A stretch of 64,000 nt of DNA from Candidatus Woesebacteria bacterium (lineage in GTDB: Bacteria; Patescibacteriota; Microgenomatia; UBA8517): positions 854,508 to 918,507 of the forward strand of contig OY970314.1 in the NCBI GenBank assembly GCA_963716475.1, written 5' to 3'. Below the pieces are notes generated by a model. The model had not been told where the DNA came from. It was given only the letters and a program-made list of their open reading frames with translations, and searched no databases. This document shows positions 1 to 64,000 of the stretch, piece by piece. The position numbers and the translations under genes are program-made. Numbering within the stretch: the first letter of the stretch is position 1; each line of letters opens with the position of its first letter.

Positions 1-238
1 ATTCAAGAATGGGCAAGTGAGTGGGTGGCACCATGGATAAATGTAATGCTTGATATACCAAGTACGGTTCGTGATTGTACCAATTACGGTGGGACAGCGG
101 CGCAGACAGAGGTTGTTACCTACTTACAAATGGAGAGACTAATCCGTTCGATGATCACCACAAGTTATAAACAAAAGGAAGATGTCGGGAAAACAATCCT
201 AAGTACGGCGAAATCGCTTTATACTTAATATATCGTCA

Positions 239-1930
239 CTATTCGGCTTCGCCTGGTTTATTCACATGAGTTGTCTTCCTTTCGCTACCAGGCACGGCCC
301 CTTGCATCTTTTGTTCATAACCTCTCAATCCCTTATAAATAGCACCTCTTATTCTGCCGGTTTCCCAACCTGTTCCCCTCATTCTATTAGCAAGGTAGCC
401 TGCCCCTGCGCCTCCAGCGATACCCGAAGCTATACCAGTAGCCCCTCCGGCGATACCCTTAACCGGTCCATAGGCTTCGCCGATTGCAGTGCCAAATGAG
501 AATCTTTCACCCATAACAAGCCCTTTAAGCATATCCGGAACTTTCGGAATTAGGGCTATTATACCAAAACTTATGGCCAAAAAGATAAGGCCTGATATTC
601 CGGAACCTGCGCCAAGTCCACTGGAGCCTATGATGCCCGGCACCCACACGTTAGGAGTATTACCAAATACGCTTGTATAATAACTGCTAATGCTAACACC
701 GGCCTGGACATATGATTGAAAAAGAGTTGCCCAGGCAAACCAAAAAAGCAGGCCGGTTACCGGAAATACGAGGATGTCGGCCATAACTCTTTTAAACCAA
801 GAACCAAAACCCATAGAAGGAACAATCGCCCCTGCCAATATTTGAACAGGGGCTGTAATAATTGATATATAAAGACTAATCAATGTTTTAATTAAAACAT
901 AGGGGACTTTAAAGGTGTACCAGACTACAAGCACTAGAACCCAGACGGTCATGATTACGAAAACCAATGCTAAAACTGCCCCAAAAATGTTAAATCCTGA
1001 AAGTAAGATTGTGGCGAAATTCGAAACGGCAGCGAAAAAAAACAAAATTGCATACCCCAGCATTTCAAAAAATACCCAAAAACCTCCCATCCAAGCATAA
1101 CCCGGCCCCGTGCCGGAGATTGTTTGGTAAGCGGCACCAATGGAAGCCCATTTGGTGAGGTTTAGCAAAAGCGCAAAGAAACCCGATATAACATACATCA
1201 GGTCAACCGCAAAACCCGCAATGGCATAGGAGAAAGTAATAAGTATCATAGCCATGATCACTTTCGGGAGAGCGGACTGAACAGAAACTACTGTTTGTGG
1301 GGAAAGTTTAACCCTGAACATAATCATGAAAGCAAAAACGATTATCACCAAAACGAGAAGAACATAAGAAATATCCCTAAAGCCCTTCCAATATGTTTGT
1401 ACCCAACTAAGACCACCGTATCCAAAGCCCTGGGCCTTTACTGTAGAAACCAAAGAGAACTTATTTAGGAGATTCTTGGTATATCCCATTCCTGATAAAT
1501 CTCTGTTATCGGTGTTAAATATAGCAGCTACGACCGATTGGTTGTTATTGCCGGGGACCGAAACGAGTTTGGGAAGAACATCAACGGCCTTACCCATAAA
1601 GGTTGTAATTGCACCGGTACAACTAGTTATATCCGCCGTGCTCGTACCAAATAGTTTTATAAAACACGTGATGGAGTTCTCGCCAACAAGGCTCTCAACC
1701 GCCCTCACGGGCAAAAAGAGGAAACTGTAAACTACCCACTGGACCTGGGCGGCAGTGTAGCGTTCGCCGAAGATTTCATCCGCCGGGGAAGTGTTTTGAT
1801 CATAAACTTTTAAATACCATTCAAAAGGATCTTGACTGTACCAGGTCTGTGCCTTGACTGGGGTTAAATAGGGAGTAAAGGAAAAAAATACAGTTAATCC
1901 AAGTAAAAATGAAATGAGCAGTTTTTTCAT
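239..1930 (-). CDS. Polytopic membrane protein with signal peptide, possibly VirB6/TrbL-like
   Basis: 563 aa. N-terminal signal peptide (MKKLLISFLLGLTVFFSF...VKAQ), an extracytoplasmic segment, at least 8 predicted TM helices and a Gly-rich C-terminal tail (GIAGGATGIASGIAGGAGAGY). The architecture resembles the VirB6/TrbL family. It is the last gene of the minus-strand pilin-like operon. Confidence 0.35.
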   Translation of the reverse strand: MKKLLISFLLGLTVFFSFTPYLTPVKAQTWYSQDPFEWYLKVYDQNTSPADEIFGERYTAAQVQWVVYSFLFLPVRAVESLVGENSITCFIKLFGTSTADITSCTGAITTFMGKAVDVLPKLVSVPGNNNQSVVAAIFNTDNRDLSGMGYTKNLLNKFSLVSTVKAQGFGYGGLSWVQTYWKGFRDISYVLLVLVIIVFAFMIMFRVKLSPQTVVSVQSALPKVIMAMILITFSYAIAGFAVDLMYVISGFFALLLNLTKWASIGAAYQTISGTGPGYAWMGGFWVFFEMLGYAILFFFAAVSNFATILLSGFNIFGAVLALVFVIMTVWVLVLVVWYTFKVPYVLIKTLISLYISIITAPVQILAGAIVPSMGFGSWFKRVMADILVFPVTGLLFWFAWATLFQSYVQAGVSISSYYTSVFGNTPNVWVPGIIGSSGLGAGSGISGLIFLAISFGIIALIPKVPDMLKGLVMGERFSFGTAIGEAYGPVKGIAGGATGIASGIAGGAGAGYLANRMRGTGWETGRIRGAIYKGLRGYEQKMQGAVPGSERKTTHVNKPGEAE

Positions 1931-1965
1931 TACAAATCAGTTTAGCACAACAGAACAATTTTCTG

Positions 1966-4935
1966 CTAGTAACTATGAGCGACATTCCAAACACAAGCAT
2001 TATGACTTGTATTTCCGGAACCCCCAACCTTTTCGCAGAAATCTCCCCCGGGGCAACCGGAATATCCACCCGACGCACAACTTCCATGCGTGGTGTTGCA
2101 CGTCCAAGTGCTATTGTATGCGGTCCCATATTCCCAGACCCTGATTGCCGTCTCATAGTCGCTGCTGTCCCACGAGCAACTATTCGAGGCACCGGATGCA
2201 GCGTTTAGCGAAATTCCGTAACACGTCTTTCCGAGGAAATACGGTGAGCCGTTTTGATTTTGATTTAGAGTTTTAGCCAAAGCAAATATAGAATCCATTA
2301 AATTGCAGGGATCCGGTTGCCTGGTTGGATCCACCACCTTAACGGCATCCTTCACTGCATTCCAATAAACTTGAAAGTATGGAAGGACTCCTAAAATCGG
2401 ATCGGAATTCGGATCACAGTTTGGCATTGGAGAACAGCTCCAGGTTTGTACATTGGCCTCTGTCCAGTCGTACTTACCGGGGATATTAAATGCCCCTTCC
2501 CCAAACATTACTCCTAAAATTAGTCCCGGGGGAACGTTGTAACTTTGTGAAGCTGCCTCGACAATACTTACCAGAGTTGGTAGATTTGCTAGATTGGCAG
2601 AGCCTACTGTTCCGAGGTTGGATAATTTACAAGATCCGCTTGCTGCCGGGAGGGCGGGTAACTTACCTCCGATACAGGATATCGCCCCCGTGCTATTGGA
2701 TAGAGGGCCAAAAGAAATGGGGTCGCCATAACCCTTCGGTCTCAGAAGAGTCTGGATTCCTTTTAAGAAATATTCCGAAATTCCTCCTACGTGGGGGAGG
2801 TTTATATTGGGTGATGAGGACTGTGCGCCGGTAATGGTAACACTTGTTGAACCAGGCATGTCCTTAAGTGTTCCTATCTGGGTCCCGAGTTTTGGAAATA
2901 ATCGTTTGACAATTGCGGTAGGTCCCGCAACCAGCCTTGACCAGACATCTGTAAGTTTTGGACTGTTTGATGAGGTATAAAGATTAATATCGAAAGTACT
3001 GCTGCAGGTTTGTACAGGCGGAGGCGGTGGAATAGGGCTTGGTAGATTACAGCAGTACCAGGCTCCGGGACAGACCCCTGTACCCGTTGTTCCTCCATCA
3101 TTCCTGCATTCGACTTGATTTGGGACGCATGTTCCTGAACAGGAAACTGGTAAACCGGCGCAGCAGTAGCGAGTTCCGGGACATGTTCCCGTACCTCCTA
3201 TTCCTCCGTCACCCCTACATTCGACTAGATTGGGGACGCACGTTCCTGAACAAGTATACGTTGGAGGAGGCTCTGTACAATTAATACCGCATTGGTAACC
3301 GGTAGCACAACTCGTCTGACCGAATGATGTTGTACATACGTCTGAATTTGGATAACACGATCCGCCGAGACGTGAGCAGGGTGGATTGAACGTACAGGAA
3401 AAATTTGCCGTATATGAGAGGTTCCCCGAGAGTGGACTGGCAAAAAGATTATCTCCCCTGTTGGATCTTACCTCGAGAGTGTTGCAGGAAGAGGATGGTG
3501 CAACTGCAGTGTCCGGCCCGGTTTTTGGCTGACCTTTGCTTAAATAAGTGTCCTGGAGGGTTGATCCCAGTTCACTATTCTCCTGAGTGTGGGAGAAGAA
3601 TAGTGTGGACGGGGTTTGATTGGAAAACAGTACATTTGTGAGCGCGGCTCCGGAAACAGAATCGATCTTAATATTTCCCTGCAGGTCTTCCGTCGAAGAA
3701 AGGGGGATGTAGGGAAAAAGAGCCGAGTAAAAGTTTGGTTTTAGGGCATTATCTAGGCATAGAATTACCCCCTTGCCGCCAATGACAGGTATAAAATCAG
3801 GGGCTTTTACTTCGACACAACTATTGCCTCTCCAGTTCTGAAGGGCATGATAGTAGCTTACATAGTCCGGATAATCGGATCTTACCGGTGGCAGGTGGCC
3901 TGCCCACTGGTCTAAACGGATCTTCTGAATAAGGGGTGATAGTGAACCTTCGTAACAAGGTGCAGGAAATCCGCCTATTTCGATATTCCAAAACAAAACC
4001 GGAATGTTTATCCCATAAATGCAGGCTGCAATCTGGTTGTGGCGAATACCTGCCCCATTCAAAGAAGCAATAGCGTCCTTGACTGTTTGCGCCCTTTGTT
4101 GCTGCTGGACTTCCTGGGGAAGCAGTTTATTGATAGGCCCCGAATAGTTAATAAGTTTGTCCCGGTCAAGTACACTTACTTTTTCAGCAAGCGGGTTTAT
4201 GGTAACGCAGCAGACCTGTGCGCCAAGACATGAACTGGTTCCATCAGCCTTAACAAGAGGGTCGGGAACAGGTATTAGGGTATGGGAAAGACACATTCCT
4301 GGAACTATCTTTGATAAGTCTGAACACACCCCGGCCACACCACTATTCCCGATGCAATCGTCGCTTACAGTCAAAGGTGAATCCTCCGCTCGGTTGACAG
4401 TACCGTTAAGGTACCAGCTGACATACCCGTTAACCAAATCGGCATCGCTTAGTGGCGTGGTATAACCTGTCGGAGTTGTATAACCTGTCGGAGTTGTATA
4501 GCCCGTAGGGGTTACATTACACGACGGATCCGGAGGTTGAGAATTAGGGACACATTCCGTATTTCCCATAAAAGGAAGATTTGCGCCGTAAAGGTTTATG
4601 GTTATTAAATGTGGGGCTACATAGTCGGCATATGTACAGACATCTTTATTGCCGGTGATTACACATCTTGAGTCATTTGGATTATAAGTTTCGGAAACGG
4701 TTTCTTGTATGGTAAGGGTGTTTCCGCAAAACGTTGCGTATTCGTTCGTCGTAGCTTGACAGGTTGCGCTGGCCTGATAAGGTCTCAGAGAATGAAATTC
4801 CGGATTTCTGACTTGGTTACAGGGAACGGGCGGGTTGGGGACTTGGGCATTTACCGTGCTTATTTTCAATGAAATACAAATAAAAAAAAATCCAATTAAA
4901 AAAAACTTGAATTTCTTGAAAATTGGCAGTTTCAT
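1966..4935 (-). CDS. Large secreted Cys-rich repeat protein (989 aa), function unknown
   Basis: Signal peptide MKLPIFKKFKFFLIGFFFICISLKISTVNAQ. An in-frame 18-bp x3 tandem repeat encodes TPTGYTTPTGYTTPTGY (about 4449-4502). A ~105-bp tandem duplication gives two modules CSGTCVPNxVECRxDGGxxGTGxCPGxxYCC (about 3050-3290). There is also a poly-Pro stretch and a Cys-rich C-terminal domain. Confidence 0.6.
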   Translation of the reverse strand: MKLPIFKKFKFFLIGFFFICISLKISTVNAQVPNPPVPCNQVRNPEFHSLRPYQASATCQATTNEYATFCGNTLTIQETVSETYNPNDSRCVITGNKDVCTYADYVAPHLITINLYGANLPFMGNTECVPNSQPPDPSCNVTPTGYTTPTGYTTPTGYTTPLSDADLVNGYVSWYLNGTVNRAEDSPLTVSDDCIGNSGVAGVCSDLSKIVPGMCLSHTLIPVPDPLVKADGTSSCLGAQVCCVTINPLAEKVSVLDRDKLINYSGPINKLLPQEVQQQQRAQTVKDAIASLNGAGIRHNQIAACIYGINIPVLFWNIEIGGFPAPCYEGSLSPLIQKIRLDQWAGHLPPVRSDYPDYVSYYHALQNWRGNSCVEVKAPDFIPVIGGKGVILCLDNALKPNFYSALFPYIPLSSTEDLQGNIKIDSVSGAALTNVLFSNQTPSTLFFSHTQENSELGSTLQDTYLSKGQPKTGPDTAVAPSSSCNTLEVRSNRGDNLFASPLSGNLSYTANFSCTFNPPCSRLGGSCYPNSDVCTTSFGQTSCATGYQCGINCTEPPPTYTCSGTCVPNLVECRGDGGIGGTGTCPGTRYCCAGLPVSCSGTCVPNQVECRNDGGTTGTGVCPGAWYCCNLPSPIPPPPPVQTCSSTFDINLYTSSNSPKLTDVWSRLVAGPTAIVKRLFPKLGTQIGTLKDMPGSTSVTITGAQSSSPNINLPHVGGISEYFLKGIQTLLRPKGYGDPISFGPLSNSTGAISCIGGKLPALPAASGSCKLSNLGTVGSANLANLPTLVSIVEAASQSYNVPPGLILGVMFGEGAFNIPGKYDWTEANVQTWSCSPMPNCDPNSDPILGVLPYFQVYWNAVKDAVKVVDPTRQPDPCNLMDSIFALAKTLNQNQNGSPYFLGKTCYGISLNAASGASNSCSWDSSDYETAIRVWEYGTAYNSTWTCNTTHGSCASGGYSGCPGGDFCEKVGGSGNTSHNACVWNVAHSY

Positions 4936-4977
4936 ACGCTTTCATTATATCCCAATATTTTATGTCGTACGAAGGTC

Positions 4978-5328
4978 TCAGGGGAGCAAGATATTGAAAC
5001 CGGTTACGTCCACCCCGGTGATTTTGTAGATAAGGACTAAAACCAGATAGGAAATGAGTATTATTACCAAACCGGTGATTGCGGAGGTTAAGGTTCTTTT
5101 GGCCCCCTCAACAGCTTTAGGGTCACCCCCCGAGGTTATAAACTTAAACCCGCCGATAATTAGAAGGATAAAAAGTACAATTCCTGCAAACCCTAAAGCA
5201 TAACCTACAATTTTTTGAAAAAGACAACCGAAATTGGCAACGGTAGCAATTCCGCTTGGGTTAACATTACACATGTGTTTGAGACTCCACCATAAAGCAA
5301 TTCTAAACCACGCAAAAAAAATCAGCAA
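4978..5328 (-). CDS. Small two-TM-helix membrane protein, VirB2/TrbC pilin-like paralog 8
   Basis: Loop motif GFKFITSGGDPKAVEGAKRTLTSAITGLVIILISYLV between two hydrophobic helices. The true start may be an internal Met (MCNVNP...). Confidence 0.5.
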   Translation of the reverse strand: MLIFFAWFRIALWWSLKHMCNVNPSGIATVANFGCLFQKIVGYALGFAGIVLFILLIIGGFKFITSGGDPKAVEGAKRTLTSAITGLVIILISYLVLVLIYKITGVDVTGFNILLP

Positions 5329-5362
5329 GAAGAAGATTCAGGCGAATTCCAAGAAAGTGAAG

Positions 5363-5710
5363 TTATATTGCCAGATTGAGATGAAGTATGTCAACGTGGA
5401 AGAAGGCGTTAATAAGAGCAACAATGGCCCAAGCGGCAAAGACTATGACAAGCCCAACAAGAGCAGCCGTAATCTGGTTTCTTGCACCCTCCGTTTGTGC
5501 TTTATCTCCACCCGAGGCGATCCAGCGGATCCCGCCTACAACGAGCATAAAGAAGAAAATAATAGCGGCGATTATTACCAGAAACCTTACGATGATAGTA
5601 ATAATGCCAGGAAAATCAAGTGTGCCAAGATTAGCAAATTGACCAGTTGGCTGAAGATTGACCTGTGTATTGCCTATTTGTGCGATTAAGTTTTTCATCT
5701 GCATAGTCAT
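5363..5710 (-). CDS. Small two-TM-helix membrane protein, VirB2/TrbC pilin-like paralog 7
   Basis: Motif GIRWIASGGDKAQTEGARNQITAALVGLVIVFAAWAIVALI. Same family as its neighbours. Confidence 0.5.
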   Translation of the reverse strand: MTMQMKNLIAQIGNTQVNLQPTGQFANLGTLDFPGIITIIVRFLVIIAAIIFFFMLVVGGIRWIASGGDKAQTEGARNQITAALVGLVIVFAAWAIVALINAFFHVDILHLNLAI

Positions 5711-5832
5711 TATGGAATCACTAAACTCGTCTTGTCAAGGGCCAATTATGACTCGCAAATCCATATTATGGTTTAAACAGGGCGGTGAGTTGTGGCAGTT
5801 GGAATGCATGGAGTTGGGACAGGGCATACTGC

Positions 5833-6156
5833 TCAGCCAAGGGTGGGCAAGGTAAGTTTTAACAGATTTACATTAAAGAACACGCCGACCAACTGAATTA
5901 TTGCGAACACCGCCAAAAGAATTACAAGTCCTATCAAAGCGCTTGTAATGGTTCCTCTAGCATCTTCAAGCTTCTGTTTATCTCCGCTTGAGGCAATCCA
6001 TTTTATGGCGCCGATTAAAAGCATGAAGAAAAAGATAATCACACCGATTATAAAACCCCATTGGATAGCGTAGGGTATAAACTTTTGCACCAAAGCCAAC
6101 CCGGCACTGCCGGATGATCCGCCGGCGGGGGAAGGTAATATTGGATTTGTTATCAT
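5833..6156 (-). CDS. Small two-TM-helix membrane protein, VirB2/TrbC pilin-like paralog 6
   Basis: Motif AIKWIASSGDKQKLEDARGTITSALIGLVILLAVFAII. The N-terminus is Gly/Ser-rich. Confidence 0.5.
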   Translation of the reverse strand: MITNPILPSPAGGSSGSAGLALVQKFIPYAIQWGFIIGVIIFFFMLLIGAIKWIASSGDKQKLEDARGTITSALIGLVILLAVFAIIQLVGVFFNVNLLKLTLPTLG

Positions 6157-6167
6157 TATTGCTGTGC

Positions 6168-6548
6168 CTACAGGTTAGCTATTATATTGAAAAGGTTTTG
6201 AATATTCAAAATACCGGTTAGGCCCAGCAAGGAGCCGACAAACTCGATTATTACAAGGGCGACAAGAACCACGACCAAGCCTATTATCCCCATAGTGATT
6301 CTTCTCCTGGCGCTCTCCAGGGCTTGCTTATCGCCCCCGGAGCTTATGATACTTATGGCGCCCGTAATAATACTAAATATTGCCCAGATAATGGCGACAA
6401 TTGTCGTTACCCCAATTACTGCAGAAATGAACTTGGAAAAAACAGTGACAGCTCCCCCGGACCCGATAGGATTATCCAAGGGTCCGTTACCGGGGCCTTT
6501 AAGCCCACCACCCGGATATAGAGGGATGTCTGCCAATAGATTTGTCAT
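6168..6548 (-). CDS. Small two-TM-helix membrane protein, VirB2/TrbC pilin-like paralog 5
   Basis: Motif SIISSGGDKQALESARRRITMGIIGLVVVLVALVII with a Gly/Pro-rich N-terminal region. The start is trimmed to the internal Met (MTNLLADIPLYPGGG) so the overlap with the upstream gene becomes ATGA-type. The ORF track gives 6168..6680. Confidence 0.45.
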   Translation of the reverse strand: MTNLLADIPLYPGGGLKGPGNGPLDNPIGSGGAVTVFSKFISAVIGVTTIVAIIWAIFSIITGAISIISSGGDKQALESARRRITMGIIGLVVVLVALVIIEFVGSLLGLTGILNIQNLFNIIANL

Positions 6549-6898
6549 GGAAAGGTTGGAATTGTTGGTTTCAGGATAAATGTCGGATCTTTGAATATTA
6601 GCTCGCCGAATATTGCGGCTAAAACAAAGGCTCCGGCTGCAAATGCCAGTCCCAGGGCTGTTTGCCAAATTTTTGCCCAAGCCCCGGCGACCTTTTTGGG
6701 ATCGTCTCCGGCAGACATAAAAGCGTATCCGGCCAAAATAAAATTAAACAAGGCATAGACTCCGGCACCAACAATTAAAATCCAAATAACGGATTGTATC
6801 AATTTCCCTATTGCGGCACCCGGGGTTGGTGCATACGTTGCAAGCGAACCCGGCAAGGTTACATTGCCAAAGGGGTTTTGTGCTAAATAATGAATCAT
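6545..6898 (-). CDS. Small two-TM-helix membrane protein, VirB2/TrbC pilin-like paralog 4
   Basis: Motif FMSAGDDPKKVAGAWAKIWQTALGLAFAAGAFVLAAI. This is the most divergent copy. Confidence 0.45.
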   Translation of the reverse strand: MIHYLAQNPFGNVTLPGSLATYAPTPGAAIGKLIQSVIWILIVGAGVYALFNFILAGYAFMSAGDDPKKVAGAWAKIWQTALGLAFAAGAFVLAAIFGELIFKDPTFILKPTIPTFP

Positions 6899-6899
6899 T

Positions 6900-7199
6900 T
6901 TAAAAAATATTCGGTATTCCTAAAAGGGAACTTATTAATTTTACTATCCAATATGATGTGAATACAATAACAAAGCCGATTACGGCTGAAGTTATGGTTT
7001 TTTTTGCCTGTTCCGCTTTTTGGGGATCGTTTTGCCCGGCCGATCCTATCATTCCAATCCCTCCCATGATGAAAAAGAAAAGTAGAATCAATCCGGAAAG
7101 AATGAAGGCGACGTTTAGAAAAATGGTGACGAGCCTACTTACGCTATTAATACTTTGGAAACTTGATGTTCCGCCGAAAAGGGTATAACCGATATTCAC
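6900..7199 (-). CDS. Small two-TM-helix membrane protein, VirB2/TrbC pilin-like paralog 3
   Basis: Motif GMIGSAGQNDPQKAEQAKKTITSAVIGFVIVFTSYWIV. Confidence 0.5.
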   Translation of the reverse strand: MNIGYTLFGGTSSFQSINSVSRLVTIFLNVAFILSGLILLFFFIMGGIGMIGSAGQNDPQKAEQAKKTITSAVIGFVIVFTSYWIVKLISSLLGIPNIF

Positions 7200-7246
7200 A
7201 AGACTATTGTATTACGATGAACACATCTAGACAAGTCAAGTGTATG

Positions 7247-7603
7247 TTATGGAGGAGTCCCGAATACCTTTCCGAAAAGCGTATTCTGAAGGTTAAAGAG
7301 CTGACCGAATATCTGGACTATAAAAAAGGCAAAGATAATAATTACAAAACCAATCAGGGCATTGGTGATTTTGGCTTGTGCAGACTGCATAGCCTTGGGG
7401 TCACCCCTCGACAACATCATCTGCAACCCTCCTATCACCAAGTAAACTAAGAGAGCAATCCCAGCGGCACCAAAAATATAAGGAAGAAGAATTGATATTA
7501 ATTTTCCAATGTTTGGTATTGTAAATTGGAGAGGTATTCCGGCCAGGTTTTGGACCGCGTCAAAGTTTAGTGCTAATTGCATAGTATTATTAACCAAAGC
7601 CAA
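7247..7603 (-). CDS. Small two-TM-helix membrane protein, VirB2/TrbC pilin-like paralog 2
   Basis: Motif LQMMLSRGDPKAMQSAQAKITNALIGFVIIIFAFFIVQIF. Confidence 0.5.
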   Translation of the reverse strand: MALVNNTMQLALNFDAVQNLAGIPLQFTIPNIGKLISILLPYIFGAAGIALLVYLVIGGLQMMLSRGDPKAMQSAQAKITNALIGFVIIIFAFFIVQIFGQLFNLQNTLFGKVFGTPP

Positions 7604-8285
7604 ATACGTTTAATCCCAGTATATCAATTCCCAGAAATTTAAGTATAAAAACAGAGAAAATTAAAAGAATCAGGCCGGAAATTGCGGATGTTAAAAGTTC
7701 CTGACCGGCCTTGAGCCTCTCGGGATTCCCCGCAGCGGTCATAATCATGAATCCGGCGTATAGCATTAAGAGAAATGCAATACCTCCGCCTATGCCCACA
7801 GCCCATCGTAAAATATTTCCCAAAAAGACCTCAGGACTACTAAAGTCGATACAGCCGATGGCGGTATTAATACTATTTGCGCTACTGCAATTAAGGTTTG
7901 TTGTGTTGGGAGTTGGAGCTGGAGTTGTGTTGGGAGTTGGAGCTGGAGTTGTTTGCGGAACTGTATGACAGGTGATAGGAGGGCTGTCTCCAACGTGCCC
8001 CCAACAATATGGGGCACTAGAGCAGCATTGGATTGCTACGCATGACACACCATTTCCAGCACACGTGGCAGAGGGTTGTTGGCACTGGCACGTTGCCAGA
8101 CTGCCTGGCCCACCTACCGTTATTTGAACGACAACGCAGGGGAGGGTGCAGCCATAATTAGGATAACCAGTAAGTTCCATGCAACCCATCACGCTTGAAG
8201 GGCAGGCTGCTAGTGCAAAAACTTTCTGGGGTAATAAAAAAGAAATCAGTAGAAGTAATATGGAGAAAACAAATATTCTTTTCAT
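7590..8285 (-). CDS. Secreted Cys-rich domain + Pro/Thr linker fused to a VirB2/TrbC pilin-like C-terminal module (first gene of the operon)
   Basis: Signal peptide MKRIFVFSILLLLISFLLPQKVFALA. The ORF track starts 27 nt upstream at 8312. A Cys-rich ~100-aa domain is followed by TPAPTPNTTPAPTPNTT, encoded by a 24-bp tandem repeat at about 7900-7960. The C-terminus is AGFMIMTAAGNPERLKAGQELLTSAISGLILLIFSVFILKFL. Confidence 0.5.
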   Translation of the reverse strand: MKRIFVFSILLLLISFLLPQKVFALAACPSSVMGCMELTGYPNYGCTLPCVVVQITVGGPGSLATCQCQQPSATCAGNGVSCVAIQCCSSAPYCWGHVGDSPPITCHTVPQTTPAPTPNTTPAPTPNTTNLNCSSANSINTAIGCIDFSSPEVFLGNILRWAVGIGGGIAFLLMLYAGFMIMTAAGNPERLKAGQELLTSAISGLILLIFSVFILKFLGIDILGLNVFGFG

Positions 8286-8346
8286 TAAATATATTCTAGA
8301 GCAATTGGACAAAAACTAAAAGTATGGGCTGGTATATCGCACTCGT

Positions 8347-8366
8347 GCGATATTTCAACGTTCAAT
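8347..8366. promoter_or_regulatory. Palindromic operator-like site ATATCGCAC-TC-GTGCGATAT in a divergent promoter region
   Basis: Perfect 9-bp inverted repeat between the pilin-like operon (minus strand) and the SpoIID-like gene (plus strand). An extended -10 TGgTATAAT lies at about 8399-8409 on the plus strand. Near-identical half-sites recur at about 10230 and 10269. Confidence 0.45.
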
Positions 8367-8410
8367 TCAGGTCGGTCAAGCCCGTCATTTTTGAATGTTG
8401 GTATAATGGA

Positions 8411-10153
8411 ATGCCTATGCTATACAAATTTTCAATTTTCAGTTTTCAATTTTTCAATAAGTTTAAATTTTTATTGTTTGGAATTCTGATATTGTTTGGG
8501 ATTTGTTTTTTGAAGTATGGTTCCTTAACGAAAGCTCAGGAGTGCCCTGCAACCGATTATCAGTGCCAAATTGACGCTATTCAAAGAAGTATCGACGCCC
8601 TTTCCCCCGCCCAGCAAAAAAACAAGGAAGACCTGGCAGCTCTTAATAAGCAGCTTGCCGATTTAAATTCCAGAATTACAAAATTGACCTCGCAACTTAA
8701 AGTTCTTGAGAATCAAATAGTAGGAAGGGAAGAAGACTTGGCTTTTACAAAGGAAATTTTTGATGAGAAAGCTAAAGAACACTATACATTTTTGAGACTT
8801 TATGACCCGATTACCCCCTTTCTTTTTTCGGATACCGCGTCACAAGCCTTTCAGGAAATAACTCTCAGACAAAGAGCGGCTGATCAGGACAGAAAGACAA
8901 TGGAACAATACGCTGCCGATTTGTCAACGCTAAATTCTGACAAAGAAACCTTAACAAAAAATAAGACCAGTCTTTCCTCACTTCAGTCGCAGGTCGCCGA
9001 GAAGCAAAAGTTTTTGGCAGGTGAGGTTGCAAAAGTGGATACGTACCTCTCCAGTTTGTCATCTAAACAGCAGGAACTTCAGGCGTTGAAGGAGGGTGGT
9101 TTTTCGACGACCGTCGGAGACGTTCCGGCATCGGCTGAGCCTTGTTCCGGCAAACCCGGATCGTCAAATTTCTGTGATCCGGGATTTAGACCCGCATTTG
9201 CCGCTTTTTCCTACGGGGCGCCACATAGAAAAGGCATGAGTCAGTACGGTGCTTACGGGAGAGCCAAGTCGGGTCAGTCTGCTGAGGATATACTCCACGC
9301 CTACTATGGAGGGATAGAGATTAAGAAGGACTATGCGACCAATATAAATATCAAGGTCCAGGGTTATGGGACTGTTGATATCGAGACGTATGTAAAGCGT
9401 ATTTATGAGATGCCGGCAAGTTGGACTGACCACGATTCGGCTGCGCTTAAGGCTCAGGCGGTTGCCGCCAGAAGCTACGCCCTGGCCTACACGAATAATG
9501 GTGCGAATTCTATTTGTGCAACAGAAGCTTGTCAGGTATATAAACCGGTAAATAAAGGCGGTGCTTGGGATGCGGCGGTAGATGCCACGAAGGGATGGGT
9601 TTTGGTTTCGGGAGGAGCACCTTTTTCGGCATGGTATGCTTCCACAGCAGGGGGTTATACATTTAGCTATTCAGCTCAGGGCTACACTACTCCTAACTTT
9701 TGGGATACTCCGGGGGGACAGGGCGGTTGGCCCAATAGCGCCTACGAGATTGCCGGCGGTTCTCCGTGGTTTTATAAAGGCTGGTTTAAGAGTAGGTCCG
9801 GGGCTTCCTGTGGAAGATCAAACCCGTGGCTAACCTCAACCGAGATGGCGGACATTTTGAATGCCAGATATGTCCTTGATGGAAACGGAGACGTGAGTCG
9901 CATCTCGCCTGTGGGAGACTGCTGGGGGGGCAATCCCTATTCGGTATCTGATTTGCAGGGAATTGGCGGATATAGTTCGGTTTCGGGTGTATCTGTCGTA
10001 TATGGAAATGACGGGTCTACTTCAAGCGTTACTTTTTCGACAAATAAGGGTACTGTAAATCTTACCGGTTCTAAATTTAAGGAAGCCTTCAATCTTAGGG
10101 CTCCCGGATACATCGGACTGAAAAGTTCGTTATTCAATATAGAGAAGCTCTGA
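8411..10153 (+). CDS. SpoIID/LytB-domain protein (putative lytic transglycosylase) with N-terminal signal peptide and coiled-coil region
   Basis: C-terminal domain with FSYGAPHRKGMSQYGAYG and MPASWTDHDSAALKAQAVAARSYAL, matching SpoIID/LytB signature blocks. The N-terminal ~200 aa are heptad/coiled-coil-like (QLADLNSRITKLTSQLKVLENQ...). The start is trimmed to MPMLYKF after the promoter. The ORF track starts at 8324. Confidence 0.6.
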   Translation: MPMLYKFSIFSFQFFNKFKFLLFGILILFGICFLKYGSLTKAQECPATDYQCQIDAIQRSIDALSPAQQKNKEDLAALNKQLADLNSRITKLTSQLKVLENQIVGREEDLAFTKEIFDEKAKEHYTFLRLYDPITPFLFSDTASQAFQEITLRQRAADQDRKTMEQYAADLSTLNSDKETLTKNKTSLSSLQSQVAEKQKFLAGEVAKVDTYLSSLSSKQQELQALKEGGFSTTVGDVPASAEPCSGKPGSSNFCDPGFRPAFAAFSYGAPHRKGMSQYGAYGRAKSGQSAEDILHAYYGGIEIKKDYATNINIKVQGYGTVDIETYVKRIYEMPASWTDHDSAALKAQAVAARSYALAYTNNGANSICATEACQVYKPVNKGGAWDAAVDATKGWVLVSGGAPFSAWYASTAGGYTFSYSAQGYTTPNFWDTPGGQGGWPNSAYEIAGGSPWFYKGWFKSRSGASCGRSNPWLTSTEMADILNARYVLDGNGDVSRISPVGDCWGGNPYSVSDLQGIGGYSSVSGVSVVYGNDGSTSSVTFSTNKGTVNLTGSKFKEAFNLRAPGYIGLKSSLFNIEKL

Positions 10154-10202
10154 CACTCCGTGATTTCCACACTTCGTGACAGGTAAGCTCTAATAGGCAA
10201 AA

Positions 10203-10295
10203 TGTTATAACAAAAACAGGATTTTTGATATATCGCACGGGTGCGTTATAACAAAAAGGATTTTTGATATATCGCACGGGTGCGTTATAATCATC
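10203..10295 (+). repeat. Tandem ~40-bp direct repeat (2.3 copies), each carrying a -35/-10-like promoter and an operator half-palindrome
   Basis: The unit GTTATAACAAAAA(C)AGGATTTTTGATATATCGCACGGGTGC occurs twice, followed by GTTATAATCATCC. Each unit reads as TTGATA-N16-TATAAC, and the last copy reads TATAAT. Each unit embeds ATATCGCAC-GG-GTGCGTTAT. Confidence 0.6.
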
Positions 10296-10300
10296 CTAGA

Positions 10301-10876
10301 ATGCCTGACATATTTATTTCCCCTGATGAGTCGGGAAAAGGAGTCCTCGGTAAAAGTTTCTCCGCATTTTCCCTTTATCCGAGCGGTGTCGATTTTGAAA
10401 CCAGAGAAGACAAAGAAAAGATAATTCTTATGCTCCGGCAGCACCCGATTGTTAATGTTAGATGGATTTCTATGACAATCTTGCTTTTGACCGGTCCGTC
10501 GGTTCTGGGCCTTTTGGGAGTTTTTTCACTTCTTCCTGTGGGTTTTTCCCTTGTTATTACATTGGCATGGTATTTATTTACAAGCGCGTACGCAATCGAA
10601 AATTTCTTAAGTTGGTACTTCAATGTTTATTTCATAACGACAGAGGGGATAATCGATGTCGATTTTTTTAACTTGCTTGATAAAAGAGTGTCGGAAGCGG
10701 AGCTTGGCAGAATTCAGGATGTAAGTTATTCAACAAACGGAGCGTTGGGAACGACGCTGAATTTTGGTGATGTCCGGATCCAGACGGCAGCGGAAATACC
10801 GGAATTTAAGTTTGAGCTGGTACCAAATCCGGAAAAGGTGGCAAAAATTTTGGATGATTTGATAGACAAACATTAA
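10301..10876 (+). CDS. Membrane protein with bacterial PH (bPH_2/YdbT-like) domain
   Basis: Two TM helices, then IIDVDFFNLLDKRVSEAELGRIQDVSYSTNGALGTTLNFGDVRIQTA, typical of the membrane-flanked bPH_2 domain. The start is trimmed to MPDIFISP. The track ORF at 10280 would include the TATAAT box. Confidence 0.5.
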   Translation: MPDIFISPDESGKGVLGKSFSAFSLYPSGVDFETREDKEKIILMLRQHPIVNVRWISMTILLLTGPSVLGLLGVFSLLPVGFSLVITLAWYLFTSAYAIENFLSWYFNVYFITTEGIIDVDFFNLLDKRVSEAELGRIQDVSYSTNGALGTTLNFGDVRIQTAAEIPEFKFELVPNPEKVAKILDDLIDKH

Positions 10877-10877
10877 G

Positions 10878-11102
10878 GTGGAAAACATACTAACAAGTGG
10901 TTTTAATACTTGGATTTTGATAAAAGCACTTGCATTGGTGATTCTGGGGATGTATCTTATCTTTGCCTTTTTGATTACGCGGCAGGTAAAGCTTATGACG
11001 AGTACTTTGCGTTTGGGTTTTGATGCGCTTGCCAAGATTTTATCTTATCTCCATTTAGCTTTCGCAGTTTTAGTTTTTTTGGCTGCCTTGATAATTCTTT
11101 AG
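10878..11102 (+). CDS. Small membrane protein (2 TM), hypothetical
   Basis: 74-aa hydrophobic protein immediately after the bPH gene. Confidence 0.4.
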   Translation: MENILTSGFNTWILIKALALVILGMYLIFAFLITRQVKLMTSTLRLGFDALAKILSYLHLAFAVLVFLAALIIL

Positions 11103-11105
11103 ATA

Positions 11106-13001
11106 ATGTTAGAAATAATTAGTGCAAAAGTGACGGCCGCTCCGGGAGCCTCTGGGTGGGCACAGGTCCATGAGTTTACTTCGGATGACCCCGAACGTAG
11201 GCGCGTAAGAGGAAAACTTATCGCCGTTATTGCTACCAATAAAGCGGAAGAAGGGATTGATACAATCACATCCGGCAGGGAGATAATTAGCCGACTTCAC
11301 GAGGAGTACTTCGGCCCAAATGAGGGGAATCCTTTTGATTTATTGAGAGATGCTACCCAAAAAGTGGCGGATGAATTTGGAGAAGGCAAGGGAGAAGTAG
11401 AAATTGCGGCCTGCGCATTTGTTGAGGGAGTAATCTATTCGACAGCTTCGGGCGGAGCTCGGGTAATGATCTCCCGTGATAGCGCACTCGCTACCATCTT
11501 GGTAAGTGAAGATCGCGTTATTACAGCCTCGGGTTATCCAAAAGAAGGAGATCTTATGCTTCTTGCAACCAAAGCTTTTTTCCAAATGGTTTCCGCCGGT
11601 GTAGTAAAAACTGCTCTTGCAACGGGAAGTCCGGAGGCAGCAGCGGAAACATTTAATCCAATAATTCACGGAGCGGCAGGAAGCGGAAATGTCGGCGCGG
11701 TGGTTATGAAATTTAATAAAGAAAATGAAGCATTCAATTCTCGGGAAGCTGTTCAGTCCGAAGATCAAAAAGAAAAATTACCGGCTTCTCCCAAAGACAA
11801 GCCGGTAAATATTATCAGGCAAAGAGCAAGGGCCTTGTTTAGTAAATTTAGAAGTAAAATCCCGGAAAGAAGCATATATATAAAGTCCGGTATGGGAGAT
11901 GAGGTTACATCGCAGAGCAAAAAAATGACTTTTTCCGCCGGGGTGATCCTCCTTGTGATTCTTGTTATAAGTATTGGATTTGGCATAAGGCAGAAAAGCA
12001 TTAATGATTTAAAGAAGAAATATCAGGGAATTCTTCAAATTGCCCAAAGTGATGTCGATCAGGCAATCGCACTTGCCAGTGTAAGTCCGGACAAGTCCAG
12101 AGAACTGTTTATTGACAGCGAACAAAAGTTGAAACAGATTCAGGATCTTAAGGTTACGGACACTAAAGTTAATGATTTGCAAAAAAAGATTGAAGAGAGC
12201 AAAGGGGCAATACTCGGGGAGTACGACGGCACACCAACCCTCTTTCTTGATTTAAGTCTGCTTTCATCCGGATTTACGGGGGATGCTATTTCGGCTTCCG
12301 GAGGGAATATCTACATTCTTGATAAATCGGGGAAAAGAGTTGTAAGTGTTGGGGTAGATACCAAAAAAAGTAAGGTTGTAGCGGGACCTTCTGTAATTGA
12401 CAATGCGGCAGACCTTGCTGCCTATCAGGATACGGCTTATATTCTGGCTACAGACGGAATTTACCAAGTGGGTTTAGCTAAAACCAAGGTGATAGATAAA
12501 ACTTGGGCCGGGGACGCCCTGATTTCCGCTTTTGCCGGGAATATGTATGTTCTTGATAAAACTGGGAACCAGGTTTACAGATATTCGGGCCAAACCGGGG
12601 GTACATTTGGCCCGCAACAAAAATGGCTTTCGGCGTCAACTACGGCGAATTTCTCCGGTGCGGTCGCCTGGGGATTGGATGGAGCAGTTTATGTTTTATA
12701 CCCAAATTCCAGAGTACTTAAATATAGCCTTGGCTCCCCCCAGAACTTTTCAATTTCCGGGGTGCTACCCGAAATCGGCAATATTGATGCAATTTACGCC
12801 GATCCGGATAATCAAGACATTTATCTTTTGGACAAAGCCGGGAAACGCGTTGTCGCCATAGATAAAAAAGGGAATTACAAAGCCCAATATACAGACGATC
12901 AAATAGCCGCTGCTAAAAGTCTGGTGGTTTCAGAAGCACAAAAAGAAATAATACTTCTTACCGGAGACAAACTCCTCTCGATCGAGATCCGACACCTTTG
13001 A
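11106..13001 (+). CDS. Single-pass membrane protein with a cytoplasmic N-domain (possibly degenerate PP2C-like) and C-terminal beta-propeller-like repeats
   Basis: 631 aa with a TM at about residues 265-290 (FSAGVILLVILVISIGFGI). The C-terminus repeats GNIYILDKSGKRVVSV / NMYVLDKTGNQVYRY / DIYLLDKAGKRVVAID. The N-domain assignment is weak. Confidence 0.3.
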   Translation: MLEIISAKVTAAPGASGWAQVHEFTSDDPERRRVRGKLIAVIATNKAEEGIDTITSGREIISRLHEEYFGPNEGNPFDLLRDATQKVADEFGEGKGEVEIAACAFVEGVIYSTASGGARVMISRDSALATILVSEDRVITASGYPKEGDLMLLATKAFFQMVSAGVVKTALATGSPEAAAETFNPIIHGAAGSGNVGAVVMKFNKENEAFNSREAVQSEDQKEKLPASPKDKPVNIIRQRARALFSKFRSKIPERSIYIKSGMGDEVTSQSKKMTFSAGVILLVILVISIGFGIRQKSINDLKKKYQGILQIAQSDVDQAIALASVSPDKSRELFIDSEQKLKQIQDLKVTDTKVNDLQKKIEESKGAILGEYDGTPTLFLDLSLLSSGFTGDAISASGGNIYILDKSGKRVVSVGVDTKKSKVVAGPSVIDNAADLAAYQDTAYILATDGIYQVGLAKTKVIDKTWAGDALISAFAGNMYVLDKTGNQVYRYSGQTGGTFGPQQKWLSASTTANFSGAVAWGLDGAVYVLYPNSRVLKYSLGSPQNFSISGVLPEIGNIDAIYADPDNQDIYLLDKAGKRVVAIDKKGNYKAQYTDDQIAAAKSLVVSEAQKEIILLTGDKLLSIEIRHL

Positions 13002-13018
13002 TGTTAGAATAGGGTAAG

Positions 13019-13453
13019 ATGAAAATCTTTAACAAGAAAGCCAGATTTGAATACGAGCTATCGGGGGAAGGAGTTGAGGCCGGTGTCTCCCTTTTGGGAG
13101 CTGAGGCTAAGTCCGTACGTGAGGGAAGAGCAGACATTTCCCAGGCTGCAGTCAGAGTATTAGGTAATGAGGCTTATTTAATCAATGCCAATATCCCCGC
13201 CTTAGGTATCCAAAAATACAATTCGACTAGGATGAGAAAGCTCCTAATGCATAGGGGGGAAATTCTTTCACTGGTAACAAAAATGAAGCAAAAAAAGTTG
13301 CAAATCGTGCCTGTTCGGGTGTACAATAAGGGTCGCTTAATTAAACTCTATCTTGAGCTTGGAAAGGCCAAGCGTAAGTTTGAAAAGAAAGAGGCTCTTA
13401 AGCGCCACGACATAAACCGAGACATAGAAAAGGCAATGAAAGGTTCGATTTAA
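13019..13453 (+). CDS. smpB: SsrA-binding protein SmpB
   Basis: 144 aa with ARFEYELSGEGVEAGVSLLGAEAKSVREGRADISQAAV...RMRKLLMHRGEI...KGRLIKLYLELGKAKRKFEKKE, the canonical SmpB signature. tmRNA lies immediately downstream. Confidence 0.9.
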   Translation: MKIFNKKARFEYELSGEGVEAGVSLLGAEAKSVREGRADISQAAVRVLGNEAYLINANIPALGIQKYNSTRMRKLLMHRGEILSLVTKMKQKKLQIVPVRVYNKGRLIKLYLELGKAKRKFEKKEALKRHDINRDIEKAMKGSI

Positions 13454-13456
13454 GTC

Positions 13457-13822
13457 GGGGACGATCGGTTTCGACGGAAAGCTCTTTACAATACTGCAGG
13501 CAGACTTTGATCCTACGTCTTAATATTAGGGTTAAAAAATAAAAGCTAGGAATTTATTCCAAGCTCAACCTAGGTACGCGCAAGCGTTTGCCTAAGTTGC
13601 ATCCTGAGACCTGATTCTCGATCGGATCAACTGGGTGTAAACCATTCGAGATGCTACCTAGACTTTAATGATTTAAAGGTTTAGGTAAAAGACAAATAAA
13701 TCTTACCTTGAAATTTCTTGTTGGCTAGATAAGTTCAGGGAAAATTCAAAAACCAAATAAGCTTGTAGAAGTGTTGTTTGAAGTATTTTCGGACGCGGGT
13801 TCGATTCCCGCCGTCTCCACCA
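13457..13822 (+). ncRNA. ssrA: tmRNA (ssrA)
   Basis: The 5' end is GGGGACGATCGGTTTCGACGG. The 3' tRNA-like end is GGACGCGGGTTCGATTCCCGCCGTCTCCACCA. The candidate tag frame GCT...GCC TAA at about 13545-13595 would encode ARNLFQAQPRYAQAFA*, or AQPRYAQAFA* from a later resume codon. Confidence 0.85.
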
Positions 13823-13850
13823 AACCCACTAGAAATTAGTGGGTTTTTTG
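13823..13850 (+). terminator. Rho-independent terminator after ssrA
   Basis: AAACCCACTagaaattAGTGGGTTTTTTGG hairpin followed by a T-run. Confidence 0.7.
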
Positions 13851-13865
13851 GTGTCATAATAATTT

Positions 13866-14540
13866 ATGGGATTACTTGATCTTGTTTTCCCTAAAACCTG
13901 TCTTGGCTGCGGGCGTGGTGGTGCTTATATCTGTCCGGATTGTCTTGCCGGGGTAAGACCGGCACAGCCGATTTGTCCATACTGTGAAAGGGCATCAATC
14001 GACGGGGTGACCCATATAAAATGTCAAAAAAAGCTTGGCCTGGATGGCCTTATCTCAATTTGGGAGTATGAGGGAGTAATCAGGAAAGCTATTTTGGCAT
14101 TGAAGTATAAATATGTCACCCTGATCGGACAGGAACTATCCGGCTGTTTTTTATCAGAAATTCAATCCCAAAACACCAGATACTACATCCCAAATACCGG
14201 CGTCATGGTTCCTATTCCTATTTATTGGCATCGTCAGAATGTCAGAGGTTTCAATCAGTCAATTGAGGTGGGAAAATCTGTTGCCGGGGAAATGGGTTGG
14301 GAATTTCTGCCGGATTTACTTATCAAGAAACAGCCGACGGTGTCTCAGGCTGAACTAAAGGGGGACGAAAGACGCCAAAACCTCAAGGGTGTTTTTGCTC
14401 TGGGTTCCAAATTACCGCTACCTGATTCCGTAATTCTTTTTGATGATGTTTTTACAACAGGTTCTACCCTCAGAGAGGCTGCAAAAGTCCTAAAAAGAGT
14501 CGGGGTGGGGAAAGTCTGGGGGCTAACCATCGCAAGGTAG
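13866..14540 (+). CDS. comF: ComF family phosphoribosyltransferase-domain protein
   Basis: N-terminal double CxxC zinc finger (CLGCGRGG..CPDC...CPYC) and C-terminal PRTase motif VILFDDVFTTGSTLREAAKVLKRVG. Confidence 0.75.
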   Translation: MGLLDLVFPKTCLGCGRGGAYICPDCLAGVRPAQPICPYCERASIDGVTHIKCQKKLGLDGLISIWEYEGVIRKAILALKYKYVTLIGQELSGCFLSEIQSQNTRYYIPNTGVMVPIPIYWHRQNVRGFNQSIEVGKSVAGEMGWEFLPDLLIKKQPTVSQAELKGDERRQNLKGVFALGSKLPLPDSVILFDDVFTTGSTLREAAKVLKRVGVGKVWGLTIAR

Positions 14541-14571
14541 CCTGCGGTGGGTACAGGGGTCGAACCCTTTA

Positions 14572-14937
14572 TTAAACCCGATCTAGCACATTTTTTAATT
14601 GATTTTTGTCGAACGGTCTTACAGATCTTCGACCAGCAAAGCAGGTTTTGAACAAAAATTCTTTACCATTTGAACTTAAGACGTACAACCAATCGTATGC
14701 ATTTTCTTTTGATTTATTAACAACATATCCTTTAGAATTTGAATGGACTCTTCTAAGATCAACATCTTTCGTACTGGCGTATCTAACCTGTACTCTTTTA
14801 ATTTCTTTCGAAGTGTCAATTATGAGGTCATACGAAGCAGACTCTGTTAGCGGGATTGATACGTCGAAGCCAAGTTTCGTGAAGGATGCAACAGCCTGGG
14901 ATACAGCAATGTCACCCTTTCTTTGCGTGAGTCTCAT
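14572..14937 (-). CDS. Hypothetical protein, possibly PD-(D/E)XK nuclease-fold
   Basis: 121 aa. YDLIIDTSKEIKRVQVRY resembles a D..(D/E)xK core. No further support. Confidence 0.25.
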   Translation of the reverse strand: MRLTQRKGDIAVSQAVASFTKLGFDVSIPLTESASYDLIIDTSKEIKRVQVRYASTKDVDLRRVHSNSKGYVVNKSKENAYDWLYVLSSNGKEFLFKTCFAGRRSVRPFDKNQLKNVLDRV

Positions 14938-14979
14938 AATTAATTTTACCGGTATGGGTGACCTGCTGTCAATTTTTTG

Positions 14980-15067
14980 CGGTGAGGGTGGGATTCGAAC
15001 CCACGGTAAGGAAGATCCCTACATTAGTTTTCAAGACTAACGCCATCGTCCACTCGGCCACCTCACC
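14980..15067 (-). tRNA. tRNA-Ser (anticodon TGA)
   Basis: Reverse complement GGTGAGGTGGCCGAGTGGACGATGGCGTTAGTCTTGAAAACTAATGTAGGGATCTTCCTTACCGTGGGTTCGAATCCCACCCTCACCG. Long variable arm. Anticodon loop CTTGAAA. Confidence 0.8.
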
Positions 15068-15156
15068 TGGGCGGAGGATGAGGGAGTCGAACCCACCGGC
15101 CACTTACGTGACCAAGGTTTAGCAAACCTTCGCCTTAGCCGCTCGGCATATCCTCC
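15068..15156 (-). tRNA. tRNA-Ser (anticodon GCT), CCA encoded
   Basis: Reverse complement GGAGGATATGCCGAGCGGCTAAGGCGAAGGTTTGCTAAACCTT...GGTGGGTTCGACTCCCTCATCCTCCGCCA. Anticodon loop TTGCTAA. Confidence 0.8.
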
Positions 15157-15182
15157 AAAAGGCAGTGCAATTATAACAGATT

Positions 15183-15761
15183 TTGAGGTATACTATGCGT
15201 GTCATGGATACTGCCAAAGGTCAAAAAACAGAGACAGAAAGCACTTTAAATGATGAACCGCAAGCCGTCGTTGTCAGGCGTGAGCCGGAACGGGATTTAG
15301 TTACCTGGATTGCTCCCGGAAGGCCTTTTAGAAGACGCGACAGGCAGTTTTATGTTACGACCTTTGCCATAGCCGGAATTGTCAGTCTGATTCTTTTTCT
15401 GGCCGAGGGGATAATGCCCGTTATTTTGATTATTTCTCTGGTATTTTTATACTACGTTCTTTCGACCGTTCAGCCGGATAATGTTGAATACAAAATAACC
15501 ACGAAAGGGATTAAAATCGCAGGCAAACTTACGGAGTGGCAATATCTGAACCGCTACTGGTTTTCGAAAAGGTTTGAGAGTGAGCTTATGATCGTTGATA
15601 CGGTTTTGCTTCCCGGCAGGATTGAATTTGTAATAAACCCGGAAGTTAAAGTGGAACTTAAAAAAGAGGTTTCTGCCTACATTCCGTATGAGGAGGTTCC
15701 TCCAGCCGCCCTGGATAAAATTACGAACTGGTTTGCAGCCAAGTTGCCGGGGAATAAATAA
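15183..15761 (+). CDS. Hypothetical membrane protein (2 TM)
   Basis: 192 aa with a central hydrophobic pair (FAIAGIVSLILFLAEGIMPVILIISLVFLYYVL). No recognisable motif. Confidence 0.4.
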   Translation: MRYTMRVMDTAKGQKTETESTLNDEPQAVVVRREPERDLVTWIAPGRPFRRRDRQFYVTTFAIAGIVSLILFLAEGIMPVILIISLVFLYYVLSTVQPDNVEYKITTKGIKIAGKLTEWQYLNRYWFSKRFESELMIVDTVLLPGRIEFVINPEVKVELKKEVSAYIPYEEVPPAALDKITNWFAAKLPGNK

Positions 15762-15833
15762 GCCCTCGTAGCTCAACGGATCGAGCACTGGTTTGCGGAA
15801 CCAATGATATCAGTTCAATTCTGATCGAGGGCA
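15762..15833 (+). tRNA. tRNA-Arg (anticodon read as GCG)
   Basis: GCCCTCGTAGCTCAACGGATCGAGCACTGGTTTGCGGAACCAATGATATCAGTTCAATTCTGATCGAGGGCA. Cloverleaf with loop TTGCGGA. Confidence 0.7.
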
Positions 15834-15863
15834 CTTGCGTAATATCTGGAGGTCTCGCAATTT

Positions 15864-15948
15864 GGAGGGTTCGCATAGCGGCCAATTGCACGAGTTTCGA
15901 AAACTCGAGGGAGTAATCCCTACACAGGTTCAAATCCTGTACCCTCCG
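15864..15948 (+). tRNA. tRNA-Ser (anticodon CGA)
   Basis: GGAGGGTTCGCATAGCGGCCAATTGCACGAGTTTCGAAAACTCGAGGGAGTAATCCCTACACAGGTTCAAATCCTGTACCCTCCG. Long variable arm. Confidence 0.8.
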
Positions 15949-16070
15949 CTCGTCGTAACTAAACATTGCTAACCGTTTCTCAAAACTAAAAGTTTTAGAA
16001 ACTAGCGCAAGTTTGTTACTCCTCTCGAAATTGCGGTGCAATTTCGTTTGGGAGCATAGACACAATAATC

Positions 16071-16523
16071 ATGAACAACAAGAATAATCAGCAAATAACA
16101 GTAGGGGGAGCGATAGTTTTTAGGGATAATCGTGGAAAACGTCAGTTTTTGCTTGTAAAAACAAAGGATGAAGGAGACTGGGAAATCCCCAAGGTTATCG
16201 TAAGAAAAGGCGAGTCATCTGTGCGTTCCGTAATCAGACTAACCGGGGAACAGGGAGGAATGACGGCCAGGGTGCTTGAGGAAGCTGGAAGAGCAACCGG
16301 AACGACTATTCTAAACGGTAAGTCCATTCCCCAGAAGTATTATTACTATATTATGCTTCAAAGAGGAGGGCCGAGCGAGCTTATCGGGTTCGCGGAATTT
16401 AAATGGCTGGAGTACGCGGAAGCGGTGAAAAGGGTAATCCTTAAAAGAGAGAAAGACATGTTTAAATTGGCGCGTGAGGTTTTAAAACAGTGGGAAAAAA
16501 CGCACAAAATCAAACTATATTAA
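16071..16523 (+). CDS. Nudix-fold protein with degenerate Nudix box
   Basis: 150 aa. GESSVRSVIRLTGEQGG only loosely matches Gx5Ex7REUxEExGU. Confidence 0.4.
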   Translation: MNNKNNQQITVGGAIVFRDNRGKRQFLLVKTKDEGDWEIPKVIVRKGESSVRSVIRLTGEQGGMTARVLEEAGRATGTTILNGKSIPQKYYYYIMLQRGGPSELIGFAEFKWLEYAEAVKRVILKREKDMFKLAREVLKQWEKTHKIKLY

Positions 16524-17011
16524 ACCGTGAGTTTTCTTCGGGTGGGGCCGTCTTCAGGGGTGATGAATGGTTGATAACAAGATCGTCTGCAAGCAAACTC
16601 TATCCTAAAGCAATTTGGAGACTTCCGAAAGGTTGGATCGATAATGTTACACCTGAAATTCCCGGACCAATGGCAAGCGGAAAGCTGAGGGCTGATGAAG
16701 AGTCGCTGCAAAAAGGTGCCCTGCGGGAAGTGAGAGAAGAAGGAGGAATTGAAGCTAAGATTGTTAAAAAGATCGGAACAGCGAAGTATTTTTTTAACGC
16801 GCCCGATAAAGGTAGAATCTTAAAGTTTGTTACATTTTATTTAATGGAATATGTAGGTGATTTACCGGAGGGTTATGATGAAGAAACATCCGAGATCGCC
16901 TGGTTGCCATTTGAAGAAGCCTATAAAAAACTTTCTTTCTCGGGTGAAAAGCAAATACTCAAAAAAGCGAAAGAACTTCTGGCCCCCGTAGCTCAACGGA
17001 TAAGCAAATAG
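16490..17011 (+). CDS. Nudix hydrolase
   Basis: Nudix box EESLQKGALREVREEGGI. The last ~9 codons (APVAQRISK*) are encoded by a tRNA-like 5' fragment. Confidence 0.65.
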   Translation: MGKNAQNQTILNREFSSGGAVFRGDEWLITRSSASKLYPKAIWRLPKGWIDNVTPEIPGPMASGKLRADEESLQKGALREVREEGGIEAKIVKKIGTAKYFFNAPDKGRILKFVTFYLMEYVGDLPEGYDEETSEIAWLPFEEAYKKLSFSGEKQILKKAKELLAPVAQRISK

Positions 17012-17047
17012 CTTGTCGGTTGTTCTACAGGTGCTCATTAGAAATTC

Positions 17048-17119
17048 GCCCCCGTAGCTCAACGGATAGAGTAGGAGTTTCCGGAACTTCTGATAGGTGT
17101 TCAATTCACCTCGGGGGCA
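17048..17119 (+). tRNA. tRNA-Arg (anticodon CCG)
   Basis: GCCCCCGTAGCTCAACGGATAGAGTAGGAGTTTCCGGAACTTCTGATAGGTGTTCAATTCACCTCGGGGGCA. Its first 21 nt are duplicated at about 16982-17002. Confidence 0.8.
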
Positions 17120-17243
17120 CACTCGGTACAGAATCAGTTATAATACAATTTCTGGAGGAGTCACATAAGTAAACTTCGCCCAATGGCGTAAGTCTACTCT
17201 TTGCTTTGCAAAGAGATCTTGGGTGACTTTTCTTTAAAATCTG

Positions 17244-17325
17244 GAGGAGTCACCTAGCGGCTATGGTACGCGCTTGGAAAGCGCGCGGGCGTAAGCCCTC
17301 GCGGGTTCGAGTCCCGCCTCCTCCG
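17244..17325 (+). tRNA. tRNA-Ser (anticodon GGA)
   Basis: GGAGGAGTCACCTAGCGGCTATGGTACGCGCTTGGAAAGCGCGCGGGCGTAAGCCCTCGCGGGTTCGAGTCCCGCCTCCTCCG. Long variable arm. Its 5' end (TCTGGAGGAGTCAC) is duplicated at about 17147-17161. Confidence 0.8.
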
Positions 17326-17329
17326 CCCA

Positions 17330-18031
17330 ATGCGGGCAATTTTTCTTAACTCCTGGTTTGGGAAAGTTGGAAAACCGTTTTTTGATTTCATTAAAAGTGA
17401 ATCTCCAAAAACGGATATTTTTTGTTTTATGGAGTTTACTCCGGAGCTTGCTGTCAAGGTGTCCAAAATATTAAAAAACTACAATTGTTTTGTCGAAAAA
17501 GGCGCATTTTTTAAATCGTTTAAGGTTACTGATTGCCAAGTCATTTTTACAAAGGGAAATCTGGAAATATTGTCATCTGGTAGACTGGCTCTTACTACAA
17601 ATTTGACCGTATCAACCGGTTATGCTTCCTATATCACTTTCAAAAAACAAGGAAGAATTGTTAATCTCTTGAATGTTCACGGTAAATCCCTACCCGGGCA
17701 CAAAATGGACACGCCGACGAGACTTAAACAATCGAAAACAATAATAGATTTTTTGAAGGCCAAAAGCGGTCCAAAGGTAATCGGAGGGGATTTTAATTTA
17801 ATGCCGGATACAAAAAGCATTGCGATGTTTGAAAATGCCGGCTATAGAAATCTAATTAAGGACTTTGGGGTTAAAAATACCAGAAACAAACTTTCCTGGA
17901 GGCAATTTAATAATCTCCAGTATTTTGCCGATTTTGTGTTTGTCTCAAAGGAAGTAAAAGTAAATAAGTTTGAAGTTCCCTATATGGAGATTTCGGACCA
18001 CTTGCCTCAAATTTTAGATTTTGAGGTTTAA
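17330..18031 (+). CDS. Endonuclease/exonuclease/phosphatase (EEP) family protein
   Basis: GGDFNLMPD and C-terminal ISDHLP motifs of the DNase I-like EEP fold. Confidence 0.6.
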   Translation: MRAIFLNSWFGKVGKPFFDFIKSESPKTDIFCFMEFTPELAVKVSKILKNYNCFVEKGAFFKSFKVTDCQVIFTKGNLEILSSGRLALTTNLTVSTGYASYITFKKQGRIVNLLNVHGKSLPGHKMDTPTRLKQSKTIIDFLKAKSGPKVIGGDFNLMPDTKSIAMFENAGYRNLIKDFGVKNTRNKLSWRQFNNLQYFADFVFVSKEVKVNKFEVPYMEISDHLPQILDFEV

Positions 18032-18039
18032 AACCCTAA

Positions 18040-19548
18040 ATGAAGAACCCAAAATATTTTAAATATGCTTTCTATTTAATAATCGGCCTATTTGTGTTTT
18101 ATAGGGCGCTGTCTTTTCTGGATCCGGACTTCGGCTGGCATTTGACCATGGGGAACCTGATATTAAAGTCAGGGATTCCGAAAACCGACCCTTTTTCCTA
18201 TACAATGCCCTCTTTTCCTTTTATCGAGTATGAGTGGCTGGTCGACGTTGTCCTTGCAAAAATGTATCCGATCCTCGGCTTAGCCGGAATATCAATATTG
18301 TTTTCGGTCCTTTTTTTGTCGGCGGTTCTTGTTTCCGTATCCAAATCAAAAAAATTTAAGATCACACTTTTCATTATTGGAATTTCCTCAATGATTCCGT
18401 TTTTTTCAGTTTCACCGAAGATTTTTTCCTGGTTACTGCTTTCGATATTTACTTTTGCTGTATTAAATGAAACCTTTTGGGAAAAATATTGGCTGCTCAC
18501 TCCATTAATAATTATTTTATGGGCAAATTTACACGGGAGCTTTCCCGAAGCTTTAGTCATTCTGCTGGTTATTTTAATTTGTAAAAGTTTCAGGGAAAAA
18601 CGTATTTGGGTGAAAGGGCTACTGGTAACGTTTTTAAGTTTTTTGGCTACCATGGTTAACCCTTACGGACTTAAACTTTGGTCGCTTGTTTGGGTGACCA
18701 TTTCTAACCCCGTTCTTAAGTACAGAATTGAGGAATGGCAGCCAACATATTTGAATTTGTTCGCATTCTCTTTTCTGGCCATTTTTTTATTTACAATCTC
18801 CCTGGTCTTTATTTCCAGATATTGGCGTAGGTTTAGGACAGAGGAAATACTTTTGAACTTTATATTTTTTATTCAGGCAATTCTTGCCGTTAGAATGATT
18901 CCTTACTGGGTTCTAATTGATCTGCCAATGATTGCGGTGGCGATAGAATACTTTGCCGGAGAGATAGCAGGAAGCAGGATCGGGAAAAAAAGATTTCTGA
19001 TTTTTTCCAAGGCTGCACTTCTCTTCGTCGGTATCGGTTTTGTTTCTCAGTGTCTCATTAATGCCTTTCTTTATTCAAATTCCCATAAGGAGGACCTTTT
19101 TTATCCTAAAAAGGCCGTTTTGTATTTGAAAGAGAACCTTCCGAAAGGCCAACTTTTTTCCGAATACAATTGGGGAGGATATCTGATTTGGAAACTGCCG
19201 GAAAAGAAAGTTTTTATCAGCGGAATGATGCCTGTTTGGAAATGGCAGGCGGACGTCCCCGGCGAATCAAACGATGCGATGACCGACTATCTTGATATGT
19301 CAGAAGGTAAAATTTCGTATCAGGTAGTTTTTAATAAATACAAAATAGACACAGCTTTATTGTCGATGCCGGAAGATCCCGGGCCGATAATCAAATTCTC
19401 TGAAAAATTTGCGTCTTTTCTAGGAATTCCGACAAGCGTTAATGCAAAAAGCCTGCTATATGGTGAGCTGGAAAAAGACGGTTGGACGCAATTGTATAAA
19501 GATAACTCTTCAGTTATTTTAAAAAGTCCTCACCCCGAAAACCTTTGA
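18040..19548 (+). CDS. Polytopic membrane protein (~11 TM) with C-terminal extracytoplasmic domain; possible GT-C-type glycosyltransferase or polymerase
   Basis: 502 aa, very hydrophobic N-terminal 370 aa, soluble C-terminal ~130 aa. No definitive motif. Confidence 0.3.
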   Translation: MKNPKYFKYAFYLIIGLFVFYRALSFLDPDFGWHLTMGNLILKSGIPKTDPFSYTMPSFPFIEYEWLVDVVLAKMYPILGLAGISILFSVLFLSAVLVSVSKSKKFKITLFIIGISSMIPFFSVSPKIFSWLLLSIFTFAVLNETFWEKYWLLTPLIIILWANLHGSFPEALVILLVILICKSFREKRIWVKGLLVTFLSFLATMVNPYGLKLWSLVWVTISNPVLKYRIEEWQPTYLNLFAFSFLAIFLFTISLVFISRYWRRFRTEEILLNFIFFIQAILAVRMIPYWVLIDLPMIAVAIEYFAGEIAGSRIGKKRFLIFSKAALLFVGIGFVSQCLINAFLYSNSHKEDLFYPKKAVLYLKENLPKGQLFSEYNWGGYLIWKLPEKKVFISGMMPVWKWQADVPGESNDAMTDYLDMSEGKISYQVVFNKYKIDTALLSMPEDPGPIIKFSEKFASFLGIPTSVNAKSLLYGELEKDGWTQLYKDNSSVILKSPHPENL

Positions 19549-19572
19549 GAAACGAATCTTCATATTTGCTGG

Positions 19573-20670
19573 TTATATTTTAACTGATTTTAAACTTGAC
19601 CCGACGTTACAGTTGAACTTCCAAGGCATGAGAATTTTCATTAACCGATAAACCCACGCCGGAATGTGGGGATTAGAGCAGGTAAAAACGGGGCTTTTCA
19701 GCCATCCCGGTGGGTTATTGTGTGGTGCGGGTGTTGATAACGGAGTAGGAAACGGTGTTGGCACCATGGTGGGGGATTCTGTCGGAGAAGGCTTAGGAGT
19801 TTCGGTTGGCGTCGGGGAGGGCGACTCTTCTGGAGTGGAAGTAGCAGGAGCGGGTGTGGTTACCGGAGTTGGCGATTCACTTGGAACGGGTGTTGGTGTT
19901 TCGGTGGGGATGGGAGTTGGCATTTCGGTCGGCGTAGCGGTTGCAATCTCCGTAGGTGTTGGAGACGGAGTTTCTGTAGGCAATTCGGTTGGAAGTGCTG
20001 TGGGTGTGGCTGTTGGCGTTTCTGTTGGTATCGGCGTTTCCGTGGGCGAGGGTGTAGGACTTTCACTCGGAGACGGACTTGGCGATGGAGTTACGATGTG
20101 AGACTGAGAGTTACGAGGGTCAGATGGTGTTAGAAGTTCAAAATCTGAGGAGTTGTTATCCGTATCCGAAATCCTTTTTATACTTCCATTTGGTAAAGGA
20201 TTGTTCGGAAACAGAGATCCTAAATAGTCTTTTGCCGTACCAAAACCGACTTTATCCATTAAAGTCGATCCGGCATTACCATAAAGTAGGACAGTATAGT
20301 TGTTTGTCAAATTGTAACTTGGGGCAGAGTAGTGTGTATCAGCGGTAACGCTACCATTATACCCGTCACCGTCCTCGATAAGAAAAAATCCAAAAGCCGG
20401 TACGGTTCCGTTTAAAGCTAAAACAAGATTTGCTTCGGTTCCTGAACTGTTTTTTCTTGTGAGTTTCCAATTGTTCATAGTAACCGGTAAATTGGTTGGA
20501 TTATAAAGTTCCACAAATTCATCATCCGAAGCGTTGAGGCCGTCTCCGAAAATCTGGATCTGTGAGATCAGAACATGGCTGCCGGCGCCTTTTATAGGAC
20601 CTGAACGTAAAAAGAAAATTACTGCTAGAATTAAAATAGAAAGAAGGATAATATAAAGTCTCTTTAACAT
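19573..20670 (-). CDS. Secreted lamin-tail-domain (LTD) protein with Pro/Thr/Glu-rich linker
   Basis: Signal/TM N-terminus, an LTD-like block (LISQIQIFGDGLNASDDEFVELYNPTNLPVTMNNWKL...), then the low-complexity SPSPSPSPSESPTPSPTETPIPTETPTATPT... Confidence 0.55.
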   Translation of the reverse strand: MLKRLYIILLSILILAVIFFLRSGPIKGAGSHVLISQIQIFGDGLNASDDEFVELYNPTNLPVTMNNWKLTRKNSSGTEANLVLALNGTVPAFGFFLIEDGDGYNGSVTADTHYSAPSYNLTNNYTVLLYGNAGSTLMDKVGFGTAKDYLGSLFPNNPLPNGSIKRISDTDNNSSDFELLTPSDPRNSQSHIVTPSPSPSPSESPTPSPTETPIPTETPTATPTALPTELPTETPSPTPTEIATATPTEMPTPIPTETPTPVPSESPTPVTTPAPATSTPEESPSPTPTETPKPSPTESPTMVPTPFPTPLSTPAPHNNPPGWLKSPVFTCSNPHIPAWVYRLMKILMPWKFNCNVGSSLKSVKI

Positions 20671-20766
20671 ATACTAAGTTTAGAAACTGTAATATATATT
20701 TGTCAATTAAATCTTTTTATATCATTTCATCTTTTCTTCGGGTGAGGATGATATAATCGAACCAAG

Positions 20767-22569
20767 ATGAACAACCAAATTGAAGAAGTTAAGTCAAGAA
20801 CAGATATAGTATCAATAATCGGAGAAAGAATTGAACTTAAAAAAGCCGGTAGGAATTTTAAATCTTCCTGTCCTTTCCACGGAGAAAAAACCCCTTCTTT
20901 TATGGTTTCTCCCGAACTCCAAATATTTAAATGTTTCGGCTGCGGTGAGGCGGGGGACGTTTATGCTTTCCTGGAGAAATATGAAGGGATGGAGTTTGGG
21001 GAAGCTTTAAAGTTTCTTGCCGACAGAGCCGGGATTAAGCTTGAAAGAACAAAGTTCGGAGAGTCTTCCGAAAAAGAAAAACTTGTTGAAATCAACACCC
21101 AGGTTGTACGTTTTTATAATTATTTGCTCCTAGAGCACCCGGTTGGGGTGAAGGCGCTCGAATATCTGGAGAAGCAAAGAGGCTTAAAAAAGGAGACAAT
21201 AGAGGAATTTAAATTAGGCTTTTCTCCTGAAAATTCTTACGCATTAAAAAAATTCCTTGTTGATAAGAAGAAATTCTTGCCAACCGAAATTGAGAAAGCA
21301 GGAGTAGGAATTCCCCGTGGACAGGAACTTTACGACAGATTTAACGGCAGAGTAATATTTCCGCTTTTTGATCACCGGGGGAACCCGATCGGTTTTGCAG
21401 GCAGGGTTTTGCCCTGGGATAAACGGGAAACGGGTAAATATATAAACTCTCCCGAAACACCGCTTTATCATAAAAGTAATGTTCTCTACGGACTTAATCT
21501 GACCAGGGGATTTATCAAGAAGAAGAAAGTTGCGATTGTTGTTGAGGGAGAACTCGATCTAATTTCTTCATGGCAGGCGGGAATAAAGAATATTGTTGCA
21601 ATCAAGGGGTCAGCATTAACCGACGAACAAGTGAAGCTCCTGTCACGCTTTGCCCAAAAGTTTATTCTGGCACTTGATAGTGATATGGCGGGAGACGCGG
21701 CAGCCCGGCGCGGAATTAAGGTCGCAAGCGATATTGGAGTTGAGGTTAAGGTCGCAAGGATAACAGGTTTTAAAGATCCTGATGAAGCGGCCAGGGGAAA
21801 TATAGAAAGCTATAAAAAGGATTTGATTGCAGCGGAAGGTGTTTATGATTATTTTATTGACTCGGTTTTTGCTAGAGTTGACCCTGAAAGCGGAGCCGGA
21901 AAATCCAAAATTTCAAAAGAAATAATTCCGATTTTAGGTGAAATTGGAGACAAAATTGTCCAGTCGCATTATGCCAATGTTGTAGCCAGAAAACTTGGAG
22001 TTCCGCTTGAGGCAGTACTGGAAGAGCTTGCTAAAATTTCGGATAAAAGTACGGTTAATCCTGAGAATACTCCTTCATTTAAATCTTCGGAAGGAACTGT
22101 CAAACGGGAAGTTTTAGAAGAAAGACTCTTAACTCTGGCTTTTCAGTCTGACCCAAAAATACTTCTTTCCGGGAAGGGCACAGGTCTTATTACGTTGCCT
22201 CTAAATAAGAGACTGGTGGAAGAGTATGTTAAATTTGATACCGGTAAGGCATTTAATGTGACGGAATTTGGTAAAAGCCTGCCTGCTGAACTTTTTGACG
22301 GGTTTTCCAAAATGGTACTCAGTGACAACCAGAATTTACTGGACAACCCCGATGAACTAACTCGGGAGTTGGATTTAGTCAAAAAAGAGCTTAAAATACA
22401 TACTGTAAAAGAAAAGCTTAAGCTTTTGGCCTCTCAAATGCGGGAGACGGAAGAAAATGGCGACAAAGAGAAGCTTCTTGCGGCTCAAAATGAATTTAAC
22501 AAACTCGCCAGATCACTTTCCGGTTACGAAGAAGAAACGGGAGGAGGCTTAATTCTAAATGAGGAGTAA
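20767..22569 (+). CDS. dnaG: DNA primase DnaG
   Basis: CHC2 zinc finger (CPFHGEKTPSFMV...FKCFGCGEAGDVYAF), TOPRIM (VAIVVEGELDLIS). 600 aa. An extended -10 TGaTATAAT lies upstream at about 20745. Confidence 0.9.
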   Translation: MNNQIEEVKSRTDIVSIIGERIELKKAGRNFKSSCPFHGEKTPSFMVSPELQIFKCFGCGEAGDVYAFLEKYEGMEFGEALKFLADRAGIKLERTKFGESSEKEKLVEINTQVVRFYNYLLLEHPVGVKALEYLEKQRGLKKETIEEFKLGFSPENSYALKKFLVDKKKFLPTEIEKAGVGIPRGQELYDRFNGRVIFPLFDHRGNPIGFAGRVLPWDKRETGKYINSPETPLYHKSNVLYGLNLTRGFIKKKKVAIVVEGELDLISSWQAGIKNIVAIKGSALTDEQVKLLSRFAQKFILALDSDMAGDAAARRGIKVASDIGVEVKVARITGFKDPDEAARGNIESYKKDLIAAEGVYDYFIDSVFARVDPESGAGKSKISKEIIPILGEIGDKIVQSHYANVVARKLGVPLEAVLEELAKISDKSTVNPENTPSFKSSEGTVKREVLEERLLTLAFQSDPKILLSGKGTGLITLPLNKRLVEEYVKFDTGKAFNVTEFGKSLPAELFDGFSKMVLSDNQNLLDNPDELTRELDLVKKELKIHTVKEKLKLLASQMRETEENGDKEKLLAAQNEFNKLARSLSGYEEETGGGLILNEE

Positions 22570-22651
22570 AATGATTGCGATCACCTGCTTCGCCCACATC
22601 TTGATGTGGGCTCAAGAGGTATGATAGATAGCAAATCATGTACTACGTAAT

Positions 22652-23731
22652 ATGATTCGAAAACCAGTTCTGGATTTGATAAAAAAAGGCCGTGATCAGG
22701 GTTTTTTAACCCAGGAAGATATCATGGAAGTTTTTCCTGACGCTGAAGAAAGGGTTCCGGAACTCGATGATTTCTACGAGAAGCTTTTGGCCGAAGGAAT
22801 AGACGTTTTTGAATCGGTAACCCCCGGGGAGATTGAAAGTGACGAAAAGGCCAAAGAAAAACTTGACCGTGAGATTGAGCTTCTGACCAAACTCGAAGGA
22901 ATAGAATCTACAGACCCCGTCAGGCAATATCTCAGAGAAATCGGTCGGGTTCCTCTTCTTTTGGCAGAGGATGAAGTTGAACTTGCAAAAAGATACGAGA
23001 AGGCTGACAAAAAGGCAAAGGACAAACTCACCGAGAGTAACTTAAGGCTTGTGGTTTCAATTGCCAAGAAATATATAGGCCGCGGCCTTTCCCTTCTGGA
23101 CCTTATCCAGGAAGGGAATCAGGGGCTAATCCGTGCTGTTGAGAAATACGACTGGAGGAAAGGTTACAAATTTTCAACTTATGCAACCTGGTGGATCAGG
23201 CAAGCAATCACCCGTGCCATTGCCGACCAGGCCCGCACAATCAGAATTCCGGTTCACATGGTCGAAACAATAAACAAAATTTATAGGACCAGCAGGCGTC
23301 TGATGCAGGAACTTGGCAGGGAGCCTACTCCTGAGGAAATCGGGGAAGAACTGGAATTGGAGGGTGACCGGGTTAGGGAGATTTTCAAAATTGCCCAGGA
23401 GACGACTTCTCTGGAAGCCCCGGTCGGGGAAGACCAGGAAAGCTTTTTGGGAGATTTTATTCCGGATGAAAATACTCTTTCACCCGTTGACCAGGCCAGT
23501 AAGCAGCTTTTGAAGGATCACTTGGAGGAAGTTCTTGGAACATTATCTGAAAGAGAAGCCAAGGTTTTAAAACTCAGATTTGGTCTCGAGGGTAGTAAGG
23601 CAATGACTCTTGAGGAAGTCGGTAAGGTTTTTGGGGTCACCCGTGAACGTATACGTCAGATTGAAGCAAAGGCCTTGAGAAAACTTAAACATCCTTCCCG
23701 CCGCAAGAAACTTCAGGATTATTTGGATTAG
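22652..23731 (+). CDS. rpoD: RNA polymerase sigma-70 factor RpoD
   Basis: [16 protein letters not shown] (region 1.2), [50 protein letters not shown] (regions 2.1-2.4), and a region 4 HTH. Classic dnaG-rpoD arrangement. Confidence 0.9.
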
Positions 23732-24741
23732 AGGTTATATCTCTCTTTAATCTTAGGGAGCAGGTATTCTTCGAAGGTCTTTTTGAAATCGTATTCAGGT
23801 TTCCAGCCCCAGTCTTTTTGGGCGAGGGTGTCGTCAACATCCTCCGGCCAGGAATCAACAATGCCTTGTCTGATTTTATTCACTTTGTAAGTGATTTTTG
23901 TGCCGGGGAAAAGCTTATGGGCTTCTTTTTCGATATCTTCTGCCGAGGGGCTAAAACCACGGACATTGTAAATTTGTGTAGTAAGTACTTTCTTTGGCTT
24001 TTCGGCGAGAGTGATGATTGCACGGACGGCATCGTGCATAGCCATAAAAGGAATTTTGGTATCCGGTCTGACGAAGCATTCATAGTCTTTACCTTGAGCG
24101 GCCATATGAATCATCTCGGGCCCATAATCACTGGTTCCACCGGAGGGGATGGTATCGGGGGAGAGTAACCCCGGAAATCTTACACATCTGAAATCAATTA
24201 GTTTGTCTCTGTCTATTTCCGCAAGCATTTGATAGTTTTTGGAAAAATAAACTCCCAAGTTTTCCGTAAAGATTTTTGTAATTCCGTAAATTGTTGTCGG
24301 ATCGGTAAATTCATTCTCTTTGACCTTTCCGGCCCTTTTCTTCGTTTTTAAATCGGGCATGCCGTAAGCGGCGATAGAGCTTGGGAAAATAAATTTAACA
24401 GACTTTTTAGAAAAAATGGCCTGTCGGGTGGCTAATTCAAGAACATTAATTGATCCGGTTACATTTACATTAATTGCGGCTTCAGGATTTTTTTCTCCAC
24501 CGGTTGAGAGTATAGAAGCCAGGTGAAAGATAGTATCAAATTGATGTTTTTCAAAAACTTTTTCGAGAGAGTCCTTGTCGGTTACGTCAACAATATAAAA
24601 CTTGTCGCACCACTTCTTGGACTGAGAAGAGAGATCATTGAGGCTGGTGGCAACTACAAAATTTTTCTTGTTTTTTTTAAGCTCGCGAATTAGTGTAAAT
24701 CCGACTTCACCACCGACACCGGTAATGAGAATTTGATTCAT
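23728..24741 (-). CDS. tdh: NAD-dependent epimerase/dehydratase family protein, probably L-threonine 3-dehydrogenase
   Basis: Rossmann motif [11 protein letters not shown]. Forms a 4-nt overlapping operon with kbl, the known tdh-kbl pairing for the epimerase-like TDH type. Confidence 0.5.
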
Positions 24742-25928
24742 ATTACCTTGAGTTTTTTGCCAACTTTTGCAAAAATTTTGAGGGCGCGATCGAGGTGTGC
24801 TTTTGTGTGTCCCGCAGAGTTCATAATTCTGATTCTGGCCTTGCCTTGGGCGACCGTCGGGTAAACTATTGCTTTTGCAAAAAGTCCCTCCGAAAACAGC
24901 TCTTTGCTGAAATCCTGTGCCAGCTTCGAATCCCCGAGCATCAGGGGAATAATGGGTGAGATACTTGTCCCCGTATCAAAGCCAAGGCGCTTGAGACCGG
25001 CTCTTAAGTAGTCGGCATTTTTCCAGAGTGTTTTAACTAAGCCTCCGGATTTAGTCAAAAGCTTTACTGCCGCGATACATGCTGCCACATCCGGAATTGT
25101 CATGGCCGAACTAAAAAGGAAAGGCCTGCCGCGCTGGGAGAGCCACTCAATTACCTCGGTTTTACCGGCGACGATTCCGCCGACAACGCCGAAAGCCTTG
25201 CTCATTGTTCCGACTTCGACATCCACTTTTCCATGAAGCCTAAAATGATCTACGATTCCCCGGCCTGAATCTCCCAGGACCCCTTCCCCGTGAGCATCAT
25301 CAACCATTAGCATTGCTCCGTATTTGGAAGTAACCGCGTAAATTTTATCCAGGGGAGCGATATCTCCGTCCATGGAAAACACTCCATCTGTGATAACCAA
25401 TTTTTTAACCTTCGGATCGGCAACCTTTAGTTTTTCTTCCAAATCGGCAGGATTAATGTGGGCATATCTGATCACTTCTGCCTTACTCAGCCGGCAGCCA
25501 TCAATAATACTGGCGTGATTGAGCTCGTCTGAGAAAATTAAATCTCCTTCACCGACTAAGGCGGGGATGACGGCAAGATTTGCCGAAAATCCGCTTTGAA
25601 ATGTGATTACAGCCTCTGTTTTCTTAAATTTGGCAAGGACGGTTTCAAGTTCTTTATGCAAGACTGTTGTTCCGGCAATGGTACGAACTGCGGCAGGGCC
25701 GATTCCGTATTTTTTGATAGCCTCGATGGCCGCCCTTTTCATTTCGGGGTTATTGGCCAGGCCCAGATAGTTATTTGAGCAGAAATTGAGAACTTTTTTG
25801 CCGTTTACGACCATTTCCGGTCCCACCGCGCTTCCAATGGTCAGGATATTGTTATAAAGATGTTGTTTCTTGAGATCGTCAACTTGTTTTTTTATCCAGT
25901 CTGTAGACATGAGGTGATTATACAACAC
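24738..25928 (-). CDS. kbl: 2-amino-3-ketobutyrate CoA ligase (glycine C-acetyltransferase), PLP-dependent
   Basis: 396 aa. Class II aminotransferase/AONS family with PLP lysine context [12 protein letters not shown]. Confidence 0.7.
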
Positions 25929-25968
25929 CAGTGAAAAATTGGTATAATTGGCTTCGGAATACGAGATA

Positions 25969-26041
25969 TTCCCCGGTAGCTCAGCGGTAGAGCGGATTCC
26001 TGTTAAGAATAAGGTCGCTGGTCCGAATCCAGCCCGGGGAG
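25969..26041 (+). tRNA. tRNA-Asn (anticodon GTT)
   Basis: TCCCCGGTAGCTCAGCGGTAGAGCGGATTCCTGTTAAGAATAAGGTCGCTGGTCCGAATCCAGCCCGGGGAG. U1-A72, as in bacterial tRNA-Asn. Confidence 0.8.
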
Positions 26042-26053
26042 CTGAGGCTGAAA

Positions 26054-26902
26054 TTGGGTACCTGTTTTGGTCTTATTATAACTAGTTGCTGTATAATTGG
26101 TTCTGTGATTAAAGATATTAGAGTTGTTGCTATTCAGGCAAAGGTTCCCAAATCTAAAGACGAAGGAGAAAGTCAGATTAAAAGACTTGTCGCAAAGGTT
26201 GTAAAAGAGCCAGTGGACATGGTTGGTTTGCCTGAAGATTGTGTTGCGTCATACGACGAGATTAGGTCTGGTTATGATGCTCTAAAGTTTCTTGCTTCAG
26301 TAGCAAAAGAAAATAAAGTTTATCTTTTTGGTGCTACCGCTGTTTTAGAAAAAGATGGTTTGCACAATCGAGGCTTCCTGTTCGACAGGGAAGGGGGTTT
26401 AATATCTACTCACGATAAGATAGTTCTAACTCCAACTGAAGAGAAAGAGATTATTCCTGGAAACACCCTCGAAGTATTTGATACCGAGTTTGGAAAAATG
26501 GCCATCTTAGTCTGCAAAGACTCATTTCATCGTTATGCAGCTTGGTTTTTTGATAAGTTAAAGAAGGCTGGGGCAGATATAATATTAATCCCTTCTTATT
26601 CCCTAAATGTTTCGAAAAGGTCTGTTGAGCTTTGGGTTGACTCACTTAAAGCTTTAGCCAAGTGGTTTGATGTTTATATAGTTGCTCCTGGAACAATAGG
26701 ACCCAATGCCACAGATTTTCCTTCATTCGGCCACGCCTTAATTGTTTGTCCTAATCGAGTTATTTTGAAAGAGGGTTCTTTTGATAACGAAGAAGTATTA
26801 AGAGCAACTCTTGATGTTAAATCTCTGGAAGAGATAAGAAGCACCTATGGTTCTAAGTGGCAGCCAAAAGAAGTTCCTAATGTCGAAGTCATATCGAAAT
26901 GA
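26054..26902 (+). CDS. Carbon-nitrogen hydrolase (nitrilase superfamily) protein
   Basis: 282 aa with a CN-hydrolase-like layout including [10 protein letters not shown] (catalytic Cys context). Confidence 0.45.
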
Positions 26903-26908
26903 CAAATA

Positions 26909-27523
26909 ATGAAAACTACAAATATGGTAGATAAAACAGTTGAATATTACGACAGAGAAGCGGAAAAGTGGGCCTCTGCCCATCGTGGTTATGAAGAAAA
27001 GTCATATTGGCAAGACGAAATGACAAAGTTCCGCACACTTCTACCTTCTGGCAAGGTTTTGGAGGTTGGTTCAGGTACAGGAAAAGATGCTTCTGCCTTG
27101 ATTTCTTTGGGATATGATTATACAGGGACAGATGCCTCGGAGGGTTTACTTAAAATCGCCAGAAAAAGAAATCCAAGTGCAAAGTTTGAACATATGGCTG
27201 TACACAACCTAGATTTTCCAGAGGGAGAGTTTGATGGGTTTTGGACCGCTGCAACCCTACTTCATATACCAAAAGATAGAATCGATGGTGCGTTAACAAG
27301 TATAAAGAATGTGGTAAAACCAGAGGGTTTGGGTTTTATCTCCATGAAGAATGGCGAAGGGGAAAGGACAGACCCTGAAACTGGCCGATGGTTCTCTTAC
27401 TACTCGCAAGATGGGTTTCATGAGGTGTTGGAAAGAAATGGTTTTGAAATTGTCGACCAGACCACTCGACAGGGAGAGAAAGACTTATGGCTCATTTTCT
27501 ATGTCAGAACAGCGAAAGCTTGA
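26909..27523 (+). CDS. Class I SAM-dependent methyltransferase
   Basis: Motif I VLEVGSGTGKDA. Confidence 0.7.
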   Translation: MKTTNMVDKTVEYYDREAEKWASAHRGYEEKSYWQDEMTKFRTLLPSGKVLEVGSGTGKDASALISLGYDYTGTDASEGLLKIARKRNPSAKFEHMAVHNLDFPEGEFDGFWTAATLLHIPKDRIDGALTSIKNVVKPEGLGFISMKNGEGERTDPETGRWFSYYSQDGFHEVLERNGFEIVDQTTRQGEKDLWLIFYVRTAKA

Positions 27524-27534
27524 GAATTTTGTAG

Positions 27535-27646
27535 TTTCTTAATTTCTTCCCATTTACTCCTAATAGACTCCATTTGAACAGTATCCTGCAAGGCTAAAAA
27601 TATCCTATCCAAGGCTGATATAATAATTTCAGAGCTGGGGAGCATT
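27535..27646 (+). repeat. Intergenic ~110-bp repeat, copy 1 (promoter-bearing)
   Basis: TTTCTTAATTTCTTCCCATTTACTCC...TTGAACAGTATCCTGCAAGGCTAAAAATATCCTATCCAAGGCTGATATAAT...GGGGAG, about 85% identical to copies 2 and 3. Confidence 0.7.
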
Positions 27647-27754
27647 TTTCTACAGATTTCTTCGGATCTGGTAACCCACGAATACAGGTCGTTTCATGCA
27701 TCAAATGTAAATAGCACTTGACATTATGTAAAAGATGTTATACTATTCCCATAT

Positions 27755-28153
27755 ATGGATACAAATAAAAGGTTTAAAACTGTTCGTTTGCTGGTCGCCT
27801 TATTCGTCGGCGTGACCGTTGCGGTTGCAGTGATTCAAAACAGCTATTTATTGGCTGTGGCGGGAGTTGTATCTGGAATGCTGTTCATGATAGTAATGCG
27901 TTCTAAGGCAAAAATTACGGTTGACGAGCGGGAAAAGACCGTTCGGGAGAAAGCCGCCCAGCTGACCTATGCTATTTTTGCACCAACGATGGGACTAAAC
28001 GCATTTATACTGACCATATTTGGTAGAAATAACCCCACAATGGAGGCCACCGGACAAACATTGTCTTACCTCACTTTGTTTTTAATCATTTTGTACGCTA
28101 TCTCCTACCGAATAGTTAACAAAAAACTTGGGGGCGGCGATTATGAAAAATAA
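27755..28153 (+). CDS. Small membrane protein (DUF2178-like), partner of the downstream XRE regulator
   Basis: 132 aa with 4 predicted TM helices. The overlapping downstream HTH gene gives the typical membrane-protein + XRE pairing. Confidence 0.45.
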   Translation: MDTNKRFKTVRLLVALFVGVTVAVAVIQNSYLLAVAGVVSGMLFMIVMRSKAKITVDEREKTVREKAAQLTYAIFAPTMGLNAFILTIFGRNNPTMEATGQTLSYLTLFLIILYAISYRIVNKKLGGGDYEK

Positions 28154-28358
28154 GCAGAGCTTGTTGCTTCGCAATAAACTTAAGGTTTATAGAGCAATGC
28201 GTGACCTAACCCAGGAGCAACTTGCTGATAAGTTGGGTGTCACCCGGCAGACGATTATTGCAATTGAGAGTGACAAATATTTACCGTCATTATCTTTAGC
28301 TTTCAGACTTTCCCAACTTTTCAACTGTAAAATAGAGGACCTCTTTGTAATTTCTTAA
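28128..28358 (+). CDS. XRE-family helix-turn-helix transcriptional regulator
   Basis: LTQEQLADKLGVTRQTIIAIESDKYLPSLSLAFRLSQLF, a Cro/C1-type HTH. Confidence 0.8.
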   Translation: MGAAIMKNKQSLLLRNKLKVYRAMRDLTQEQLADKLGVTRQTIIAIESDKYLPSLSLAFRLSQLFNCKIEDLFVIS

Positions 28359-28459
28359 TTTCCTCCCACTTACTCCTGACTGCTTTCATCTGAACAGTAT
28401 CCTGCAAGGCTAAGAATATTTTATCCAAGGCTGCTATAATTGTTTCAGAACCGGGGAGC
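28350..28459 (+). repeat. Intergenic ~110-bp repeat, copy 2 (promoter-bearing)
   Basis: TTTCTTAATTTCCTCCCACTTACTCC...TTGAACAGTATCCTGCAAGGCTAAGAATATTTTATCCAAGGCTGCTATAATTGTTTCAGAACCGGGGAGCC. Confidence 0.7.
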
Positions 28460-28501
28460 CAGTTGGCATTTAATGTACAAAATAAAAGGGGGTGAGTTGC
28501 G

Positions 28502-28699
28502 ATGTCGGTAAATATCATTGAAATATCTGATTTAATAACACAAGAAGGGAAACAAGCAAAAAAATACGAAGAACTTATTGAAAAAGCTCAGAATGAGGGT
28601 TTTATTGCACAACTTAAAGAGTTAAGAGAATTATCCGTAAAGAAATTAAATCTATTAACAAAAATTATTAAAGAAGGACCTTGGGGAAATTGGGAATAG
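28502..28699 (+). CDS. Small hypothetical protein (65 aa), charged/helical
   Basis: ORF sits immediately downstream of repeat copy 2 (promoter). No homology recognised. Confidence 0.35.
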   Translation: MSVNIIEISDLITQEGKQAKKYEELIEKAQNEGFIAQLKELRELSVKKLNLLTKIIKEGPWGNWE

Positions 28700-28703
28700 A
28701 TAT

Positions 28704-28812
28704 TTTTTAATTTCCTCCCACTTACTCCTTACAGACTCTATTTGAACGGTATTTTGTAAAGCTAAAAATATTTTATCCAAGGCTGCTATAATTGTTTCAG
28801 AACCGGGGAGCC
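28704..28812 (+). repeat. Intergenic ~110-bp repeat, copy 3 (promoter-bearing)
   Basis: TTTTTTAATTTCCTCCCACTTACTCC...TTGAACGGTATTTTGTAAAGCTAAAAATATTTTATCCAAGGCTGCTATAATTGTTTCAGAACCGGGGAGCC. The ATG of the next gene is ~17 nt downstream. Confidence 0.7.
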
Positions 28813-28828
28813 GTATATATCAATAAAT

Positions 28829-29668
28829 ATGAATGAAGCCTTGACAGCCTGGTACAGGAAGATTTTTGCCAGACCCTCTTTGTATAAATTGAATTTACAT
28901 TTGTATAAATTAGCACTTCGGGGTTTAGGCGTACTTAATTCAGAAGGACCTAAAGCTACCGGAGAGGCGTGGTTATGCAGAAAGTTGAATCAGAAGATGC
29001 GGGTAAGGACTGTGATAGATGTGGGAGCCAATTTGGACATATTCGGAATTAGTGAGTTTTCCGGAGCTGATATCTACGCGTGCGAGCCGCATCCGGAGAC
29101 TTTTTCAAAGATGCGTCAGAAATTTGCCAAAAAGACAAAACAAGGGCACCTTCATTTAATAAATATGGCATTAAGTGATCATTCTGGAACGGCAAATCTT
29201 TGGGATTTTGCGGACGATGCCGCTTTAAAACACACCCAACCAACCTCAACTCTTTCTTCTTTACAAAAGGCGGTAATTGAAGACATCCATAAACAAAAAG
29301 CTCAGAGCTACAAAGTAAAAGTTACAACTCTGGATGCATTGGCTTCCAGTTTAAACATTCAACGTGTTGATATTCTGAAAATTGACACAGAGGGGAATGA
29401 ATTAAAGGTTTTAGAAGGAGGGAGAAACATGCTGGGACAGAAAAAAGTTGAAGTAATATTGTTTGAATTTAATGAGATGAATGTGATTTCCAGAACATTT
29501 TTTTATGACTTTATGAAACTACTTCCGGATTATCGATTTTTCCGGTTATTGCCCTCAGGGTTGATCCCCATTACCGAATATCGGCCGATAACTCACGAAA
29601 TATTCGGTTTTCAGAATATCTTATGCGTGAGGAAAGAATTAAGCGAAAAATTTAACTTGGAGAAATGA
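28829..29668 (+). CDS. FkbM-family methyltransferase
   Basis: VIDVGANLDIFG...ACEPHPETF...ILKIDTEGNELKVLEGG, the FkbM signature. Confidence 0.7.
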   Translation: MNEALTAWYRKIFARPSLYKLNLHLYKLALRGLGVLNSEGPKATGEAWLCRKLNQKMRVRTVIDVGANLDIFGISEFSGADIYACEPHPETFSKMRQKFAKKTKQGHLHLINMALSDHSGTANLWDFADDAALKHTQPTSTLSSLQKAVIEDIHKQKAQSYKVKVTTLDALASSLNIQRVDILKIDTEGNELKVLEGGRNMLGQKKVEVILFEFNEMNVISRTFFYDFMKLLPDYRFFRLLPSGLIPITEYRPITHEIFGFQNILCVRKELSEKFNLEK

Positions 29669-31137
29669 AGGTTATGCAATTGTGGAGCCGTAAAATTCTG
29701 AAAGGAATATTGATGCTGGTTATGTTAACCGGGGTTGTATTTCTGATTGTTGGGGGGGGATGCGGGTGGTCCGGGATGAAAATGGTGAGAGGCATATTAG
29801 ATGGTAGACCGGACGAGTTTGGGAGATACTACCCGGTGGTCAGGCGGTGTACAAATGGACCACCGTTTGTGAATAAACTGGATAAAATTTTGAACGGGAC
29901 ATACCTTGTTTTGTTGCAAAATAATACTGAGTTAAGGGCAACGGGGGGATTTCCGGGTAGTTACGCCAGAGTTACATTTGAAAACGGAGTATTAAAAAGC
30001 ATGTCCGTCCAGGATCTGTACCAACCGGACGGTCAGCTGCTGGGGCACGTAGAACCACCATATCCGATACAAGAGGCATTTTTACAAGGCTGGTTTAAAT
30101 TAAGGGATGCTAATTGGGATCCGGATTATGCGAAGGCCGCGGCAACAATGGACTGGTTTTTTGAACGGGGGGGAGAAACAAAGGTGGATGGAATAGTGGC
30201 GGTAAACCTGGGGCTTTTAACAAAGTGGCTGGAAATAATGGGGCCGGTTAGGGTAATGCCCTTTGATGAAACAGTGAATGCGAAGAACCTATATTCACTG
30301 GCCCAAGCCTACGCCGAAACCAGGATATTTGATAATGTGACCCTAAAAACAGAATTTATCGGGGCGGCCGGAGAGGCTCTTTGGGAGAGAACTAAAGATG
30401 CTAATTGGATAAAGTTATTGAAACTGGGGTCATTAATTTTGGATCAATTAAATAAAAAACAAATATTAGTATGGACAAAAGATCAGGAGATACAGAAAGA
30501 CGTAGTCAATATTCGCTGGGATGGGGGACTAACTTCAGGATGGGACGGAGGCGGAGACTATTTGTATGTGGTAGACAGTAATTTGGGAGCAAATAAAGCT
30601 GACTGTTGTATTGCAAGACAAGTAAAGTTGGATATAGAAAAAAACGGCAATGAAAGCCACGAAATAATTTTCCTGAAATGGCAAAATGAGAACGAATCCC
30701 GGGTAGCCGGGCCGGTATCTTGGGGGGGAGTTTACAATGACTATGTGAGGGTGGTCCTACCTAAATCCGCGGTTAGCGATCTGAAAGTAAAAGTTGGGGA
30801 CAAAGTTCTACGAGAAGCGACTGCCGAAGATTTCAGTATGCCCAATTCACTTAGACAGGGTAAATCACTAGATATGTATGTAGTGGAGGATAGAACTAAC
30901 CAGACTGAGGCTGAGTCATTACAAATTGTAGGTTTTTGGCTACCGACAATAGGTATAGGTAATACAGAAACCGCGGAGGTAGAACTGGTGAGTAAAAGAA
31001 ATCCCTCGGGGAATTATAAAGTGTGGGTAAAAAGGCAGCCGGGAGAGGATAACCTGGACTTTCAAGCTGTGGGGAATGGGAAAATACTAGTAAATGAAAA
31101 AATACCTGCGGATAAAAGCTATCAATGGGGGTTGTGA
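29665..31137 (+). CDS. Membrane-anchored DUF4012-like surface protein
   Basis: N-terminal TM, then LLQNNTELRATGGFPGSYARV, matching the NNAELRATGGFxGSY core of DUF4012. 490 aa. Confidence 0.5.
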   Translation: MKVMQLWSRKILKGILMLVMLTGVVFLIVGGGCGWSGMKMVRGILDGRPDEFGRYYPVVRRCTNGPPFVNKLDKILNGTYLVLLQNNTELRATGGFPGSYARVTFENGVLKSMSVQDLYQPDGQLLGHVEPPYPIQEAFLQGWFKLRDANWDPDYAKAAATMDWFFERGGETKVDGIVAVNLGLLTKWLEIMGPVRVMPFDETVNAKNLYSLAQAYAETRIFDNVTLKTEFIGAAGEALWERTKDANWIKLLKLGSLILDQLNKKQILVWTKDQEIQKDVVNIRWDGGLTSGWDGGGDYLYVVDSNLGANKADCCIARQVKLDIEKNGNESHEIIFLKWQNENESRVAGPVSWGGVYNDYVRVVLPKSAVSDLKVKVGDKVLREATAEDFSMPNSLRQGKSLDMYVVEDRTNQTEAESLQIVGFWLPTIGIGNTETAEVELVSKRNPSGNYKVWVKRQPGEDNLDFQAVGNGKILVNEKIPADKSYQWGL

Positions 31138-31315
31138 TTTTTCTGTCAGCTTCGTGACCACCGTGGTTACTCTTGCCTGTTTTTATTGCAAGCCAATACG
31201 ACAAGTTTGGTTATCTGAATTAAAGTTTTGATATAGATGTGGACTTGGTTTGTGGCTAAGAAGTTCCTCATACAGTCCACTAGAGTGAGTAAGAAGATGA
31301 TAGTATTATAGAAAT

Positions 31316-31555
31316 ATGGATAAAGAAGAAAAACCGGTTGAGTGCAGTAAAGAAAAGATGGCTTGGAGATATCATCACCACCGTCACCACGATCACGGGA
31401 GTTCCGGAGCAATTTACGGATTAGGAGTAATTGGTGCGTTATTTTACTTTCTGCAAAATGCTACGACTTTCGTGGCGGTAGTAATAGGAATCGGAAAGGC
31501 AATTTTTTGGCCGGCCATTTTGATGTTTAAATTACTGACTTACTTACAGTTGTAA
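31316..31555 (+). CDS. Small His-rich membrane protein (possible metal-binding)
   Basis: 79 aa. WRYHHHRHHDHGSS followed by two TM helices. Confidence 0.4.
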   Translation: MDKEEKPVECSKEKMAWRYHHHRHHDHGSSGAIYGLGVIGALFYFLQNATTFVAVVIGIGKAIFWPAILMFKLLTYLQL

Positions 31556-31572
31556 TAAGTAAATAATCTTTA

Positions 31573-32019
31573 TTATTTAGCTCTTCTGACTTGTGTGGCG
31601 TGAGTGAGGAGGTGCCCGGCAATTAGATGCAGAAATTCCGGGGTAGAGTATACACGTCCGCCCTGTTTGTAGGTCATTTTGGGAACTCCCTTTTTCACAA
31701 TACTTTCATAAAGAGTGTTTTGAGCTTTTCTAAGTCTCTCTATTAATTTTGCAGCAGATATGTTTCTCAGCATAGACACACCCTCAATATTTAGTGCATA
31801 ACCGGGACCCTCAAGGAGGGGCGGGTCGAGGTTGGCTGCGAGCGCTTTATAGTTAGCTGCATAACTTTCGTGCCAGAAAACTATATGGCAGAGTACATCT
31901 TTAACTGTCCACTCATCTGTTGCCATTAAACTCATCTTCTTCTTTTTAACCTCTCCAATAAACACATCTAGGCTATTCGAAAGTTCCGTAAATTTATTCC
32001 TATAATTAATAACAGTCAC
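31573..32019 (-). CDS. DinB/ClbS-like four-helix-bundle protein (DUF1706-like)
   Basis: WTVKDVLCHIVFWHE motif typical of the ClbS/DfsB-DinB_2 group. Confidence 0.4.
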   Translation of the reverse strand: MTVINYRNKFTELSNSLDVFIGEVKKKKMSLMATDEWTVKDVLCHIVFWHESYAANYKALAANLDPPLLEGPGYALNIEGVSMLRNISAAKLIERLRKAQNTLYESIVKKGVPKMTYKQGGRVYSTPEFLHLIAGHLLTHATQVRRAK

Positions 32020-32081
32020 AACTTATTATAATCCATGTAAATTTCAGTTATTATTAAGCGGGTTTATGGTAGTATGGCCTC

Positions 32082-32387
32082 ATGGAGGACGATTTAAAAG
32101 TATTATCGGCGGAAGAAGTTGAACGGAAACTTAAAGAATTTCCGGGTTGGAGCTATCATGATGACAAAATCACCAAGGAGTTTAAATTTGAAAGTTTTAC
32201 GAAAGCGGTGGAATTTGTGAATAAACTGGCCCCATTCTGCAATAAAATTGACCACCACCCCGATATTCACATTTATTACAAAAGGATAGTTTTTGATCTT
32301 CAGCGTTTTAGTGTCGGCGGCAAAGTTACGCCAAGGGATTTCACTGTCGCCTCAGAAATTGAGCGCCTCTTCAGGATTTATACTTAA
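32082..32387 (+). CDS. Pterin-4a-carbinolamine dehydratase (PCD/DCoH)
   Basis: 101 aa. EFKFESFTKAVEFVNKLAPFCNKIDHHPDIHIYYKRIVFDLQ with the [EDKH]-x3-H-[HN]-P-x5-Y signature. Confidence 0.75.
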   Translation: MEDDLKVLSAEEVERKLKEFPGWSYHDDKITKEFKFESFTKAVEFVNKLAPFCNKIDHHPDIHIYYKRIVFDLQRFSVGGKVTPRDFTVASEIERLFRIYT

Positions 32388-32445
32388 TCAGCAATTTTTC
32401 AGCTAATTCATATAATCTCTACCGATCGGAGGTGAGACTATTATT

Positions 32446-32991
32446 ATGAAAAATAGTGATTCAAAACGAAAAGCGGTTGTGCTTACAGCTGATCAGTTCG
32501 AAGATATGGAGGTCATGTATCCTCTCTTCCGTCTGCAGGAGGCAGGCTGGCAGGTTGACGTCGCCGCTCCCAAAAAAGTTGCCATTCACGGAGAATTTGG
32601 CTACGGGGAGCTTATGCCGGATATTTTGATTGATGAGGTAAATCCGGATAGCTACGACCTGCTCGTTATACCGGGAGGTTCACCGGGGGGAGCACCCTCA
32701 ACTGTGCGAAAAAACAAAAAAGCACGCGAGATCACCCAGTCTTTTTTTGCTAAAAATAAGCCGGTTGCTTCTGTGTGTCACGGCCCGTGGACGCTTGCTG
32801 ATTCCGGGGTTATAAAAGGCAGACACCTTACCTGCTATTGGCATGACGGGGTTCCTGAAAGTGTTAAAGAAGCCGGTGGTATTTGGGAGGATAAAGAGGT
32901 GGTAGTTGATGGCAATTTGGTTACTTCCCGCTGGCCACCCGATTTACCTGCCTTTATGCGTGAGGTAATGAAGATGGTTCAGCCTGCGTAA
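32446..32991 (+). CDS. DJ-1/PfpI family protein
   Basis: VLTADQFEDMEV...LLVIPGG...ASVCHGPWTLADSGVIKGRHLTCY with the nucleophile-elbow Cys. Confidence 0.8.
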   Translation: MKNSDSKRKAVVLTADQFEDMEVMYPLFRLQEAGWQVDVAAPKKVAIHGEFGYGELMPDILIDEVNPDSYDLLVIPGGSPGGAPSTVRKNKKAREITQSFFAKNKPVASVCHGPWTLADSGVIKGRHLTCYWHDGVPESVKEAGGIWEDKEVVVDGNLVTSRWPPDLPAFMREVMKMVQPA

Positions 32992-33037
32992 ATCAGACTA
33001 TAAGTTATAATTGTGATATAATTATGGCTTCATAAAT

Positions 33038-33325
33038 ATGCAGGAAATAGAATTTCCCTTGTGCAGGCCTTCTACAGGCTATTGGTGTGTTCAGTGTTGC
33101 GTGAATGACAGGTGCCCTGTTTTGGGCAGGCTTCCGGATGAGACGCGGGGCTGTCTTGGTCACCAGACCATAGCTAACCCTGAAATTCACCAATTAGCAT
33201 CCTGCAAAGAACATGTCTGTTATCGCGATTTTTTTAATAACCCCGACAACATAGACAAGGTCCGCGAAGCAATATTGGCATGCCCTCCGGGTGAATTCAA
33301 AATATCTGATTTTATCCAAAAATAA
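33038..33325 (+). CDS. Cys-rich hypothetical protein
   Basis: 95 aa with 10 Cys (CRPSTGYWCVQCCVNDRCPV...). Coding status is uncertain. Confidence 0.25.
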   Translation: MQEIEFPLCRPSTGYWCVQCCVNDRCPVLGRLPDETRGCLGHQTIANPEIHQLASCKEHVCYRDFFNNPDNIDKVREAILACPPGEFKISDFIQK

Positions 33326-33328
33326 CTA

Positions 33329-33838
33329 TTATTTTTTCTTGGTTGAAGCTGCTTTCTTGACTGCCTTTTTAATTTTCGGAAGATCTACTTTATCGGCAAT
33401 CCGTTCGACAGGCTCAGGACTCTTAGTCTTCTCTTCTTTGATAACTGGGGTTTGGATAACAGGAGCAATGACTTTTGGTTCCAAAATATTCAAAATTTTA
33501 TCCAGTTTAGCATTAATCGCGCTCAAATCGGGTCCACCTTGGGCCTGGGGGGCTCGGGGTCTGTCATCAAACCTTCTTGAGTCAGACCTTCCTCCGCCCA
33601 TTTTCTCAAAACAATCGCTGCAATAAACCGGTTTGCCGTTTGTGGGTCTGAAAGGTACTTCGCATTCCTTCCCGCAGTTGCTGCAAATGGTTTTAAACAT
33701 CTCGCGCCTGCCCCTGTCCTCACCGAAAGACGATCTACCTCTTCCCGAAAAACCGCCGTGTCCACCGCCCCGGCTGAAGCCACCACGGTATCCGCCTGAC
33801 CTATTATCGTCTCTACTAAAATTTCCCATAGTGTTCAT
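33329..33838 (-). CDS. RGG-rich CxxC-x17-CxxC zinc-ribbon protein with Lys-rich C-terminus (possible nucleic-acid binding)
   Basis: GGYRGGFSRGGGHGGFSGRGRSS, then FKTICSNCGKECEVPFRPTNGKPVYCSDCFEK. The start is trimmed to MNTMGNF, because the longer track ORF (to 34108) would overlap the SET gene. Confidence 0.5.
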   Translation of the reverse strand: MNTMGNFSRDDNRSGGYRGGFSRGGGHGGFSGRGRSSFGEDRGRREMFKTICSNCGKECEVPFRPTNGKPVYCSDCFEKMGGGRSDSRRFDDRPRAPQAQGGPDLSAINAKLDKILNILEPKVIAPVIQTPVIKEEKTKSPEPVERIADKVDLPKIKKAVKKAASTKKK

Positions 33839-33854
33839 GATACCACATAAACCA

Positions 33855-34238
33855 TTATTTTTCCACCTCAAACCAGTCGACCTGGGTTTGGTCATCAGGC
33901 TCGCCGTTATAATTAACAGTGATCTCCTCACCCTTTTTGATGGGTTTAACCGCCCTATAGACCATGGAGTTGGTTTTGAAATTTTGCTTCCAGTCTGCAT
34001 TGGGATAGTAGGCGTGGTTATAAATCGAGCCGTAACCCAAAACCAAAGAACCGCTTTGTGTGCTCCGCCACGGGTAAATGTAGTAACTGAAGATTGTTTT
34101 TTCGACAATTTTCCGTTCTTTAGGTGTGATATTGATTACCGGGCACGTCTCGATTATTTCGCCTTCTTTAAAATCTCTAAGTGCGAATACCCCCCGGCCT
34201 TTTTTAGGTGTATTCCTTACGATAATATTTTTACGCAT
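33855..34238 (-). CDS. SET-domain protein (putative lysine methyltransferase)
   Basis: 127 aa. GRGVFALRDFKEGEII, YNHAYYPNADW (like NHSCxPN) and a C-terminal ITVNY. Confidence 0.6.
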   Translation of the reverse strand: MRKNIIVRNTPKKGRGVFALRDFKEGEIIETCPVINITPKERKIVEKTIFSYYIYPWRSTQSGSLVLGYGSIYNHAYYPNADWKQNFKTNSMVYRAVKPIKKGEEITVNYNGEPDDQTQVDWFEVEK

Positions 34239-34259
34239 ATGAATGTATAATAGCGCTTA

Positions 34260-35222
34260 ATGAAAACTTGGCAAAGAATCAAAAGTAACCCGAAGCTAAT
34301 GGAGAAGTATCTGGTACGGGAAAAAGTAATCGATACAATCCGTTCTTTCTTCAAGAATCAGGGATTCCATGAGGTTTTTACTCCGATTTTGGTACCCGTT
34401 CCTTCCATTGAGCCGAATTTGGAGGTATTCCAAACCGAACTTAGAACGTCAAAAGGCTTGAAACGCGCAGGGTTTCTGATCATGAGTCCCGAATTTTCGA
34501 TCAAAAAGCTTCTGGCAGCGGGAGTGGGCAGCTGTTTTGAAATCACGAAATGTTTCAGGAATGAGGAAGAGGTAAGCAGGCTTCATAATCCGGAATTTAC
34601 AATGCTTGAGTGGTACAGAGTAGGGGCGGACTATCGGGATATCATGAAAGATTTTGAAAATTTGTTTTTGAAAATCATAGGTAAAGATAAATTGAAGTAT
34701 CAGGGAGAAGTCTATGACATTTCCCTTCCATGGCCTAGGATTAGTTTTGAAGAAGCGTTTGACAAATACGCAGGACGCAAAATTGAAGACGTCAAGGATG
34801 AAGATTTCTACCAAATATTTTTTAATGAAGTGGAACCCAATCTTAGAGAGAGTAAAAAACCGGTAATTATTTATGATTATCCGATTTCCCAAGCAGCTTT
34901 GGCTAGGCCAAAAGTATCTGACGGCCGATTTGCGGAAAGATTTGAGGTTTTTTTGGCAGGGATAGAACTGGGGAATTGTTTTTCAGAGCTGACGGACGCC
35001 GGGCAGCAAAAGAAACGTTTTGAAGCAGACTTGGTTGAAAGAAAGAGGCAAGGCAAGGCTGATTATCCGATCGATGAGGATTTAATTGAGGCTTTGAAAG
35101 AGGGATTACCGGAAGTTTCCGGAATTGCAGTTGGAGTGGATCGACTTATTATGCTCGCTGCTAACGTCCCCTCGATTTCCCAAACAATGTTTTTCCCTGG
35201 GGAAGAACAATTTGACCTCTAA
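34260..35222 (+). CDS. epmA: EF-P lysine-34 lysyltransferase EpmA (PoxA/GenX)
   Basis: Class II aaRS catalytic core without an anticodon domain. FHEVFTPIL, motif 2 FEITKCFRNEE, motif 3 GIAVGVDRL. 320 aa, directly upstream of efp. Confidence 0.75.
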   Translation: MKTWQRIKSNPKLMEKYLVREKVIDTIRSFFKNQGFHEVFTPILVPVPSIEPNLEVFQTELRTSKGLKRAGFLIMSPEFSIKKLLAAGVGSCFEITKCFRNEEEVSRLHNPEFTMLEWYRVGADYRDIMKDFENLFLKIIGKDKLKYQGEVYDISLPWPRISFEEAFDKYAGRKIEDVKDEDFYQIFFNEVEPNLRESKKPVIIYDYPISQAALARPKVSDGRFAERFEVFLAGIELGNCFSELTDAGQQKKRFEADLVERKRQGKADYPIDEDLIEALKEGLPEVSGIAVGVDRLIMLAANVPSISQTMFFPGEEQFDL

Positions 35223-35250
35223 TACAGTATTAGCTTAAAATACGCGAAGT

Positions 35251-35817
35251 ATGGATACAATAAATGCCGGCAATATCATAAAAGGTAGCTTCATTATCTT
35301 TAAGGGAGCCCCTGTTTACGTAACCAAGACGGAATTTATGTCACCCGGCAAGGGTTCGCCGGTAATGCGTATCAAGTTTAAAAATGTTCAGACAGGGTCT
35401 GCGGGGGAGTTTACTTATAAAACCAGCGAAAGCGTTGAGGTTGCCGAAATTGAGAAGAAAGAAATGGAATATCTATATAGGGACGGCGACGACCTGGTTT
35501 TTATGGATCCCAAGTCGTACGACCAGGCTTCGATTCCGCTGGCCTTGGTTGAGGACCAATTCGGATACTTTTTGCCAAATCTTAAATGTTGGATTGTGTG
35601 GTATAAGGGTAAGGCTATTGGTGCCACGCTCCCGCCTCATATAACTTTGGAAGTGACCGAATCTCCGGACGAGGTGGCAGGTAATAGAATTAATGCTCCT
35701 AAAAAGACGGTAAAGCTTGAAACCGGAATTGAGGCCCAAGTCCCACTTTTTATAAAAGTCGGAGAGAAAATTCAGCTTGATACCACTACAGGGGAGTATT
35801 TGGGTAGAGTAAAGTAA
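35251..35817 (+). CDS. efp: Elongation factor P
   Basis: 188 aa. FIIFKGAPVYVTKTEFMSPGKGSPVMRIKFKNVQTGS with the conserved modified Lys (SPGKGS). Confidence 0.85.
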   Translation: MDTINAGNIIKGSFIIFKGAPVYVTKTEFMSPGKGSPVMRIKFKNVQTGSAGEFTYKTSESVEVAEIEKKEMEYLYRDGDDLVFMDPKSYDQASIPLALVEDQFGYFLPNLKCWIVWYKGKAIGATLPPHITLEVTESPDEVAGNRINAPKKTVKLETGIEAQVPLFIKVGEKIQLDTTTGEYLGRVK

Positions 35818-35834
35818 TGGGTTAGAATAAAATA

Positions 35835-37325
35835 ATGACCCTTTTGCCAATAATCCTCGCGGCCAGTCCATTTATTCTGTTTTTCATACTTCTTCTTTGG
35901 AGGAAAACTCCGCTTATCTGGGTTTCAGTTGCTACCTTAGTTCTGGTAGTTATTTTGGCTACCTCGTATTGGCAAGTTTATCCTGAATATATTTTTGGAT
36001 CTGTTGCAAAGGGTTTTTTTGTGGCTGTCGATATTCTGTTTATTATTTTCGGAGCGATCTTTTTTTTGGAAGTTATGCGGGAAACGAAAATTATCGAAAA
36101 TATCGGTTATCACCTGGAATCAATTTCAAAAGATCTTCGGGTACAGGTGATATTTCTGGCCTGGTTTTTTGAGAATTTTTTGGAAGGTACAGCCGGGTTC
36201 GGGACTCCCTCCACCGTTGTTGCTCCTCTCCTGGTTGGTCTTGGAATTCCCCCTGTAAATTCGGTTATAATTGCGCTTTTGGGTAACAGCGCCTCTGTGG
36301 TTTTTGGTGCCGCGGGAACCCCTATTAAAGTTGGCTTTGGTGTCCTTGCCGGAGCCTCGGTTCCCCTTACTTCGGCATTAATTAATTCGATCGGAATATT
36401 AGTTCCGGTCTTTATGCTGTGGTTTTTGACAAAGAACAAAGAAAACAGCAGAAAGGAATTTATTGAGGCGCTTCCTTTTGCCGTCTGGGCGGGGATCGCC
36501 TTTGCAATTCCTTCTATATTAACCGTTTTTTTGGGTCAGGAATTTCCTTCGATTTTGGGAGCCGTAATCGGTCTTGGGGTGGTGCTTCTTACCACAAAAC
36601 TTGGTCTTTTTGTGCCCAAAAAGGAAGGTAATTTAACAGACGGGATAACCATTCCTACACTTCCGCTTGGCAAAGTCATTTTTCCATACGCCTTATTAAT
36701 TCTCCTCCTTATTTTAGGTAAATTTGTAATCGGATCGGCAGGTCTTGCAATACCTCTTGTTGTAAAACATACCTTCGCATTTTTTAATCCCGGCTTTGCT
36801 TTTATTTTGGCGGGAATTATTACCGTAGTATTTTTCGGAATTTCTACTAAGACTTTTATCATGTCATTTAAAATTGCCCTAAAAAGGTCAATCGAGCCGT
36901 TTTTGGTAATAGTGTGTATGTCCTCAATTGCGCAGATAATGGTTAATTCGGTCAATAATCCAAACGCTCTTCCGTCGATGATCGACTTTTTGGCAGTTCA
37001 TGTTAAAAACACTCTTCTTCCTCTCTGGGCACCGATTGTCGGGGCTTTCGGAAGTTTTCTTACAGGGAGTGCTACAGTTTCTAATTTGATGTTTGGGAAC
37101 TTTTTGGCTGCAGCGGCGAGGGATTTGGGCTTTAGCGTAGACAAAATTTTGGCACTGGCTCTTGTTGGGGGAGCAGCGGGAAATATGATTGCACTTGCCG
37201 ATATAATTGCGGCAGAAGCGGTGGTAGGACTAAAAAATGAGGAGAGAAAGGTGTTAAAAGGGGTAATTGTTCCTTGTGCGATTTATATTTTATTGATAGG
37301 CGTTACCGGTTTACTTCTTGTATAG
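35835..37325 (+). CDS. Polytopic permease, L-lactate permease (LctP)-like
   Basis: 496 aa, about 13 TM. Size and hydropathy pattern are consistent with the LctP family. No diagnostic motif verified. Confidence 0.35.
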   Translation: MTLLPIILAASPFILFFILLLWRKTPLIWVSVATLVLVVILATSYWQVYPEYIFGSVAKGFFVAVDILFIIFGAIFFLEVMRETKIIENIGYHLESISKDLRVQVIFLAWFFENFLEGTAGFGTPSTVVAPLLVGLGIPPVNSVIIALLGNSASVVFGAAGTPIKVGFGVLAGASVPLTSALINSIGILVPVFMLWFLTKNKENSRKEFIEALPFAVWAGIAFAIPSILTVFLGQEFPSILGAVIGLGVVLLTTKLGLFVPKKEGNLTDGITIPTLPLGKVIFPYALLILLLILGKFVIGSAGLAIPLVVKHTFAFFNPGFAFILAGIITVVFFGISTKTFIMSFKIALKRSIEPFLVIVCMSSIAQIMVNSVNNPNALPSMIDFLAVHVKNTLLPLWAPIVGAFGSFLTGSATVSNLMFGNFLAAAARDLGFSVDKILALALVGGAAGNMIALADIIAAEAVVGLKNEERKVLKGVIVPCAIYILLIGVTGLLLV

Positions 37326-38429
37326 GTAAAAGAAGTCTTTGCTGTAGCCTCCAAGATAGGCTTTCGATCCGTCTTTGAGATCTTTGGTTAGTGTTGAGGT
37401 TTTATATCCGCCGGCCCCATTTGGTTCAAAAATATTAAACCTTACCCAAAACGGATTAATATCGAGTTGAATTGCATTAACAGCACCCGCCATTTTGAGA
37501 GCTTCGGCAAGACTTGCAGGAGAGAGATTGTTTCCGACTGCATAAATCAGATTTCCCTCACGGGTTAATCCTATTCCGCTTCTCCATGTAAAAATATCTG
37601 CATTAAAAGTTCTACCCCAAAGTTTTTTGTTATTTTCGTTTACGGCAAATACTTCCCCGTTTTCTACCAGAATCGGACAGTTTTGCCGAACAAAAGCTAC
37701 GTTTTTTCCTAAATCCTGACCCGTATAATTAATAATTTTAAGAGATCCGTCTTTATATCCCACCAAAGTCCCAACGTTTTGTTGCAGCGGTAGATAAGTT
37801 TTACCGTCGACTATCATGCCATAGTTTCCGTCCCTGTATTGGAAGCCTCCGTCAAATGCGGCCACTAGTTTTCCACTTTGAACAATATCTTGTGGAATAA
37901 CTCCAGGTCCGAAGTTTCCGACCGGGCCTCCGGGTTGTTTTGTTCCGGCAACGGCTGCAAGATTCATTTTTCTCATATCCATCTGTGCGAGGGTTACATA
38001 TGCGAAAGGCCGTGTGGAATCCGGGCGGACGAATGTATAAGCCATTACCATTTCTCCGGGGAAAGGTGTCAAAGGCCGGTTGATCCAAACACCTTCACCA
38101 GGGACCTTTGGTAGATCGTTTGTGATGGGAATCGGTGCCATTGAACTTTGGATACCCTGATTCAAAAATTGCGGAATATTTCCGGCACCTGTATGATCCG
38201 TAATCTGTTGAATTTTATCTGCTGTATTAAAGTAGATTTTTTCTAAAAATCCCACAAAAGTATTTCCCAAGAGGGGACGGAGGTAATTGTCTGTAAATAA
38301 GGCAGCAGCAGGAGTGTCAATTTTTATGAATACAACTCCACCCAAGAGAAGCAATAGAAAGGTGATAACCGCAATTTTTAATGATCTGCGTTTTTTCATT
38401 GTATTCATTCTAATACAATTTAATATCAC
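37311..38429 (-). CDS. Secreted protein, possible phosphodiester glycosidase (DUF2233-like)
   Basis: Signal peptide. FDGGFQYRDGNYGMIVDGKTY and GIGLTREGNLIYAVG segments resemble NAGPA/DUF2233 blocks. Confidence 0.3.
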   Translation of the reverse strand: MILNCIRMNTMKKRRSLKIAVITFLLLLLGGVVFIKIDTPAAALFTDNYLRPLLGNTFVGFLEKIYFNTADKIQQITDHTGAGNIPQFLNQGIQSSMAPIPITNDLPKVPGEGVWINRPLTPFPGEMVMAYTFVRPDSTRPFAYVTLAQMDMRKMNLAAVAGTKQPGGPVGNFGPGVIPQDIVQSGKLVAAFDGGFQYRDGNYGMIVDGKTYLPLQQNVGTLVGYKDGSLKIINYTGQDLGKNVAFVRQNCPILVENGEVFAVNENNKKLWGRTFNADIFTWRSGIGLTREGNLIYAVGNNLSPASLAEALKMAGAVNAIQLDINPFWVRFNIFEPNGAGGYKTSTLTKDLKDGSKAYLGGYSKDFFYLYKK

Positions 38430-38489
38430 AATACCTCCTTAAATACGGCTGAAAAATAGTGAAGAAAAGAAATGAGAAAAAAGGATAAT

Positions 38490-38963
38490 TTACGGTTTGG
38501 CCAGGTGCCAAATTCCGCCGACCCCGTCACCGTTAAGATCTCCTACCAGAGTATCCCCTGTATAGTAATAAAGAGGCATGCCTTTATAGGTGAATTGGAT
38601 GGATCCGTCCGACTTGGTGATTGTTGCGATCCCCGTAGGCAGAGTCGCCGGTACCGACGCGGTTACGTAAGGAGGCCAGAGTCCTGCACACGATCCGGAA
38701 CAATTACTGACTCCAGTCGTATCCTTGTCGAAGATGTAAAGCGTCATTCCGCTGGCTCCGGTAAGATAGTTACCTTTTGCCCCGGACTGAGTTGTTATTA
38801 TACTGCTCCCGGCTCTGGGTGTGGTTACCGGGGTAGCGCTGGTGTAGGTCGGCGCCGAGCTTGTTCCGTAGTTCCCAGAATACAATCCGGCCTTCTTCAA
38901 ACCCATGTAGCCAAGAACCAACACGATAACTATTACCGCTACCCAAATCCAAGTTTTTTTCAT
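38490..38963 (-). CDS. Secreted lipoprotein-like protein with CxGxCAxxWPP repeat (COG4315 family)
   Basis: NCSGSCAGLWPPY and tandem YxFxxD-type repeats (LYIFDKDTTG, LYYYTGDTLVGD). Confidence 0.6.
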   Translation of the reverse strand: MKKTWIWVAVIVIVLVLGYMGLKKAGLYSGNYGTSSAPTYTSATPVTTPRAGSSIITTQSGAKGNYLTGASGMTLYIFDKDTTGVSNCSGSCAGLWPPYVTASVPATLPTGIATITKSDGSIQFTYKGMPLYYYTGDTLVGDLNGDGVGGIWHLAKP

Positions 38964-39075
38964 TTTTTTACAAAGTCTTAAGTCTTGAATCGTTACTCAA
39001 ATCTTAAGTCTTAGGTATTATCACATTAATTTCTGTGATTAAACTGAGAAATAAAGGGGAAAATTGAGGTATTGA

Positions 39076-39627
39076 CTACTTTTTATAAACCAGAGCGAGC
39101 CTTTTACCTTGAAGGAGCCTCTTGACGAATTCATATCCGCCGAAAAATGCTCCGGAGTAGAAGAGATCCCCCAGAAGAGTGTTTCTGAAGAACGGAATTG
39201 CATATAAATAAGACTCAAAAATACCGGAAATGTTTTTCGGATACATATTTGTAAATGCCCAGACCGCAAAGTTGGTTATTACAAAGAAAAGCACGGAAGA
39301 GAGAATCGAGGCCAGAATGATGTTTTTTGGACTTTTGTGGTTCTTGATCCAGAATCCGATAAGGATGGCTAAAAGAAAACTTCCGTAAACGCTGAGTCTC
39401 ATCGGGATTGAATCAAACCCTATAAAGAAGTCGGAGAGGATCATTGCTGCAATAGGCAAGGTCAAAGCCTGTCTTTTATTTAGATAAACACCCCCGAAAA
39501 GTGCCATGGCGGTGATTGGGGTAAAATTTGCGGGATGGGGAATCAGCCGAGACAATGCCCCGATAACAATAAAGCCTGCCGGTTGGGCAAGTTTAGTAAT
39601 TACTGATTTTCCATTGAATTTCATCAT
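39076..39627 (-). CDS. ECF-transporter S component-like membrane protein (possibly the cobalamin-specific CbrT type)
   Basis: 183 aa, about 6 TM, the size and topology of ECF substrate-capture subunits. Co-operonic with a DUF4430-like secreted protein. Confidence 0.35.
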   Translation of the reverse strand: MMKFNGKSVITKLAQPAGFIVIGALSRLIPHPANFTPITAMALFGGVYLNKRQALTLPIAAMILSDFFIGFDSIPMRLSVYGSFLLAILIGFWIKNHKSPKNIILASILSSVLFFVITNFAVWAFTNMYPKNISGIFESYLYAIPFFRNTLLGDLFYSGAFFGGYEFVKRLLQGKRLALVYKK

Positions 39628-39997
39628 TGTTTTGTATTATATAACTTCCCGCACCCACTTGGGCCTCAGATCCGTTAACATCTAGTTCCCAAAACTCGTG
39701 CTTTGTAGCGTCCGCTTCACGCCCGTTTATGGATACTATGTAGGCATTCGTTCCTGTTCCGTTTGTGATCACTTTCGCCTCGGATTCTGTTGCTTCGAGC
39801 GCGGACTTGCCCACGAAACCCGATATGTCAAAAGACTGTGGGTTTACATCATTGATTTTTAGGATGGCGGAGACTTTTTGAGCAGCTTTCTCACCTTGAG
39901 TCTTGGCAGCGGGACCGCTTACACTAGTCCGCCAAATGATAAATCCGAGGGTAAAAATTACGACTACTGGAAGAATTAATTTTAAATATTTTTTCAT
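39593..39997 (-). CDS. Secreted DUF4430-like protein (transcobalamin-like cobalamin-binding fold candidate)
   Basis: 134 aa, signal peptide. The C-terminus (AYIVSINGREADATKHEFWELDVNGSEAQVGAGSYIIQNNDEIQWKISNY) resembles DUF4430. Confidence 0.35.
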   Translation of the reverse strand: MKKYLKLILPVVVIFTLGFIIWRTSVSGPAAKTQGEKAAQKVSAILKINDVNPQSFDISGFVGKSALEATESEAKVITNGTGTNAYIVSINGREADATKHEFWELDVNGSEAQVGAGSYIIQNNDEIQWKISNY

Positions 39998-39999
39998 AT

Positions 40000-40125
40000 T
40001 CCTGCTCGGGTTTTAGGTTGGGTTCCGGGTTTACGGTAGCGGCACTCCCACGGAAACTCTCCGTGATTCACCAATAACAAGTAATTTACTTTCAAACATC
40101 ATACTGGTCAAGTGGTAATATTAAT
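40000..40125 (-). promoter_or_regulatory. Candidate cobalamin riboswitch in the 5' leader of the DUF4430/ECF-S operon
   Basis: Minus-strand leader reads ...GGTGAATCACGGAGAGTTTCCGTGGGAGTGCCGCTACCGTAAACCCGGAACCCAACC... It has GGUGAA, a CCGCUACCGUAA block resembling the conserved CCCGCAACUGUAA core, an AACCCGGAACCC block resembling the B12 box AGCCAGGAGACC, and an internal hairpin CACGGA/TCCGTG. Confidence 0.3.
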
Positions 40126-40130
40126 GGGGG

Positions 40131-40319
40131 GTGAGTAAATTGAAAATAGACAAGAAAAATAAGGCGAATATTTCGAAATATCTAATCTATGGCGCAGTTC
40201 TGGCGGTACTTCTTTCGGTTACGGGTTGGCTGGGCGCAGATATCTGGCTGGCCTCAACTCAGTGGCTTTTGGTGGCTGCAGTGCTAACGCTTTTTGGAAT
40301 ATACCTTAAGTTAAGTTGA
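40131..40319 (+). CDS. Small membrane protein (2 TM)
   Basis: 62-aa hydrophobic ORF. Confidence 0.3.
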   Translation: MSKLKIDKKNKANISKYLIYGAVLAVLLSVTGWLGADIWLASTQWLLVAAVLTLFGIYLKLS

Positions 40320-40409
40320 ACCCGGCGGGAATAATGCGGTTAATCTGCGTTAATTGAAATTGGTGAAAAACTTGACATTCTTGTCTTCGGGTGCTATTTT
40401 TCGCTCAGA

Positions 40410-40847
40410 ATGAGGGGAAGGAACATTTTTTTTGCATTTATAGTTATTATAGCCATCGTTGCCGGGGTTTTCGTCATTAGAAATCGTACGAATATCGTCC
40501 AAAAAGTGAGTTCTTCACCCACCCCAAGTATTCAGCAACAAATACAGAATAAATTTAACGGTTTGGTTATTCCAGCGGATCAGGAGAAGGTTGAGCTTAA
40601 AGACGTTTCCGGCGGAAGCGGGATGGGACTTGCTACAAGAAACGAGATTTTGGCAGATTTACCAAGTTTGCCAAGCGGGCAGTCCTATCAAGGCTGGCTG
40701 GAAAATAACGGAAAGACCGTTTTACTTGGGACCTTGAAAATGGCAAAAGGCGGATGGATTCTGAACTATAATTCTTCAATGTACCCCGGTTACAATAAGG
40801 TAATCGTTGCGGTGGGGACAAAACATATTCTTGAGGGCTCTTTCTAA
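40410..40847 (+). CDS. Membrane-anchored hypothetical protein
   Basis: N-terminal TM (IFFAFIVIIAIVAGVFVI). TTGACA-N17-TATTTT promoter-like sequence at about 40372-40400. Confidence 0.4.
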   Translation: MRGRNIFFAFIVIIAIVAGVFVIRNRTNIVQKVSSSPTPSIQQQIQNKFNGLVIPADQEKVELKDVSGGSGMGLATRNEILADLPSLPSGQSYQGWLENNGKTVLLGTLKMAKGGWILNYNSSMYPGYNKVIVAVGTKHILEGSF

Positions 40848-40919
40848 TACTTCTTGTATCCCGCGAGTTGCGAGATTTTGGAATAGCTTCTAGAATAGAT
40901 TAGTGCAAAGTGTTTACGT

Positions 40920-41174
40920 ATGACGATAGTAATTTATTCCACCACAACCTGTCCTTATTGCAAGATGCTTAAGGATTATTTAAAAGAAAAAAAACTGACG
41001 TTTACGGAAAAGCTGGTTGATTTGGACGAAACGGCGAAAACGGAGATGGCAGCTTCATCGGGAGGATTCTTGGGAGTACCTTTTATTTCAATTGTGAAGG
41101 ACGATGGGACAAAAGAAACAGTTGTAGGGTTTGACAAAGGGAAAATCGGTACGATTTTAGGCATACAGGAATGA
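40920..41174 (+). CDS. Glutaredoxin-like protein (NrdH/Grx family)
   Basis: 84 aa. CPYC active site (TTTCPYCKMLKDYL) and GVPFISI. Confidence 0.8.
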   Translation: MTIVIYSTTTCPYCKMLKDYLKEKKLTFTEKLVDLDETAKTEMAASSGGFLGVPFISIVKDDGTKETVVGFDKGKIGTILGIQE

Positions 41175-41830
41175 TATTTGTTAATTACAAAACTTTTGAG
41201 GAAAGTTCCGGACCAAAAGCTCTCACCTTAACCAGAGTTCTTGAGGAAGTGGCGCACGAGAGTCAGGTAAAAATTATTCCGGTTGTTCAAATAATTGATG
41301 CGGAAAGCATTATTTCGGGAACGACGCTCGAAGTTTGGATTCAGCACGTTGATCCAATCAATTACGGAGCCCACACGGGTTGGACATTGCCCGAAGAGGC
41401 TGTAAGAATTGGGGTTTCCGGAGTTTTTTTAAACCACTCAGAACACAAATTTGACAATTTTGATGCGCTTTATACCGCCAACGAAAAAGCCATGTTGGTA
41501 AACCTTAAAACCCTGATTTTCGCAGGGAGTTTGGACGAATTGAAAAAAGTATCCGAATTGGCCCCTACCTATGTTGCCTATGAACCGGCAGAGCTTGTCG
41601 GAAGTACGACAACTTCCGTGGCCGAGGCTCAGCCGGATATTATTTCGCAAGCCACGGAAATAGCCAAAAGCGCGGGGTTGCCGCTCATTGTCGGAGCAGG
41701 AATTCACAACCTTAGCGATGTGAAGAAAAGCTTGGAACTTGGAGCGGTGGGAGTCGCCGTGGCGACAGATGTTGTAAAGGCGGTAGATCCCAAAAAGGAA
41801 CTTTTGGAGTTAACGGAGGGGTTTAAATAA
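41171..41830 (+). CDS. tpiA: Triosephosphate isomerase, archaeal-type short form
   Basis: 219 aa. NYKTFEES (catalytic Lys), LNHSEH (His), VAYEPAELVGSTTT (archaeal EPPELIGTG-like Glu loop), GAGIHN. Confidence 0.7.
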   Translation: MIFVNYKTFEESSGPKALTLTRVLEEVAHESQVKIIPVVQIIDAESIISGTTLEVWIQHVDPINYGAHTGWTLPEEAVRIGVSGVFLNHSEHKFDNFDALYTANEKAMLVNLKTLIFAGSLDELKKVSELAPTYVAYEPAELVGSTTTSVAEAQPDIISQATEIAKSAGLPLIVGAGIHNLSDVKKSLELGAVGVAVATDVVKAVDPKKELLELTEGFK

Positions 41831-41833
41831 TAT

Positions 41834-42283
41834 ATGAAAATATTTATCGGAGCGGACCATAGAGGATATGAGTTAAAAGAAAAGATTGCCCAGTGGCTTT
41901 TTGATATGGAATATGCATATCGGGATCTGGGTGCGCTGACACTTGAGCCCCACGATGATTATACAAAGTATGCAGAAGCAGTAGCGTCCCAAGTTGCCAA
42001 AACAGAGGGATCAAGCGGAGTGCTTCTTTGTGGTAGCGGGGTTGGAGTAGAAGTGGTTGCAAATAAGTATGATGGCATCAGAGCTTCAATAGGGAAAGAT
42101 GTTTTACAGGTCAAAGCGGGCCGCAGTCATGATGATATGAATGTTTTGGTTATTGCCGCGGATTTTACAAGCGAAAAAGAAGCTAAAGCAATGCTTATCG
42201 CTTTTTTGGAAACAAAGTTTTCGGAAAAAGTCAGGTACGAAAGAAGACTTCACGAGATAGAGAAAATTGAGGCAAAAAACTAA
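41834..42283 (+). CDS. rpiB: Ribose-5-phosphate isomerase B
   Basis: 149 aa. MKIFIGADHRGYELKE...GVLLCGSGVGVEVVANK, the RpiB/LacAB signature. Confidence 0.85.
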   Translation: MKIFIGADHRGYELKEKIAQWLFDMEYAYRDLGALTLEPHDDYTKYAEAVASQVAKTEGSSGVLLCGSGVGVEVVANKYDGIRASIGKDVLQVKAGRSHDDMNVLVIAADFTSEKEAKAMLIAFLETKFSEKVRYERRLHEIEKIEAKN

Positions 42284-42285
42284 AT

Positions 42286-43248
42286 ATGGATCTGCCTAAT
42301 CTTGCCGATTCGGATATTGCCGGGAAAAGGGTGCTTCTGAGGCTTGATTTGGATACCAATCCCGATCCGAATGATTTAAGGATCAAAGCTTCGGAAGAAA
42401 CTTTAAATTATCTAAAAGAAAAAGGAGTACAGATAATTGTCATTGCACACAAGGGGCGTCCTGATGGAAAGGTCGACGAAGGTTTAAGTTTGAAACCGTT
42501 TCAACGGATTTTTGACAGATGGAGTGCGGAGGTCAAAGAGAACTTGAGATTTAACCCGGGTGAGGAAGCAAACGACGAGGCCTTTACTAAAGAAATAGCC
42601 TCCTGGGGAGACTTTTATGTAAACGAAGCATTTGCGTCTTCCCACCGCGAACACGCATCAATTGTCGGGCTCCCTAAACTTCTACCTCACGCTGCCGGAT
42701 TTAGATTTGAAAAAGAGGTGGAGAATTTATCAAAAGTATTTTCGGAACCAAAAAAACCTGTCGTCTTTCTCCTGAGCGGAGTTAAGCCGGATAAACTGAA
42801 TTATTTGGGGGGAATTAAAAATATAGCGGATAAAATTTTAATTGGCGGCCATCTTCCCGACTATATGGGTGATGAAAAATTGGTTAGTGTCCGCTCAAGA
42901 GGGGAAGATGAGCAGGTAATTGTTGGAAATCTTACTATGGACAAAGAAGATATTACTTTAAATACAATTGAAAGATTCGAAAAAGAAATTGAAAAATCAA
43001 AAACCATCGTTGTTTCGGGGCCTCTCGGAAAATATGAAGATGAAGGCCACCGTCAGGGGACAGAACGCGTATTTAAAGCTGTTTCTGCCTCCTCAGCGTT
43101 TAAAGTTGCGGGTGGAGGAGACACAGAAGCTGCTCTGGCACTACTAAATCTGTCAAATGGTTTTGACTGGGTTTCGGTTGGAGGAGGGGCCATGCTTGAG
43201 TTTTTGACCAAAGAGACGCTTCCCGGGATTAGGGCTTTAAAAGCGTAA
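42286..43248 (+). CDS. pgk: Phosphoglycerate kinase, unusually short (320 aa)
   Basis: KRVLLRLDLDTN (cf. RVDFNVP), IAHKGRPDGK (cf. SHLGRP), and a C-terminal AGGGDTEAALA...VSVGGGAMLEFLTKETLPGI (cf. GGGDT...STGGGASLE). Confidence 0.7.
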   Translation: MDLPNLADSDIAGKRVLLRLDLDTNPDPNDLRIKASEETLNYLKEKGVQIIVIAHKGRPDGKVDEGLSLKPFQRIFDRWSAEVKENLRFNPGEEANDEAFTKEIASWGDFYVNEAFASSHREHASIVGLPKLLPHAAGFRFEKEVENLSKVFSEPKKPVVFLLSGVKPDKLNYLGGIKNIADKILIGGHLPDYMGDEKLVSVRSRGEDEQVIVGNLTMDKEDITLNTIERFEKEIEKSKTIVVSGPLGKYEDEGHRQGTERVFKAVSASSAFKVAGGGDTEAALALLNLSNGFDWVSVGGGAMLEFLTKETLPGIRALKA

Positions 43249-44317
43249 GTAGTTTTTCTTCTGACCCTTTACAATAATCAGCTAAACTTTCCAATTTTTT
43301 GTTGAATTTGGTTAAAACTTTTGGGTTTTCTATAATTTTCTTCAGCTTTTGTGTGGCACGCCCGGGGTTTTCCTCTACATAACCAATTCCGTATCTTTTA
43401 ATAATATCCAGGTTCCCGTCTTCCTGGCCCGAGACGTGGGAAATCGCAAAAAATGGGGTTAGGGTAGCAACAGACTGGAACATGGTGTTTGGTCCAGCCT
43501 TGCCAACAACTAAATCCGAGGCCCTTAGGTAAAGCTGCATAGCATCGGTATAGGCAACACCTGTTATTTTTGGTCCATGGATTTTTTCCGAAAAGCCTTT
43601 TAGAGTTTTTACTATTTTGAACATATCTGAGTTATTGCCGCAAAGAATAACTACCTGCATTTTGTTCTTCGGATTTAATAGGGTGCTTAATATTTTGAAG
43701 ATATGAAAAGTTCCCTCACTCCCACTGACCACGCACAAGGTAAAGATGTTCGGATTTAGGCCCAACCCTTTCCTTAATGATTTTCTGTCAGTGTCTTTTA
43801 CCTTGTGATATTTCTTCTCTATAAACCAGCCCACCGAAAGACTTTTTGCCATGGGGGCGAGGGACTTCAGCTTCAGTAGAGAATACTTATCAAATGTCAG
43901 GTTTTCGCCGCTCTCCGAAATCAGGACTTTGCTGAAAGTCCAGGGATCGGCAAGAATATTAATTAATCTAAAATTGTATTTTGCCTGAAGAGACTCAAGT
44001 GAGGAATCAAAGGCGAAATATACATTAATTACGATATCCGGATTCATCCTTTTGATTGGCATCTCGAGCTTGCCCTTATAATCTTTTTCAACATAAGAAT
44101 TAAAGATTTGTCTAAAGAGCTTAAATTGTGAAAGGAAAAAGATAAGTTTGAAAAATTCGGGGAAGAATTTATACACCAAGTGGTAGGAAATTTTGGAGAA
44201 TTTCTCTACTTCAATGTGCTCCAGTTCAACCTGATGATAATCCTTCAATATTTCTTCAACCGCATTGGCAATACTTTTGTGGCCCCAGCGGGTAGAGATG
44301 ATCAAAATTTTTGACAT
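43229..44317 (-). CDS. GT28-family glycosyltransferase (MGDG synthase/UgtP-like)
   Basis: 362 aa. C-terminal block GKAGPNTMFQSVATLTPFFAISHVSGQEDGNLDII matches the GT28 C-terminal domain (PGQEEGN). Confidence 0.5.
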   Translation of the reverse strand: MSKILIISTRWGHKSIANAVEEILKDYHQVELEHIEVEKFSKISYHLVYKFFPEFFKLIFFLSQFKLFRQIFNSYVEKDYKGKLEMPIKRMNPDIVINVYFAFDSSLESLQAKYNFRLINILADPWTFSKVLISESGENLTFDKYSLLKLKSLAPMAKSLSVGWFIEKKYHKVKDTDRKSLRKGLGLNPNIFTLCVVSGSEGTFHIFKILSTLLNPKNKMQVVILCGNNSDMFKIVKTLKGFSEKIHGPKITGVAYTDAMQLYLRASDLVVGKAGPNTMFQSVATLTPFFAISHVSGQEDGNLDIIKRYGIGYVEENPGRATQKLKKIIENPKVLTKFNKKLESLADYCKGSEEKLLTLLKP

Positions 44318-44370
44318 TTACGGTCTTAACCTTCTTTGAATTAGATTATATACTTAAAGAACTTGCTGCC

Positions 44371-45480
44371 ATGGTTAAAGTAGGAATAAATGGATTTGGA
44401 AGAATTGGAAGGATTGCTTTCAGGATTGGGGTTTTGAAGCACTCTGATGAACTTCAATTTTGCGCTATCAATACTTCAGGAAGCATGGATACGGCCGGCT
44501 GGGCACAATTGACAAATTACGATACGACGTATCGGAAATTTGAGTGCTTAGTTCAAAGTACGGAAACGCAGAGTCTGGATAAAATTACAGATGAAAATCC
44601 GCAGATAGGGGAGCTAATGATTTCCGAAAGGAACATTAGAGTCCCGGTTTTAGCGCAGAAGGATCCGGCGAAAATTCCCTGGGGAAAATACGGAGTTGAT
44701 GTAGTGATTGAGGCCACGGGTCGTTTCACCGACGAGGAAGGGGCAAAAAAGCACGCCGTCGGGGGAGCGAAAAGAGTTGTAATTTCGGCACCGGCTAAAG
44801 GGGGGAATGTTGGGACGTTCGTAATTGGTGTCAACGAAATTAAAGACAGCCCTGAGGTTATTTCAAATGCCTCCTGTACCACAAACTGTATTGCACCGGT
44901 TGCTGCAGTGATCCAGTCCAAATTCGGAATTGAAAAGGCAATGATGACAACGGTTCATTCTTATACCGACGACCAGAATTTGCAGGACGGTTCCCATAAA
45001 GACTTAAGAAGAGCCCGGGCGGCGGCGATGAATATTGTTCCGACTTCAACCGGGGCCGCGATAGCAACAACAGAAACCATACCGGCTCTTAAAGGAATAT
45101 TCGACGGAATGGCTTTAAGGGTTCCTGTGGCAACGGGTTCTATTACTGACTTTACCTTTATTCTAAAGAATAGTGTAACCAAAGAAGAAATAAATCAGGC
45201 ATTTATTGATGCTACGCAAAACCCCTTATACAAGGGTATATTAGCTGTATCTGAGCAAGATTTAGTGTCAAGTGACATAATCGGTAGAAGCGAATCTTCT
45301 ATAGTCGATTTACAGTTAACGCAAGTCGTTGCGGGAAATATGGTTAAGATTTTTGCATGGTATGACAATGAATGGGGATACGCCAATCGGCTGGTAGAAC
45401 AAGTAATCAGGGTTGGTCGAAATCTGACACAAACTAATGTGCCAACGGATCCAATAACGCTTTCATTTAAAACCCGATAA
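44371..45480 (+). CDS. gap: Glyceraldehyde-3-phosphate dehydrogenase
   Basis: VKVGINGFGRIGR NAD-binding motif and active-site ASCTTNCIAPV. The start is trimmed to MVKVG. The track ORF starts at 44311. Confidence 0.9.
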   Translation: MVKVGINGFGRIGRIAFRIGVLKHSDELQFCAINTSGSMDTAGWAQLTNYDTTYRKFECLVQSTETQSLDKITDENPQIGELMISERNIRVPVLAQKDPAKIPWGKYGVDVVIEATGRFTDEEGAKKHAVGGAKRVVISAPAKGGNVGTFVIGVNEIKDSPEVISNASCTTNCIAPVAAVIQSKFGIEKAMMTTVHSYTDDQNLQDGSHKDLRRARAAAMNIVPTSTGAAIATTETIPALKGIFDGMALRVPVATGSITDFTFILKNSVTKEEINQAFIDATQNPLYKGILAVSEQDLVSSDIIGRSESSIVDLQLTQVVAGNMVKIFAWYDNEWGYANRLVEQVIRVGRNLTQTNVPTDPITLSFKTR

Positions 45481-46124
45481 TGGACGAAAAAAGTAAATAT
45501 GCCGGTAGGCAGTGCGTAAAAAACATCGCTTTTTTTGGTGACGCTGATATTTCGGAAACGGACGAAACCTATAAGGCCGCTTTTGACGTAGCTGAAGCTT
45601 TGGCAAAATCTGGTTACGTAATTGTAGATGGAGGAGGCCCCGGGGTAATGGAGGCTGCAACGAGCGGGGCAGAAAAAGGCGGAGGGAAAACAATAAGTGT
45701 TACTTTTGATCCGGTAAACGCTCCCGGGTATGAGGGGAAATACATTGGCAATGTTACCGATACGGAGGTTGTCACAACCAATTATCTCGACAGAATGTTT
45801 AAATTGATGGAATATGGAGACGTATTTATAATTTTTAAGGGGGGATCGGGCACAATTAGCGAATTCGGCGCTGCGTGGGTACTTGCCAAGCTTTACTACG
45901 GACATCATAAACCTTTTATTCTTTACGGGGATTTTTGGGCTGAAATTATTGATGTTTTCAGGCGTGATATGAATATAGACTCCAAAGAGTACAGTGTTTT
46001 TGAAATTTGTAGAAATAAAGAAGAAGTATTACGGACTATCCAAAAATTTGAATTAAAAATTGCCACTCGGGATCACACAAAGGATGCTGACGGGGATAAA
46101 TATGACAAAGCTTTCACCAAGTGA
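45480..46124 (+). CDS. LOG-family (TIGR00730) Rossmann-fold nucleotide-binding protein
   Basis: IVDGGGPGVMEA and FIIFKGGSGTISE motifs. Confidence 0.7.
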   Translation: MDEKSKYAGRQCVKNIAFFGDADISETDETYKAAFDVAEALAKSGYVIVDGGGPGVMEAATSGAEKGGGKTISVTFDPVNAPGYEGKYIGNVTDTEVVTTNYLDRMFKLMEYGDVFIIFKGGSGTISEFGAAWVLAKLYYGHHKPFILYGDFWAEIIDVFRRDMNIDSKEYSVFEICRNKEEVLRTIQKFELKIATRDHTKDADGDKYDKAFTK

Positions 46125-46881
46125 GCTTCAGGAAATTGCCAAAAAAGTCAGGCGCGACATGGTCGAAATGATCTATGAGGCAGGGAGCGGGCACCCGGGA
46201 GGATCTCTTAGTTCTGTGGAGATAATAGTTGCACTGTATTTTGGAATTTTAGGGGATAAAGACCGTTTTTTTCTATCCAATGGTCATGTTTGCCCGGCAC
46301 TTTATGCGGTTATGGCCGAAAAAGGGCTGATTGATAAAAATCTTTTATCAACCTACACCGAATTGGGTTCTCCCCTGCAGGGCCATCCCGAACGGACAAG
46401 ATTAAAGGGGATAGAAAACACTTCAGGGCCATTAGGGCTTGGTCTGGCCCAAGCGGCAGGTTATGCTGCGATCAAAAGGGACTCCTATATTTATTGCGAA
46501 ACGAGCGATGCGGAGCACGATGAAGGAAACCACTGGGAAGCGGTAATGTTTGCGGCAAAATATAAATTAAATAATTTAATTCAGATTATTGACAGAAACA
46601 GAATCCAAATAGAAGGAACCGTTGAAGAAATAATGCCTTTGGGGAATTTAATCGGCAGATACAAGTCCTTTAATTGGAATGTTCAGGAAATTGATGGCCA
46701 CAATTTTAACGAGATTTTTGAAGCAGTTGAAAGAGCCAAGAAAGAGTCCGAGAATCCTACCGTAATTGTTGCCAATACCCTTTTTGGCAGAGGCATAGGT
46801 TTTATGGAGAATAATCCCAATTGGCACGCAAAGGCACCAAATGAAGATGAATATAGAAAAGCAATGGAGGAACTTAAATGA
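46102..46881 (+). CDS. Transketolase, N-terminal subunit (split form)
   Basis: GSGHPGGSLSSVEIIVALYF TPP-binding motif. The start is trimmed to MTKLSPSEL. Confidence 0.85.
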   Translation: MTKLSPSELQEIAKKVRRDMVEMIYEAGSGHPGGSLSSVEIIVALYFGILGDKDRFFLSNGHVCPALYAVMAEKGLIDKNLLSTYTELGSPLQGHPERTRLKGIENTSGPLGLGLAQAAGYAAIKRDSYIYCETSDAEHDEGNHWEAVMFAAKYKLNNLIQIIDRNRIQIEGTVEEIMPLGNLIGRYKSFNWNVQEIDGHNFNEIFEAVERAKKESENPTVIVANTLFGRGIGFMENNPNWHAKAPNEDEYRKAMEELK

Positions 46882-47828
46882 TTATGAAATCGATCCGTGA
46901 CGGCTTTGGAGAAGCCTTGGTTGAACTTGGAAATACAAACCCTAACGTTGTCGTTTTGACGGCGGATCTGGCTGACTCAACCAGGGTAAAAGATTTCGCA
47001 GATAAATTCCCGGACAGATTTTTCCAGGTTGGTGTAGCTGAACAGGGGCTTGTTACGATTGCTGCCGGAATGGCAGAAGCCGGAAAAATTCCGTTCACGA
47101 CTTCATATGCAGTTTTCTCCCCGGGAAGAACCTGGGAACAGATAAAAGTTACGGCCGCTCTTAATAATGTTCCGGTAAAGATAATCGGAGCTCACGCGGG
47201 ATTTGGTGCATCTATGTACGGGGCGACACACGAATCACTTGAAGATATTGCCCTGACACGTGTGATTCCAAACATGGTTGTGGTTTCTCCGTGTGACTTC
47301 CTTGAGACTAAAAAGGCGACAATGACTATTGCCGAAAACGGAAAGCCGGCTTACTTAAGACTTGCCAGACAGGACTCTCCAATATTAACAAAAATCGATT
47401 CGAAATTTGAGATTGGGAAAGCAAATATCTTAACCGAGTCAAAAAACCCAAATGTAATGATCGTAGGCACAGGTCCGATATTGGCAGAAGCTATTGACGC
47501 TGCGAAAGGATTAGAAGAAATAGGGATAGAATCCGTGGTTGTAAATCTTCATACTATTAAACCGATTGATGAACAAACATTAATTCATTTTGCAAAAATA
47601 GCCGGAGCGGTAGTTACTGTCGAAGAGCATCAGATTATGGGGGGAATGGGGAGTGCGGTTGCCGAAGTTTTAGCCAGAAATTTTCCGGTTCCGATGGAAT
47701 TTATTGGGGTAAAAGATTCTTTTGGAGAATCGGCAAAGGATTATAATGAACTCTGGGAGAAGTTTGGAATGAAAAAGGAAAATATAATTGAGGCAGTAAA
47801 GAAAGTTATTGCAAGGAAGAATATTTAG
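46878..47828 (+). CDS. Transketolase, C-terminal subunit (split form)
   Basis: 316-aa pyrimidine-binding and C-terminal domains. The 4-nt overlap with the N-terminal subunit gene is typical of split tkt. Confidence 0.85.
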   Translation: MIMKSIRDGFGEALVELGNTNPNVVVLTADLADSTRVKDFADKFPDRFFQVGVAEQGLVTIAAGMAEAGKIPFTTSYAVFSPGRTWEQIKVTAALNNVPVKIIGAHAGFGASMYGATHESLEDIALTRVIPNMVVVSPCDFLETKKATMTIAENGKPAYLRLARQDSPILTKIDSKFEIGKANILTESKNPNVMIVGTGPILAEAIDAAKGLEEIGIESVVVNLHTIKPIDEQTLIHFAKIAGAVVTVEEHQIMGGMGSAVAEVLARNFPVPMEFIGVKDSFGESAKDYNELWEKFGMKKENIIEAVKKVIARKNI

Positions 47829-47839
47829 GTGGAGGGGAG

Positions 47840-48106
47840 GTGAGAATAATGGGAAATTTAAAAGTACAGAAGAAAGACGGAAGCACGGAAGACTTTGATC
47901 GGGCTAAAGTCAAAAACGGGATTCTTAGCTCGGGTGCAACGGAAGAACAGGCGGAAAGTGTTGCCATGCAAATAGAAAACTGGGCTCCTACTGCCGCCTC
48001 AAACGGGGTTATTAAAGCTCTGGATATCAAAACAAAGCTTTTGGAGCTACTGGGTGGACTCAATCCTGAAGCAAAAGCAACTTTTGAGAATTACAAGAAG
48101 ATATAA
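47840..48106 (+). CDS. Stand-alone ATP-cone domain protein
   Basis: 88 aa. VQKKDGSTEDFDRAKVKNGILSSGATEEQAESVAMQIE fits the ATP-cone consensus (V.KRDG..E.FD..KI). Confidence 0.6.
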   Translation: MRIMGNLKVQKKDGSTEDFDRAKVKNGILSSGATEEQAESVAMQIENWAPTAASNGVIKALDIKTKLLELLGGLNPEAKATFENYKKI

Positions 48107-48191
48107 TCTATTCTCCTTAAGATATTAGGAAGTTGGAGAGTTTGTTGTTGTGGCGGGCGGTGCAAAAGTTAGAAATTCGGTCTTCAATCTA

Positions 48192-48884
48192 TTACGGGCA
48201 GGGGGCAAAGGCACAATCAGGGCCAGTTCTTCCTACGGATGAGCCATCGGGACAAAGTTTGGCCTCCAGGGTGCAGGAGGTATTGCCCGGAAACTTAACA
48301 GAGATTTCAAAAGTCTTTAAGTTTGCAGGATCCCCACTCGGGTTATCATTTTGCAGGATTAGAAATCCCGACACAGCAGCGGTTTTAAAAGTCAGAGTTG
48401 CCATAAAATCCACAGGGTTGCCGCTTTGCCAGCTCCCTGCGACTTTTTCTTTAGCCTGTGCTTGGACTATTAATTTTTGATTGGAATCCACGAGTTTTAT
48501 GGGAAATGCCCCTTCAAACATCCAGCCGGCGGGCACGGAACCCGTAACTTTCAGGGGACTGGTGATTACCATGTTTGCCGAAGGTGAAGAAACCGTGGGT
48601 AATTCAGGATTCGGAGTGGGGGAAACGTAGATAATCGGGGATGTGGTAGGTTGTGGCTCCCTAGAGGCAAGCATATTTTTTAACTGTTGGTTTTGATAAT
48701 AGAGGAAGATAACTACACCTAACGCGAAGATGATAAAAATAGCCATGGCAAGAATGGAGATCCAATGGTTATCCTTTTCGACTCGCTCTGCTGATTCAGA
48801 ACCTGCGGCCTCTGGAGTTTCAGATAGTGGGGTGGAAACGTTTGGTGCTTGGGGATCCATATAGAAATATTGTACACTAATCAA
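48192..48884 (-). CDS. Membrane-anchored protein with Ig-like (Gmad2-like) domain
   Basis: Single TM, a PT-rich linker, then GSVPAGWMFEGAFPIKLVDSNQKL. Confidence 0.3.
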   Translation of the reverse strand: MISVQYFYMDPQAPNVSTPLSETPEAAGSESAERVEKDNHWISILAMAIFIIFALGVVIFLYYQNQQLKNMLASREPQPTTSPIIYVSPTPNPELPTVSSPSANMVITSPLKVTGSVPAGWMFEGAFPIKLVDSNQKLIVQAQAKEKVAGSWQSGNPVDFMATLTFKTAAVSGFLILQNDNPSGDPANLKTFEISVKFPGNTSCTLEAKLCPDGSSVGRTGPDCAFAPCP

Positions 48885-48892
48885 GAACTGCC

Positions 48893-49855
48893 ATGGAAGA
48901 AATAATTAAAAAACTGCTTGCACCCGGAAAAGGACTTCTTGCTGCCGATGAAAGCACTCATACTATCGAGAAAAGATTTGCCGCTTTAGGTCTAACCTCA
49001 ACCCCTGAACTCAATAAAAAATACAGAGAAATGCTTTTTACAACGCCAGGGATTGAAGAGTTTCTGGGAGGCGTAATTTTATTTGATGAGTCCGTAAGAC
49101 AAAATTTGCATAAAATTCTTGAGGAAAAAGGAATTGTCCCCGGAATTAAGGTTGACGGAGGACTAGAACCCTTCAATGGAGGAGAAGAACAGATTACGAA
49201 CGGGTTGGAAGGACTTGGTGATCGGCTAAAAGAATATTCGACGCTCGGTCTTAAATTTACCAAGTGGAGAGCTGCCATTAAGATATCGGATATTTTTCCA
49301 ACGGATGCTTTTTTGGAGGAGGACCTGAACAGGATGATAGAGTTTGCAAAGATTTCGGTGGAATTTGGATTTGTGCCGATCGTTGAGCCCGAGATTTTGC
49401 TTGACGGCCATCACACCACCACCCGCTGCGCCCAAATTTCCGTAAAAGTCTGGCAGATACTTTTTGAAAAATTGAGTACCGCAGGTATAGATATAAAGAA
49501 TGTGATTCTAAAGACAAATATGGTTCTTCCCGGTAAAGACAGTGGAATTAAAGCTGCGCCACTGGAAGTTGCCGAAGCTACACTAAGGTCTTTGAAAGAA
49601 TCGGTTCCGGGAGAGATCGGTGGAATCGTTTTTCTTTCCGGAGGACAAACCCCTGATGAGGCCACAAATAATTTGAATGAAATTGTAAAAAGAAAGGCTG
49701 ATGCTCCCTGGCCGCTTTCATTTTCGTTTTCCAGAGCGCTTCAGGAAGAAGCAATGAAAGAGTGGTCCGGAAAAGACGAAAATGTTGGATCCGCTCAGGA
49801 AGTATTCTTAAATAGGTTAATGAAGGTTTCAAAAGCCCGAAAGGGAGAACTCTGA
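48893..49855 (+). CDS. fba: Fructose-bisphosphate aldolase, class I (eukaryotic-type)
   Basis: LAADESTHTIEKRFAALGL...GGVILFDESVRQ closely parallels class I FBA (LAADESTGSIAKR...ISGVILFHETLYQ). Confidence 0.7.
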   Translation: MEEIIKKLLAPGKGLLAADESTHTIEKRFAALGLTSTPELNKKYREMLFTTPGIEEFLGGVILFDESVRQNLHKILEEKGIVPGIKVDGGLEPFNGGEEQITNGLEGLGDRLKEYSTLGLKFTKWRAAIKISDIFPTDAFLEEDLNRMIEFAKISVEFGFVPIVEPEILLDGHHTTTRCAQISVKVWQILFEKLSTAGIDIKNVILKTNMVLPGKDSGIKAAPLEVAEATLRSLKESVPGEIGGIVFLSGGQTPDEATNNLNEIVKRKADAPWPLSFSFSRALQEEAMKEWSGKDENVGSAQEVFLNRLMKVSKARKGEL

Positions 49856-50854
49856 ATGGAAAACTTTGATTTACTTAGTATTGGAGATGCAACAATAGAT
49901 ACTTTTATGACCCCTCTCGAGACGGAGACTCTTTGTACTATTGACAGAAAACAGTGTCTTATCGCGTTTAAATATGGTGATAAAATCCCTGTTAAAAATT
50001 TAGAATTTTCAATTGGAGGAAATGCTGCCAATAATGCTGTGGGAACAAGAAGGTTGGGAATTGCCTCCGCAATAGTTTTAACCCTAGGCCAGGATAGTGT
50101 GGGAGAAATGATAGTCACCCGTTTGAAAAATGAGGGAGTTGACCCGACCTATATAGTTCAACAGCCGGGAACCACTTCCAATTATTCAACAATAATTAAT
50201 TATTCAGGGGAAAGGACCATTTTTGTTTATCATGCCCCCAGAAGCTATGAATTTCCCGTTCAACTTCCTCTAGCTCCTTGGATTTATCTCACTTCAATGG
50301 GAGAAAGTTTTAGGCCTTTTTACAATCACTTTATCGAGTGGCTGAAGAAAAACCCTTCGATTAAAATGGTGTTTAATCCGGGTAGTTGGCAGCTAAGAGC
50401 GGGGCTAACCGCAATACAGGAAGTAATGAACTTAACTTACTTGATCTATGTAAATAGGGAGGAGGCGGAAAAATTAACCAATTTTGGGCAGTCCTCCGGG
50501 CGCGAGAGGGATCTTTTAATTGCACTTAACAAGATCGGTCCTAAGGTCTGTGTGATAACCGACGGAGGGAGCGGGTCTTTTGCGTACGACAGCATTAACG
50601 GGAGATTTCTAAAGTCAGGAGTCCTTCCAGTAGACCCATATGAGAGGACAGGTGCAGGGGACGCCTTTGGGAGCGGGGCTCTTTCTGCCTTAATTCACGG
50701 GAAACCTCTCGATGAAGCTCTACTTTGGGGAACCTGCAATTCGGCTTCGGTAATCGGCTATACCGGGAGCCAAAAGGGACTTTTAAAACTTGATGAAATT
50801 GATTCCTGGCTGGCAAGATGTAAAAGCAGTGGGGTAAGTGTTGTACAATTTTAA
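49856..50854 (+). CDS. PfkB-family carbohydrate kinase
   Basis: Ribokinase-like fold with GAGDAFGSGAL. Confidence 0.75.
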   Translation: MENFDLLSIGDATIDTFMTPLETETLCTIDRKQCLIAFKYGDKIPVKNLEFSIGGNAANNAVGTRRLGIASAIVLTLGQDSVGEMIVTRLKNEGVDPTYIVQQPGTTSNYSTIINYSGERTIFVYHAPRSYEFPVQLPLAPWIYLTSMGESFRPFYNHFIEWLKKNPSIKMVFNPGSWQLRAGLTAIQEVMNLTYLIYVNREEAEKLTNFGQSSGRERDLLIALNKIGPKVCVITDGGSGSFAYDSINGRFLKSGVLPVDPYERTGAGDAFGSGALSALIHGKPLDEALLWGTCNSASVIGYTGSQKGLLKLDEIDSWLARCKSSGVSVVQF

Positions 50855-50923
50855 TTGAATAAGCAAAGCTTGGCTCTGAGCTAAAGCGAAGCTTGTGATA
50901 CGAGTGAGGAGACTAATAATATC

Positions 50924-51931
50924 ATGAAAATCTTTGTTACCAGAAAGATACCGGGGGACAGTTTGGAAAGGCTTAGGAACGATGGGCATGAAGTTAATGT
51001 CTCCGATCTCGATAGGCCTCTAACACCGGAAGAGCTTCTGGAAAAATCAAAAGGAGTGGACGCACTTCTTTCGCTTCTGACTGACCGTATCGACGCCGAT
51101 TTAATGGACGCGATCGGGCCGCAACTCAGGATAATAAGCAACTATGCTGTAGGCTTTGATAATGTTGACATTAAAGCCGCGGGAGATCGGGGGGTGATTG
51201 TGACTAACACCCCAAGCGATGAAGTGAACGAAGCCGTTGCGGAACATACTTGGGCTTTAATTCTTGCTCTGGCCAGAAGGGTTGTTGAATCCGATGAATT
51301 TGTCAGAAACCAGGGTTATTTTGCCGGCTCCGGTGGATATAGGGGTTGGGAGCCAGAACTATTTCTTGGCCCTTCTGTGAAGGGTAAAACCCTAGGAATA
51401 ATAGGCTTGGGTAGAATCGGTTCGATGGTTGCCAGGCGCGCTAAAGGGTATGAGCTCACGGTTCTTTATAATAAGCACGAGCCGGACCCTCAGGCGGAGA
51501 GTGAGCTCGGATTAAAATTTGTTACTCTTAACGATCTTTTGGCCGCGTCGGACTTTGTAACACTACACGTTCCTCTGACTGACCAAACCCGGGGAATGAT
51601 CAATAAAGACACTTTGGGCAAAATGAAGCAGGGGTCTTATTTGGTTAATACCGCAAGAGGTCCGATAGTTGATGAAGGCGATTTGATAGATTCCTTGGAG
51701 GGCGGTAGATTAGCAGGAGCAGCTTTGGATGTATTTGAAAGCGAACCGGATATTAACCCAAAGCTTATAGCAATGCCTAATGTTATTATGACTCCGCATA
51801 TTGCTTCGGCAACATTTGAAGCGAGGCAGAAAATGGGAGAACAGGCGGTAGATGCTATTCTTGATGTCGTGAACGGTACTAAACCCCAAAATATGGTTGA
51901 CGAAAAAATTTGGGATACCAGGAGAAAATAA
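50924..51931 (+). CDS. D-isomer-specific 2-hydroxyacid dehydrogenase (glyoxylate/hydroxypyruvate reductase-like)
   Basis: GIIGLGRIGSMVARRA NAD motif, and the catalytic R/E/H context (NTARG...MTPHIAS). Confidence 0.8.
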   Translation: MKIFVTRKIPGDSLERLRNDGHEVNVSDLDRPLTPEELLEKSKGVDALLSLLTDRIDADLMDAIGPQLRIISNYAVGFDNVDIKAAGDRGVIVTNTPSDEVNEAVAEHTWALILALARRVVESDEFVRNQGYFAGSGGYRGWEPELFLGPSVKGKTLGIIGLGRIGSMVARRAKGYELTVLYNKHEPDPQAESELGLKFVTLNDLLAASDFVTLHVPLTDQTRGMINKDTLGKMKQGSYLVNTARGPIVDEGDLIDSLEGGRLAGAALDVFESEPDINPKLIAMPNVIMTPHIASATFEARQKMGEQAVDAILDVVNGTKPQNMVDEKIWDTRRK

Positions 51932-51957
51932 ATACCTCTTTTACTGAAAATATAAAT

Positions 51958-52284
51958 ATGGCGCTTTTTGGAAGAAATAAAGACGAGGAGTATGAAGATG
52001 AAGACGAATTTGATGAGGAGGACGACAGGGGGAATAGAAGACTTACAAAAAAGTTCCGCGATCTAAATCCTAAAAACAAAAAAAAGAGAAAAGAACCTCC
52101 TAAGCCTTGGGGTAAAAGGGAAAGAATAATTGTTCTCGTTATTCTTCTTATAACCGTAATTATTTCGGCAATTCTTGCTATTGGAGCAGGAAGTAAACAT
52201 TCATTTCGATTTAGTTTGCCGAAGTTTGATATAAACTCTTTGAATATCTTTAAAGAAAAAACTATAATAGTCGGGAAGAACTAA
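51958..52284 (+). CDS. Hypothetical single-pass membrane protein with acidic then basic N-terminal tracts
   Basis: DEEYEDEDEFDEEDD, then KKFRDLNPKNKKKRKEPPKPWGKRER, then a TM. The start is trimmed to MALFGRNK. Confidence 0.35.
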   Translation: MALFGRNKDEEYEDEDEFDEEDDRGNRRLTKKFRDLNPKNKKKRKEPPKPWGKRERIIVLVILLITVIISAILAIGAGSKHSFRFSLPKFDINSLNIFKEKTIIVGKN

Positions 52285-52285
52285 C

Positions 52286-52951
52286 GTGAAGAAACTTTCA
52301 TCACCTTTTGACTTAATTAAAAAAGCAGTTGATATCTTTGTAAAAAAGGAAAATCTTCTTTTTCTGGTCAAAATTTACATACCGGTAGCGGTTTTTTCTG
52401 TAATATCCATTGCCCAGTCATTTTTACCCTCCTCAATTAAAGATTCAAACTCGATCTGGCTGACAGTCGTGGTAGGGATACTTCAAATACTTTCTCTTCT
52501 AACGGGCGTATTTGTTACCGTGTCGGGGATAATTGCCTTGGGGAAGATTGCGGACGGTGGTGAATTGTCACAGGAAAAGACTTACAAAGCTGCCTGGAAA
52601 AAATACTGGGTGTTACTACTTTTAGGAATTGTTCTTAGTTTTGCTTATTTAATCGGTTTTATACTCCTTATTATCCCGGGGATTCTCTTTGTCGTCTGGT
52701 TTGCCTTTAGCCGGTTTTTGGCGGTTGAAAGGGGCTTGGGCATTAAGGAGGCATTATTGAAAAGCAAGGAACTGGTAAAAGGAGCTTACTGGAAAATACT
52801 CGGAAGACTTATCGTTTTTGGTGCTTTTACAGCAATTGTCGAAGTGGTTTTAAGTGCACTCCCTTACGGTGTGGGGTCAATTTTGGCGAGTCTTGGCGGA
52901 GGACTTTTTATGCTTCCTTCGTATCTTCTATATAGGGAACTTAGCGCCTAA
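52286..52951 (+). CDS. Hypothetical polytopic membrane protein
   Basis: 221 aa, about 6 TM. Confidence 0.4.
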   Translation: MKKLSSPFDLIKKAVDIFVKKENLLFLVKIYIPVAVFSVISIAQSFLPSSIKDSNSIWLTVVVGILQILSLLTGVFVTVSGIIALGKIADGGELSQEKTYKAAWKKYWVLLLLGIVLSFAYLIGFILLIIPGILFVVWFAFSRFLAVERGLGIKEALLKSKELVKGAYWKILGRLIVFGAFTAIVEVVLSALPYGVGSILASLGGGLFMLPSYLLYRELSA

Positions 52952-55250
52952 GCTTTGTTGAAGCTCCATTTGGAAGGATCGGATTGGGATTTGAGATAGG
53001 TGACGGAGAAGGCACGGGTTGGCAATAATTTGGCAGAATATCTTCCTTCAGGAACCACTCACTCTTGCCCGGACAATTAATCTTTACTACTCCATCAGGC
53101 ACCTTCCAATCAATGGAGGGTTTATCGTTTAGGATCGCCGACATAATTTTATTCCAAATGGGGGAGGCCCCAGTCACCCCCGAGGCAATACGGCTCATGG
53201 GTGAGTTGTCGTTATTGCCGACCCATGTAACTACGAGATAATCCTGGTTATATCCGGCAGTCCAGTTATCCCTTAAATCATTACTGGTTCCAGTTTTAAC
53301 GGCGACTTCGGGGTGATTCTTAATAACCAGATAGGAATTAAACCCAAATTCCGGGGCGCGGGCGTTATTGTCTTTCAAGATATCAGTCAGAATAAAAGCA
53401 ACTCTGGGATCGATGGTTTCGGTAGTTACGGGAGTGTTTTTTTCCAAAACCCTGCCCTTATAGTCTTTTACCGACAGAATTGGAAGTAGGTCAGGGCGCT
53501 TGCCGTAATTTGCTACCGTCGAGTAAACTTTCGATAAATCGAGCGCTGTAACGGCACCTCCGCCAAGAGTTAGTGACAAGCCATAATTGGAAGGATCTGT
53601 CCAAGTCGTAATCCCCATTTTTTGTCCCTGATCGACCATTTTGGTAACACCATATGAAGCTAATACTTTGACTGCCGGTATATTGCGGCTTTGGGCTAGT
53701 GCACTTCTGAGGGGAATTGGCCCTCTATATTGACCGTCATAATTGACAGGCGTATACGGTGTTGTACCGGGAGTTACATATGTAATCGGAGAATCGTCAA
53801 TTATAGTCGCAGGAGTGTAACCATTTGCGAGAGCGTAAGCATAATTAACCACTTTAATGGATGAGCCGGGTTGCCTGACGCTTGTGGTTACATTAACGTT
53901 TCCGTCTTCCGCGATGTCAAAATAATTTTTTGATCCGACCATGGCTAGAATTTCGCCGGTCTGTGGGGCAACCACAAGGGCATCACCATTTCCCACATGT
54001 AGCCCTTGAAGTTTTGCGACTTCGGATTGGACAACCTGCTCGGCAGTTTCCTGTATGGGAAGGTCGAGACTTGTGGTGACTTCCAATCCTCCCTTTTCAA
54101 CCATATCCTCGCCGTATTTATCGACCAAAAGCTGTCTAACATACATGACAAAATGAGGGGCTTTTATAGCGGTTTTATTAGCTATAAAAGTTAATTTTTC
54201 GTTTGCTGCCGTTTTTTCCTGTTCGGCGGTGATAAATTTATTAATCTCCATTAGGTGTAATACTTCTTTCTGCCTTTCTATTGCAAGATCGGGACTTGAA
54301 CCGAATGGGGAATATGTAGTCGGACTTTTGGGTAGACCCGCAAGAAGTGCAGCTTCTGCCAAATCGAGGCTTTTCACATCTTTCCCAAAATATGATTCTG
54401 AGGCTTCCTGAATTCCATATGCGGTTCCTCCGTAACTTACTTCATTAAGATACATTTCCAAAATTTGGTCTTTGGTATAATTTGCCTCGACCTCAACGGA
54501 TAAAACCAATTCCTTGATCTTGCGGGTTATTGTTTTTTCCGGGGTAAGAAGGGTGTTTTTAACGAGCTGCTGAGTTATGGTGGAGCCGCCCTGGACGGAT
54601 CCTGTTTGCAGGTCTTGAATAAAGGCCCTGAAAATTCCCTTAATGGAAAATCCCGGGTGTGAATAAAATTCAGCATCCTCGGCGGCGAGGGTGGCTAGCC
54701 TGACATGTATCGGAATTTGTGTCAGGGGAACAATGCTTCGATTTTGGTCTTTATAGATTTTATATAGGAGATTGCCGTTTCTGTCGTAGATTTTGGTGGA
54801 AACTTCCGGTTGTCTCGCCTCAAGTTCTTTGGGGGAGGGAAGACCCTTGAAAATGGCAAAATAAGAATAAAAGATTAAGGAACCGACTACCAAAGTTATG
54901 ACAATTAGCCTAAAACCAACCTTAATTCGGAGTTCTTGTAAACGGGTGAGTTTTTTGAGGAAGAATTTTTTAAATTTAGATAAAATTTTCAGCTCAAATA
55001 GAGAGATTTTGAGTTTTTCAAGTTTTAATGACGGTTGAATTTTAGGCAGTCGGAGTTTGGGAAGAGTTATGGTCGGAAATTTTATTTTGGGAAGGCCAAA
55101 ATATTTATAGACAATCTTTGTTTTTTTTCGCTTTTTACTGGTTTGGCCGACCACATAGAGGAATAAAGTCACACCGAGGGTCAATCGGGACAGGATAAAA
55201 TAAATTGGCTTGCCGGTTAAGATCAATACACGCTTGATAGCTTTGATCAT
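52941..55250 (-). CDS. Class A penicillin-binding protein (PBP1A-type transglycosylase/transpeptidase)
   Basis: GT51 motifs EDAEFYSHPGF and GGSTITQQLVKN. Transpeptidase SxxK in RQPGSSIKV. 769 aa. Confidence 0.85.
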   Translation of the reverse strand: MIKAIKRVLILTGKPIYFILSRLTLGVTLFLYVVGQTSKKRKKTKIVYKYFGLPKIKFPTITLPKLRLPKIQPSLKLEKLKISLFELKILSKFKKFFLKKLTRLQELRIKVGFRLIVITLVVGSLIFYSYFAIFKGLPSPKELEARQPEVSTKIYDRNGNLLYKIYKDQNRSIVPLTQIPIHVRLATLAAEDAEFYSHPGFSIKGIFRAFIQDLQTGSVQGGSTITQQLVKNTLLTPEKTITRKIKELVLSVEVEANYTKDQILEMYLNEVSYGGTAYGIQEASESYFGKDVKSLDLAEAALLAGLPKSPTTYSPFGSSPDLAIERQKEVLHLMEINKFITAEQEKTAANEKLTFIANKTAIKAPHFVMYVRQLLVDKYGEDMVEKGGLEVTTSLDLPIQETAEQVVQSEVAKLQGLHVGNGDALVVAPQTGEILAMVGSKNYFDIAEDGNVNVTTSVRQPGSSIKVVNYAYALANGYTPATIIDDSPITYVTPGTTPYTPVNYDGQYRGPIPLRSALAQSRNIPAVKVLASYGVTKMVDQGQKMGITTWTDPSNYGLSLTLGGGAVTALDLSKVYSTVANYGKRPDLLPILSVKDYKGRVLEKNTPVTTETIDPRVAFILTDILKDNNARAPEFGFNSYLVIKNHPEVAVKTGTSNDLRDNWTAGYNQDYLVVTWVGNNDNSPMSRIASGVTGASPIWNKIMSAILNDKPSIDWKVPDGVVKINCPGKSEWFLKEDILPNYCQPVPSPSPISNPNPILPNGASTKLRR

Positions 55251-55297
55251 TTAGCTGCGAATTGTAGCAGTAAACCAGGGGGAAAGACAGCCTAAAG

Positions 55298-57520
55298 CTA
55301 AAGGAGCGGATACTTAATGGTTGCGGAAGATGAAGCAATCGGGCATGTCAGACAATAAAGAGTTCCGTCGGGGTCGGTGTATGTAGGTTTGTTTTCTGTA
55401 TGAACTTGGTCGGGGGGGTCGGTTGGTGCCGCAAGCTGGCCCGTAGCATTATTTATTTGGACATCTTGATTAACAATATTTGACGTAGTCGGAACGGTCC
55501 CTGCTAAAAAATATTCAAACCTTATCGGGCACCCGGGGTTACCCGGATCTTGAGACGGAGGGGCTCCTCCCGTATCGGAACAAATTGTAGCTCCCACTAC
55601 CCCGTCCGGCTGTTTCGGCCAGGCGTGCCCCTTTTCGGCTGTGTCATATACCCCCTTTTCGGCCTTATCAAGAACCGCTTTCATTATTTTGTTCCAAATT
55701 GGGGATGCCCCCGAAACTCCCGAAACCGCTCCGCTCATTGGGGTGTTGTCGTTATTTCCAACCCAGGTAACAACTACCGCATCTGCGGTATAGCCGACTG
55801 TCCAGTTATCGCGTCTGTCATTTGTGGTTCCTGTTTTAACCGAGACCTCGGGGTGCCCCGAAACATTTAAGTAAGAAGAAGCACCAAAAGCTGCACCTCT
55901 GGCGTTATTATCCAAAAGTATATGAGAAATTAAAAATGTGACGGTGGGGTCGAGGACTCTGGTACCGGTAAGTGTGTTTTTGGTCGGATCGTATTGCTCG
56001 AGGGTATTTCCTTTCCAGTCCGTAACTTTGGTTATAGCAGTTAGTGGCTGCTCGATCCCCTGATTTGCAAAAACCCCAAACGCAACCGCCATGTCATATG
56101 GCCTGACAAGAAGGCCTCCCAGAGTTGCCGAAAGTCCGTAGTCTTTGGGATCGGTCAGGGTTGTTATTCCCATTTGTTTTGCAAAGGCGATAAAGTTGTC
56201 GACTCCATTTAGTGCCAAGACTTTGACGGCGGGAATATTGTAGGAATTTCCCAGGGCAAATCTCGCCTCGACTAGTCCGTGGAAAGTACCGTCGTAGTTT
56301 ACAGGGCAATATGTCGGTTGCCCGACGACGTCGAAACAGGTAGGTACGTCGGCAAGGGCAGTCGCGGGTGTAATTTTTTGGTCCTTAAGAGCGAGAGCGT
56401 AATTGAGAGGCTTGATGGAGCTTCCGGGTTGGCGTGAGGATAGAGTCACATTTACTTTTCCGTCCTCATCCGTTGCAAAATAGTCTTTTGAACCGACCAT
56501 TGCCAGGATCTCTCCAGTTCCCGGACGGGTGACGATGGCGGCACCATTTCCGACCTTTTGTTTTTTAAGTTTGCCGACCTCTGTGGCAACTGCCTGTTGA
56601 GCCAGCTTTTGGATATCAAGGTCAAGCGTAGTGTAAACCCTAAGGCCTCCTTGCTCCACCACTTTGTCACCGTATTTATTGGCAAGTTGTTCCTTGATCC
56701 AAAGGGCAAAATGCGGGGCCTGTGGTGGGTTAATTGTTGCGTAGGTCAAAGGTTCCTGATCGGCTTTATCCGCATCGGCCTGGCCAATATATTTATTGGC
56801 AACCATTTGTTTGAGAACCTCTTCCTGGCGGCCCTTTGCCAGTTCTGGGTGGGCACCGAAAGGAGAATAAGTTGACGGCGCCTGAGGGAGCCCGGCCAAC
56901 AGTGCAGACTGGGCGAGATCCAAATCTTTTGTGCTTTTCCCGAAATACGTTTCGCTGGCCGCTTCAATTCCATATGCGGTTCCTCCGTAGGGGATAGTGT
57001 TTAAGTACATCTCTAAAATTTGGTCTTTTCTGTAAACTCCCTCAACAATGATGGTTAGAACCACTTCCTGAGCTTTTCGTCTGATAGTTCTCTCGTTTGT
57101 CAAAAGTGCATTCTTAACCAATTGCTGGGTGATGGTCGAACCTCCTTGAAGCTGGTGCTTAAAGATTGTGTTGAAAAGTGCTCTGGCGATTCCTGTAACG
57201 GAAAATCCCTGGTTCTTGTAAAAATTTTTGTCTTCTATAGATATGGTTGCCTCTTTTAAATATGCCGGCATATCTGTTAGAGAAATGGGCGTTCTTTTTT
57301 TGTCAGTGTATATTTCATAAATCAACTTTCCGTTTCGGTCAAAGATTTTTGTAGAAACAGGCAAAGTCTCCGATGTAAGCCGTGTGGGCAGGGGAATTCC
57401 CCAAAAAAGGTAAACCCCGACGATTAGAATAACTCCCCAATAAATCAGGCCCTTAATTCCCTTTTTGGTTGTAAAAAGAGATTTGAGTTTGGGTTTAGTT
57501 CCGGAAAATGCCTTTTTCAT
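55298..57520 (-). CDS. Class A penicillin-binding protein (second PBP1A-type paralog)
   Basis: EDKNFYKNQGF, GGSTITQQLVKN, RQPGSSIKP. 740 aa with a Pro-rich C-terminal tail. Confidence 0.85.
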   Translation of the reverse strand: MKKAFSGTKPKLKSLFTTKKGIKGLIYWGVILIVGVYLFWGIPLPTRLTSETLPVSTKIFDRNGKLIYEIYTDKKRTPISLTDMPAYLKEATISIEDKNFYKNQGFSVTGIARALFNTIFKHQLQGGSTITQQLVKNALLTNERTIRRKAQEVVLTIIVEGVYRKDQILEMYLNTIPYGGTAYGIEAASETYFGKSTKDLDLAQSALLAGLPQAPSTYSPFGAHPELAKGRQEEVLKQMVANKYIGQADADKADQEPLTYATINPPQAPHFALWIKEQLANKYGDKVVEQGGLRVYTTLDLDIQKLAQQAVATEVGKLKKQKVGNGAAIVTRPGTGEILAMVGSKDYFATDEDGKVNVTLSSRQPGSSIKPLNYALALKDQKITPATALADVPTCFDVVGQPTYCPVNYDGTFHGLVEARFALGNSYNIPAVKVLALNGVDNFIAFAKQMGITTLTDPKDYGLSATLGGLLVRPYDMAVAFGVFANQGIEQPLTAITKVTDWKGNTLEQYDPTKNTLTGTRVLDPTVTFLISHILLDNNARGAAFGASSYLNVSGHPEVSVKTGTTNDRRDNWTVGYTADAVVVTWVGNNDNTPMSGAVSGVSGASPIWNKIMKAVLDKAEKGVYDTAEKGHAWPKQPDGVVGATICSDTGGAPPSQDPGNPGCPIRFEYFLAGTVPTTSNIVNQDVQINNATGQLAAPTDPPDQVHTENKPTYTDPDGTLYCLTCPIASSSATIKYPLL

Positions 57521-57583
57521 TAGGAAGAGAGATTATACAATACACAAATTATACCTCAAACTTTTTTGATACAATTAGTTTGT

Positions 57584-58096
57584 ATGGAAACGATTGAACA
57601 ACTTGAAAAAAGACCTTGGTGGGAATATCTCGGAAGCGATCTTCAAAGGCTACTTTTAACCTCAGAGTTTATTTACAGAGATGTTGAAAGTTGGGGGGCT
57701 GACTTGCCCGGGGGGAAAAAGGAATTTCATGATTACTCATTTGTTGTTTTTCCCGCAGCAAAGGCTTACGAGGGATTTTTGAAGAAGCTTTTTCTGGAAT
57801 TGAATTTCATTACAGAAGAGGACTATTACGGCAAACACTTTAGAATCGGGAAGGCTCTGAATCCCTCTCTACCTAAGGAGCTTAGGCGTGAAGGTGTGTA
57901 CGATAAAATAGTGAGTTATTGTCAGGGTGAAGGCCTCGCCGAAAGACTCTGGGAGACATGGAGACTTAGTAGGAATTTAACTTTTCACTGGTTTCCGAAT
58001 GAAAAAAACGCGATAACACTTGCGGAAGCGGGGGAGAGAGTTGAAATGATAATTAGTGCAATTGATGAGTCGTTTAAAGAGTGTAAGATTTCATAA
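57584..58096 (+). CDS. Hypothetical protein with HEPN-like R-x4-H motif
   Basis: C-terminal RLSRNLTFHWF (R-N-x3-H) in a predicted all-alpha protein. The start is trimmed to METIEQLEK. Confidence 0.25.
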   Translation: METIEQLEKRPWWEYLGSDLQRLLLTSEFIYRDVESWGADLPGGKKEFHDYSFVVFPAAKAYEGFLKKLFLELNFITEEDYYGKHFRIGKALNPSLPKELRREGVYDKIVSYCQGEGLAERLWETWRLSRNLTFHWFPNEKNAITLAEAGERVEMIISAIDESFKECKIS

Positions 58097-58186
58097 GGAA
58101 ACCTTGGCCATGCACCTGATGAATGGTAAGGAAACCTTGGCCATGAATTCAGTTTCTGAAATCATGGTAAAATTAAATAAAGACGA

Positions 58187-58834
58187 ATGGTTGCCAAAAC
58201 TACAATAGTAAAAAATGTTACGGTATACTCCGTTTATCTTGTTTTAGTTTGGGCGTTTTACCGTTTTCTCTTCCGACTACCGGATCAAGTTGAGGAACTT
58301 GTTGTTAAACCTATTCTTTGGTTAGTACCTCTATTTTGGTTTGCCAAAAAAGAGGAGCTTGGCCTTTCTTCGCTGGGGTTGACGTTTAAAAAACTTTTTC
58401 CTGCAATTTACCTCTCGATAGGATTAGGTGCAATTTTTGTCGGGGAAGGACTTCTGGCCAACTTTCTGAAATATGGCGGGTTTCATTTTGGGGCGAATTT
58501 GGGAAGCACCCCTTTTATGGCATCACTCGGCCTTTCGTTTGTTACGGCATTTTCGGAAGAAACAGCTTTCAGAGGCTACATTTTCGGCAGGCTTCTCATC
58601 GCTCTTAAAAGCGAATTAAGCGCCAATATCATTCAGACTCTTCTTTGGACGGCTATCCATATTCCGATTGCATTTTTTGTCTGGAACTATAGTTTATCTC
58701 AGGGCATAGTTTATCTTTTTATCACAGCCGTTTTTGGAATGGGCTCCGCATTTATTTTTGCGAGGACAAAGAATATATTTGGTTCTGTGCTTCTCCATGT
58801 CCTCTGGGAGTGGCCGATTATACTTTTTAGGTGA
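58187..58834 (+). CDS. CPBP-family intramembrane metalloprotease (CAAX protease/Abi-like)
   Basis: SEETAFRGYIFGRL (EExxxR motif 1), FxxxH, and LLHVLWEW (HxxxN/W motif). Confidence 0.7.
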   Translation: MVAKTTIVKNVTVYSVYLVLVWAFYRFLFRLPDQVEELVVKPILWLVPLFWFAKKEELGLSSLGLTFKKLFPAIYLSIGLGAIFVGEGLLANFLKYGGFHFGANLGSTPFMASLGLSFVTAFSEETAFRGYIFGRLLIALKSELSANIIQTLLWTAIHIPIAFFVWNYSLSQGIVYLFITAVFGMGSAFIFARTKNIFGSVLLHVLWEWPIILFR

Positions 58835-58914
58835 ACTTGATCACGTTAGAAGCCGAAGGCTTCTAAGCGTGACTTGACTTCATTTGAGTACATAAGTACC
58901 ATTGTACTTACCCG

Positions 58915-59541
58915 ATGTTGAAGAAGATTTTACTCGTTTTGTCGGTTTTTACCTTTGCTTTTGCCATTCTTTCGATTTCAATTTTACAATCAACTTCAAT
59001 TTCTTATTCATTTACGGCACAAATTTCGGAAACCTCGGTTCTGGGGACAGAGATTCCGGTGATTAACTATCAAATGCCGTTTGAAGGAAGAGTCTTACCG
59101 GACAGCCCCCTTTGGGTTCTTAAGGCTGCGAGAGACAGGATTTGGTATTTTATAACGTCATCTCCTCTTAAAAGGGCGGAACTTGCCCTTCTTTTTTCGG
59201 ATAAACGACTTGTGTCTGCTCAGACACTACTCGAAAACAAAAAACCTGACATTGCGATTTCCACTTTAGCCAAAGGGGAGAAATATCTGGAAATTGCAGT
59301 TGCCCAGGAGGCCATTGCCAGGACGCAGGGTTACGACACTTCTGAGTTTTTGGCAAGGTTAGCCGTCGCATCCCTCAAGCACAGGCAAATAATAGAAAGT
59401 TTGATACCATTGGCACCGGATGACGCCAAGCCGATTGTCATTAAAATAGAAGATTATTCAAAAAATTCATATAAGAAAGCCGGAGACGCCCTAAATTCCA
59501 AAGGACTGTCCGTGCCGATTGATCCGTTTGATGGGGATTAA
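58915..59541 (+). CDS. Secreted/membrane-anchored hypothetical protein
   Basis: N-terminal signal/TM (MLKKILLVLSVFTFAFAILSISIL), then a helical domain. Confidence 0.4.
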   Translation: MLKKILLVLSVFTFAFAILSISILQSTSISYSFTAQISETSVLGTEIPVINYQMPFEGRVLPDSPLWVLKAARDRIWYFITSSPLKRAELALLFSDKRLVSAQTLLENKKPDIAISTLAKGEKYLEIAVAQEAIARTQGYDTSEFLARLAVASLKHRQIIESLIPLAPDDAKPIVIKIEDYSKNSYKKAGDALNSKGLSVPIDPFDGD

Positions 59542-59765
59542 TTCGACTTATCGCTTCATTTTTTTATACCTTTTTGCAGAGTTTTTAAATTGTCGTTTCT
59601 CAATTACCGCAAAAACTTCAGGAATTGTCAAAAAGTTAGCCATACCTCATGCGTAAGGTGATATATTTTGTATAAAATCTTACTAGTTGACAGTCTAGTG
59701 GTAGTGTTTAACAATCATTGTCATCACTAATTGTAGAGTTTTTACTTTACATGCGTGAAATGTAT

Positions 59766-60200
59766 ATGAAATGTCCTTTTTGCGGTGCGGCCGACACAAG
59801 TGTTTTAGAAAGCAGGACGGTTGACGACGGAAGTTCGATCAGAAGGCGAAGGGAATGTGCAAAATGTGGTAAGCGGTTCACAACCATAGAGGAGGTAAGA
59901 AGAAGTTTTCTCTGGGTGATCAAGAAAGACGGCAGGCGTGAAGTCTTTGACAAAGAGAAGGTAAAAAGAGGTATCCTAAGGGCTATCGAAAAACGCCCGG
60001 TTTCACTCGATCTCGTTGATGACATCACCGATCAAGTTGAAATGGAGATGCTAAGAAGCGACAAGCAGGAGATCCCGACCCGTGTCATTGGAAACGCAGT
60101 TTTAAAGAGGCTAAAGAAGGTTGATAAAGTAGCCTGGCTTAGGTTTGCAAGCGTTTACCTTGAGTTTACTGATTTAAGCGATTTTGAAAAATTAATATAA
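59766..60200 (+). CDS. nrdR: Transcriptional repressor NrdR
   Basis: MKCPFCGAADTSVLESR...RRRECAKCGKRFTT zinc ribbon plus an ATP-cone. The start is trimmed from the track ORF (59718). Confidence 0.9.
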   Translation: MKCPFCGAADTSVLESRTVDDGSSIRRRRECAKCGKRFTTIEEVRRSFLWVIKKDGRREVFDKEKVKRGILRAIEKRPVSLDLVDDITDQVEMEMLRSDKQEIPTRVIGNAVLKRLKKVDKVAWLRFASVYLEFTDLSDFEKLI

Positions 60201-62645
60201 ATGGAAGCACAAACGGTTAAGATAAATAAGAAGGTTAAAGGTAAAAAATTTGTTTACAAAAACGGTGAAACAAAGATTTCTATAGACGATCTTCTCGCCC
60301 CGTCATACGAAAAGATAATTTTGGAGATAAGGAGAAAGGTCGGAAAAAGACCACAAATTCCTGCTGAACTTCCTAAAGGTGAATGGACGGAACAGTCTTT
60401 ACAAGTTTTGAATGAAAGATATTTAATGAAAGATGAGAGCCTTAAGCCTATCGAAGACCCGGAGGGTATGTGCTGGAGAGTTGCGTGGGAGGTAGCATCA
60501 GCCGAGGCGCGGTGGGGTGCGACAAAGAAGGATGTAAATGCGTGTGCCACAAATTTTTATAAACTTCTGATTTCACATCAGTTTTTACCAAACTCTCCAA
60601 CGCTTATGAATGCCGGTACGGGAAACGGCCTTCAATATTCCGGTTGTTTTGTTTTGCCTGTAGATGATTCGCTTGTTGGAATTTTCGATGCTGTGAAATA
60701 TACAGCCCTAATACATCAGACCGGCGGAGGAACGGGCTTTTCATTTTCAAGAATAAGACCTAATGGGTCTATCGTCAGATCGAGTCATGGAACGGCATCA
60801 GGTCCGGTTTCCTTTATGAGAGTATTTGATGCCGCCACAAATGAAATCAAGCAGGGCGGCAAAAGAAGGGGTGCCAACATGGGGATACTTCGCGTTGACC
60901 ACCCCGATATTATAGAGTTTATTCATTGCAAAGAAGAAGGTGGTATAACCAACTTTAATATATCGGTCGGTATTACGGATCCTTTTATGGAAGCTTACTT
61001 TAAGGATGAGGACTATAGTTTAATTAATCCCAAAACCAAGGAGGTTACAGGTGTTCTTTCTGCCAGACACGTGTTTGACGAGATTGCAGACGGGGCTTGG
61101 AGAACGGGCGACCCCGGACTTATTTTCATCGATAGAATAAATGCCGGTCCGGCAAATCCGATCCCGGTACTAGGGCCTGTTGAAGCAACCAATCCATGCG
61201 GAGAACAGCCGCTTTACCCCTATGATTCGTGTAATTTAGGAAGTATTTTTTTGGGGAATTTTGTGAAGAACGGGAAGATTGATTGGAAGAACCTGGGTGA
61301 AGTTACCCGGCTTGCAATCAGATTTCTTGATGATGTTATCGAAGTAAACCCCTATCCGATGGAGCAAATTAGAAGGATTGTTTTTAACACAAGAAGAATC
61401 GGGCTTGGGGTAGGTGGGTGGAGCGACATGCTTATTGAACTTGGCCTTCCTTTCGACAGTACCGAAGCCCTTACGCTGGCAGAGAAAATAATGAAATTTA
61501 TTCAGGACGAAGCTTTAGATGAAGACAGATTGTTAGCTAAAAAACGCGGACCATTTCCACTCTTTCCGATATCAATTTATCGGGAAGGTGCACCCCGTAG
61601 AAACTCCGCAATTACAACTATTGCGCCAACCGGATCTATTTCTATTATCGCCGGGGCAAGTAGCGGTATCGAACCTATGTTTGCAATCGCTTACAGACAC
61701 ATCGTTAAGGACAAGAGTCTTGATAGAAAAATGTCATTTATCAATCCTCAATTCGAGAAAGTGGCCAGAAAGAGGGGATTCTGGTCCGAAGAACTAATGG
61801 CTAAAGTTGCAGAAAAAGGAGTTATAAGAGATATAGATGAAATTCCGGAAGACGTTAGAAGAACTTTTGGAACAGCTCATGAAATAGATATTGATTGGCA
61901 TATTAAAACACAATCAGCATTTCAAAAATACACAGAGAACGCCGTAAGTAAAACGATAAACTTAAGACATGACGCAACAGTGGATGATGTTAAGAAAGCA
62001 TATCTTATGGCTTGGGAAAGTAACTGCAAGGGCATTACGATTTTTAGGGATGGAAGTAAAAGTGAGCAGGTGCTGAATATGGGTGTAAACGATAAAACAA
62101 AGGTAAGTGACGCGCCCGGGGAGACACAACTTATATTGGATAGACCAATGAGAGTAGACGGAGCCACATATAAAATTATTACTCCTCTAGGAAGTGCATT
62201 TATTACTGTTAACCAAGACTCTGAGGGTAATCCTTTTGAGGTTTTTATAACCATAGGAAAAGCTGGTAGTGAGGTTGCGGCAATGGCAGAAGCCCTTGGA
62301 AGAATGATTTCGACTACGCTCAGGTTTGGGAACCATCTTCCACCCCGTGAACGGGCAAGAGAGATTGTTGAACAACTCAGGGGCATTGGAGGGAGCCGTT
62401 CAGTCGGGTTTGGTCCCAATAAAATAAGATCCCTGCCGGATGCCGTTGCCAAGGCGCTCTCTCTTCATTTTGGATTTGAGAATAATGGGAATAATAAGAT
62501 ACCCGAACCGATTCAGGTCGAGAAAGCTCTTGTGGAGGAGGAAGCGAAAAAGATTGGCGACATATGTCCTTCCTGTGGTTCTCCTGCCCTGGTTTACGAG
62601 GAGGGTTGTGCCAAGTGCCACGCCTGCGGGCATTCTGAGTGCTAA
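60201..62645 (+). CDS. nrdJ: Ribonucleotide reductase, class II (adenosylcobalamin-dependent)
   Basis: 814 aa. NSPTLMNAGTGNGLQYSGCFVL active-site region, NPCGEQPLYPYDSCNLGSI, and a C-terminal zinc ribbon CPSCGS...CAKCHACGHSEC. Confidence 0.85.
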   Translation: MEAQTVKINKKVKGKKFVYKNGETKISIDDLLAPSYEKIILEIRRKVGKRPQIPAELPKGEWTEQSLQVLNERYLMKDESLKPIEDPEGMCWRVAWEVASAEARWGATKKDVNACATNFYKLLISHQFLPNSPTLMNAGTGNGLQYSGCFVLPVDDSLVGIFDAVKYTALIHQTGGGTGFSFSRIRPNGSIVRSSHGTASGPVSFMRVFDAATNEIKQGGKRRGANMGILRVDHPDIIEFIHCKEEGGITNFNISVGITDPFMEAYFKDEDYSLINPKTKEVTGVLSARHVFDEIADGAWRTGDPGLIFIDRINAGPANPIPVLGPVEATNPCGEQPLYPYDSCNLGSIFLGNFVKNGKIDWKNLGEVTRLAIRFLDDVIEVNPYPMEQIRRIVFNTRRIGLGVGGWSDMLIELGLPFDSTEALTLAEKIMKFIQDEALDEDRLLAKKRGPFPLFPISIYREGAPRRNSAITTIAPTGSISIIAGASSGIEPMFAIAYRHIVKDKSLDRKMSFINPQFEKVARKRGFWSEELMAKVAEKGVIRDIDEIPEDVRRTFGTAHEIDIDWHIKTQSAFQKYTENAVSKTINLRHDATVDDVKKAYLMAWESNCKGITIFRDGSKSEQVLNMGVNDKTKVSDAPGETQLILDRPMRVDGATYKIITPLGSAFITVNQDSEGNPFEVFITIGKAGSEVAAMAEALGRMISTTLRFGNHLPPRERAREIVEQLRGIGGSRSVGFGPNKIRSLPDAVAKALSLHFGFENNGNNKIPEPIQVEKALVEEEAKKIGDICPSCGSPALVYEEGCAKCHACGHSEC

Positions 62646-62661
62646 ATAAAAGAAAAAACTA

Positions 62662-64000
62662 ATGGGATCTTTGCGTCTAAAAAAAGTAGTTAAAGCTGAT
62701 GGATCTGAAGAGGAATTTCTTCCCGGAAAAATCTCCAAAGGGATTTGGTATGCGGCTCAAAATGTTGGGGGAACAGATGAGTCATTGCCACTTAAACTTG
62801 CTGATGAAGTAGTAAGTCTTCTCGAATCGAAATTAAACGGTGAAACCAAATTGCCAAGCTTTGTGATTGGAGAAGCTGTTGAAAAGGTTTTGATTGAGAG
62901 TGGCCATGCAAAAACCGCTAAAGCATTTATTATTTATAGGGAAAACAAGAAACATCTTAGGCAAGATAAATCTTCACTCGGGGTGATTGACGACATTGGC
63001 TTTTCCTATAACACACTCTATATTTTGAAACAAAGATATCTAAAAAGGAACGAAAAAGGGGAGACCACCGAGACACCCAAACAAATGATCTCGAGAATCG
63101 CAAAATATTTAGCCGGTGTAGAGAAAACTTCCGCAAAAAGGAATAAATATTTCAAGGAGTTTTATAATCTTATGATCAATTTCGATTTTCTTCCCGGTAC
63201 GAGAACAATCACCAATGCCGGTAAATCTAAAGCTCAACTGGCTAACTGTTTTGTCTGGCCGATAGCAGATGACATTAACGAAATTTTCAACATTCTTCAT
63301 AAATCGACAGTGATAAAAAAGAACGGGGGAGGATGCGGATACAACTTCTCTAATATCCGACCGGAGGGAGATAGTGTTAACGGGGTTCCCGATCTTGCTG
63401 CGGGTCCTATCAAAATGATTGAAATGTTTGATTTAATGACGTCTCTTTTCCGTCAGGAGGGTAAATATGAATCAGGGAATATGGCGATACTTAACGTGGA
63501 CCATCCGGATATCTTTAATTTCATCTCTGCAAAACAAACGGACGGTTATTTGAGCAAAACCAATATCTCGGTCGGAATAACGGATGAATTTATGGAAGCA
63601 GCAGTAAAAGGTGCGGATTGGAATTTAATTAACCCCAGAACCAAAGAAGTTGTAAATACCGTAAATGCCAAATCGATCCTGGACCTAATGGCTACAATGG
63701 CCTGGCAAACAGGGGATCCCGGAATAATTAACCTTAGTGCCATGAATCGTGGCACGGCCCACGCCAACCCCCTTCTTAAAAAAGAAGGTCCTATTTCTGC
63801 AACCAATCCTTGCGGGGAAGTTCCGCTATATCCTTATGAATCTTGTAATTTGGGATATGTGAATTTTGTTAAATTCGTGAGTGGCCAAAAATTTGATCTC
63901 CAAAGATTGTCAGAGGTGGTAAAAATTGCCGTAAGACTGATGGATAACGTTATTGATGCCTCATGGTTTCCGGTTCCTGAAGTAGATGAATCGGTTCGAA
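62662..64000 (+). CDS. Second class II ribonucleotide reductase paralog with N-terminal ATP-cone (runs off the window end)
   Basis: Not in the ORF track, because there is no stop before the window end. Frame from ATG 62662 encodes MGSLRLKKVVKADGSEEEF... (ATP-cone) then LPGTRTITNAGKSKAQLANCFVWPIADDINEI...NPCGEVPLYPYESCNLGYVNF, paralleling nrdJ. Confidence 0.7.
   Translation, partial: MGSLRLKKVVKADGSEEEFLPGKISKGIWYAAQNVGGTDESLPLKLADEVVSLLESKLNGETKLPSFVIGEAVEKVLIESGHAKTAKAFIIYRENKKHLRQDKSSLGVIDDIGFSYNTLYILKQRYLKRNEKGETTETPKQMISRIAKYLAGVEKTSAKRNKYFKEFYNLMINFDFLPGTRTITNAGKSKAQLANCFVWPIADDINEIFNILHKSTVIKKNGGGCGYNFSNIRPEGDSVNGVPDLAAGPIKMIEMFDLMTSLFRQEGKYESGNMAILNVDHPDIFNFISAKQTDGYLSKTNISVGITDEFMEAAVKGADWNLINPRTKEVVNTVNAKSILDLMATMAWQTGDPGIINLSAMNRGTAHANPLLKKEGPISATNPCGEVPLYPYESCNLGYVNFVKFVSGQKFDLQRLSEVVKIAVRLMDNVIDASWFPVPEVDESVR

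What the first reader, a model, noticed from the sequence alone, without database searches (positions are those of the whole stretch)
8347..10295. Shared palindromic operator ATATCGCAC-NN-GTGCG(A/T)TAT at three promoters
A perfect palindrome ATATCGCAC-TC-GTGCGATAT lies in the short divergent region between the pilin-like operon and the SpoIID-like gene. Near-identical copies (ATATCGCAC-GG-GTGCGTTAT) occur twice in the tandem promoter repeat upstream of the bPH-domain membrane protein gene, and there they overlap the -10 box. This suggests a single dimeric regulator co-controls the pilin locus, the cell-wall hydrolase and the downstream membrane proteins.
Basis: seen in the sequence. Interest (0 to 1): 0.65.

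Follow-up and report, generated by a model that had tools for sequence, protein, structure and literature searches.

The report
Lineage-specific palindrome inside two inserted promoters
A 20-base palindrome really does sit at two neighbouring promoter regions (one of them duplicated) next to a pilin gene array in an uncultivated Microgenomates bacterium. It looks like the binding site of an unknown repressor, but it is a recent insertion confined to this lineage, not a conserved regulatory system.

Summary
The sequence observation is correct. ATATCGCAC-NN-GTGCG(A/T)TAT lies at 8334-8353, 10230-10249 and 10269-10288, and nowhere else in the 64 kb (0 expected by chance). The last two copies belong to a 39-nt tandem repeat, so there are only two independent sites.

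At both sites the palindrome fills the 16-nt spacer of a -35/-10 module, TTGAWA-N16-TATAMY.
- Site B: the proximal copy is the near-consensus, leaderless-type promoter of the bPH-DUF5657-631aa operon.
- Site A: the module points at the pilin array, not at SpoIID. Its -10 (TATACC) is poor, and it lies upstream of the conserved native promoters of both divergent genes.

About 45 syntenic Microgenomates loci were compared. Both sites are insertions absent from all close relatives. Site A is a 69-nt insert flanked by a 7-nt direct repeat of the SpoIID -10 box. Only one distant relative (L114) carries the palindrome, at the bPH gene. Another (L159) has the same promoter with the palindrome broken.

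No regulator gene, transposase or known RNA family is associated with the sites. A scan of 185,579 species genomes gave only chance-level hits.

Best reading (about 50%): the operator of an unidentified dimeric repressor, carried on a copied promoter module. Interest is modest.

The parts
8334..8353 (.). Site A palindrome ATATCGCAC-TC-GTGCGATAT (perfect 9+9, 2-nt centre)
   Evidence: Dyad score is 12/18 at centre 8343.5. Single-strand DNA hairpin -6.5 kcal/mol, z = -3.1.
8331..8358 (-). Promoter-like module at site A on the minus strand: TTGAAA (8358-8353), 16-nt spacer that is the palindrome, TATACC (8336-8331). It points at the pilin array. The -10 lacks the conserved final T, so it is probably weak.
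   Evidence: 23 of 26 bases match the site B module in blastn-short. The consensus promoter scan does not call it.
8337..8405 (+). 69-nt insertion relative to all relatives. It is flanked by the 7-nt direct repeat TGGTATA (8330-8336 and 8399-8405), which splits and then regenerates the SpoIID extended -10 box.
   Evidence: Alignment A1. Relatives read GGCTGGTATAATG or GGGCTGATATAATG without interruption.
8293..8298 (-). Native -10 box (TAGAAT) of the pilin array, 7 nt before ATG 8285. It is conserved in relatives.
8399..8407 (+). Native extended -10 box (TGGTATAAT) of the SpoIID-like gene, 9 nt before ATG 8417.
   Evidence: Public gene calls also use the start at 8417.
10204..10290 (+). 39-nt tandem repeat, 2.2 copies, carrying two copies of the promoter module.
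   Evidence: Tandem Repeats Finder.
10230..10249 (.). Site B distal palindrome ATATCGCAC-GG-GTGCGTTAT. It extends to the 36-bp dyad TTTTTGATATATCGCAC-GG-GTGCGTTATAACAAAAA. It lies between TTGATA (10225-10230) and TATAAC (10247-10252).
   Evidence: Dyad score 15/18, tied for the highest in the window. Hairpin -8.2 kcal/mol, z = -4.2.
10264..10291 (+). Proximal promoter of the bPH operon: TTGATA, 16-nt spacer (palindrome 10269-10288), TATAAT, then 9 nt to ATG 10301 (leaderless type).
   Evidence: 11 of 12 consensus matches.
5833..8285 (-). Array of VirB2-like T4SS_pilin (PF18895) genes, the putative target of site A.
   Evidence: Pfam. Such arrays are described for Microgenomatia in PMC12102498.
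8417..10153 (+). SpoIID-domain protein with a coiled-coil N-terminal part. It lies between the two sites and has its own promoter.
   Evidence: Pfam.
10301..13001 (+). Putative target operon of site B: bPH_2 membrane protein (10301-10876), DUF5657 (10878-11102) and a 631-aa protein with no Pfam hit (11106-13001).
   Evidence: Pfam. Synteny holds in more than 25 lineages.

Best explanation
The 20-bp dyad is a real cis-element specific to this lineage. It fills the 16-bp spacer of a sigma-70-type promoter module (TTGAWA-N16-TATAMY). It is most likely the operator of an unidentified dimeric DNA-binding repressor.

SHOWN:
- The module is present at two adjacent places in a conserved gene block (pilin array <-> SpoIID -> bPH -> DUF5657 -> 631-aa protein).
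- At both places it is an insertion relative to every close relative.
- At site B the proximal copy is the near-consensus, leaderless-type promoter of the bPH operon, and the unit has been duplicated in tandem.
- At site A the module faces the pilin array but has a poor -10. It lies upstream of the conserved native promoters.

INFERRED:
- A dimer bound at site B would cover the DNA from the last base of the -35 to the third base of the -10. It would exclude RNA polymerase and so repress the bPH operon.
- The same protein bound at site A would modulate the pilin array, either by blocking the added upstream promoter or by acting from about -59.
- The SpoIID-like gene is probably not a direct target.
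- The element probably spread between the two sites by copying of a short promoter segment, not by independent point mutation.
For: - Dyad symmetry is 9-2-9, so half-site centres are 11 bp apart, about one helical turn.
- There are three copies against 0 expected, and none elsewhere in 64 kb even with mismatches allowed.
- The two independent sites share 23 of 26 bases. One of the three differences falls on the central dinucleotide.
- Site B is an 11/12 consensus promoter with the dyad as its spacer. At least 20 genes in the window have the same leaderless layout, and none of those has this spacer.
- The two sites flank one gene inside a block whose synteny is conserved in more than 25 lineages.
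- The 46-nt cassette is about 89% identical, and its spacer 14/16 identical, between the window and L114. Third codon positions of the adjacent gene are only 49% identical between them.
- L159 is closer to L114 (third positions 56% identical). It keeps the -35, the -10 and the upstream A-tract, but only 11/16 of the spacer, and has lost the dyad. The palindrome therefore behaves as a separately constrained add-on to the promoter.
- There is no terminator-like feature and no Rfam family at the sites.
Against: - No protein binding has been shown and no regulator identified. The only classical transcription factors in the window are an Xre HTH_3 protein (28128-28358) and NrdR (59718-60200). Neither is adjacent, and the HTH_3 operon's own promoter lacks the motif.
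- With only two independent sites, no regulon can be defined.
- The motif is absent at both sites from all close relatives: L162/L163, L108/L109, L107, L147, L148, L160. It is also absent from L144, whose bPH protein is 97% identical to that of L114.
- At site A the dyad overlaps neither native core promoter, and its own -10 (TATACC) lacks the key final T.
- The 36-bp extent of the dyad at site B is longer than a typical operator. That fits an origin by DNA-level inverted duplication.
- Identity between A and B could simply reflect recent copying.
Confidence: 0.5

Rival explanations
1. The palindrome is a by-product of how a promoter allele was built and copied. Possible routes are inverted duplication or fold-back, followed by microhomology-mediated insertion at TATA boxes and unequal crossing-over. 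No protein reads the dyad. The shared sequence at A and B reflects recent copying, and the match to L114 reflects lateral exchange of promoter alleles by recombination.
For: - Both sites are derived insertions whose junctions lie in -10 boxes. Site A has 7-nt TGGTATA direct repeats, and the site B units are bounded by GTTATAA.
- The whole 39-nt unit at B is dyad-symmetric, 15/18 at two centres, which is more than a typical operator needs.
- L114 and L144 are 92% identical in the bPH gene but cannot be aligned upstream of TATAAT. That marks a recombination breakpoint at the -10 box.
- The bPH promoter is a rearrangement hot spot with many lineage-specific alleles.
- L159 works as a promoter allele without the dyad.
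Against: - It does not explain why the copied segment is a near-perfect GC-cored palindrome.
- It does not explain why the core is better kept between distant lineages (14/16) than between the closer pair L114 and L159 (11/16).
- There is no elevated identity in the coding sequence next to the cassette, as a recent transfer would predict.
Confidence: 0.22
2. It is a miniature non-autonomous mobile element, a portable -35 plus hairpin cassette. It inserts at TATA-type -10 boxes with a 7-bp target duplication and creates hybrid promoters.
For: - Site A is a clean 69-nt insertion with the 7-nt direct repeat TGGTATA.
- At both sites the GC core abuts a TATA that comes from the target box.
- The cassette supplies a -35 at the right distance from that TATA.
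- The distribution among lineages is patchy.
Against: - The 62-nt insert has no terminal inverted repeats (read).
- The only copies lie 1.9 kb apart; there are none elsewhere in the 64 kb or in about 340 kb of related DNA, where the cassette occurs only in front of bPH orthologues.
- The window has no transposase or recombinase gene.
- A and B share only 26 nt.
- At site B, 50 nt of unrelated sequence precede the first GTTATAA, so a target duplication is not demonstrable there.
Confidence: 0.1
3. It is an RNA-level hairpin acting on transcripts that read through from the SpoIID gene, or from the distal repeat unit, into the bPH gene. It would act as an attenuator, a processing site or a stabiliser.
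For: - The stem is kept in L114 through a C-to-T change that would give a G-U pair.
- The hairpins fold better than shuffled sequence, z = -2.3 to -4.2.
- In the tandem arrangement the proximal copy would be transcribed from the distal unit.
Against: - No U-tract follows the stem on either strand, and the terminator scan finds nothing there.
- No Rfam match even at E <= 1.
- The proximal copy lies upstream of its own promoter's start point.
- At site A the dyad lies upstream of both native start points.
- There is only one compensatory-type change, in a single sequence.
Confidence: 0.06
4. It is a chance resemblance with no meaning.
For: Only two independent sites exist. The AT-rich outer parts of the arms are partly forced by the -35 and -10 hexamers.
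Against: - 0 matches in 100 shuffles.
- The site A dyad is the only perfect 9+9 palindrome found in the window, and the site B dyads have the two highest dyad scores.
- The same core recurs in L114 at the orthologous place.
Confidence: 0.01

Closest known systems
Repressor operators that overlap the -35/-10 spacer of a sigma-70 promoter (for example Cro/CI-type, TetR-type and ArsR/SmtB '12-2-12' operators; named from general knowledge, not tested here)
   Same: An inverted repeat of about 20 bp with half-sites one helical turn apart and a non-conserved centre. At site B it lies exactly over the core promoter. It recurs at more than one promoter.
   Different: No cognate regulator is known or encoded nearby. 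Only two independent sites exist. Neither is conserved in sister lineages. At site A it lies upstream of the native promoters. Both sites arrived by insertion, not by point mutation.
MerR-family operators (a dyad inside the promoter spacer, activating by DNA distortion; general knowledge)
   Same: The dyad is centred in the spacer between the -35 and -10.
   Different: MerR-type promoters have over-long spacers of 19-20 bp. Here the spacer is 16 bp, so activation by untwisting is not expected.
Putative mobile promoters (Matus-Garcia, Nijveen and van Passel 2012, PMC3488235)
   Same: A promoter segment is reused in front of non-homologous genes in one genome and shared between distant lineages.
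   Different: Those were defined as 50-100 nt at 80% identity or more. Here the within-genome match is only 26 nt. The 46-nt match between lineages is in front of the same (orthologous) gene.
IS- or MITE-borne outward promoters forming hybrid promoters with a target -10, for example Neisseria Correia elements (general knowledge)
   Same: The inserted DNA supplies a -35, the target supplies the TATA, and direct repeats flank the insert at site A.
   Different: No terminal inverted repeats, no dispersed copies and no transposase. The insert is far shorter than known MITEs.
Symmetric or bidirectional bacterial promoters (general knowledge; not checked in the library)
   Same: Many orthologous bPH promoters show TGAT-ATA-ATCA symmetry around the -10. 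The extended dyad at B reads as -35/-10-like on both strands.
   Different: The GC core CGCAC/GTGCG is not part of any promoter consensus, so promoter symmetry does not explain it.

Membership tests
Transcription-factor operator (dimeric HTH repressor site) | Dyad symmetry with half-sites about 10-11 bp apart | tested here: met
   9-2-9 palindrome: perfect at A, 8/9 at B.
Transcription-factor operator (dimeric HTH repressor site) | Overlap with the RNA-polymerase contact elements of the regulated promoter | tested here: inconclusive
   Met at site B: the dyad spans from the last base of the -35 to the third base of the -10. Not met at site A for the native pilin and SpoIID promoters (dyad centre about -59 and -74). 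It is met there only for a weak TTGAAA-16-TATACC module.
Transcription-factor operator (dimeric HTH repressor site) | Recurrence at several promoters of one genome (a regulon) | tested here: inconclusive
   Two independent sites in 64 kb, about 6.5% of a 983-kb genome. The rest of the genome could not be read.
Transcription-factor operator (dimeric HTH repressor site) | Conservation at orthologous promoters of related genomes | tested here: not met
   Absent from all close relatives at both sites. Present only in L114 and degenerate in L159, among about 45 loci.
Transcription-factor operator (dimeric HTH repressor site) | A cognate DNA-binding protein that binds the site | not testable with these tools
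   The only Pfam hits to DNA-binding regulators in the window are Xre HTH_3 and NrdR, with no link to the motif. Binding needs EMSA or DAP-seq.
MITE / miniature transposable element | Terminal inverted repeats | tested here: not met
   The ends of the 62-nt insert at A (TCGCACTCG... / ...TTTGAATGT) are not inverted copies of each other.
MITE / miniature transposable element | Target-site duplication | tested here: inconclusive
   7-nt TGGTATA repeats at A. At B the GTTATAA repeats are explained equally well by the tandem repeat.
MITE / miniature transposable element | Multiple dispersed copies | tested here: not met
   No other copy in the window or in about 340 kb of related loci.
Putative mobile promoters (PMC3488235) | 50-100 nt at 80% identity or more, upstream of non-homologous genes | tested here: not met
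   The A-B match is 26 nt. The criterion is taken from the abstract read.
MerR-type promoter/operator | Spacer of 19-20 bp containing the dyad | tested here: not met
   The spacer is 16 bp at both sites.
Intrinsic terminator | GC-rich stem-loop followed by a T-run | tested here: not met
   The terminator scan of 7900-10700 finds none at the dyads. The flanks read TTATAAC / ATATTTCAAC.
Known RNA family (Rfam 15) | Covariance-model match | tested here: not met
   No match at gathering thresholds and none at E <= 1 over 8200-10400.
REP/REPIN-type repeats or DNA uptake sequences | Tens to thousands of copies per genome | tested here: not met
   Three copies at two sites in 64 kb.

The most novel reading that the evidence does not exclude
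The two sites are footprints of a so-far undescribed kind of tiny promoter cassette in CPR (Candidate Phyla Radiation) bacteria: a -35 box plus a GC-cored hairpin, 30-60 nt long. It would insert at the TATA of leaderless -10 boxes with a 7-bp duplication, and so rewire or add regulated promoters, carrying its own operator with it.
Probability: 0.1. Interest if true: 0.7.

Novelty: new member of a known kind. Interest (0 to 1): 0.3.

Why it matters
Almost nothing is known about transcription control in Patescibacteria. VirB2-like pilin arrays are abundant in Microgenomatia and were reported as essential in one cultivated Saccharibacterium (PMC12102498). A defined 20-bp candidate operator next to such an array gives a concrete DNA bait for finding a regulator. 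The comparative result is also useful. The promoters of this conserved envelope gene block turn over quickly by insertion and recombination at the -10 box. Regulatory motifs read from a single CPR genome should therefore not be assumed to be conserved. The practical value is limited: the organism is uncultivated, only two independent sites are known, and no regulator is in sight.

Tried and rejected
1. Genome-wide regulon scan. TATCGCACNNGTGCGWTA was searched across 185,579 species genomes and gave 105 stretches spread over all phyla. My rough estimate for a uniform-composition model is several hundred, so this is at or below chance. The contexts are coding sequence, terminator hairpins or unrelated operators. 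The window's own genome is evidently not in that collection.
2. Viral contig scan: 9 unrelated hits.
3. Rfam at gathering and permissive thresholds: nothing at the sites.
4. Terminator reading: rejected.
5. MITE, REP and mobile-promoter readings. These fail on terminal inverted repeats, copy number and length.
6. Nearby regulator. Pfam was run on about 65 of the 76 long ORFs picked. It found only Xre HTH_3, NrdR and RpoD, and no transposase or recombinase.
7. Lineage-specific dyads shared between the two intergenic regions in other lineages: none found.
8. Inferring the regulator family from the same palindrome in unrelated phyla (L018, L025, L003, L060). The contexts were heterogeneous and uninformative, so I dropped this.
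9. Naming the organism from cluster members. No names were returned. Assignment to Microgenomates rests on homologue names.
10. A look-up of the SpoIID protein from ATG 8411 failed. The start at 8417 is the one on record.
Full report
**Observation.** The palindrome is present as described. ATATCGCAC-TC-GTGCGATAT lies at 8334-8353, and ATATCGCAC-GG-GTGCGTTAT at 10230-10249 and 10269-10288. No match occurred in 100 dinucleotide-preserving shuffles. The finding's start coordinate (8347) falls inside the first copy. Looser searches find no further copy in the 64 kb. The last two copies belong to a 39-nt tandem repeat of 2.2 units at 10204-10290, so there are two independent sites. I call them A (8334-8353) and B. 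A separate public assembly of run ERR12035932 is identical over 5417-10247 and resumes in the second repeat unit. The sites are therefore real, although the repeat copy number rests on the window alone.

**Setting.**
- Pfam identifies an array of VirB2-like T4SS_pilin genes on the minus strand (5833-8285).
- On the plus strand follow a SpoIID-domain protein (8417-10153), a bPH_2 membrane protein (10301-10876), a DUF5657 protein (10878-11102) and a 631-aa protein with no Pfam hit.
- Homologue names place the genome in the Microgenomates group of Patescibacteria. The locus lies on a 982,852-nt contig.
- Pilin arrays of this kind are reported as especially abundant in Microgenomatia (PMC12102498).
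- At least 20 genes in the window carry a TATAAT-like box 5-11 nt before the ATG. This organism therefore appears to use sigma-70-type promoters with leaderless or nearly leaderless mRNAs (inference from sequence).

**Anatomy.** The similarity between A (read on the minus strand) and B (plus strand) extends to 26 nt, TTGAWATATCGCACGRGTGCGWTATA, with 23 of 26 bases matching. This is a -35 hexamer, a 16-nt spacer and the start of a -10. The palindrome runs from the last base of the -35 to the third base of the -10.

- *Site B.* The proximal unit is an 11/12 consensus promoter: TTGATA 10264-10269 and TATAAT 10286-10291, 9 nt before ATG 10301. The distal unit ends in TATAAC, which lacks the conserved final T. 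With its flanks the distal dyad extends to 36 bp (TTTTTGATATATCGCAC-GG-GTGCGTTATAACAAAAA). Its score of 15/18 is one of the two highest dyad scores in the window. The other lies 19.5 nt away and follows from the 39-nt periodicity.
- *Site A.* The module faces the pilin array, not SpoIID. Its -10 is TATACC, which lacks the final T. It lies upstream of the native promoters, which are conserved in relatives: pilin TAGAAT 8293-8298 before ATG 8285, and SpoIID TGGTATAAT 8399-8407 before ATG 8417. If transcription starts at the ATGs, the dyad centre is at about -59 from the pilin start and -74 from the SpoIID start.

**Comparative evidence.** One metagenome scan gave 37 syntenic loci. Protein look-ups added about ten more. 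The order pilin array <-> SpoIID -> bPH -> DUF5657 -> large protein is conserved throughout.

- In nearly all loci the bPH -10 box follows the SpoIID stop codon within about 12 nt.
- In all loci that cover it, the SpoIID -10 box reads GGCTGGTATAATG or a close variant without interruption.
- This includes the closest relatives: L162/L163 (SpoIID about 81% nucleotide identity), L108/L109, L107, L147, L148 and L160.
- Relative to them, site A is a 69-nt insertion. It is bounded by the 7-nt direct repeat TGGTATA (8330-8336 and 8399-8405), which splits and regenerates the SpoIID -10 box.
- Site B is part of an insertion of about 133 nt between the SpoIID stop codon and the TATAAT.

The palindrome recurs in only one other locus, L114 (ATATCGCAT-GT-GTGCGTTAT), again in front of bPH. 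There a 46-nt cassette is about 89% identical to the window's, and the spacer is 14/16 identical. Third codon positions of the adjacent gene are only 49% identical.

L159 is closer to L114 and has the same cassette. Its spacer is only 11/16 identical and the dyad is gone.

The bPH protein of L144 is 97% identical to that of L114, yet L144 lacks the cassette. The two sequences stop aligning exactly at the TATAAT, which marks a recombination breakpoint.

The cassette occurs nowhere else in about 340 kb of related DNA. Other lineages carry other, unrelated dyads over the same -10 box.

**What it is not.**
- No terminator-like feature at the sites.
- No Rfam family, even at permissive thresholds.
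- No terminal inverted repeats, no dispersed copies, and no transposase or recombinase in the window.
- The within-genome match is too short for the published definition of mobile promoters.
- The spacer is 16 bp, not the 19-20 bp of MerR-type promoters.
- A scan of one genome per species across bacteria and archaea gave 105 scattered hits in unrelated contexts. By a rough uniform-composition estimate that is no more than chance. The motif is therefore not a widespread operator.

**Interpretation.** The dyad is non-random and sits where a repressor would be most effective at site B. It is restricted to two adjacent operons of one conserved block. It is kept between two distant lineages far above the neutral level, and lost in a closer lineage that retains the rest of the promoter. 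These points favour a protein-binding operator, which I put at about 0.5.

Against this reading:
- no regulator is identified;
- there are only two independent sites;
- neither site is conserved in sister lineages;
- site A does not overlap a native core promoter;
- both sites are insertions whose junctions lie in -10 boxes.

That last point also fits simple copying of a promoter allele whose palindrome arose at the DNA level (about 0.22), or a tiny mobile cassette (about 0.1). An RNA hairpin role is weakly possible (about 0.06). Chance is excluded.

It is not supported for the SpoIID-like gene, and 'three promoters' is an overcount.

**Novelty and value.** If the element is an operator, it is an ordinary kind of element in an organism group where no operator has been characterised. 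That makes it a new member of a known kind, of modest interest (0.3). The most novel reading still open is a portable promoter/operator cassette that targets -10 boxes (probability about 0.1). The decisive computation is a scan of the full 983-kb genome, which these tools could not reach. The decisive experiment is EMSA or DAP-seq combined with reporter assays using a scrambled core.

Noticed in passing
window, e.g. 4935(-), 8285(-), 8417, 10301, 13019, 20767, 27755, 34260, 35251: At least 20 genes have a TATAAT-like box only 5-11 nt before the ATG and no Shine-Dalgarno sequence in between. The genome therefore seems to rely heavily on leaderless mRNAs.
   Followed up: partly
window 8427-8458; L112 6255-6350; L107 3790-3850; L160 1650-1710: The 5' coding region of the SpoIID-like gene carries a heptamer tandem repeat, AATTTTC x4.4. 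At or near the same place, orthologues carry different short repeats. In L112 these are GTACAGA units followed by inverted TTCGTAC units. Their function is unknown.
   Followed up: no
L148 330-360, L149 1-26, L160 1700-1731, L135 7960-7990, L132 1915-1940: Other Microgenomates lineages have their own, unrelated dyads over or next to the bPH -10 box. Examples: CGCAGATTATA-gatga-TATAATCTGCG, TAGGAT-gaTATAATt-ATCCTA, TAGAATT-cccc-AATTCTA and CACT-caga-AGTG. This promoter is a hot spot for palindromic alleles.
   Followed up: partly
L114 600-735 versus L144 3100-3225: The two loci are 92% identical in the bPH gene but cannot be aligned upstream of the TATAAT box, including the 3' end of SpoIID. 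That marks a recombination breakpoint at the -10 box.
   Followed up: partly
window 13019-13822: The SmpB gene is immediately followed by the tmRNA gene (13457-13822). Seven tRNA genes lie at 14980-17325 and 25970-26041.
   Followed up: no
window 27755-28358: A DUF2178 membrane protein plus an Xre-type HTH_3 regulator form an operon with a TTGACA-N17-TATACT promoter. This is the only classical HTH regulator in the window, and its promoter lacks the palindrome.
   Followed up: partly
L032 4084-4101, L075 6976-6993, L077 2398-2415: One Elusimicrobiaceae genome (RGIG5124) carries TATCGCACnnGTGCGATA three times, inside a longer dispersed repeat (...GTTTATCGCACnnGTGCGATAgnCnACGGCTGTT). It looks like a REP-type repeat unrelated to the window.
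   Followed up: no
L115 5725-6150 (also L118): One lineage has an extra gene of about 140 aa inserted between the pilin array and the SpoIID-like gene. The extra gene has taken over the GGCTGGTATAATG promoter.
   Followed up: no
L025 6525-6575: An unrelated MAG (SUG1264) has TTATAACGCACGAGTGCGATATAAT over a -10 box. It follows a terminator hairpin and precedes a gene that has a Shine-Dalgarno site. This is a near-identical palindrome and probably an independent operator.
   Followed up: partly
window 52941-57520: Two adjacent class A penicillin-binding protein genes (transglycosylase plus transpeptidase domains) lie on the minus strand. NrdR and a ribonucleotide reductase follow at 59718-62645.
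   Followed up: no

What the first reader, a model, noticed from the sequence alone, without database searches (positions are those of the whole stretch)
39076..40125. Candidate cobalamin riboswitch + DUF4430-like binding protein + ECF S-component: a B12-scavenging module
The minus-strand leader upstream of the DUF4430-like gene contains GGUGAA, a CCGCUACCGUAAA block resembling the CCCGCAACUGUAA core, a degenerate B12 box (AACCCGGAACCC vs AGCCAGGAGACC) and an internal hairpin. The operon encodes a secreted DUF4430-like protein and a ~6-TM ECF S-component-like protein. DUF4430 has been described as a transcobalamin-like domain, and CbrT is the ECF S-component that takes up cobalamin. The window also encodes two AdoCbl-dependent class II RNRs and no visible B12 biosynthesis genes. 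That fits an organism that must import B12 to make dNTPs.
Basis: partly seen in the sequence, partly recalled or inferred. Interest (0 to 1): 0.6.

Follow-up and report, generated by a model that had tools for sequence, protein, structure and literature searches.

The report
B12 riboswitch controlling B12-uptake operon
A small vitamin-B12-sensing RNA switch sits in front of two genes, a membrane-anchored B12-binding protein resembling part of human transcobalamin and a small transporter-like membrane protein, in a tiny-genome (CPR) bacterium that needs B12 to make DNA building blocks; the parts are of known kinds, but this transporter pair has never been tested experimentally.

Summary
The minus-strand leader (about 40013-40080) is a cobalamin riboswitch aptamer of the compact class II type (Rfam RF01689), not RF00174. 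It scores below Rfam's cut-off (26.0 vs 36.5 bits). A model built only from relatives' leaders scores it 64.7 bits, as the only hit in the window. Syntenic leaders in relatives pass Rfam's cut-off, and the helices covary. The low Rfam score fits a conserved promoter placed so that the RNA starts at the inner P1 helix, without the outer P1 and J1/3 loop.

The first gene (39593-39997) encodes a membrane-anchored DUF4430 protein. Its model matches only the cobalamin-binding beta-domains of transcobalamin, haptocorrin and intrinsic factor. The second gene (39076-39627) encodes a DUF6580 protein with an ECF S-component fold and remote homology to the B12 S-component CbrT.

Across 80 DUF6580 loci, 41 have a same-strand cobalamin riboswitch upstream. 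Operon partners include PduO adenosyltransferase and TonB-dependent receptors. No ECF ATPase or T component is linked. The window also carries two class II (B12-dependent) RNR genes. The most likely function is a B12-repressed corrinoid uptake module. Its energy coupling is unknown.

The parts
40083..40111 (-). Sigma-70-type promoter: -35 TTGACC (40111-40106), 17-nt spacer, -10 TAAATT (40088-40083). The inferred transcription start is near 40077.
   Evidence: The consensus scan finds it (9 of 12 matches). On its own that is not above chance. However, CACTTGACN, a variable spacer of about 17 nt, then GTAAATT is conserved upstream of 32 of 42 distinct related leaders, with the spacer sequence free to vary. 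The start site is inferred, not measured.
40013..40080 (-). Class II cobalamin riboswitch aptamer. P1: UUGG 40074-40071 with CCAA 40021-40018, possibly extended to UUA/UAA across a CC bulge. P4 hairpin: 40065-40049. P5/L5: AGU-GCC-GCU, 40046-40038. P6: CCG-UAAACC-CGG, 40036-40025.
   Evidence: Rfam RF01689, 40011-40083, 26.0 bits, full-length alignment. Clade model R1, 40006-40094, 64.7 bits, E about 3e-15. Covariation in P4, P5 and P6. Two deviations at conserved positions, both in loop L4 (U to A at 40060 and A to U at 40055); L084 shares them.
39995..40010 (-). Expression platform: conserved box CCCGAGCAGG (40010-40001) containing the Shine-Dalgarno AGGA, three nt upstream of the AUG (39997-39995). 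No terminator lies between the aptamer and the AUG.
   Evidence: A CGAGC box follows 12 of the 14 compact aptamers listed from the genome loci, 13 of 15 with the window. In 42 of 42 metagenomic leaders the box lies 0-6 nt from an ATG that was not part of the search pattern. No terminator-like site occurs there. Its role as the L13 kissing-loop partner is inferred by analogy with env8 (PMC5028336).
39593..39997 (-). DUF4430 protein, 134 aa: an N-terminal transmembrane or signal-anchor helix (residues 3-25), a linker, and an extracytoplasmic domain with the transcobalamin beta-domain fold. Predicted corrinoid-binding protein.
   Evidence: PF14478, E=2.4e-17. PDB hit to TCN1 residues 383-431, E=0.0085 with the single sequence and 1.2e-5 with the profile. 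AF2 model pLDDT 83.3. The top 19 Foldseek hits are TC, haptocorrin or IF beta-domains, or 3U7Z.
39076..39627 (-). DUF6580 membrane protein, 183 aa (182 if translation starts at 39624), with an S-component-like helical fold. Predicted corrinoid transporter. Its start overlaps the end of the DUF4430 gene by about 32-35 nt.
   Evidence: PF20221, E=1.3e-53, with sub-threshold ECF S-component hits. AF2 model pLDDT 83.7. Foldseek: TmRibU TM 0.59/0.64 at probability 0.99, plus PanT, ThiT and FolT. Profile hit to CbrT (6fnp_A) at 0.035. hhalign against the CbrT family: 80.4%, E=1.3e-5.
60201..62645 (+). Context: class II (adenosylcobalamin-dependent) ribonucleotide reductase NrdJ, a B12-consuming enzyme.
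   Evidence: NF006417, 1013 bits against a cut-off of 961; TIGR02504, 685 bits against 400. Pfam barrel, all-alpha and TSCPD domains.
63001..64000 (+). Context: second NrdJ paralog, cut off by the window end.
   Evidence: tblastn 42% identity to the first NrdJ. Its best NCBIfam hits are B12-dependent RNR models; it is below the cut-offs only because it is truncated.

Best explanation
This is a vitamin-B12 (corrinoid)-repressed uptake operon in a Woesebacteria-like CPR bacterium.

A promoter at 40111-40083 should start the mRNA directly at a minimal class II cobalamin aptamer (about 40080-40013). When intracellular cobalamin is sufficient, the ligand-bound aptamer is expected to dock the downstream CCCGAGCAGG/Shine-Dalgarno box against loop L5. 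This is the kissing-loop mechanism known for class II switches, and it would block ribosome loading at the AUG three nt away. When B12 is scarce, both genes are translated, and the overlapping reading frames suggest translational coupling.

The first product is a membrane-anchored, outward-facing protein with the cobalamin-binding beta-domain fold of transcobalamin; it would capture corrinoid at the cell surface. The second is a small S-component-fold membrane protein, remotely related to the B12 S-component CbrT; it would move the corrinoid across the membrane. Imported B12 would serve the two adenosylcobalamin-dependent ribonucleotide reductases encoded 20 kb away.

Shown here: RNA family membership by model score and covariation; both protein folds and families; the conserved genomic association with B12 genes. 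Inferred: ligand binding, translational repression through the kissing loop, the transcription start, the substrate, and the hand-off from binder to transporter. Unknown: whether transport needs an ECF ATPase module encoded elsewhere or is module-independent, as for BtuM.
For: RNA. There is a full-length alignment to RF01689. The independent clade model gives 64.7 bits and is the sole hit in the window. All 54 hits in the window and 80 loci lie on the operon strand. Covariation over 54 sequences is 0.491 against 0.125 for shuffles and at most 0.151 for slid controls. Over the 42 distinct window-type leaders it is 0.251 against 0.116, with 95% of cells paired. Orthologous leaders pass Rfam's cut-off, including the syntenic L001.

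Platform. The CGAGC(A)GG box abuts the AUG, and there is no terminator. The literature places the RBS in L13 and describes a cobalamin-stabilised L5-L13 kissing loop for this class (PMC5028336).

Proteins. PDB entry 5NP4, the isolated transcobalamin beta-domain bound to cyanocobalamin, is among the fold matches.

Context. In 41 of 80 DUF6580 loci a same-strand riboswitch hit lies upstream. 20 of these lie 381-771 nt upstream, the spacing of a leader placed ahead of DUF4430-DUF6580; in L008 the hit lies 47 nt ahead of DUF6580 itself. Operon partners are PduO-type adenosyltransferase (7 loci; PF01923 8.8e-56, TIGR00636), TonB-dependent receptors in Ignavibacteria and Bacteroidota, and large alpha-toroid + DUF4430 proteins. 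NrdJ is present twice in the window.
Against: The window's aptamer is 10.5 bits below Rfam's gathering score.

Its P1 is only 4 contiguous pairs. Its L4 T-loop has the conserved U...A closing positions swapped to A...U; only one other sequence, L084, shows this, and its effect on folding is unknown.

Minimum-free-energy folding of the leader is no better than shuffled sequence (z=0.41).

The kissing-loop partner could not be confirmed by covariation, because L5 (GCC) and the box are nearly invariant.

For DUF6580, the Foldseek E-values are weak (0.5-5) although the TM scores are 0.53-0.59. The Pfam ECF models are below their cut-offs. The hhalign match covers only the N-terminal half.

No binding or transport data exist for either family, and no paper mentions DUF6580.

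Solitary CbrT does not support B12-dependent growth without its ECF module (PMC5997447). A CbrT-like protein may therefore need partners that were not found here.
Confidence: 0.8

Rival explanations
1. The leader is a decaying, non-functional remnant of a cobalamin riboswitch, and the operon is expressed constitutively.
For: The Rfam score is below the cut-off. P1 is short. Two substitutions fall at positions that are 91-92% conserved in the L4 T-loop. The close relative L002 has lost the GGUGAA motif (GCCAAA instead) and did not pass Rfam's gathering score.
Against: Every other core position that is at least 85% conserved is intact. The two L4 changes are a paired swap (U..A to A..U) at the T-loop's position 1/5 closing pair, not independent hits, and they recur in L084. 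The literature notes that other closing pairs are accepted in T-loops (PMC6158498). The window scores mid-range (64.7 bits) among 42 distinct leaders of the same subclade (59-82 bits). The promoter, aptamer, box and AUG spacing are all conserved.
Confidence: 0.12
2. The operon imports or handles something other than complete cobalamin, for example cobalt, cobinamide or another corrinoid precursor, or the lower ligand. B12 riboswitches also control CbiMNQ-type cobalt S-components and precursor-salvage transporters.
For: S-component folds carry many substrates. ECF-CbrT also transports cobinamide (PMC5997447). The substrate has not been tested for DUF6580 or for bacterial DUF4430. The 3U7Z entry is annotated 'putative metal binding protein'.
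Against: The partner protein has the fold that binds whole cobalamin in TC, HC and IF. Operon neighbours in relatives are PduO adenosyltransferase and BtuB-like TonB receptors, not cobalt or cbi genes. No cob/cbi genes were seen in the window. From general knowledge, CPR genomes generally lack corrin synthesis, which would make a cobalt importer pointless. Cobinamide or other corrinoids remain compatible with the main explanation, which says 'corrinoid'.
Confidence: 0.1
3. DUF6580 is a conventional group II ECF S-component that works only with a shared EcfAA'T module encoded elsewhere in the genome. This is a variant of the main explanation that concerns energy coupling.
For: There is remote homology to CbrT. 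CbrT alone is inactive without its ECF module. Group II S-components are typically unlinked to their module (established knowledge; Rodionov et al. 2009).
Against: Only one ABC-ATPase motif occurs in 586 kb around 80 DUF6580 genes, and none occurs in the 64-kb window. In diderm relatives the gene sits after a TonB-dependent receptor under a riboswitch, which is the btuB-btuM arrangement of module-less organisms (PMC6072759). The Pfam ECF models are below their cut-offs. None of this excludes a distant module.
Confidence: 0.35

Closest known systems
Class II (AdoCbl-variant, Cbl-IIa) cobalamin riboswitch, e.g. env8 (Rfam RF01689; PDB 4FRG/4FRN)
   Same: It has the same compact four-way-junction aptamer without the large P6 extension, and the same conserved J3/4, L5 and J6/3 core. 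The RBS lies immediately 3' of the aptamer, consistent with translational control through the L5-L13 kissing loop.
   Different: It scores below Rfam's cut-off. The transcript appears to start at the inner helix, so the outer P1 and the J1/3 T-loop, a selectivity determinant in env8, are absent. The literature says some Cbl-II members, such as the E. faecalis example, also lack J1/3. The L4 T-loop closing pair is swapped. The linker to the box is only about 7 nt, and the box has its own conserved sequence, CCCGAGCAGG.
ECF-CbrT vitamin B12 transporter of Lactobacillus delbrueckii (PDB 6FNP)
   Same: Both are small membrane proteins of about 180 aa with the S-component fold. Shared N-terminal motifs are R..PN(F/V)xP and S(D/N)xx(I/L)GF. 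hhalign gives 80%, E=1.3e-5, and 6fnp_A is the only PDB sequence hit of the DUF6580 profile.
   Different: It belongs to a different Pfam family (PF20221, not PF12822/PF07155). Homology is detectable only over helices 1-3. No ECF module is linked. It is paired with an extracytoplasmic DUF4430 binding protein, whereas the S-component of an ECF transporter binds the substrate itself (PMC6072759).
BtuM (Thiobacillus denitrificans), a solitary S-component-like B12 transporter (PDB 6FFV)
   Same: Both are small S-component-fold proteins predicted from B12 genomic context. In diderm relatives the gene follows a BtuB-like TonB-dependent receptor. No ECF module is linked.
   Different: BtuM's invariant cobalt-ligating cysteine is absent: the window protein has no cysteine, and there is no invariant Cys among 29 homologs. 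No sequence similarity to the BtuM structure entry was found at E up to 10. The entry code 6FFV is recalled from memory and was not checked in the paper.
Beta-domain of eukaryotic cobalamin carriers (transcobalamin, haptocorrin, intrinsic factor), and the bacterial DUF4430 structure 3U7Z
   Same: Same fold (Foldseek probability 1.00, rmsd 2.1-2.5 A for the best local alignments of about 100 columns) and detectable sequence similarity to TCN1 residues 383-431.
   Different: It consists of the beta-domain only, tethered by an N-terminal membrane helix, with no alpha6/alpha6 barrel domain. In some other CPR loci a separate or fused alpha-toroid domain accompanies DUF4430 (L009 1112-2926).
BtuFCD, the classical B12 ABC importer with a substrate-binding protein
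   Same: The functional logic is the same: an extracytoplasmic binding protein plus a membrane transporter, under B12 riboswitch control in many bacteria (established knowledge).
   Different: The folds of both components are unrelated, and no ATPase is encoded in the operon.

Membership tests
Rfam RF01689 AdoCbl-II riboswitch | Score at or above the curated gathering threshold (36.5 bits) | tested here: not met
   The window scores 26.0 bits, E=7e-4 for the local search. The syntenic ortholog L001 scores 41.5 bits, and L003, L004, L006, L010 and L067 also pass.
Rfam RF01689 AdoCbl-II riboswitch | Junction helices P3(P1)/P4/P5/P6 supported by covariation, and a conserved core sequence | tested here: met
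   P4, P5 and P6 are 94-100% paired, with double changes: 12 of 16 pairs in A6 and 9 of 16 in A8. Both are well above the shuffled and slid controls. The window matches every core column that is at least 85% conserved, except two in L4.
Rfam RF01689 AdoCbl-II riboswitch | L4 T-loop with the conserved U...A closing pair (drives global folding through L4-L6) | tested here: inconclusive
   The window has A...U at these two positions, where the family has U in 92% and A in 91% of sequences. L084 has the same swap. T-loops can accept other closing pairs (PMC6158498).
Rfam RF01689 AdoCbl-II riboswitch | Outer P1 helix and J1/3 internal loop | tested here: not met
   The cmscan alignment marks non-canonical outer P1 pairs. 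The sequence in that place is a conserved -10 element (GTAAATT) 17 nt after TTGACC.
Rfam RF01689 AdoCbl-II riboswitch | Cobalamin binding, and an L5-L13 kissing loop that sequesters the RBS | not testable with these tools
   The box CCCGAGCAGG, which contains the SD, lies 3 nt from the AUG. The pairing partner is invariant, so no covariation test was possible.
Rfam RF00174 Cobalamin (class I) riboswitch | A match to the model, including the P6 extension and B12 box | tested here: not met
   No RF00174 match was reported, even at E up to 10. The overlapping clan member RF01689 is the best match.
Pfam PF14478 DUF4430 (transcobalamin beta-domain-like) | Score above the gathering threshold, and the beta-domain fold | tested here: met
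   63.6 bits against 23.8. Foldseek top 19 are TC/HC/IF beta-domains or 3U7Z, E about 1e-6.
Eukaryotic transcobalamin/IF/haptocorrin family (full-length) | An alpha6/alpha6 barrel alpha-domain in addition to the beta-domain | tested here: not met
   The 134-aa protein has only a transmembrane helix plus the beta-domain. Matches cover only residues about 383-431 of TCN1.
Pfam PF20221 DUF6580 | Score above the gathering threshold | tested here: met
   182 bits against 27, covering profile positions 6-157 of 162.
ECF transporter S-component (PF12822 / PF07155; CbrT family) | Pfam score above the gathering threshold | tested here: not met
   PF07155: 22.6 against 26.7. PF12822: 20.4 against 30.7.
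ECF transporter S-component (PF12822 / PF07155; CbrT family) | Six-helix S-component fold, and homology detectable by profile comparison | tested here: met
   TM 0.53-0.59 to RibU, PanT and ThiT (FolT 0.47); no other fold exceeds TM 0.3. hhalign against the CbrT family gives 80.4%, E=1.3e-5 over 87 columns.
ECF transporter S-component (PF12822 / PF07155; CbrT family) | An EcfA/EcfA'/EcfT energizing module in the same genome | not testable with these tools
   No Walker-A/ABC-signature ORF occurs in the window. Only one occurs in 586 kb around 80 homologs. The rest of the 983-kb genome could not be read.
BtuM family | An invariant cobalt-ligating cysteine (Cys80 in BtuM_Td) | tested here: not met
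   The window protein contains no cysteine. No Cys is among the invariant or near-invariant columns of 29 homologs. The feature is defined in PMC6072759.
BtuM family | Co-localisation with btuB, and absence of an ECF module | tested here: inconclusive
   A TonB-dependent receptor precedes DUF6580 in Ignavibacteria/Bacteroidota loci (L051, L066, L075). In L057 a riboswitch-controlled receptor gene lies downstream of DUF6580. Whether the genomes lack an ECF module was not testable.
Class II ribonucleotide reductase NrdJ (context) | NCBIfam equivalog cut-off | tested here: met
   NF006417: 1013.2 against 961. TIGR02504: 685 against 399.95.

The most novel reading that the evidence does not exclude
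DUF4430 + DUF6580 would be a previously uncharacterised, widespread two-component corrinoid uptake system, and the main one in CPR/Patescibacteria. A membrane-tethered prokaryotic 'mini-transcobalamin' (beta-domain only, or alpha-toroid plus beta in some lineages) captures B12 and hands it to an S-component-fold transporter that works without any ECF ATPase module. It would be a cysteine-free functional analogue of BtuM. It would also place the origin of the animal B12-carrier beta-domain, and possibly of the whole alpha+beta architecture, in bacterial uptake systems.
Probability: 0.35. Interest if true: 0.7.

Novelty: new variant of a known kind. Interest (0 to 1): 0.5.

Why it matters
CPR/Patescibacteria have tiny genomes and depend on other organisms for cofactors, yet how they acquire vitamin B12 has apparently not been described. 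No held paper combines these terms or mentions DUF6580.

The analysis assigns a testable function to two 'domain of unknown function' families. DUF6580 has at least 3,850 database relatives. DUF4430 is the bacterial counterpart of the transcobalamin beta-domain.

It also raises the question of whether S-component-fold proteins can import B12 without an ECF motor, which is still mechanistically unresolved for BtuM and solitary BioY (PMC11109136).

Finally, it shows that a natural minimal class II cobalamin aptamer, starting at the transcription start and lacking J1/3, is common in CPR and is missed by Rfam's threshold. That matters for riboswitch annotation in metagenomes.

If the reading is wrong, the cost is small: this would be an ordinary riboswitch-regulated operon of unknown substrate.

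Tried and rejected
- Rfam at gathering threshold on the whole window found no riboswitch. Only the permissive local search found it.
- Single-sequence MFE folding of the leader was uninformative (z=0.41; the MFE does not reproduce the junction).
- I first read the conserved 5' flank AAAGUAAAUU as the outer P1 strand plus J1/3. I rejected this because it is conserved as sequence at a fixed distance from TTGACC while the 3' flank varies, so it is a promoter -10 element.
- I considered a specific kissing-loop pairing of L5 UGCC with GGAAUA, which includes the start-codon A. I rejected it as not conserved in loci whose box is far from the AUG (L006, L067). Only the GG of the box pairing with the L5 CC remains plausible.
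- The Lipoprotein_15 gene downstream (38490-38963) was considered as part of the module. It was rejected because it is absent from the syntenic relatives L001 and L002.
- The 769-aa and 740-aa ORFs at 52941-57520 were checked as candidate RNRs. They are class A penicillin-binding proteins.
- BtuM membership was rejected because there is no cysteine.
- The look-up of encoding contigs and the listing of cluster members could not retrieve or name the source genome.
- Literature searches for DUF6580, for Patescibacteria + cobalamin + riboswitch, and for CPR + B12 + RNR + transporter returned nothing. A 'transcobalamin-like' search was uninformative.
Full report
**What is there.** On the minus strand, two overlapping ORFs (39593-39997, 134 aa; 39076-39627, 183 aa) follow a 133-nt intergenic leader. 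A conserved 62-aa membrane-protein gene (40131-40319, + strand) runs in the opposite direction. It is 88% identical in the closest relative, L001, so the leader is a true divergent promoter region. The best protein matches are to Candidatus Woesebacteria and other Microgenomates. An identical copy of the first protein lies on a 982,852-bp contig, consistent with a CPR genome.

**The RNA: family membership.** A whole-window Rfam scan at gathering thresholds finds only tmRNA and tRNAs. A permissive scan of the leader alone finds a full-length match (model positions 1-81) to RF01689, the compact class II 'AdoCbl-II' cobalamin aptamer. The match is at 40011-40083(-), with 26.0 bits against a cut-off of 36.5 and E=7e-4. 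No RF00174 match is reported.

I then fetched 80 genomic loci encoding relatives of the membrane protein. In 17 of them scanned with Rfam at gathering threshold:
- The leader ahead of the same gene pair passes RF01689 in L001 (the syntenic closest relative, 41.5 bits), L003, L004, L006, L010 and L067.
- It passes RF00174 in L016 and L072.

A covariance model built from ten such leaders, with the window excluded (A5, R1), scores the window's leader at 64.7 bits (E about 3e-15). It finds nothing else in the 64 kb. All 54 hits in the window and the 80 loci are on the operon strand.

Pair counts on the 54 hits show:
- 83.9% of cells paired, against 63.4% for shuffles.
- A covariation score of 0.491, against 0.125 for shuffles and at most 0.151 for slid registers.
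- Many double changes in the P4, P5 and P6 hairpins.

**The RNA: why Rfam misses it.** A metagenome scan for the window-type core plus downstream box gave 51 loci, which together with the window, L001 and L002 make 42 distinct leaders. All score 59-82 bits with R1. They are 95% paired, and P1 is 85% paired.

Upstream of 32 of the 42 lies CACTTGACN, a spacer of about 17 nt whose sequence varies, and then (A)GTAAATT. The consensus scan finds the same element in the window at 40111-40083. This is a conserved promoter whose -10 element occupies the place where the Rfam model expects the outer P1 strand and the J1/3 loop.

The RNA therefore probably starts near 40077, a few nt before the inner helix UUGG. 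That accounts for the lost Rfam bits, and the cmscan alignment flags exactly those outer pairs as non-canonical. Class II members without J1/3 are known (PMC6158498).

**The RNA: deviations.** Column by column, the window deviates from strongly conserved positions at only two sites, both in loop L4. U (92% of sequences) is replaced by A at 40060, and A (91%) is replaced by U at 40055. These are positions 1 and 5 of the L4 T-loop, which form its closing pair (PMC6158498). The change is a paired swap, and L084 carries it too. I read it as a tolerated variant, but its effect is untested.

**Expression platform.** There is no terminator between the aptamer and the AUG. A box CCCGAGCAGG (40010-40001) contains the Shine-Dalgarno AGGA and ends 3 nt before the AUG.
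- In the genome-derived set, which was not selected for the box, CGAGC follows 12 of the 14 compact aptamers listed, or 13 of 15 with the window.
- In some of those loci it precedes a terminator hairpin instead of an AUG.
- In the metagenomic set the box lies 0-6 nt from an ATG in 42 of 42 leaders, although ATG was not part of the search pattern.

For class II switches the RBS lies in L13 and is sequestered by a cobalamin-stabilised L5-L13 kissing loop (PMC5028336). By analogy, I infer translational repression here. The pairing could not be tested by covariation because both partners are invariant.

**Protein 1: DUF4430.**
- Pfam PF14478, E=2.4e-17.
- The sequence hits the beta-domain of human transcobalamin-1 (haptocorrin) directly, at E=0.0085 with the single sequence and 1.2e-5 with a 28-sequence profile. 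The profile also hits the bacterial DUF4430 structure 3U7Z.
- The AlphaFold model (pLDDT 83.3) has an N-terminal helix (residues 3-25), a disordered linker and a beta-rich domain.
- Its top 19 Foldseek matches are all transcobalamin, haptocorrin or intrinsic factor beta-domains, or 3U7Z (E about 1e-6, rmsd 2.1-2.5 A for the best local alignments). They include the isolated beta-domain bound to cyanocobalamin (5NP4). The next matches are unrelated ubiquitin-like folds at E above 0.02.

There is no alpha-domain, so this is a tethered 'beta-only' binder.

**Protein 2: DUF6580.**
- Pfam PF20221, E=1.3e-53, with sub-threshold hits to the two ECF S-component families PF07155 and PF12822.
- The only PDB hit of the 29-sequence profile is chain A of 6FNP (E=0.035). 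6FNP is the L. delbrueckii ECF-CbrT vitamin B12 transporter (PMC5997447).
- CbrT-family proteins carry PF12822 and PF07155, and one also has a recorded PF20221 hit.
- Profile-profile comparison of the two families gives 80.4% probability, E=1.3e-5, over helices 1-3. The invariant motifs align: R..PN(F/V)xP and S(D/N)xx(I/L)GF.
- For the AlphaFold model (pLDDT 83.7), the only structural matches with TM above 0.5 are S-components (TmRibU 0.59/0.64 at probability 0.99, plus PanT and ThiT; FolT reaches 0.47), although the Foldseek E-values are weak.
- The protein has no cysteine, and the family has no invariant cysteine. It therefore lacks the defining residue of BtuM (PMC6072759).

**Genomic context.** DUF4430 lies immediately upstream of DUF6580 in about 35 of the 80 loci. 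In 41 of the 80, a same-strand riboswitch hit lies upstream of DUF6580. Other genes in these riboswitch-controlled operons are:
- A PduO-type cobalamin adenosyltransferase, directly after DUF6580 in six loci and later in the operon in a seventh.
- A TonB-dependent receptor preceding DUF6580 in Ignavibacteria and Bacteroidota loci.
- 600-750-aa proteins that combine an alpha-toroid (squalene-cyclase/prenyltransferase-like) domain with DUF4430.
- Several families with no annotation.

No ABC ATPase motif occurs in the window, and only one occurs in 586 kb around the 80 homologs. There is thus no dedicated ECF module, although a shared module elsewhere in the genome cannot be excluded. The window itself encodes an NrdJ that passes the equivalog cut-offs (60201-62645) and a second, truncated NrdJ paralog (63001 to the window end). 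No cob/cbi gene was seen among the ORFs scanned.

**Conclusion.** This is a cobalamin riboswitch, of class II and in a minimal form, controlling a two-gene module whose folds and conserved neighbours all point to corrinoid capture and import.
- Shown here: RNA family membership, both protein folds, and the genomic association.
- Not shown: ligand binding, repression, the substrate, and the energy source.

Each part is of a known kind. Neither DUF6580 nor the bacterial DUF4430 proteins have a published function in the literature available here. I rate it a new variant of a known kind, of moderate interest.

Noticed in passing
L081-L131, e.g. L129:5627-5716 followed by a 266-aa ORF; L115, L096, L088, L098, L089: About 28 of the 42 distinct window-type riboswitch leaders precede an uncharacterised cytoplasmic protein family, not DUF4430. 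Members are 230-330 aa, often start MSYAEAPEKTVLRF, and carry the motifs KETNREPDTY and WISP. The C-terminus is zinc-ribbon-like: WHxGxCxxCG..VGPCxICKxCE in most, a different CxxC cluster in some. There is no Pfam or PDB match, and the family is absent from the window. B12-repressed expression suggests a B12-sparing or B12-processing role.
   Followed up: partly
L026:5064-5153 (riboswitch), 5223-6497 and 6548-7138. The same layout occurs in L011, L024 and L033; in L017 and L004 the second riboswitch and the 431-432-aa gene are present, but no family-4 gene was found after them.: In several relatives a second cobalamin riboswitch lies downstream of DUF6580, separated from it by the PduO gene in L026, L024, L017 and L004. 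It controls an unannotated 424-474-aa protein, usually followed by a 145-232-aa protein, with no Pfam or NCBIfam hits. The larger one is distantly related to the family in the previous item (31% identity over 358 aa to the L099 protein).
   Followed up: partly
L009:1112-2926 (604 aa). A second protein, L059:1713-3953 (746 aa), has only the alpha-toroid hit; DUF4430 there is a separate 195-aa protein at L059:1120-1707.: In other CPR lineages the riboswitch-controlled operon encodes a large protein that combines an alpha-alpha toroid (SQHop_cyclase/prenyltransferase-like) domain with DUF4430. This is the two-domain architecture of eukaryotic transcobalamin. It points to a bacterial origin, or a bacterial analogue, of the whole carrier.
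   Followed up: partly
window 39575-39591 (-): A terminator-like hairpin (CTTGCC-CAACC-GGCAGG followed by CTTTATTGTT) lies just after the DUF4430 stop codon, inside the 5' end of the DUF6580 coding region. It could set a higher binder-to-transporter ratio, but one such site is within chance expectation (2.2 expected).
   Followed up: no
window 38490-38963 (-): A secreted protein with Lipoprotein_15 repeats (PF03640, E=9e-28) lies 112 nt downstream of DUF6580. It is absent from the syntenic relatives L001 and L002, so it is a local insertion and not part of the module.
   Followed up: yes
window 40131-40319 (+): A divergently transcribed 62-aa two-helix membrane protein with a GTG start. It is conserved in L001 (88%) and L002 (77%), so it is a real small gene, of unknown function.
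   Followed up: partly
window 60201-62645 and 63001-64000 (+): Two tandem NrdJ (class II RNR) paralogs, only 42% identical to each other. No riboswitch precedes them. Two B12-dependent RNRs in a genome of about 1 Mb is unusual.
   Followed up: partly
window 52941-55250 and 55298-57520 (-): Two tandem class A penicillin-binding proteins (transglycosylase plus transpeptidase).
   Followed up: no
window 239-1930 and 1966-4935 (-); also 11106-13001 and 18040-19548 (+): Large ORFs (563, 989, 631 and 502 aa) with no Pfam match at E up to 1e-5. Such large orphan proteins are typical of CPR genomes.
   Followed up: no
window 13457-13822 (+); tRNAs at 14980-17325 and 25970-26041: tmRNA (141.5 bits) and a cluster of seven tRNA genes. 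Nothing is unusual about them.
   Followed up: no
L003, L005, L011, L017, L024, L026 and others (record titles): Many loci that carry this typical CPR operon, with 50-60% identical proteins, come from bins labelled 'uncultured Gammaproteobacteria', 'Nanoarchaeia archaeon' or 'Actinomycetes'. These are probably mislabelled or contaminated bins.
   Followed up: no
L002:3495-3583: A close relative's leader has GCCAAA in place of the conserved GGUGAA (J3/4) and does not pass Rfam's cut-off. It may be a genuinely decaying copy of the same riboswitch.
   Followed up: no
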